From the IMG/VR virus record IMGVR_UViG_3300020281_001373: DNA of 20,000 bases. The stretch is one strand, 5' to 3'. Of the stretch, positions 1 to 20,000 are shown in pieces (positions within the stretch are counted from its first letter, which is position 1; each line of letters begins with the position of its first letter). Under the pieces are notes generated by a model that was not told the origin of the DNA, ran no database searches, and saw only the letters and a program-made list of their open reading frames with translations. Source of the DNA: an uncultured virus (IMG/VR IMGVR_UViG_3300020281_001373) (Duplodnaviria; Heunggongvirae; Uroviricota; Caudoviricetes). Made by a program: the position numbers and the translations under genes.

Positions 1-557
1 TTGCAAAAGCACTTATTGGTGAAACAGTAAAAAGAAGCGGTCAGTTAGGAGATATATTAGCTATACAACAAGGTGCAATTGTAAATCCATATTCATATCA
101 GGTATTTGGTGGAATGCAACACAGACAATTCTCATATACATTTGACTTTGTACCTAAAAATAAAAAAGAAGCACAAGAAGTTGCTAATATATGTGATATG
201 TTTTTATTTCATATGCTTCCAGCAAGAGGTATGCCTGGAAAAGAACAAGATGATAAGGTTGCAACTGCTGAATCTTTCCAAGAAGTTGAAGGTGAAGATA
301 ATCTTTCAGCAACAGGAGAACTTTTAGAGAGCAAACATTTCTTAAAAATGCCATGTCAGTGGGATATTACATATTACAGAAATGGTAATAGATTATCAAA
401 CTACATACAAGAACCTAATAGATGTTTTTTAGATTCATGTAATATTACTTATGGTGGAGATTCACAAAATCTTTTACATACTGATGGTGCACCAGTAAAA
501 ACTACTATGGAACTAAGTTTTACTGAGATAGAACCATTAGTTCAGGGTGCAACATAA
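1..557 (+). CDS. gp48: Baseplate tail-tube cap/junction protein, T4 gp48-like (5' partial)
   Basis: The frame of ORF 114..557 is open back to the window start (AKALIGETVKRSGQLGDILAIQQGAIVNPYSYQVFGGMQHRQFSYTFDFVPKNKKEA). It has the VNP..F.G...R.F.F.F.F.PKN..EA signature and C-terminal G.PV.TTMELSFTEIE typical of gp48/gp54-type proteins, and lies directly before gp53. Confidence 0.8.
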   Translation, partial: AKALIGETVKRSGQLGDILAIQQGAIVNPYSYQVFGGMQHRQFSYTFDFVPKNKKEAQEVANICDMFLFHMLPARGMPGKEQDDKVATAESFQEVEGEDNLSATGELLESKHFLKMPCQWDITYYRNGNRLSNYIQEPNRCFLDSCNITYGGDSQNLLHTDGAPVKTTMELSFTEIEPLVQGAT

Positions 558-1213
558 TGTCATACTTTCAAAACTTTCAAAGATTAGTATATCAATTTCC
601 TGATGATATAAAAAGAGTTATTACTGATCTATCAATCAGACCTAAATTCAGGGATAATGTTTTAGAGAATGCTAATAATTTTGAATTCTATAATTGTAAT
701 GATGGAGATACACCAGAGATTATTGCTTATGAACAATATGGTGATTCTAATATGCATTGGGCAATATTAATTGCAAACAATGTTATGAGTATCTATAATG
801 ATTGGGTGAAAGATCAGGCTCAATTTAAAGAATTTTTATTTCAAAAATATAAAACACAAACTGATAGTGATGGAGCTACAGTCACTTTAACAAGAACTGG
901 AGTCACAGAGTTTACACAATTTGTTGGTACATCTTCAAATGATTTTTCTAGCTATGTGACTGGTACAACTGTAAGAACTAGACCATCTCATTTTGAGGAT
1001 ACAAATAAAGTTTATTACTCTTATGATAGTATTGTAAATAATGGTTCTGGTAAAGATGCATTTGGAAATGGAATATCCTATCCAACTGTATCTCCAGTAT
1101 CGATAGAAACTGTAGAAGATAGATTGAATGAAGAAAAAAGAACTATCATTATTCCTACAGAAGAAGTAGTCGAGAAAATGCGTAAAGAAATCAAAGAGTA
1201 TGTAAATGGATAA
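557..1213 (+). CDS. gp53: Baseplate wedge protein, T4 gp53-like
   Basis: MSYFQNF start, LysM-like DGDTPEIIAYEQYGDSNMHWAILIANN and C-terminal EDRLNEEKRTIII are characteristic. TAATG overlap with the upstream gene. Confidence 0.88.
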   Translation: MSYFQNFQRLVYQFPDDIKRVITDLSIRPKFRDNVLENANNFEFYNCNDGDTPEIIAYEQYGDSNMHWAILIANNVMSIYNDWVKDQAQFKEFLFQKYKTQTDSDGATVTLTRTGVTEFTQFVGTSSNDFSSYVTGTTVRTRPSHFEDTNKVYYSYDSIVNNGSGKDAFGNGISYPTVSPVSIETVEDRLNEEKRTIIIPTEEVVEKMRKEIKEYVNG

Positions 1214-2393
1214 TCACTCAGGAAAGTCAGGAAATTTTCCAGGAAAATGGGAACTTAAAAAAGCTGAAGTAATCAGAGGCGCAGATAGTCTAGAGATTAC
1301 AAAACTTGTCTCAGAGTTCAATGTATATGCATCAATAATAGACCCAACAATAGTTGGTGAATTATTAGTTATTGATGGTAGAAATGTATTATCTGGTCTA
1401 CCTGTTCAAGGTGGAGATCTTGTAAAACTATCAATAGACATTACTGGTGAAATCAGAGAATATACTTTGAGAATTGCACAGATTAAAAATATTAGTGATT
1501 TAGAAACTCAGAGAATGTATATTATACAGTGTGTATCAAATCTATTCTTTGAAAGCTTTCATCATAAATTATCGCAATCTTTTGAAGGTCCACTAAATGA
1601 TATAGCATTTAAGATATATGAAAAATATACAGATGAACCATTTGGAATTTTTGAAGCTTCTAAGGGTAGTGAAACAATAATAATACCAAATTGGAATCCA
1701 ATTAAAGCATTAACCTGGTTAGCCGCTAGAGCTGAATCGCTCGAACAACAAGTAAGATTTAGATTCTTTCAAGATACAAAAGGTTTTTATAACTTTATGC
1801 CTATAGAAAAAGCACTTACTAATTATAAAGATAATCCACCATTTGAATTTGTTTATCGTGGAAATGCAAGCGGTGATAAAGATTTTTTTGCTATAAAGAA
1901 TCTTGTTTTTAATCCAGCATCTTATGATTTAGGTAAAGCTTTGAGAGAGGGATATTTAAAAGGCAGAGCATTTGATATTAATATCTCGAAAAAAACTTTA
2001 GGTATCGTTGATTATGATTACTTTAAAGAATTTGATAAGAAAGATTACCTTAACGACTATCCAAGTTATTATAAACAAGATTTTGGTGTTGGTAAAATTA
2101 AAATGGATTTAAGTACCGCTGGTAGTAAGAAAACAAACGTATCAGATTTAAAAAGAACTTCAGTCACAGATTATAATCAGATGGTACAAATTACTATATT
2201 TGGAAACTCAGAAATTGATGTTGGTCAAGTTGTAGAACTAGATATTCCAAATCCAGACCCAGGTAATAATAAAGAACAAGATAAACTGTGGGCTGGTAAA
2301 TATTATGTAATAGGCAAAAGAGATCTTTATACAGGTGACAACTGTTCAATGGTTCTTGATTGTGCAAAAGAAAGTATGGGTATAGAGTTATGA
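1206..2393 (+). CDS. Probable baseplate hub protein (gp27 / phage late control D-like)
   Basis: 395 aa between gp53 and gp5. N-terminal EITKLVSEFNVYASII..G.LLVIDGRNVLSGLPVQGG and C-terminal ITIFGNSEIDVGQVVELDIP...AGKYYV resemble hub proteins of contractile tails. Confidence 0.65.
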   Translation: MDNHSGKSGNFPGKWELKKAEVIRGADSLEITKLVSEFNVYASIIDPTIVGELLVIDGRNVLSGLPVQGGDLVKLSIDITGEIREYTLRIAQIKNISDLETQRMYIIQCVSNLFFESFHHKLSQSFEGPLNDIAFKIYEKYTDEPFGIFEASKGSETIIIPNWNPIKALTWLAARAESLEQQVRFRFFQDTKGFYNFMPIEKALTNYKDNPPFEFVYRGNASGDKDFFAIKNLVFNPASYDLGKALREGYLKGRAFDINISKKTLGIVDYDYFKEFDKKDYLNDYPSYYKQDFGVGKIKMDLSTAGSKKTNVSDLKRTSVTDYNQMVQITIFGNSEIDVGQVVELDIPNPDPGNNKEQDKLWAGKYYVIGKRDLYTGDNCSMVLDCAKESMGIEL

Positions 2394-3667
2394 TGTTAGA
2401 TGGAAAAATGTATTGGTTTACTGGTGTCGTTGAAGATAGAAATGACCCGATGTCTATGGGTAGAGTAAAAGTAAGAGTACATGGTATACACACAGATGAT
2501 AAAGCCTTAATTCCTACAGAAGATCTACCATGGTCTCATGTAATGACACCTATAACATCTTCTTCTCTTGGTGGTATAGGTACATCAGCAACTGGTATAC
2601 AAGAAGGTTCTTGGGTCATAGGTTATTTTTATGATGGTGCAGATATGCAAGAGAATATTATTCTTGGTACACTACCATCCAGACCATATAAACCTAATCC
2701 TGAACTTGGATTTTACGATCCTACAGGTATCAATCCAATAAGAAATACTGGTGTAGACACACCATTCTCTGCTACGGATGAATTTGATAATCATGTTTCA
2801 TATATAACGAAGGTTGATTTAAGACAAGATAAAGTAGAGACGGCTATTCCACCATTTTTAAAAACAGTAAGTATAGATGAAGAAGACGATCCTAAATTTG
2901 AAAGAAAAACATGGAATAGTCCAAAAGTACAAAGAGATAAGGAGCCAATATATCCATTTAATAAAGTGACTGAAACAGAACGAGGTCACGTATTTGAAGT
3001 AGATGATACACCAACAAATGAAAGAATATCCATGTTTCATAGAACTGGTACAAACTTTGAAATTCAAGATAATGGTGATATGACATCCACAGTGGTGGGT
3101 GATAACTATACGGTGATATTTGGTAGTGATAGAATATATGTAAAAGGTAATGTAGATATTACAATTGATGGAGATGTAAGAGAACTAATTAAAGGTAATT
3201 ATCATTTAGAAGTAGAGAAAGATTATACAGTAAATGTAAAAGGTTCTCGTAATACTGCAATAGGTAATAATGAATTAATTGAAATTGGTCAGGCATACTC
3301 AGCTAATATCACAAATGACTATACAACAAGAATTGGTGGTCATGAAATAAGAATTGTAGACAAATCAAGAAACACAACAATCGGTGATTCAGAAGATTTA
3401 ACAGTCACAACAAATATGAATGAGATAGTTTCTGGTAAGAGAGATATGTTTACTAAACTAGGTCATACTCATATAGTCACCGATAAATTAAATATATCAG
3501 CATTGGATGATATTACGATTGGTACAAAAGCCAATCATATTGAAACAATTAAAGGTAATAGAACAGAAAACATAACAGGCGACGTAAGCGAAACAGTAGG
3601 TGGAAATGTCACCGAAGCTATTACCGGAAACTTGGATATTGATGCCGCCAGAATTGATTTGAACTAA
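2390..3667 (+). CDS. gp5: Baseplate central spike, T4 gp5-like (OB-fold plus beta-helix, no lysozyme domain)
   Basis: WFTGVVEDRNDPMSMGRVKVRVHGIH..LPWS OB-fold, YPFNKVTETERGHVFEVDDTP..ERI motif, V.G./I.G. beta-helix repeats and a blunt end IDAARIDLN. Start moved to ATG 2390, which forms an ATGA overlap with the hub stop. Confidence 0.92.
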   Translation: MMLDGKMYWFTGVVEDRNDPMSMGRVKVRVHGIHTDDKALIPTEDLPWSHVMTPITSSSLGGIGTSATGIQEGSWVIGYFYDGADMQENIILGTLPSRPYKPNPELGFYDPTGINPIRNTGVDTPFSATDEFDNHVSYITKVDLRQDKVETAIPPFLKTVSIDEEDDPKFERKTWNSPKVQRDKEPIYPFNKVTETERGHVFEVDDTPTNERISMFHRTGTNFEIQDNGDMTSTVVGDNYTVIFGSDRIYVKGNVDITIDGDVRELIKGNYHLEVEKDYTVNVKGSRNTAIGNNELIEIGQAYSANITNDYTTRIGGHEIRIVDKSRNTTIGDSEDLTVTTNMNEIVSGKRDMFTKLGHTHIVTDKLNISALDDITIGTKANHIETIKGNRTENITGDVSETVGGNVTEAITGNLDIDAARIDLN

Positions 3668-4053
3668 TGAATGAACTTTTAAACTCAGAGTTATTAAGTG
3701 TTTGGAACTTGCTCGGTCCATGGGCTGCTATTATAGGTTCTATAATTGTTGGTATGTGGATAAGAGATTGGTCTACAGGATTTGCAAAAGGTGCTCGATT
3801 CAGAATGAGTAAATCTTTTAATGAAGGTGATAAGGTAATATTAGATGGTTGTCCAGCACTTATCATTAAGATTGGATTTACTGAATCGGTATTTGGTGTA
3901 TACAATAAAGATGGATATACATGGAGATATGTACAGAACGAGAGAATACCATTTCTTAAATTAGAAAAGATAGTAGATAAAGATTTACTTCACAAGAAAA
4001 ATGGTATAAGATTAGCAGAACTTGAGGCTGGAAAAAGTGGCAAAGAAAAATAA
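3667..4053 (+). CDS. Small membrane protein with MscS-like beta domain
   Basis: One hydrophobic helix (LLGPWAAIIGSIIVGMWI) followed by DWSTGFAKG..F....FNEGDKVILDG....IIKIGF, which resembles the TM3/middle domain of MscS channels. Confidence 0.55.
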   Translation: MNELLNSELLSVWNLLGPWAAIIGSIIVGMWIRDWSTGFAKGARFRMSKSFNEGDKVILDGCPALIIKIGFTESVFGVYNKDGYTWRYVQNERIPFLKLEKIVDKDLLHKKNGIRLAELEAGKSGKEK

Positions 4054-4597
4054 GATTCTACCAAAATTAGCTGTAGCATATATTGATATGCCTGAACCAG
4101 AAAAAATTACTGAGGATAGTGTATTATATGTTATGGATGAGATTGAAACCAGAACACCTTTTTGGGAAGCATCTGTAGCGGCACATGATGAGAATCCATC
4201 TTATGCAGTAGAACAATTTTGTGAAGAACATGGTTTGAAGTTTCCATCTGAAAAGGTAAAACTTCTAGAAGATGAATCAATAGATACTATTAAGTTCTTT
4301 AAGAGAAAGTTTTCAAAGGATAGACCTTATGAAGCCGCTAGAAAAATGGGATTACCAGAACTAGATAGATTACCTAGTAAGACAAATAAAACAAGGTCAT
4401 ATCCTAGCGGTCATTCAACTCAAGGATATCTATCAGGTTTATATGTTGCTGGTCTATATCCAGATTATGCAGATGGTTTAATAACCGCAGGTTTAGAATG
4501 TGGTATTGGTAGAATTAAGGCTGGCTTTCATTATTTGAATGACCATCATGGTGGTATACATTTAGCAGAACAGTTGTATAGGTTAATAAAGAAATGA
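4037..4597 (+). CDS. PAP2 / acid phosphatase / vanadium haloperoxidase superfamily protein
   Basis: All three motifs are present: K-x6-RP (KRKFSKDRP), SYPSGH and R-x4-HY-x2-D (GRIKAGFHYLND). The start is uncertain (GTG 4037 chosen over TTG 4022). Confidence 0.85.
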   Translation: MAKKNKILPKLAVAYIDMPEPEKITEDSVLYVMDEIETRTPFWEASVAAHDENPSYAVEQFCEEHGLKFPSEKVKLLEDESIDTIKFFKRKFSKDRPYEAARKMGLPELDRLPSKTNKTRSYPSGHSTQGYLSGLYVAGLYPDYADGLITAGLECGIGRIKAGFHYLNDHHGGIHLAEQLYRLIKK

Positions 4598-5199
4598 AGA
4601 GTTTTACTGAAGTACTAGAAGAAGCAGCTGGTAAAGGTTTAACTGTATTTGATATAGATGATACATTATTTAGAACTGCTGCAAAAGTAAAAGTTAGAAA
4701 TAAAAAAACAGGTGATGTAAAAGAGCTACCACCAGTTCAATTTAATAAGTACAAACTGAAGAAAGATGAAGAGTGGGATTTTGGTGAGTTTAAATCTGCA
4801 AAGATATTTCAACAGACGGCAATGCCTATTGGAAGAATGGTAAAGAAGGCTAAAGCTATTATTAGAAATGCTACTAAGCGTGGTTCTAAAGTAATTATTA
4901 TTACAGCTCGTTCTGACATGGACGATAGAGACTTATTCTTAGATACTTTCCGCGCGCATGGAATAGACATTGATAAGGTACATGTAGAAAGAGCTGGTAA
5001 TCTTGGTGGTAGTGCAGCTGCAGCTAAGAAAAAAATATTTCAAAAGTATCTTAATTCAGGAGACTTTGAAAGAGTAAGATTCTTTGATGATGATAAAAAT
5101 AATTTAAAGAGCTTTCTATCTCTTAAAAAAGAATTTGATAAGGTAGATTTTTCTGCCTTTCAGGTACAAAATAACGGTACAGTTAGGAGTGTAAAATGA
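4594..5199 (+). CDS. HAD-superfamily hydrolase/phosphatase
   Basis: Motif I VFDIDDTLF, motif II IITAR, conserved Lys and motif IV FFDDDKNNL. ATGA overlap with the upstream gene. Confidence 0.85.
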   Translation: MKSFTEVLEEAAGKGLTVFDIDDTLFRTAAKVKVRNKKTGDVKELPPVQFNKYKLKKDEEWDFGEFKSAKIFQQTAMPIGRMVKKAKAIIRNATKRGSKVIIITARSDMDDRDLFLDTFRAHGIDIDKVHVERAGNLGGSAAAAKKKIFQKYLNSGDFERVRFFDDDKNNLKSFLSLKKEFDKVDFSAFQVQNNGTVRSVK

Positions 5200-5267
5200 C
5201 ATTTGCAATTATGATAGGAATTACTATTATTATGTTATGGATTATTAGTTCAGTGGCGGGTATATAA
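5196..5267 (+). CDS. 23-aa hydrophobic peptide MTFAIMIGITIIMLWIISSVAGI
   Basis: Not in the ORF track. AGGAG at 5185-5189, ATGA overlap with the HAD stop and TAATG overlap with the PAAR start; it fills the gap exactly. Confidence 0.7.
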   Translation: MTFAIMIGITIIMLWIISSVAGI

Positions 5268-5563
5268 TGCCAGAAGTCACTCGTCTAGATGATAAACATG
5301 TAGGTCACGCAAGTCCTACACCAAATCCATTTCATCAAACTGCTTATGTAGGTGGTTCAGATAATGTGTTTGCTAATGGTAAGAATGTAATGAGAGCTAA
5401 TCAAGATTCTACATCTTGTGGTGATCCTGCAACTGGTGGTTCTGGAACTGTGTTTGTAAATAATAAACCTGTGCATAGAAAAGGAGATGCAACTGGTGGT
5501 CATGGTAGTTGGGTACCAAACTCTTCTGCTGAAGGTTCACCTGACGTTTTTGCTGGAGATTAA
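5267..5563 (+). CDS. gp5.4: PAAR-family spike tip protein (T4 gp5.4-like)
   Basis: 98 aa with PEVTRLDD.HVGH, GSDNVFANGK, CGDPATGGSGTVFVNNKPVHRKGD..GH and GSPDVFAG. Confidence 0.92.
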   Translation: MPEVTRLDDKHVGHASPTPNPFHQTAYVGGSDNVFANGKNVMRANQDSTSCGDPATGGSGTVFVNNKPVHRKGDATGGHGSWVPNSSAEGSPDVFAGD

Positions 5564-5564
5564 T

Positions 5565-6746
5565 ATGGTTAAACAATGTGGTGCTAATGAAGCTTTAAAA
5601 GGTCTACAAGATAAGACTAAAGAAATGGCTGATACACTTACTGATGCTGTTGATTTAGAAAAGTTAGAGGAATTCAAAGCAAAGGCTGAGGGTATAGCAG
5701 ACGAAGTCAAAGGTAAATTAGTTTCTCAAATACCAAAACCAAAGAACCTGCAAGTTGAACTCGGTAAATTAGCTGAGGTCAAAGATGCCATTGGTGTAGG
5801 ACTTGCTGTGGCTGCAATTGAAAAAGATTTTGCAAAAGGTTTAGCTGCTGGAGTTTTAACTGGTGCACTTAAGAATATTGTACCACCACTTTTACAGGGT
5901 GCAGCAGGTGTTGTTCAAGATGCGAAAGATGCTATATCAGATGCGTTAGGCGGTAAAGAGTTTGATATATGTAAGAATATACCTAACCTTGAATTAGATG
6001 AAGATGGTGAGCCGGTTGAGAAAGCAAAAGTAGAGGCTAAGCCAAATGAGAAGGCAGACACACAAGAAAAAGTAGAACCTACTGTAGAAGATAATTCAAA
6101 GAAACCAAGCTCAGGTGGTGGAACGTTAACACTCGATGAATTTAAAGCATTGAATAAAGAAATAAGTGAGGGTGCTGCTGCTATCATGGATGAGTATAAT
6201 AAAGTCGGTAGTAAAGAGCCATACGGAAAAGCATTTACTAAGCAAGCAAACTTAGAGAGTCGAGAAAAAAATAAAGCAAACTTAAGAAACCTACAATTTA
6301 CAATGAATGAACAAGGTTGGATGGATCCAGTAGATATGTTTATTAATAATGCTATGGATGAAGAAATTATAGATTGGTATTTCCCACATTATCAAACTAT
6401 CGCAGATAAGTCTTATGCAAATGCTTTAGTATTTCAAATTAATGAAAATCTAAACTCAATAGAAGGTGGTTTAGAATATGCTGGAAAAGGTCTATATAAA
6501 ATGTTTGATCAGGATGATTGGCACGACCATACCAAATATCCAAATATGTTCATTTACCAGTTTTTCAAGAATTCAAGGGATATTAAAATAAGAGATGCTC
6601 TTGGTTATGGTTTTAGAAAAGGAAATGAAAATATTGCTGAAGTACACGAAGCTTTATTTAAAAAAATATTAGATTATTATAAGTCTGATGAGGTGAAAGA
6701 GAAACTTGCAAAAAAACTAGAGTATCAGAAAGAGTTATTTAGTTAA
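5565..6746 (+). CDS. Hypothetical protein (Ala/Lys-rich helical N-half, charged linker, aromatic C-half)
   Basis: Long ORF. Start moved to ATG 5565 (GGAG at 5555-5558, 1 nt after the PAAR stop). Confidence 0.75.
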   Translation: MVKQCGANEALKGLQDKTKEMADTLTDAVDLEKLEEFKAKAEGIADEVKGKLVSQIPKPKNLQVELGKLAEVKDAIGVGLAVAAIEKDFAKGLAAGVLTGALKNIVPPLLQGAAGVVQDAKDAISDALGGKEFDICKNIPNLELDEDGEPVEKAKVEAKPNEKADTQEKVEPTVEDNSKKPSSGGGTLTLDEFKALNKEISEGAAAIMDEYNKVGSKEPYGKAFTKQANLESREKNKANLRNLQFTMNEQGWMDPVDMFINNAMDEEIIDWYFPHYQTIADKSYANALVFQINENLNSIEGGLEYAGKGLYKMFDQDDWHDHTKYPNMFIYQFFKNSRDIKIRDALGYGFRKGNENIAEVHEALFKKILDYYKSDEVKEKLAKKLEYQKELFS

Positions 6747-6766
6747 TGCTCTTGCAAGAGCACTTT
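6747..6766 (+). terminator. Palindrome/hairpin after the 5565..6746 gene, possible weak intrinsic terminator
   Basis: Perfect 16-bp palindrome TGCTCTTGCAAGAGCA (6747-6762) followed by CTTT; the U-tract is short. Confidence 0.45.
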
Positions 6767-6770
6767 CCTA

Positions 6771-6778
6771 TATAAATA
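6771..6778 (+). promoter_or_regulatory. T4-type late promoter TATAAATA
   Basis: Exact consensus, intergenic, followed by GAGGT and ATG 6793. Confidence 0.8.
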
Positions 6779-6792
6779 GATAGAGGTAAATT

Positions 6793-6969
6793 ATGAATAT
6801 ATTTCAAAAAATTTGGAGGGTAATTGTTCCTCCTAAAGTAAAGCCAGTTTCAGAACTTAAAGAGATGACGAAACTTGAGCTTGAAGAATATGGTCGTATG
6901 TTTGGTTATGAAGTAGACAGGCGTTTAACTAAAGATAAAATCATAAAACAAGTAAGCAAACTCAAATAG
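6793..6969 (+). CDS. 58-aa basic protein with a Rho-N/HeH-like helix-extension-helix motif
   Basis: Not in the ORF track. GAGGT SD. Translation MNIFQKIWRVIVPPKVKPVSELKEMTKLELEEYGRMFGYEVDRRLTKDKIIKQVSKLK; the L..MTK.EL......G.......TK..LI-type pattern is HeH-like. Confidence 0.75.
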   Translation: MNIFQKIWRVIVPPKVKPVSELKEMTKLELEEYGRMFGYEVDRRLTKDKIIKQVSKLK

Positions 6970-6980
6970 AGAGGTAAACT

Positions 6981-7430
6981 ATGTTGACATTATTGTCCAC
7001 GCTGTTAGGATTCGGAACTTCATTTGTTCCTAAGATTTTGGATTTCATGCAAGATCGAAAGGATAAGTCACACGAACTAGCTGTCATGGAAATGCAAATG
7101 GAAAGAGAAGCTAATCTTGCTACTTACAAAGCAGAAGCTATGATGCAAGCTGCAGAAGTACAAAGAGATTCTCAATTACTAGTGCATGACACAGAGACAG
7201 GTAAAGGTGCTTCACAATGGATTACGAATTTAAGATCTTCTGTCAGACCAATAATTACATACTTATTCTTTGCAATTTTCTTCTTTGTAGAAGGTGTTGC
7301 TGCGTATGTAGTATTGACACAAGGCGGAGATATTGAAGCAATCACACAAGCATTATGGTCAGAAGAAACACGTTCAATCTTCGCTGCTATAGTAGCTTTT
7401 TGGTTTGGTTCAAGAGCAATTAAAAAATAG
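6981..7430 (+). CDS. Holin-like membrane protein (GTA 3TM holin family)
   Basis: N-terminal hydrophobic segment, charged coil, W...LRSSVRPIITY, two further hydrophobic helices and a FWFGSRAIKK end. GAGGT SD; close to the endolysin. Confidence 0.75.
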   Translation: MLTLLSTLLGFGTSFVPKILDFMQDRKDKSHELAVMEMQMEREANLATYKAEAMMQAAEVQRDSQLLVHDTETGKGASQWITNLRSSVRPIITYLFFAIFFFVEGVAAYVVLTQGGDIEAITQALWSEETRSIFAAIVAFWFGSRAIKK

Positions 7431-7439
7431 GAGTATATT

Positions 7440-7637
7440 ATGAAAGCGGAATTAAACATTCGTGACGTAGCGGATTGTATTAAAATTATAGATATATGTG
7501 CTAAACGAGGAGCATTCGATGGCATGGAAATGGAAGCTGTGGGCAAAGTCAGAAACAGACTCGAAGCCTTCACACAAGCGTACACAGAAGCAAACCCACC
7601 AAAAGAATCAGATGAGCAACCCGACGAAGGTAAGTGA
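7440..7637 (+). CDS. Hypothetical phage protein (IIDICAKRGAF motif)
   Basis: AGGAG SD. The L...D......IID....RGAF...E...VG....L..F pattern is one I recognise from small phage proteins of unknown function. Confidence 0.75.
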   Translation: MKAELNIRDVADCIKIIDICAKRGAFDGMEMEAVGKVRNRLEAFTQAYTEANPPKESDEQPDEGK

Positions 7638-8094
7638 TAACTGTATAAGAATGATTAAACACCATGAAGGTGTGAGACAACAGCCATATCAAGACCCAAT
7701 AGGTTTATGGACTGTAGGTGTTGGTCATCTTATAGGTGATGGTAAAAAACTTCCTAAGGAATGGAACAAGACATTTACTATGGAAGAAGTAGATAATATT
7801 TTAAAAGCTGATTTAGCTCGATTTGAAAGAGGTGTTAATACACTTATTCCAATTACAAGACTTACACAAAATCAATTTGATGCTTTAGTATCTTTTTCAT
7901 TTAATGTTGGATTAGGTAATCTACAAGCATCTACACTCAGACAGAAGCTTAATCGTGGAGATTATGAAGGAGCTGGCAATGAGTTTCCAAAATGGAGAAA
8001 AGCTGGCGGTAAAGTTTTACCTGGATTAGTAAGACGAAGAGCTGATGAGAAGAATTTATTTATGTCTGATGTTATCCACGCAATAGGATATTAA
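7612..8094 (+). CDS. Endolysin, GH24 phage lysozyme
   Basis: Catalytic E-x8-D-x5-T (HHEGVRQQPYQDPIGLWTVGVGH), QNQFDALVSFSFNVG and GKVLPGLVRRRADE. Start moved to ATG 7612. Confidence 0.93.
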   Translation: MSNPTKVSDNCIRMIKHHEGVRQQPYQDPIGLWTVGVGHLIGDGKKLPKEWNKTFTMEEVDNILKADLARFERGVNTLIPITRLTQNQFDALVSFSFNVGLGNLQASTLRQKLNRGDYEGAGNEFPKWRKAGGKVLPGLVRRRADEKNLFMSDVIHAIGY

Positions 8095-8396
8095 ACACCA
8101 AAACTTTCACCACAACCACATGCGGCTGTAGCATTAGGATTGTTTATTACTAATTGTGAACCAGCAAACTGTTCAACATAATCTATTTCAGAACCATAGA
8201 TATACATCTCAGCAATCTTATCTACAACAATAGTATCTTCAATTAGTACACCATCATCTGTTGAATCTGTAAATGTCCATGAATATTCAAAGCCAGCACA
8301 ACCACCACCTTTCATAGATAGATGCGCGTACTTTTTATCCTGATTACTAATTTTTTCAGTAATGTATTGTTTAGCTTGTGGAGTTATACTAAGCAT
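8091..8396 (-). CDS. iscA: A-type Fe-S cluster carrier (IscA/SufA/HesB family)
   Basis: ITPQA, GGGCAGFEY, GSEIDY and NPNATAACGCGESF, with all three cysteines intact. Confidence 0.93.
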   Translation of the reverse strand: MLSITPQAKQYITEKISNQDKKYAHLSMKGGGCAGFEYSWTFTDSTDDGVLIEDTIVVDKIAEMYIYGSEIDYVEQFAGSQLVINNPNATAACGCGESFGV

Positions 8397-8968
8397 TAAT
8401 TAAAGGTCTTTCCTGTAAATTGAGCTGAACCGCCAGTGTCTTCAATTGTAAATGTATCAAATGAAGATACTGTTGTTCCACCTAATGTTAAAGAAGAACC
8501 TGTTATACTTGAAAATGTAGCTCTTGTAGCTGTCAGTGTACTATTAGTATCAAATGTAAGATTAGGTAAATTGACATCTGTCATGAATGTAATAGTGCCA
8601 GAAGATTTTACATTCAGAGAACCTTCAATATCTACACTACCTCTAAGATATGTTTTTCCTACTTGGTTTGTTGTACCGTAGTTAGTCCAGACATCATCAG
8701 AATCTGTACCATAGAATATTGCAGTACCATTAAAACTATCTGAATCAGAACCAAGATAAACACCACCCTGTTTAATATCAATGGTTGAACCTGTAAAGAT
8801 GGTAGTACCTCTAATACCGACATTACCATTAAAGATAGATTGGCCCGTCACTTCTAATCCAGGAAGTGTGACACTCTCTGGATTTTCAAAACCAGTTAAA
8901 TTACCATCTTCATCAAATGATAATGAGCTGATTATATCTGCATGTTTTCTTGTTTTACTCTTAGCCAT
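8396..8968 (-). CDS. Short tail-fibre-like virion protein
   Basis: G/S/T-rich beta-strand repeats (LEVTGQSIFNGNVGIRG, GSVDIEGSLNV) and MAKSKTR N-terminus. Confidence 0.55.
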   Translation of the reverse strand: MAKSKTRKHADIISSLSFDEDGNLTGFENPESVTLPGLEVTGQSIFNGNVGIRGTTIFTGSTIDIKQGGVYLGSDSDSFNGTAIFYGTDSDDVWTNYGTTNQVGKTYLRGSVDIEGSLNVKSSGTITFMTDVNLPNLTFDTNSTLTATRATFSSITGSSLTLGGTTVSSFDTFTIEDTGGSAQFTGKTFN

Positions 8969-8972
8969 ATAT

Positions 8973-8980
8973 TATTTAAT
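8973..8980 (-). promoter_or_regulatory. Late-promoter-like ATTAAATA, 4 nt before ATG 8968
   Basis: Minus strand reads GATTAAATA-ATAT-ATG. TAAATA core, intergenic. Confidence 0.45.
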
Positions 8981-8981
8981 C

Positions 8982-10226
8982 TTAACTAGGGTCCATAAAC
9001 TGAAATGTAGCAACTGTTGAACCAGTTGCGTTTATAATAGTAAGGTTATACTTACTTGGTATTGATACTTTTTGACCAGCAAGTGTAAACCCATCACTAT
9101 CAAAGTTTGCACGGCCTTCATTACCTTGTAATGATAGAGTACCATCAGAGTCTGCAATATTACCAGTGACGGTCATATTAGTTCTTCTTGACCTATTTCC
9201 AAAACTGCCATCACCATCTGAATCATATAATGGTGCAATTTTAAATGTTCCAGTACCTGTAAGTGGACTTGAAGTAGAGTTTAAAAATCTTACATATGAT
9301 TTACCAACTACTTGCTTTGGTTGAATAAATGAACTCATTGCTTGTTCATTTTGAGCATTCATATTTTGTCTGTTTTGACCACCTTTCTGTGTATCATAAG
9401 AGCCATCATCTTGTCTTTCAAGATAAAATCCCGAGTCTGAATCTGAATCATCTCCTAAGAATCCGAATGTGACATCAGTTGCTTTAAAAATTACTTTACC
9501 TTGTAAGTCTAATGTACCAAAACTTACGAATACAGTATTCTCAGAGTCATGCACGTTTGCTGCACTTTTTGGATAACCAAATTGTAATGGTGTAGTTTCA
9601 CCAGAAACTCTTGCAATATTGATAGTTTGACCACCTTGCTTTCTTCCAAAAATTACATTAGAACGCTCGACATATCTACCAATCTTCTTTTTTATTAGAA
9701 AATCATTTGCAATGCTCGTGCCATTTGCATAGAGTGAATCAGAATCCAGTGGAAACTTTCTATGCGCGTTTATCATATTATAAACTCTATCAGTAGTTGG
9801 GAAAATATTATCATCTCCCTTAAATAAGTATTGTCCTTTGAATGTTGTAGTTGTATCTGAATCTGAACCTAAAATAGCATCACGAAAACCTGACCTATAA
9901 AACTGCGTGATTTCTGCTGCATTAGGGAACATTTCACCAACAATAGGGTTATTAGTAGAAGAAAATCTATTGTATAAGTCTGAATCTGGTTGATTTTGTA
10001 AACCCTGTAGAATTCCTCTCGATGTCCTGTAAAAATCGTCTGTCTCATTTGAATTGTGTGCTATCTGGAAACGACCTACGTTAAGCTTTCCAAATTTTAT
10101 TGATGTATTATTACTGTTTCCAAAAATTACGGCATCAGAATCATCAGACAAATAGAACTTACCACCAGGACCAGTGGGATTTGAGATATTTGCTACTCTT
10201 CTTGTTTTAGATATTTTTCGTGCCAT
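8982..10226 (-). CDS. Putative virion/fibre protein, DSD-rich
   Basis: 414-aa ORF, G/S/N/F-rich, about 9 DS[DE] sites, SKTRR N-terminal motif, and a C-terminus resembling that of 8396..8968. Confidence 0.55.
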   Translation of the reverse strand: MARKISKTRRVANISNPTGPGGKFYLSDDSDAVIFGNSNNTSIKFGKLNVGRFQIAHNSNETDDFYRTSRGILQGLQNQPDSDLYNRFSSTNNPIVGEMFPNAAEITQFYRSGFRDAILGSDSDTTTTFKGQYLFKGDDNIFPTTDRVYNMINAHRKFPLDSDSLYANGTSIANDFLIKKKIGRYVERSNVIFGRKQGGQTINIARVSGETTPLQFGYPKSAANVHDSENTVFVSFGTLDLQGKVIFKATDVTFGFLGDDSDSDSGFYLERQDDGSYDTQKGGQNRQNMNAQNEQAMSSFIQPKQVVGKSYVRFLNSTSSPLTGTGTFKIAPLYDSDGDGSFGNRSRRTNMTVTGNIADSDGTLSLQGNEGRANFDSDGFTLAGQKVSIPSKYNLTIINATGSTVATFQFMDPS

Positions 10227-10232
10227 AACATT

Positions 10233-10634
10233 CTAAAAATTAAAAATTCTTGGTATATCTTTTGTGTTGTCATTTATATCAGATGGTCCTTGCAATGCAT
10301 CTCTTATGGCACCAGTTGTAGCACCACCACCTCTCACAAGACCAGATCCTGAAACTTTTAGATCTGCATTGGAGGCATTGTTTACTATACCGCCACCTGA
10401 ACCAAAGCCACCAGAACCTAAAATATTTCCATCTACTATGACTTTAATATAAGTTGCCTTTGAAAAATGTGGTATTGTGAGTGCTGATATTCCAGGTAAT
10501 GATGTAAGATTTACACCTTCTGGAATTTCTATAATTACTGATGAAACGGATGTTCTTTCAACTTCAGATGGTTCTACAATATAACCAACTTGATCTGATG
10601 TGATTTTTTTATAGTATTGAGAATGTACATGCAT
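10233..10634 (-). CDS. Small glycine-rich adhesin-like protein (T-even gp38-like)
   Basis: VIIEIPEGVNLTS...SALTI.....YIKVIVDGNILGSGGFGSGGG...GLVRGGG resembles the beta-helix-to-polyglycine transition of gp38 adhesins. Start moved to ATG 10634, just after the upstream stop. Confidence 0.5.
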   Translation of the reverse strand: MHVHSQYYKKITSDQVGYIVEPSEVERTSVSSVIIEIPEGVNLTSLPGISALTIPHFSKATYIKVIVDGNILGSGGFGSGGGIVNNASNADLKVSGSGLVRGGGATTGAIRDALQGPSDINDNTKDIPRIFNF

Positions 10635-10635
10635 T

Positions 10636-11076
10636 TTAGCCTGCCGATGCTTCAGTGAAGAACCATTTACTACCGTCAAATGTTCCTGAAGCCATCTTAG
10701 CAGAATCGCCTAATGTTGTTCCTTTAGCTCCGGTTCCCCAATCAATTGTTAATGTACCATTTGAAACGATGGATAATTGTGAACCTGTAATCCAACCAGA
10801 AGTAGGAACTGTGACTGTACCAACACCAGTATGAATTACTGTTGTCACAAAACTTCCAGCAATGACATTATCATTCGCTGTTAAATTCTGTACGCTTCCT
10901 AGAGACCCAGACATTGCAATACTGTTAGCAGCAATATCACCAGAACTTACATTACCACTCACATTGAGAGTGCTAGATGTAATACCTTGAGTAATGATAT
11001 TAGTTATATCAGCATTCGCATCTTGTTGTATAAGATTTGGTAATTCTGCGAATCTTCTAGTTTTTGATTTTGCCAT
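10636..11076 (-). CDS. Short tail-fibre-like protein
   Basis: AGGAG SD, MAKSKTRR N-terminus, beta-shaft (LNVSGNVSSGDI) and fibre-tip-like TVTVP..GW..GSQLSIVSNGTLTI.....TL.......FDGSKW. Confidence 0.6.
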   Translation of the reverse strand: MAKSKTRRFAELPNLIQQDANADITNIITQGITSSTLNVSGNVSSGDIAANSIAMSGSLGSVQNLTANDNVIAGSFVTTVIHTGVGTVTVPTSGWITGSQLSIVSNGTLTIDWGTGAKGTTLGDSAKMASGTFDGSKWFFTEASAG

Positions 11077-11090
11077 AATTTCTCCTACTA

Positions 11091-11098
11091 TATTTATT
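11091..11098 (-). promoter_or_regulatory. Late-promoter-like AATAAATA
   Basis: Minus strand reads AATAAATA-TAGT-AGGAG-AAATT-ATG (11076). Confidence 0.6.
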
Positions 11099-13208
11099 AT
11101 CCACTTTCACGTTTGAACCAAACCTGTACATTCATTTGTATTGGGTCAATTGGGTTTGAACTTGCATCCCAGGTTCTTACTCTGATTGCTCTATTATTTG
11201 GATTTGCTATAAGTGGTTTACCACCAAATACATCAATTGTTAAACCTGTATCTGAATCTGCTCCAGGACCAGGTGCTACTGCATTTGTTCCTTGAGCATC
11301 AATTGATGAGAATATAGGCTGACCTTGAGGTGCACATGTTGATACTGCCATTGACATATAGAATCCATTTGTATCATTTACTGGTACAACCTCAGAATCT
11401 AATAAGAAGTAATATACACCTTCAGCGTGTCTTGAATATTTTAATTGATCTGAGTCAAAACCAAATGTTGCTCTATCAATAATTTTATTTGGATTAGGAC
11501 CATTATCTGAGTCAAATGATACTCTCAACCATGCTGCTGTTAGTGGAGTTTCTCTAATTGCATCTGCAAATTGGTGTGTCCATTGACCACCTGAATATAC
11601 TAATGCTTCACCAATTCCAGGTTGTTGACCATCGACTGCTTCATCTACATTTGATAGCTGACCAAGAGAACTTACACCAGCAGTTGGACCACTAAATGAG
11701 TATACTGCAACAAAGTCATTTACATTTAGTTTTGTTGGGAATAATATGTCATTTCCATTTACCTGATACTCAAGCACTGGTACTTGTGATAATAGTAATC
11801 CATTCAGGAATACCAATACGTTTTGTGGGTCATTTGAAGTTTGTAATACTGGTGAACAATCTACTAATCCAGTTGTAAATCCTGGATGATCAGAATCATT
11901 TACTGTAAATGTATGTTCTAATGTTTGGAATGCTTCTGATGGTAATCTGTTTCCACCTAATTGGTTTGATACGTTTCTTATCCATACAGCGGATAATTCA
12001 TCTGAATCTTTAACATAGTTATCTGAATCAAATGCAATCATTCTAGATGCTGCATATTCTGCTATTTGATCTGAGTCAGAATCATAGAAATAGAAATCTC
12101 CTTGTGCTTGTGATAGATTAATACCATTTAAGAATATAAGTGGATTACCACCAACACGAGCAACAATAAAGTCAGAATCATTATAGATATCTGAATCTAT
12201 CATTCTAAATGTTTGGTGAGTACCATTTGCACTTTGTGTTAAATTACGTGATTTTCTGTAGACAACAAAATCTGAATCTGCAAATCTAAAGTTCTTGTAG
12301 AAGTGAGCTACAGTTTCATCAATAGGTGATATAATAGAAACTTCATCATTTGCTTTTAAACTACCATAAAATTTTATTGCATCTGATGGACCAGAAACTA
12401 CCTGATCAACATCTTTAGTTGTGACATTCGCAAGTATCTTATAATCAATGAATGCATACTTATCTGAATCTGAATCTCTTGTTGTGGTACCCGCACCAGT
12501 GGGAGAACGACCATCTCCAAATGCATCTGAATCAACTGGTTGTAGGTGACCATTTACAAATACAACGGCATTTGCATTTGAAATTACTTTTGAGAAACCA
12601 ATCTTTGTATCTGAATCTGTAATTGATTGTGGTGATACTGCCGCTGATTGAAAGTCAATTGTGAAATTACCAGTCGCATCCGGATCTTGTGGTTCATACT
12701 TATTACCAGTCCATCTTAAATATTGTCCAACAGTTGGACCTTTGTCAGCATTCATATCACTCATTAATCGAGTGGCCATTTCAGCTTGTAATTCTTTTAG
12801 TTTAGGGTTATAGTTTATATTTGTTGTTGCTAAATCACTTCTACTCTTTGCTACCACTGCATTTACAAGAGCATCCATAAAATCACTATCAAAGTGTTGA
12901 CCAGATCTTATATTTACTGTTGCTGCTGTGTCAATAGCTACTTTTCTGTTAGCATCTTTCTGTACTTTTTCAAATACAATTTTATCTTTAATTTTTGTTG
13001 AATGTCTTGTTTCAATTGTGGGATTAGCCTGATCAGGTTTTACTACAAAGATATCACTATCTTTTCCTGAATCATAACTTGCATTATCTCTTTTAACGGA
13101 TAACGTAGTAAATGTTTCAATTGTATTATCACTATCAATACGTGATTTAGTTCCGTCTACAACAAATCCAGCACCTAATTTTGATAAATCTCTTGTCTTT
13201 GTACCCAT
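11097..13208 (-). CDS. Virion structural / tail-fibre-associated protein, DSD-rich
   Basis: Three VF[VL]NG-type beta domains (VVFVNGHLQ, LIFLNGINL, LVFLNGLLL..EYQVNGNDILF), two fibre hinge motifs (PTVGQYLRWTGNKY; SLGQLSNVD..PGIGEALVYSGGQW) and about 17 DS[DE] sites. Confidence 0.7.
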   Translation of the reverse strand: MGTKTRDLSKLGAGFVVDGTKSRIDSDNTIETFTTLSVKRDNASYDSGKDSDIFVVKPDQANPTIETRHSTKIKDKIVFEKVQKDANRKVAIDTAATVNIRSGQHFDSDFMDALVNAVVAKSRSDLATTNINYNPKLKELQAEMATRLMSDMNADKGPTVGQYLRWTGNKYEPQDPDATGNFTIDFQSAAVSPQSITDSDTKIGFSKVISNANAVVFVNGHLQPVDSDAFGDGRSPTGAGTTTRDSDSDKYAFIDYKILANVTTKDVDQVVSGPSDAIKFYGSLKANDEVSIISPIDETVAHFYKNFRFADSDFVVYRKSRNLTQSANGTHQTFRMIDSDIYNDSDFIVARVGGNPLIFLNGINLSQAQGDFYFYDSDSDQIAEYAASRMIAFDSDNYVKDSDELSAVWIRNVSNQLGGNRLPSEAFQTLEHTFTVNDSDHPGFTTGLVDCSPVLQTSNDPQNVLVFLNGLLLSQVPVLEYQVNGNDILFPTKLNVNDFVAVYSFSGPTAGVSSLGQLSNVDEAVDGQQPGIGEALVYSGGQWTHQFADAIRETPLTAAWLRVSFDSDNGPNPNKIIDRATFGFDSDQLKYSRHAEGVYYFLLDSEVVPVNDTNGFYMSMAVSTCAPQGQPIFSSIDAQGTNAVAPGPGADSDTGLTIDVFGGKPLIANPNNRAIRVRTWDASSNPIDPIQMNVQVWFKRESG

Positions 13209-13212
13209 AGTC

Positions 13213-13220
13213 TATTTAAT
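13213..13220 (-). promoter_or_regulatory. Late-promoter-like ATTAAATA, 4 nt before ATG 13208
   Basis: Minus strand reads GATTAAATA-GACT-ATG, the same motif and spacing as 8973-8980. Confidence 0.45.
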
Positions 13221-13221
13221 C

Positions 13222-15573
13222 CTAGTTGACCATTGTGTGATACTCAATTGTAATCACATCATCTATAGCGGTGTTTACCGCAAAGTTAATTGTAATGTTA
13301 GAACCTGATACCGCAGATGAACTAATATCTACGGTGTGATTCACTAAAGCAGTACCTAATCTATTAAAAGATTTTGAATTTAATTGTCTTACACCATTAT
13401 GAAATACTTTCACATTATCTGCAATCGGTGGTGTGACTGTACTTGGTACTACAAATGTAAATGATGAATATGAACCTTCCGAATCATTTACTATATGTTC
13501 TTGTGTTATCATTCTAAATGATTCAGCAATATGTTTTGAGAATATTTGGTCTATATCACTATCATCTCTTATTGCTTGAACAACTCCTCTTGCTGTTCTT
13601 TTTTGCAAGTCTGAATCTGAATCAAATGTTTGAATGTAATTTTTCTTTAATGTTGCTTTTAAATTTGTACCAGTGACAAGATCATCTGAGTCTAATCTTT
13701 GTACTCTATCTAAAATAAGGTTATCAAATCTCACACGTAGATCTGAATCTCTACCCATTGAATCAGAATCTGCTGGTACTGAACTCTCAGATATTCTGTT
13801 TAGTAGTGAGGTAAATGTTCTTGAAACTAGTTCAGAATCAGAATCTAGTTTTAGTATTTCTTTTCTTGCTACACTTTGTAGTAGACTGTTCTCAGAATCT
13901 TGATTTATTAACTGATTTATAACTATATCAGATAGTCTGTTTTTAATTAATAGACCATCATCAGAATCTGAGTCTATCACTCTCATTACTATATCATTAG
14001 CAATCTTAAGTCTATCTGAGTCTGTGACTGAATTAATTAATGCTGTTCTTATGATTCCTAGTTCTGAATCATTACCTTGTAGATATGCGAGTTCAGAATC
14101 ACCAGTACCATATACAAATTCTCTTAATGGTTTATTAACTTTTTGTCTATGATTCTTTTCATCACTATCACCGATGTTAACACCATTTCCACCAAGATAT
14201 CTTACTACTGTTCTTTCTACAAATCTTTTATTAATAGCTTTGAATTTTCTTGCAAATGATGGATGATACAAGTAATAGTTTGTATGTGTTCTCTTACCAC
14301 CGCTTGTTGCTCTAGTTCTATAATCGGAATCTTTTAATTCCATCATAGTGTCTGAATCGACAGCACCAAGTCTGAGTCCCATGAAACCCCAGAAGTTAAC
14401 ATTTCTAGCTATTACATCTGCAATAAAATCTGAATCTTTTCTTGTAGCTGCAAATACACCAGGTGTGACTTTCTTATCATAACCTAATGAATATCCTTCT
14501 GAGTCTGAATCTGTAAGAACTCCTTTACCTTGCAATGAATCAATTGTTCCTGCAACACCAGCAAAGCCTTGAAACTCTGAGTCACGTGCAAGGTGACCAT
14601 AATCCAGATAATCATAGAATAAGTTGAAATGACCTTGATGTAATGGTTGCGATCTTCTTACAACGGTTTGATATGTTGCACCTAATCTACTAGCAAGTAA
14701 GTTTGAACCATAAGTTCTTGTATGACCGGCATTCGTAAAGTCTGAATCTAGTATAACACCTTCAACAACCGCAGATGCTAGTTTTCTTCTCAAATAATAT
14801 AGTCTATTTCTAGTTGTATCTGAATCAATTAAATTGTTTGTGTCTGAGTCGTGTCTTAGTGAACCATAAGAGATGTCTCTGTTAAATGGTAATAGATTTC
14901 TTTCAGTAGAACTTGCTGCTCTTCTTAAACCAATGGCATTTTCTTCAAAGTAATCTAGGAATACTTCAAGAAAATCTGTTGCCGCGGGTAAATCAGAATC
15001 ATAGTGTGCAGGTAAATTTTTAGCAATAGTTTTATATCCATCACTGTCGTTCTTTACAACATTTAATTCACCTTGTAGCCTTCTTAATTCTACCTGATCG
15101 TATCTTAAGAAGTTTATAAAGTATGCTTTTAGTAATGTTTTAAAACTAACAAATTTAGATGATGAGTCAGAGTCTGCCGCAAGTAAAACATGTGGTGCTC
15201 CTCTGTAAGTGTTTCCAGCACCATCATCATAGGAAATTGGTATGCTGTCTATAAATGTTCTGAGTTTTGACCAGTCGGCTTGATTTGGACCGGTACCATT
15301 ATCAATTGCAGAAGTCTTACTCCAGCCAGATGGCTTTCCATAATATTCTACGAGGTGATCGCTGTCTATATTTTGATATATAGTATTAATGACATCTGAA
15401 TCCATGGTGCGTGCGATAGCGCGAACATAGTGTCTGAGGTCATCAGATACACGTTTCGAGTCGTGTGCCGTTACGCCACGAGAGTCATATATTTTTGAGA
15501 TTTTAGCCCATTCAGAACGTAAACCCGTTACGTCGGTTTGAAATGGTCGTATCTCGGAATCATTTAATGCCAT
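13222..15573 (-). CDS. Large DSD-rich putative virion protein
   Basis: 783 aa, mostly helical-looking, about 27 DS[DE] sites. C-terminal NVKVFHNGVRQ...ITINF....IDDVITIEY is the same domain type as in the 703-aa protein. Confidence 0.6.
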   Translation of the reverse strand: MALNDSEIRPFQTDVTGLRSEWAKISKIYDSRGVTAHDSKRVSDDLRHYVRAIARTMDSDVINTIYQNIDSDHLVEYYGKPSGWSKTSAIDNGTGPNQADWSKLRTFIDSIPISYDDGAGNTYRGAPHVLLAADSDSSSKFVSFKTLLKAYFINFLRYDQVELRRLQGELNVVKNDSDGYKTIAKNLPAHYDSDLPAATDFLEVFLDYFEENAIGLRRAASSTERNLLPFNRDISYGSLRHDSDTNNLIDSDTTRNRLYYLRRKLASAVVEGVILDSDFTNAGHTRTYGSNLLASRLGATYQTVVRRSQPLHQGHFNLFYDYLDYGHLARDSEFQGFAGVAGTIDSLQGKGVLTDSDSEGYSLGYDKKVTPGVFAATRKDSDFIADVIARNVNFWGFMGLRLGAVDSDTMMELKDSDYRTRATSGGKRTHTNYYLYHPSFARKFKAINKRFVERTVVRYLGGNGVNIGDSDEKNHRQKVNKPLREFVYGTGDSELAYLQGNDSELGIIRTALINSVTDSDRLKIANDIVMRVIDSDSDDGLLIKNRLSDIVINQLINQDSENSLLQSVARKEILKLDSDSELVSRTFTSLLNRISESSVPADSDSMGRDSDLRVRFDNLILDRVQRLDSDDLVTGTNLKATLKKNYIQTFDSDSDLQKRTARGVVQAIRDDSDIDQIFSKHIAESFRMITQEHIVNDSEGSYSSFTFVVPSTVTPPIADNVKVFHNGVRQLNSKSFNRLGTALVNHTVDISSSAVSGSNITINFAVNTAIDDVITIEYHTMVN

Positions 15574-15602
15574 TGGTCACCAATTATAAAGTATACTTGT
15601 TT

Positions 15603-15610
15603 TATTTATT
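15603..15610 (-). promoter_or_regulatory. Late-promoter-like AATAAATA driving the minus-strand cassette
   Basis: TATTTATT on the + strand within the divergent intergenic gap; left arm of a 10-bp inverted repeat. Confidence 0.65.
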
Positions 15611-15617
15611 CTTAGTG

Positions 15618-15625
15618 AATAAATA
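15618..15625 (+). promoter_or_regulatory. Late-promoter-like AATAAATA, 4 nt before gp25 ATG
   Basis: GAATAAATA-ATTC-ATG with no SD; right arm of the inverted repeat. Confidence 0.65.
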
Positions 15626-15629
15626 ATTC

Positions 15630-16037
15630 ATGGCAATACAACAGACATTTCAAAGAAAAAGCAAATATAAGGATTTTGATCTGAACTTTACAAAACACCC
15701 TCTTACTAATGATCTTGCGGTCAAAAAAGGTGTTGCAGCAGTAAATCAATCTGTGAAGAATTTAATTCAAACTGCGTTCTATGAGAGACCGTTTCAACCG
15801 ACACTTGGTTCTCAAGCAAGAAGTCTTTTATTTGAGACTGCTGATGCTATTACTATATCGAACATGAGAAGAGTTATCAAAGAGGTAATTCAAAATCATG
15901 AACCACGAGTACGTATAAAAAATATTGTCATAAGAGATATGACAGATTCTAATGCTTATGGCATTGAGTTAAGATATGAAATGAAAGATATAAAAACAGA
16001 TGAGAACCTAAGCATAGTTCTCGAAAGATTGAGGTAA
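15630..16037 (+). CDS. gp25: Baseplate wedge protein, T4 gp25-like
   Basis: YKDFDLNFTKHPLTND, AVNQSVKNLIQT..YERPFQPTLGS...LLFE and I.NHEPRV. Confidence 0.93.
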   Translation: MAIQQTFQRKSKYKDFDLNFTKHPLTNDLAVKKGVAAVNQSVKNLIQTAFYERPFQPTLGSQARSLLFETADAITISNMRRVIKEVIQNHEPRVRIKNIVIRDMTDSNAYGIELRYEMKDIKTDENLSIVLERLR

Positions 16038-16039
16038 TA

Positions 16040-17854
16040 ATGCCAGACGAAAGACCAGTTGTAGCAAATCCTGATTTTGAAGATATAAAACAGGATATAA
16101 TTTCACATTTTAAAGCAGACGCAACATTTGCAGACTATGATTTTAAAGGTTCAGCAATGAACACCATCGTAGATATTCTTGCATATAATACTCATTATAA
16201 TAATCTAGCGGCAAATTATCTTATAAATGAATCATTCTTAGACACAGCACTTATGAGAAATAATATTATTTCTATATCTAAGATGTTAAACTACACACCT
16301 CGTTCTAAACAAGCCGCAAAAGCAAAGATTACTCTCAGAATTCCAAAGATAAACGATACAAATGTTTATACGATTCCATCAGGTAGTTTATTTACCGCTA
16401 CTGATGGTACAACCACATTTAATTTTTATACACTGAAAAACTTTAGTGTTCAATATGATGCTTCAGATGCGAATGGTACTACAAGAGATGTTGAAGTAGA
16501 AATATGTGAAGGTGATAAGATCACACAAAGATTTTCTGCAACTGCAGATCATACTAGCTTTCCTAGATTTGAATTAGGTAATAAGAATATTGACACTACA
16601 TCTATAAATGTTTCTGTAAATGGAAGTTTATGGACACCAGTCACAAATGAAACTCAAGGAACAACTGATGTTTCAAATCTAAGTACAATATATTTTATAG
16701 AAGAATCAAGAAACCTATCACATAATATTATGTTTGGTAATGGTGTTCTTGGAAAAAAACTAGAAGTTGGAGATGAAATATTAGCTACATACCTCGTCAC
16801 TAACGGATCAGATGCAAATGGTATCAATTCATTCTCAGTTGGAATAGCTGGTAGATCTGACATTACAGTAGTCACTACAAAATCTGCCACTGGTGGTGGA
16901 GATATGGAAACAATTCAAGAGATAAAAGATAATGCACCAAATTGGTTTCAAGCACAGTTTAGAGCTGTGACAGAGAATGATTATAAAGCCATATTAAAAA
17001 AGGAGTATGCAGATATTCAAGCCTTAAATGTATATGGTGGAGAAACTGTAGGTAAACCTGGTAAAGTATTCTTTTCAATCAAGCCAAAATCTGGTGATAA
17101 ACTAACTGAACAAGCAAAGCTAACAATAACAAGAGATATACTTTCTAAATTTAACTTAGTGACTGTCACACCTCAAGTTGTAGACCCACTTATTACAAGA
17201 ATCATTGCAAAGACAGTTATACAATATGATAATGCTAAACTTGCAACAAGCCCAGAAGTATTAGAAGCTAAAGTATTATCATTATACAATATCCTAAACA
17301 CATCATATATTGGTGATTTCATGGAATCATTCTCAGTATCAAGATTAATGCAAGAGATTTTAAAACTAGATAAAGCTATTACTGCTGTAAATCCGAGAGT
17401 AAATTTAAGATTCAATCTAAATGCAAAAGATGGTTTATTAGATAATTCATCATTTACATTTAATAATAGACTACACACTGAACCATTTGCTGGTGAAGCA
17501 TCTGTTGGTGGTGTAATCACATCAAACTTATTTAGAAGATCTGGTAGAACAAACTTTTCTAGATTTGTAGATGATGGTAAAGGAGTTATAAGACTTGTAG
17601 ATGTTATTGAAGGAGAAAATGTAATTGTAAACACCGCCGGCGGTACAGTAAATTATGAAACAGGTGAGGTAAATATTAGTGACTTTGACCCAGAAGATGG
17701 ACAGATAGGTATCATAGCGGTACCAGAATCTTTTGATGTTAATGTTGCTGGTAATTATCTTTTACAAATATCTACAGGAGATTCTACAGTGAGAGCGATA
17801 GATAAAGACGACACAGCTTCACTGAACTTATTTAATGTATCGAGAGCAAGTTAA
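16040..17854 (+). CDS. gp6: Baseplate wedge protein, T4 gp6-like
   Basis: DFEDIK, F.DYDFKGS....VDILAYNTHYN, NESFLDTA..R, LNYTPRS, FGNGVLGK, Q.RAVTENDY and GTVNYETGEV. Confidence 0.93.
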   Translation: MPDERPVVANPDFEDIKQDIISHFKADATFADYDFKGSAMNTIVDILAYNTHYNNLAANYLINESFLDTALMRNNIISISKMLNYTPRSKQAAKAKITLRIPKINDTNVYTIPSGSLFTATDGTTTFNFYTLKNFSVQYDASDANGTTRDVEVEICEGDKITQRFSATADHTSFPRFELGNKNIDTTSINVSVNGSLWTPVTNETQGTTDVSNLSTIYFIEESRNLSHNIMFGNGVLGKKLEVGDEILATYLVTNGSDANGINSFSVGIAGRSDITVVTTKSATGGGDMETIQEIKDNAPNWFQAQFRAVTENDYKAILKKEYADIQALNVYGGETVGKPGKVFFSIKPKSGDKLTEQAKLTITRDILSKFNLVTVTPQVVDPLITRIIAKTVIQYDNAKLATSPEVLEAKVLSLYNILNTSYIGDFMESFSVSRLMQEILKLDKAITAVNPRVNLRFNLNAKDGLLDNSSFTFNNRLHTEPFAGEASVGGVITSNLFRRSGRTNFSRFVDDGKGVIRLVDVIEGENVIVNTAGGTVNYETGEVNISDFDPEDGQIGIIAVPESFDVNVAGNYLLQISTGDSTVRAIDKDDTASLNLFNVSRAS

Positions 17855-20000
17855 TGGCCAAACACATACTGCCAATAGTCAAGTCGCAGTTGCCGGAGTT
17901 CATAAGATCGGAACATCCGCAGTTTCAGCTATTTGTAGATGCATACTATGAGTATCTAGAAAAACAATCAGATAGTGATTCCACTTCAGCACTAAATCTT
18001 TTTAAGTCAGTACCTAATGCTGGTGATCTTATAAACAATGCTGAACAATATCGTGATGTACACACAACACTAGATGAATTCAAAGAGTACTTTCAAAGAC
18101 AACTAACACCATTCGTAATCACTGGTAATAAAGTCACAGACGGTATTATCCTTCAAAAAGCAAGAGATGTATACCTATCAAAAGGTTCGCCAAATTCATT
18201 TGCACTCTTATTCAGAATGTTATATGGTGAGGAGATTGATCTCTTTGAACCAAAGAATCAGATTCTTATTTCTTCTGAATCACTATATACATCTTTTGTA
18301 CAAATAAAAGCTGAAGTAGTTCAGAACGAATCTAATCTAGGTGATTTCAATTATGAGTTATCTACAATACGTTTAGATAGTGACACGGTCGATAGTGATG
18401 CTTCTACAAATATACTTACTGTATTAGATGGAACATTTACTGGTGTCACAAAAAATAATAAGACAGTTCTTACTTTATATCTAACTAAAAATCCTGATTC
18501 TGATTTTGGTGGTTTACTTGTACCAAGAAGAGAGGTACTGTTAAGAGATTCACAAGATCAAACAAAAGAAGTCAGAGTAAGATTATTAAATCACTTGGGA
18601 GATGTAAGTCTTACATCTGGTGGTTCTGGATTTAGAGTTGGTGATAAGTTCTTTGTAAGAGATTCTACTACCACTATACCAGTTCAGGTGACTAAGGTCG
18701 GTGCTGGTGAGATTGATAGAGTGATGATAAGAAATAGAGGAACTAACTATCGTATTGGAGATACTATAGAATTTTTAGATCCTTCATCGGGTGCTGGTGC
18801 ATTAGCTTTCATCACAGGTGTAGATGAACAAGGATCTGTGACACAGATTGATGGTTCAAATGTAAGATTAGGTGTAAACAATACAGGTTATCTTTCAGAA
18901 GACTTTGAACCAGTCATTGTACCTATCATTCAAAAAGGACAGTATACACATATACCAAAACCATTCATAAGAACAAATACTGGTACTGGTTTGATTGTAA
19001 GTGGTTTATCCTCAGAAGTAGGAAGGATATTAGAAGTATCAACACCACAAACTGGATTCTTTGATTCAGATAGCTTTGGTGTACCAACGCTTGAAAGTCC
19101 GATGGGTATTAGAATTACAAATGAAGAAGCAATTGATGTTGGTAATGTTATTGAGTTTCAGCATTTCACACCAGATTCAGAAGCAGGTTCATTGAGACAT
19201 GATAGTGAAGTTATAACAATTGACCTGCGTATATTTGACTCTGACGGTATTACAAATGATAGTGATACTTTATATTGGGCAGGTATGGAAGAATTCGGTT
19301 CTAATATTCTATACAGTACTGATAGAAGTCCAAGAGACCATTATGCTCCTGGAAGTAGGTCAGATTCTGAAAGTCAGAATAATAATGGTATTTCAAAAGG
19401 CGGCCTTAGCTTTGATTCAAATTTTGATGACCTTAAATTTGAGGGTAGAAGAAATGGTCTGATGAGTACTCAATATGTGAAAGGTGAAGTTCGAGTAGAT
19501 GGTGATTTATTATTTGGTGATACATATTATGATTATCACTTTGTAAACTATTCATCAAACAGAAAGTATTTCTTTAAAAGTGGATTAAAATTTAAACCAA
19601 TTAGAATGCCTATAGCATGGGATTCAGAAAATTACAGATGGAAAATACGAACTATTAAGTACTATGATTCAGATGGTGATAGTGACTTTATTGAAAGATG
19701 GAAAGCTGATTCTGAATTTGATATTCAAGGTATTACACCAACATATTATTCATGGGAAAAAGGTCAACCAGGTCCAAATAAATGGGCAAGATGGGTAAGT
19801 GCCTGGGCTGCTGTTGATGGACAACAATTACAACAAAGAGATTCAGATGGTAGATTTACAACTACAATGGTAGCCTCTTCTGGTGCTGATGATACTTTTA
19901 CTAACGCAATTACACATACAACAAGAGTTGCTGGTAAACCTGGACAAAGATATGGATATCCAATAAACAGATTAGATTCTGATGTATATGATTTAGGTCA
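17854..20000 (+). CDS. gp7: Baseplate wedge protein, T4 gp7-like (3' partial, more than 715 aa), DSD-rich
   Basis: Not in the ORF track. Hand translation from ATG 17854 (TAATG overlap with gp6) is open to the window end: IVKSQLPEFIRSEHPQFQLFVDAYYEYLE and KARDVYLSKGSPNSFALLFRMLYGEEI. Confidence 0.85.
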   Translation, partial: MAKHILPIVKSQLPEFIRSEHPQFQLFVDAYYEYLEKQSDSDSTSALNLFKSVPNAGDLINNAEQYRDVHTTLDEFKEYFQRQLTPFVITGNKVTDGIILQKARDVYLSKGSPNSFALLFRMLYGEEIDLFEPKNQILISSESLYTSFVQIKAEVVQNESNLGDFNYELSTIRLDSDTVDSDASTNILTVLDGTFTGVTKNNKTVLTLYLTKNPDSDFGGLLVPRREVLLRDSQDQTKEVRVRLLNHLGDVSLTSGGSGFRVGDKFFVRDSTTTIPVQVTKVGAGEIDRVMIRNRGTNYRIGDTIEFLDPSSGAGALAFITGVDEQGSVTQIDGSNVRLGVNNTGYLSEDFEPVIVPIIQKGQYTHIPKPFIRTNTGTGLIVSGLSSEVGRILEVSTPQTGFFDSDSFGVPTLESPMGIRITNEEAIDVGNVIEFQHFTPDSEAGSLRHDSEVITIDLRIFDSDGITNDSDTLYWAGMEEFGSNILYSTDRSPRDHYAPGSRSDSESQNNNGISKGGLSFDSNFDDLKFEGRRNGLMSTQYVKGEVRVDGDLLFGDTYYDYHFVNYSSNRKYFFKSGLKFKPIRMPIAWDSENYRWKIRTIKYYDSDGDSDFIERWKADSEFDIQGITPTYYSWEKGQPGPNKWARWVSAWAAVDGQQLQQRDSDGRFTTTMVASSGADDTFTNAITHTTRVAGKPGQRYGYPINRLDSDVYDLG

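Follow-up and report, generated by a model that had tools for sequence, protein, structure and literature searches.

A strict Asp-Ser-Asp/Glu motif in the outer tail proteins of an uncultured marine T4-like phage, a candidate sequon for serine modification

Gene content of the window

The window analyzed here is a 20,000-nucleotide stretch from the contig of an uncultured marine T4-like phage, and its genes lie on both strands (Table 1). Pfam and PHROG searches matched the 783-aa protein to no family, and megablast, together with a tblastn search using this protein, found no close cultured relatives among 50,697 phage records. The product of gp7 is 1432 aa long in the contig and carries 32 D-S-[D/E] sites, while gp6 has none in any relative examined. 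Late-promoter-like ATAAATA words form a divergent pair, with one copy (15603-15609, minus strand) upstream of the 783-aa gene and the other (15619-15625, plus strand) upstream of gp25. The window has 5 matches to this word where 11.9 would be expected, but three of these closely precede a gene start in the matching orientation. Across the contig, 23 of 118 genes have ATAAATA within 60 nt upstream compared to about 1.6 hits expected by position; no enrichment was found for the full T4 late-promoter word, TATAAATA. The genome also contains the iron-related genes FecR-like, NifU, and IscA/ErpA (window 8091-8396).

Table 1. Features of the window and of the candidate enzyme region, with D-S-[D/E] counts (window positions unless G000 is given)
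Feature	Position	Strand	Remarks
gp53 wedge	557..1213	+	Inner-baseplate control; 1 site
gp5 hub/spike	2360..3667	+	Control; 1 site
149-aa protein	6981-7430		
190-aa Thr/Ser/Gly-rich protein	8396..8968	-	2 sites vs 0.18 expected
414-aa lineage-specific protein	8982..10226	-	10 sites vs 0.36 expected
Two overlapping small ORFs (148 and 146 aa), Ser/Gly/Thr-rich	10233..11076	-	0 sites; conserved in relatives
703-aa lineage-specific protein	11097..13208	-	19 sites vs 0.84 expected
783-aa lineage-specific protein, presumed outer tail/baseplate	13222..15573	-	31 sites vs 1.14 expected
Divergent late-promoter-like ATAAATA pair	15603..15625	both	Word matches
gp25 baseplate wedge, inner baseplate	15630..16037	+	PF04965; 0 sites
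gp6 baseplate wedge, 604 aa	16040..17854	+	0 sites
gp7, N-terminal 715 aa	17854..20000	+	Continues past window; 16 sites vs 0.82 expected
DxD-family paralogue 1, 260 aa	G000 71783-72565	-	A4 HMM, 440 bits
DxD-family paralogue 2, 227 aa	G000 73200-73883	-	A4 HMM, 88.5 bits
PF05118 gene	G000 74877-75644		In DxD-family gene island

Enrichment and level of selection

An initial sequence-only reading had counted about 70 D-S-[D/E] sites between positions 8396 and 20000. The repetition is real but was slightly undercounted, as computation gave 78 sites versus about 3.3 expected from the composition of each protein. Hand counts of 27, 17, and 9 for the 783-, 703-, and 414-aa proteins became 31, 19, and 10, and those for the 190-aa protein (2), the visible part of gp7 (16), gp6 and gp25 (0 each), and gp53 and gp5 (1 each) were reproduced exactly. 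Contig-wide statistics, based on 118 ORFs from a simple ORF caller, place DSD (139 observed versus 14.0 expected, z = 33) and DSE (45 versus 10.4, z = 10.8) first and second of all tripeptides in 109 kb. The anticipated enrichment over a composition null was therefore borne out, and it is specific to residue order and identity: SDD and DDS (11/14.0 observed/expected each) are not enriched, nor are ESD (4/10.4), ESE (6/10.4), DTD (4/13.1), or DTE (6/9.9).

The sites concentrate in 16 rich outer-tail proteins, which hold 178 versus 9.6 expected, so that Asp-Ser-Asp/Glu occurs at about 18 times its chance frequency in exposed loops of the outer tail, neck, baseplate, and fiber proteins. The excess did not disappear on shuffling, since 500 per-protein shuffles of these 16 gave a mean of 9.5 (sd 2.9) and a maximum of 20.

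Selection on the motif acts on the protein. Ser codons at the sites (TCA 39, TCT 22, AGT 13, TCC 2, AGC 1, TCG 1) follow those used elsewhere (TCA 88, TCT 49, AGT 43, TCG 8, AGC 6, TCC 5), as do Asp codons (GAT 108 and GAC 26 at sites, 104 and 25 elsewhere). With codon use at the sites no different from the background, and with genes on either strand, the motif is not a DNA word, as the sequence-only reading had argued. Between G000 and its relative G001, 138 of 143 sites are retained at the aligned position, with a flanking identity of 84%, and synonymous codon turnover at retained sites (22%) equals the background (25%). BLASTP (E<1e-3) found neither homology among the 16 rich proteins nor internal repeats. 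The codon, shuffle, homology, and synonymous-turnover results together refute an artefact arising from a DNA repeat, composition bias, or common ancestry of the proteins, and we give that explanation a negligible chance.

Within the 16 rich proteins, D is the only enriched first residue of x-S-[DE] and S the only enriched middle residue of D-x-[DE] (178/9.6 in both cases; T 2/8.1), and at the third position of D-S-x only D (135/6.4) and E (43/3.2) are over-represented. Glu at position 1 and Thr, Ala, Gly, and Asn at position 2 show no enrichment, and non-acidic third residues stay near or below expectation (A 5/4.7, I 4/4.6, L 3/4.6, V 2/4.9, T 4/6.0). Pro never directly follows the motif, and the flanks are otherwise almost free, with preferences of at most about 2-fold; the most frequent following residue is Gly (26/178). 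Spacing along the chain is near-random, dispersed rather than paired, and its sole excess is DSDSD (10 versus 4.2). These data support the view that D-S-[D/E] behaves as a strict three-residue sequon.

The same grammar bears on an alternative in which the motif is an unmodified acidic surface element that binds Ca2+, Mg2+, or Fe3+ from seawater or presents a hydrated negative surface, with proposed roles in stability, reversible adhesion to the host envelope, and not sticking to particles. The sequence-only reading had likewise offered Ca or Fe binding. An acidic, exposed motif often followed by Gly in a genome with FecR-like, NifU, and IscA/ErpA genes would suit this alternative, and two sites form full D-x-D-x-D-G loops (one being DSDGDG at residue 335 of the 414-aa protein). 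However, these two are the only ones of 178 sites to match the canonical calcium-loop pattern D-x-[DN]-x-D-G, which the other 176 lack. Position 2 is free in calcium loops, whereas Ser is obligatory here, and neither the other position-2 residues nor the same-composition SDD and DDS are enriched. The dispersed spacing, a sister lineage that keeps D-S while preferring Ala and excluding Glu at position 3, and a depletion in non-tail proteins for which this alternative gives no rationale also count against it. We therefore consider an unmodified acidic surface unlikely, and metal binding a weaker reading than a sequon.

Distribution among proteins and structural setting

Outside the 16 rich proteins, which are unrelated to each other, the remaining 102 proteins contain 6 sites versus 14.8 expected (P = 0.008), and proteins outside the rich set of G001 contain 8 versus 21.1 (P = 0.001). 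The same filter gave ratios of 0.63 to 0.93 for G003 to G006, HTVC008M, and Melnitz, a comparison that includes G003, which bears a sister motif in its tail proteins. Equal frequency in non-virion proteins, which would have counted against the sequence-only reading, was thus not found. One site was counted in the capsid protein and none in the tail tube. In the sheath, all 5 sites fall between residues 101 and 283, a region that the Pfam matches to the conserved inner domain do not cover, and all 5 sites of gp15 follow residue 221, beyond its Pfam domain. D-S-[D/E] is confined to outward-facing parts of the tail.

Structural mapping used an AF2 model of the gp8-like protein (pLDDT 91.4, pTM 0.89), which has the T4 gp8 fold (Foldseek 1n7z_A, E 5.4e-11, probability 1.00); the model of the 783-aa protein, built with 12 sequences, reached a pLDDT of only 36.3 and was not used. 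In the gp8 model, the Asp of each of the 10 sites is either in coil or a terminal residue of an element (P = 0.012). Among the 25 gp8 sequences of the clade, 112 of 129 motif Ser residues lie in coil, element edges, or insertions, versus 747 of 1048 other Ser residues (Fisher p = 9e-5). The surface loops predicted for the sites by the sequence-only reading therefore appear in the model as loops, element edges, and clade-specific insertions.

Such positions are also where a local structural device would lie, that is, an Asx/ST turn or a helix or strand N-cap favored by the lineage with nothing reading the motif, and many sites precede helices in the low-confidence 783-aa model. Turn and cap motifs, however, usually accept Thr and Asn, both of which are excluded here. 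Orthologues of the same fold (HTVC008M, Melnitz, and 54 outgroup gp8 sequences) manage without the motif, and within this phage it is avoided in the inner tail, the head, and the enzymes, which makes a structural device highly improbable.

Conservation, clade, and sister lineage

The motif is retained over long divergence. Homologues of the 783-aa protein (P0001-P0011), with identity as low as 35%, contain 20 to 47 sites each, and in the five distant ones the site Asp is kept in 77% of alignment cells versus 43% for other Asp residues and the site Ser in 69% versus 30% for other Ser residues. Orthologues of the 703-aa protein in L004, L005, L006, L017, and L018 have 18 to 19 sites each. In the gp8 tree, a 25-row clade with an SH-like support of 100 includes 24 rows with at least 2 sites, compared to 2 of 56 outside, and the trait is absent from HTVC008M and Melnitz. 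D-S-[D/E] therefore marks one well-supported clade. At the 10 gp8 sites of the query, none of 54 outgroup sequences has the motif, so the sites are lineage-specific gains, a point that the sequence-only reading had proposed to check on gp7 and gp53.

Positions nevertheless turn over within the clade, with 129 gp8 sites spread across 44 alignment columns in 25 sequences, which suits a sequon selected for density better than fixed interfaces. Turnover thus weighs against a tag at which a partner other than an enzyme docks, for instance a decoration or cement protein, a chaperone of tail assembly, or a component of the host surface. So does the low binding energy to be had from a tripeptide whose flanks are almost unconstrained. 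Any reader of the motif, a docking partner included, would fit its confinement to the outer tail and its depletion in other proteins, but we regard this explanation as very unlikely.

The sister lineage has the same grammar with a different third residue, D-S-[A/D/S/G/N]. Ala is preferred at position 3 (116/12.7 observed/expected), D, S, G, and N are enriched too, I, L, and V are not, and Glu is excluded (1/6.2).

Candidate modifying enzymes

The best candidate writer of the motif, which we offer as a lead only, is a phage-specific DxD family whose alignment (A4) supplied the HMM used for scoring and in which D103 and D105 never vary among 49 sequences. A 215-aa gene lies between the two G000 paralogues; the group is located beside the tail module, convergent to the tail-fiber genes, with a late-promoter-like ATAAATA 18 nt upstream of its first gene. 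The family resembles glycosyltransferases, but the label is a weak one, drawn from a PHROG name, the DxD motif, and language-model neighbors (0.94-0.95) that share fewer than 170 features. The 227-aa protein (8e-11) and a G001 paralogue (7.6e-27) match phrog_1962, "glycosyltransferase", to which hhalign relates the family with a probability of 98.7. Pfam and PDB profile searches of A4 found no support, hhalign against a GT8-like neighbor gave a probability of 2.9, and a pattern-based scan of limited sensitivity across 185,579 species genomes gave a single 18-residue match.

Family and motif partly co-occur, with exceptions in both directions. In 23 viral loci where the family adjoins tail genes, D-S-x is among the top-enriched tail-side tripeptides in 19; the top two places go to DSD and DSE in 8, and DSA ranks first to third in 11, 7 of them first. 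Four of four further records agree. Because these loci are related to each other, several almost to identity, and the enzyme served to select 24 of them, shared ancestry inflates the association. In a control panel of 29 gp8-centered records, taken from the gp8-clade alignment search and mostly general gp8 relatives, 4 of the 10 with motif enrichment encode the family, as against 0 of the 19 without (Fisher p ~0.009, calculated by hand). It was not found in the sequence of the other 6 enriched records, including G003 (144 kb), L040 (66 kb), and L055 (57 kb), and it is present without D-S-x enrichment in L166, L167, L169, and L179. Separately, an enrichment of [HY]-A-N in L166 is a heptad fiber repeat, not a sequon.

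Other enzymes were considered in G000, G001, and G003, records that are 61%, 85%, and 87% complete. GT4 (PF00534) had no match in a six-frame search or in Pfam scans of ORFs, GT2 had none above the cut-off, and no Pkinase/Hanks kinase was found. An AGT-like glycosyltransferase was rejected; it is orthologous over its full length to T4 DNA alpha-glucosyltransferase (PDB 1y8z, E 9e-34), found in 656 cultured phage records, mainly T-even phages, and with a dCMP hydroxymethylase also on the contig (1b49, E 2e-61) it is accounted for by DNA modification. The 149-aa protein, common to G003 and absent from five motif-poor genomes, was also rejected, as it adjoins lysozymes in unrelated phages and occurs in Pelagibacter phage Mosig; it is more likely a lysis gene. 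A B12-radical-SAM gene, TauD genes, and a 233-aa UDPG-dehydrogenase-like gene are common to G001 and G003 only and are weak leads given the small genome sample.

The sequon could also serve another chemistry, either an acidophilic Ser kinase of phage or host or an Asp/Asn beta-hydroxylase-type oxygenase acting on the flanking Asp. Acidophilic kinases suit Ser flanked by acidic residues, as here, and PF05118 Asp/Asn beta-hydroxylase-like genes are present in G000 (1), G001 (2), and G003 (2), with the TauD-family genes of G001 and G003 absent from the five motif-poor genomes. Yet no Pkinase was found in these three records, PF05118 occurs in motif-poor G004 too, 2OG oxygenases are frequent accessory genes in marine T4-like phages, and Asp as the target leaves the strict Ser at position 2 unexplained. 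We judge these chemistries quite unlikely.

Interpretation and comparison with known systems

D-S-[D/E] is a selected, clade-specific motif, and we favor the reading that it is the acceptor sequon of a Ser-modifying enzyme, at a rough probability of 0.45. The motif lies in solvent-exposed loops of outward-facing tail, neck, outer-baseplate, and fiber proteins; an enzyme would read it and modify Ser in the cytoplasm late in infection. Ser O-glycosylation would be favored, phosphorylation being possible, and the tail surface would thereby gain a coat of uniform chemistry. The dense decoration of exposed tail proposed by the sequence-only reading gains from the sequon grammar, the loops, the outer-tail restriction, and the non-tail depletion, although no GT4 of the SdgB type and no Hanks kinase was found in G000, G001, or G003. 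A more specific version, in which a late DxD transferase attaches a sugar to the Ser of D-S-x to form a tail "glycocalyx" and position 3 co-diverged with the enzyme, is doubtful. It would imply a sequon code by clade, with D/E at position 3 here and A/D/S/G/N in the sister clade, and, if true, a genetically programmable coat with its own code in abundant uncultured marine T4-like phages.

The motif clade is common in ocean metagenomes. A modification of Ser would make this the first case of a T4-like phage with its whole tail surface decorated through a sequon, adding host-range or stability determinants invisible to sequence-based receptor-binding predictions. The tripeptide would then be a simple marker of outward-facing proteins in uncultured phages, and writer and sequon a compact pair for engineering. 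If Ser is unmodified, a strongly selected, obligatory D-S-[D/E] surface element would still demand a physical explanation. Literature searches found no description of such a motif system, in line with the sequence-only reading, which knew of none in T4-like phages.

Bacteroidota have a general O-glycosylation sequon, D-(S/T)-(A/I/L/V/M/T), which is modified in the periplasm. It resembles the phage motif as a three-residue sequon of Asp and then a hydroxy amino acid used in many proteins, and D-S-A of the sister lineage comes close to it. The analogy drawn by the sequence-only reading nevertheless fails for D-S-[D/E], because Thr is excluded (D-T-[DE] 2/8.1) and position 3 is acidic rather than methyl-bearing (DSA 5/4.7); phage tails, moreover, are presumably assembled in the cytoplasm.

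The analogy to staphylococcal Ser-Asp repeats holds for the acceptor tripeptide but fails on the tandem repeat and on the enzyme. SdgB O-GlcNAcylates the minimal peptide DSD (PMC8561734). Shared features are a DSD acceptor (139 in the contig), Ser flanked by acidic residues, surface-displayed targets, and a cytoplasmic enzyme, as proposed for the phage writer, although modification here is predicted. SdgB acts on long tandem (SD)n tracts in a few adhesins, whereas the phage has isolated tripeptides, DSE as well as DSD, in 16 folded proteins that are unrelated to one another; apart from 10 cases of overlap as DSDSD, their spacing is close to random. An SdgB-type GT4/GT-B enzyme was not found in the sequence of G000, G001, and G003.

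Mycobacteriophage virions are reportedly glycosylated by phage-encoded glycosyltransferases on C-terminal extensions of capsid and tail-tube subunits (attributed to Freeman et al. 2023). That chemistry is demonstrated, whereas the tripeptide tag over outer tail parts is known here from sequence. The mycobacteriophage writers are encoded near structural genes, and the DxD candidate likewise lies near the tail module, but the targets differ, with so few sites in the capsid protein and tube of this phage.

DS[DE] tripeptides are enriched far beyond composition

The window occupies positions 32961-52960 (G000:C1) of a single 108,915-bp viral contig (G000; GC 34%; 61% complete by CheckV) and is filled by a T4-like baseplate gene set (see the feature table). 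The closest cultured phages, Methylophilales phage Melnitz and Pelagibacter phage HTVC008M, share just 34% gp6 identity with it, and a search of 50,697 phage records returned zero matches to the 783-aa protein. A sequence-only reading had estimated about 70 copies of the tripeptide D-S-[D/E] between window positions 8396 and 20000; the actual total is 78. The five proteins which it named as rich hold 31, 19, 10, 2, and 16 sites against 0.2-1.1 expected, and it was also right that gp6 and gp25 have none and gp53 and gp5 one each. Across the 118 contig ORFs, predicted with our own simple ORF caller, DSD (139 observed/14.0 expected, z = 33) and DSE (45/10.4) are the top two over-represented of all tripeptides, and none of the reordered or conservatively substituted variants ESD, ESE, DTD, DTE, SDD, and DDS exceeds its expectation.

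The sites are concentrated in 16 proteins, which together carry 178 against 9.6 expected (maximum of 500 shuffles, 20). Four of these are the 783-, 703-, 414-, and 190-aa proteins of the window. The others are gp7 (32 sites), a gp8-like protein (10), a 2085-aa DUF4815 protein (10), neck protein gp13 (8), gp15 (5), a gp9/10-like protein (10), the sheath (5), and proteins of 280 aa (5), 724 aa (23), 330 aa (4), 126 aa (2), and 255 aa (2). BLAST at E<1e-3 detected neither similarity among the 16 nor internal repeats. Codon usage at the sites is the same as background. In the 84%-identical relative G001, 138 of 143 sites are at the same position as in G000; synonymous differences affect 22% of the codons at these sites versus 25% of other conserved D, S, and E codons. 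Background-like codon usage and normal synonymous turnover therefore indicate selection on the protein, as had been proposed from the DNA.

The tripeptide is strict. Within the 16 rich proteins, the residue after D-S is nearly always D or E, only D is favored before S-[DE], and only S is favored in the middle of D-x-[DE] (T 2/8.1, D 1/8.9). The flanks are almost unconstrained: G, L, F, and N are favored about 2-fold after the motif, where P never occurs and R and V are rare, and E does not precede it. Spacing along the chains is near random, except that the overlap DSDSD is frequent (10 versus 4.2) and a spacing of exactly 3 is absent.

The motif is specific to one clade, and a sister lineage carries a related one

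The tail modules of HTVC008M and Melnitz contain 2 sites each (8.1 and 5.8 expected, respectively), and their whole-genome counts are at expectation. Relatives in IMG/VR repeat the pattern of G000, with gp6 invariably at 0 sites; their identity runs from 84% (gp6) down to 64-66% (783-aa protein), and they include one contig from the branch with 35%-identical 783-aa homologues (P0009-P0011). Among 783-aa homologues at 35-39% identity, site Asp is kept in 77% of alignment cells and site Ser in 69%, compared with 43% and 30% for non-site Asp and Ser, and position 3 swaps D and E freely.

A search of 1.84 billion representative proteins for relatives of the gp8-like protein supplied 81 full-length rows for a FastTree phylogeny. 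A 25-row clade (SH-like support 100) has at least 2 sites in 24 of its 25 members versus 2 of the 56 rows outside, where HTVC008M and Melnitz also fall. None of 54 outgroup sequences bears the motif at the query's 10 sites, several of which lie within clade-specific insertions, so the suggestion of lineage-specific gains is borne out for gp8. The clade's 129 sites are spread over 44 alignment columns; the hot columns are occupied in 21, 15, and 11 of the 25 members and the others turn over. Selection on sequon density would be expected to leave just such a combination of fixed and moving sites.

The observed/expected ratio has a median of 0.97 over 80 gp8-centered T4-like loci; a minority are moderately enriched for DSD and DSA, though not for DSE. 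In the pooled tail-side ORFs of eight non-identical loci of this sister type, D-S is followed by A (116/12.7), D (48/12.5), S (46/14.6), G (39/13.4), or N (38/11.5), with E at 1/6.2 and K, R, P, and Y close to zero; x-S-A is enriched for D alone and D-x-A for S alone. D-S-[A/D/S/G/N] marks the tail proteins of a marine T4-like sister lineage (IMG/VR loci L168, L170-L178, and L180, and genome G003), in which position 1 must be Asp and position 2 Ser just as strictly. The lineages have the D-S core in common, and position 3 is lineage-dependent.

Sites lie on outer tail proteins and are avoided elsewhere

All five sheath sites fall within residues 101-283, between the Pfam-matched conserved inner domains (P=0.008), and all five gp15 sites are C-terminal of its Pfam domain (P=0.0007). 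The tube, portal, terminase, and all enzymes have 0-1 site each, the scaffold 0 against 1.81 expected, and the major capsid protein 1. Altogether, the 102 non-rich proteins of G000 contain 6 sites against 14.8 expected (P=0.008) and those of G001, which is not independent of G000, contain 8 against 21.1 (P=0.001). The same filter gave ratios of 0.63-0.93 in six comparison genomes (G003-G006, HTVC008M, and Melnitz), of which G003 bears the sister motif on its tail proteins.

AF2 modeled the gp8-like protein with confidence (pLDDT 91.4); the model matches T4 gp8 (1n7z, E 5e-11) and places the Asp of 10/10 sites in coil or at the edge of an element. Coil, edges, or insertions hold 112 of the 129 motif serines in the 25 clade members, versus 747 of 1048 other serines (Fisher p=9e-5, from related sequences). 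The expectation that sites would map to surface loops was therefore supported as to loop and edge placement; since the model was read as secondary structure rather than as coordinates, we infer that the motif is exposed on the outer tail.

We conclude that this is a genuine motif under selection, confined to one clade and located on the outer tail, with its exposure there predicted. For a strict tripeptide that is placed on outer parts but shunned in the rest of the proteome, the most economical explanation is that something reads it. Enzymatic modification of the serine is the reading to which we give most weight, at a probability of about 0.45, and glycosylation is the favored modification; SdgB (PMC8561734) is the only biochemical precedent known to us for DSD as acceptor. 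That the motif stays unmodified and acts through metal binding or electrostatics seems to us improbable. Full-text searches of literature outside subscription journals gave no paper on such a motif in phages, in agreement with the sequence-only reading.

A DxD family is a candidate writer

The phrog_1962 profile ("glycosyltransferase") is matched by a 227-aa protein of G000 and by a paralogue in G001, and a 260-aa protein of G000 is a further member of this family (the family HMM scores the 260- and 227-aa proteins at 440 and 88.5 bits; hhalign probability 98.7). The family comprises 50 clusters at 48-84% identity, from metagenomes only, with an invariant DxD motif. Neither Pfam nor PDB gave matches, and no cellular homologue turned up when 185,579 species genomes were scanned by pattern; the family's closest named language-model neighbors are GT8/Nucleotid_trans clusters, scores that serve as leads only. 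The three-gene group that holds both G000 members (71783-73883) is convergent to tail-fiber genes and has a late-promoter-like ATAAATA 18 nt upstream. The word also stands ahead of structural genes, among them those for the 783-aa protein, gp25, and the sheath.

Twenty-four IMG/VR loci, chosen via the enzyme, encode the family, and 23 of them include tail genes, whose tail-side ORFs we ranked by unbiased tripeptide enrichment. DSD and DSE rank 1 and 2 in 8 loci (enzyme identity at least 63%), and DSA ranks 1-3 in 11 (rank 1 in 7; enzyme identity 51-59%), often followed by DSD or DSS. No D-S-x enrichment was found in the remaining 4 of 23 (L166, L167, L169, and L179). The enzyme tree puts the change from D/E type to A type on one branch (support 100), and the unenriched loci are dispersed within the A-type clade. 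In L166, [HY]-A-N (22 and 9 copies in two fiber-like proteins) was considered as a sequon and rejected as part of a structural seven-residue repeat, x-A-N-x-A-[FY]-x.

We searched 29 gp8-centered records over their full length, 10 of them enriched for DS[DEA] (P<0.01). A glycosyltransferase or kinase common to rich genomes had been put forward as something to look for: the DxD family occurs in 4 of the 10 enriched and 0 of the 19 unenriched records, and is also missing from HTVC008M and Melnitz. In G000, G001, and G003, searches returned neither GT4 nor Pkinase, and GT2 gave no hit above its cut-off. G003 (144 kb, 87% complete) is among the enriched records that lack the DxD family. Several of the loci sampled are near-identical and 24 were selected through the enzyme; because all come from related clades, much of the association may reflect shared ancestry. 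The four loci without enrichment are counter-examples that call for caution; what the comparison adds is that this particular family is confined to motif-bearing lineages. We consider it doubtful that the DxD family is the writer.

Other enzymes and neighboring genes

The sole clear glycosyltransferase of G000 is a full-length orthologue of the T4 DNA alpha-glucosyltransferase, which we set aside because the dCMP hydroxymethylase on the same contig lets glucosyl-hmC DNA account for it. Directly after it come genes for an NAD-dependent epimerase and for a small nucleotidyltransferase akin to RfaE domain II and TagD; HTVC008M and Melnitz have no copy of the transferase. The hmC DNA of this marine T4-like phage is probably glycosylated, and the sugar may be an unusual one.

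Gene content was compared among motif-strong G000 and G001, sister-type G003, and motif-poor G004-G006, HTVC008M, and Melnitz. Whole G001 (152 kb) has in addition a GDP-mannose dehydratase/DegT aminotransferase/glycosyltransferase-like cluster and two TauD genes, and PF05118 and radical SAM are each represented by a second gene; the genome part expected to bear that cluster is missing from G000. Only five genes are common to G001 and G003 and absent from the five motif-poor genomes, and a role in lysis is the likelier one for one of these, which encodes a 149-aa window protein. Other GT-A genes (two GT25, one GT8) are present in G003, as are two sulfotransferases. SPASM-domain radical SAM enzymes are a class known to modify peptides and proteins. 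Their genes occur in enzyme islands of the D-S-A type, two genes away from the DxD family gene in L168 and adjoining a GT25 gene in G003.

Features of the window, its contig, and related loci
Feature	Sequence	Coordinates	Strand
gp48 (end), gp53, tail protein, gp5, PAAR protein, lysozyme	window		+
Lineage-specific ORFs of 190, 414, 148, 146, 703, 783 aa	window		-
gp25, gp6, gp7	window		+
PAP2-family phosphatase	window	4022-4597	+
HAD phosphatase	window	4594-5199	+
PAAR-motif ORF	window	5267-5563	+
419-aa protein without family match (longest ORF)	window	5487-6746	+
IscA/ErpA-like Fe-S insertion protein	window	8091-8396	-
ATAAATA	window	11091-11097	-
ATAAATA	window	15603-15609	-
ATAAATA	window	15619-15625	+
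dCMP hydroxymethylase (PDB 1b49, E 2e-61)	G000, outside window	3582-4310	-
MazG/PRA-PH-like pyrophosphatase	G000, outside window	4264-4689	-
T4 DNA alpha-glucosyltransferase orthologue, followed by NAD-dependent epimerase and small nucleotidyltransferase	G000, outside window	9558-12180	-
CsgF-like, CsgG-like, FecR-like, CHASE2-adenylate/guanylate cyclase cluster	G000	14546-20246	+
Alternative oxidase	G000	23340-23903	-
NifU-like scaffold protein	G000	26166-26600	-
DxD family, 260 aa	G000	71783-72565	-
DxD family, 227 aa	G000	73200-73883	-
Sugar-nucleotide cluster: GDP-mannose 4,6-dehydratase, DegT aminotransferase, GT8-like and phrog_1962-like genes, ketoacyl synthase, two TauD genes, mannose-6-phosphate isomerase cupin	G001	1719-11859	+
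SPASM-domain radical SAM	G003	72459-73418	-
SPASM-domain radical SAM	L168	8639-9409	+
Fiber-like protein, 22 [HY]-A-N	L166	861-4643	-
Fiber-like protein, 9 [HY]-A-N	L166	12822-15446	-

ATAAATA is probably the late promoter core. The window holds fewer copies than expected (5 versus 11.9), of which the three tabulated ones directly precede gene starts on the correct strand, and the word lies within 60 nt upstream of 23 of the 118 contig genes. Between gp5 and the lysozyme, the PAP2 and HAD phosphatases and the 419-aa protein are kept in relatives at 50-93% identity and missing from five other T4-like genomes; the longest 419-aa ORF overlaps the PAAR-motif ORF by 77 bases, and its real start probably lies further downstream. 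The gene for the IscA/ErpA-like protein adjoins the motif-rich genes, and the NifU-like scaffold and alternative oxidase are encoded elsewhere in the contig. The conserved CsgF/CsgG/FecR/CHASE2-cyclase cluster is found in several marine T4-like phages, G003 and HTVC008M among them.
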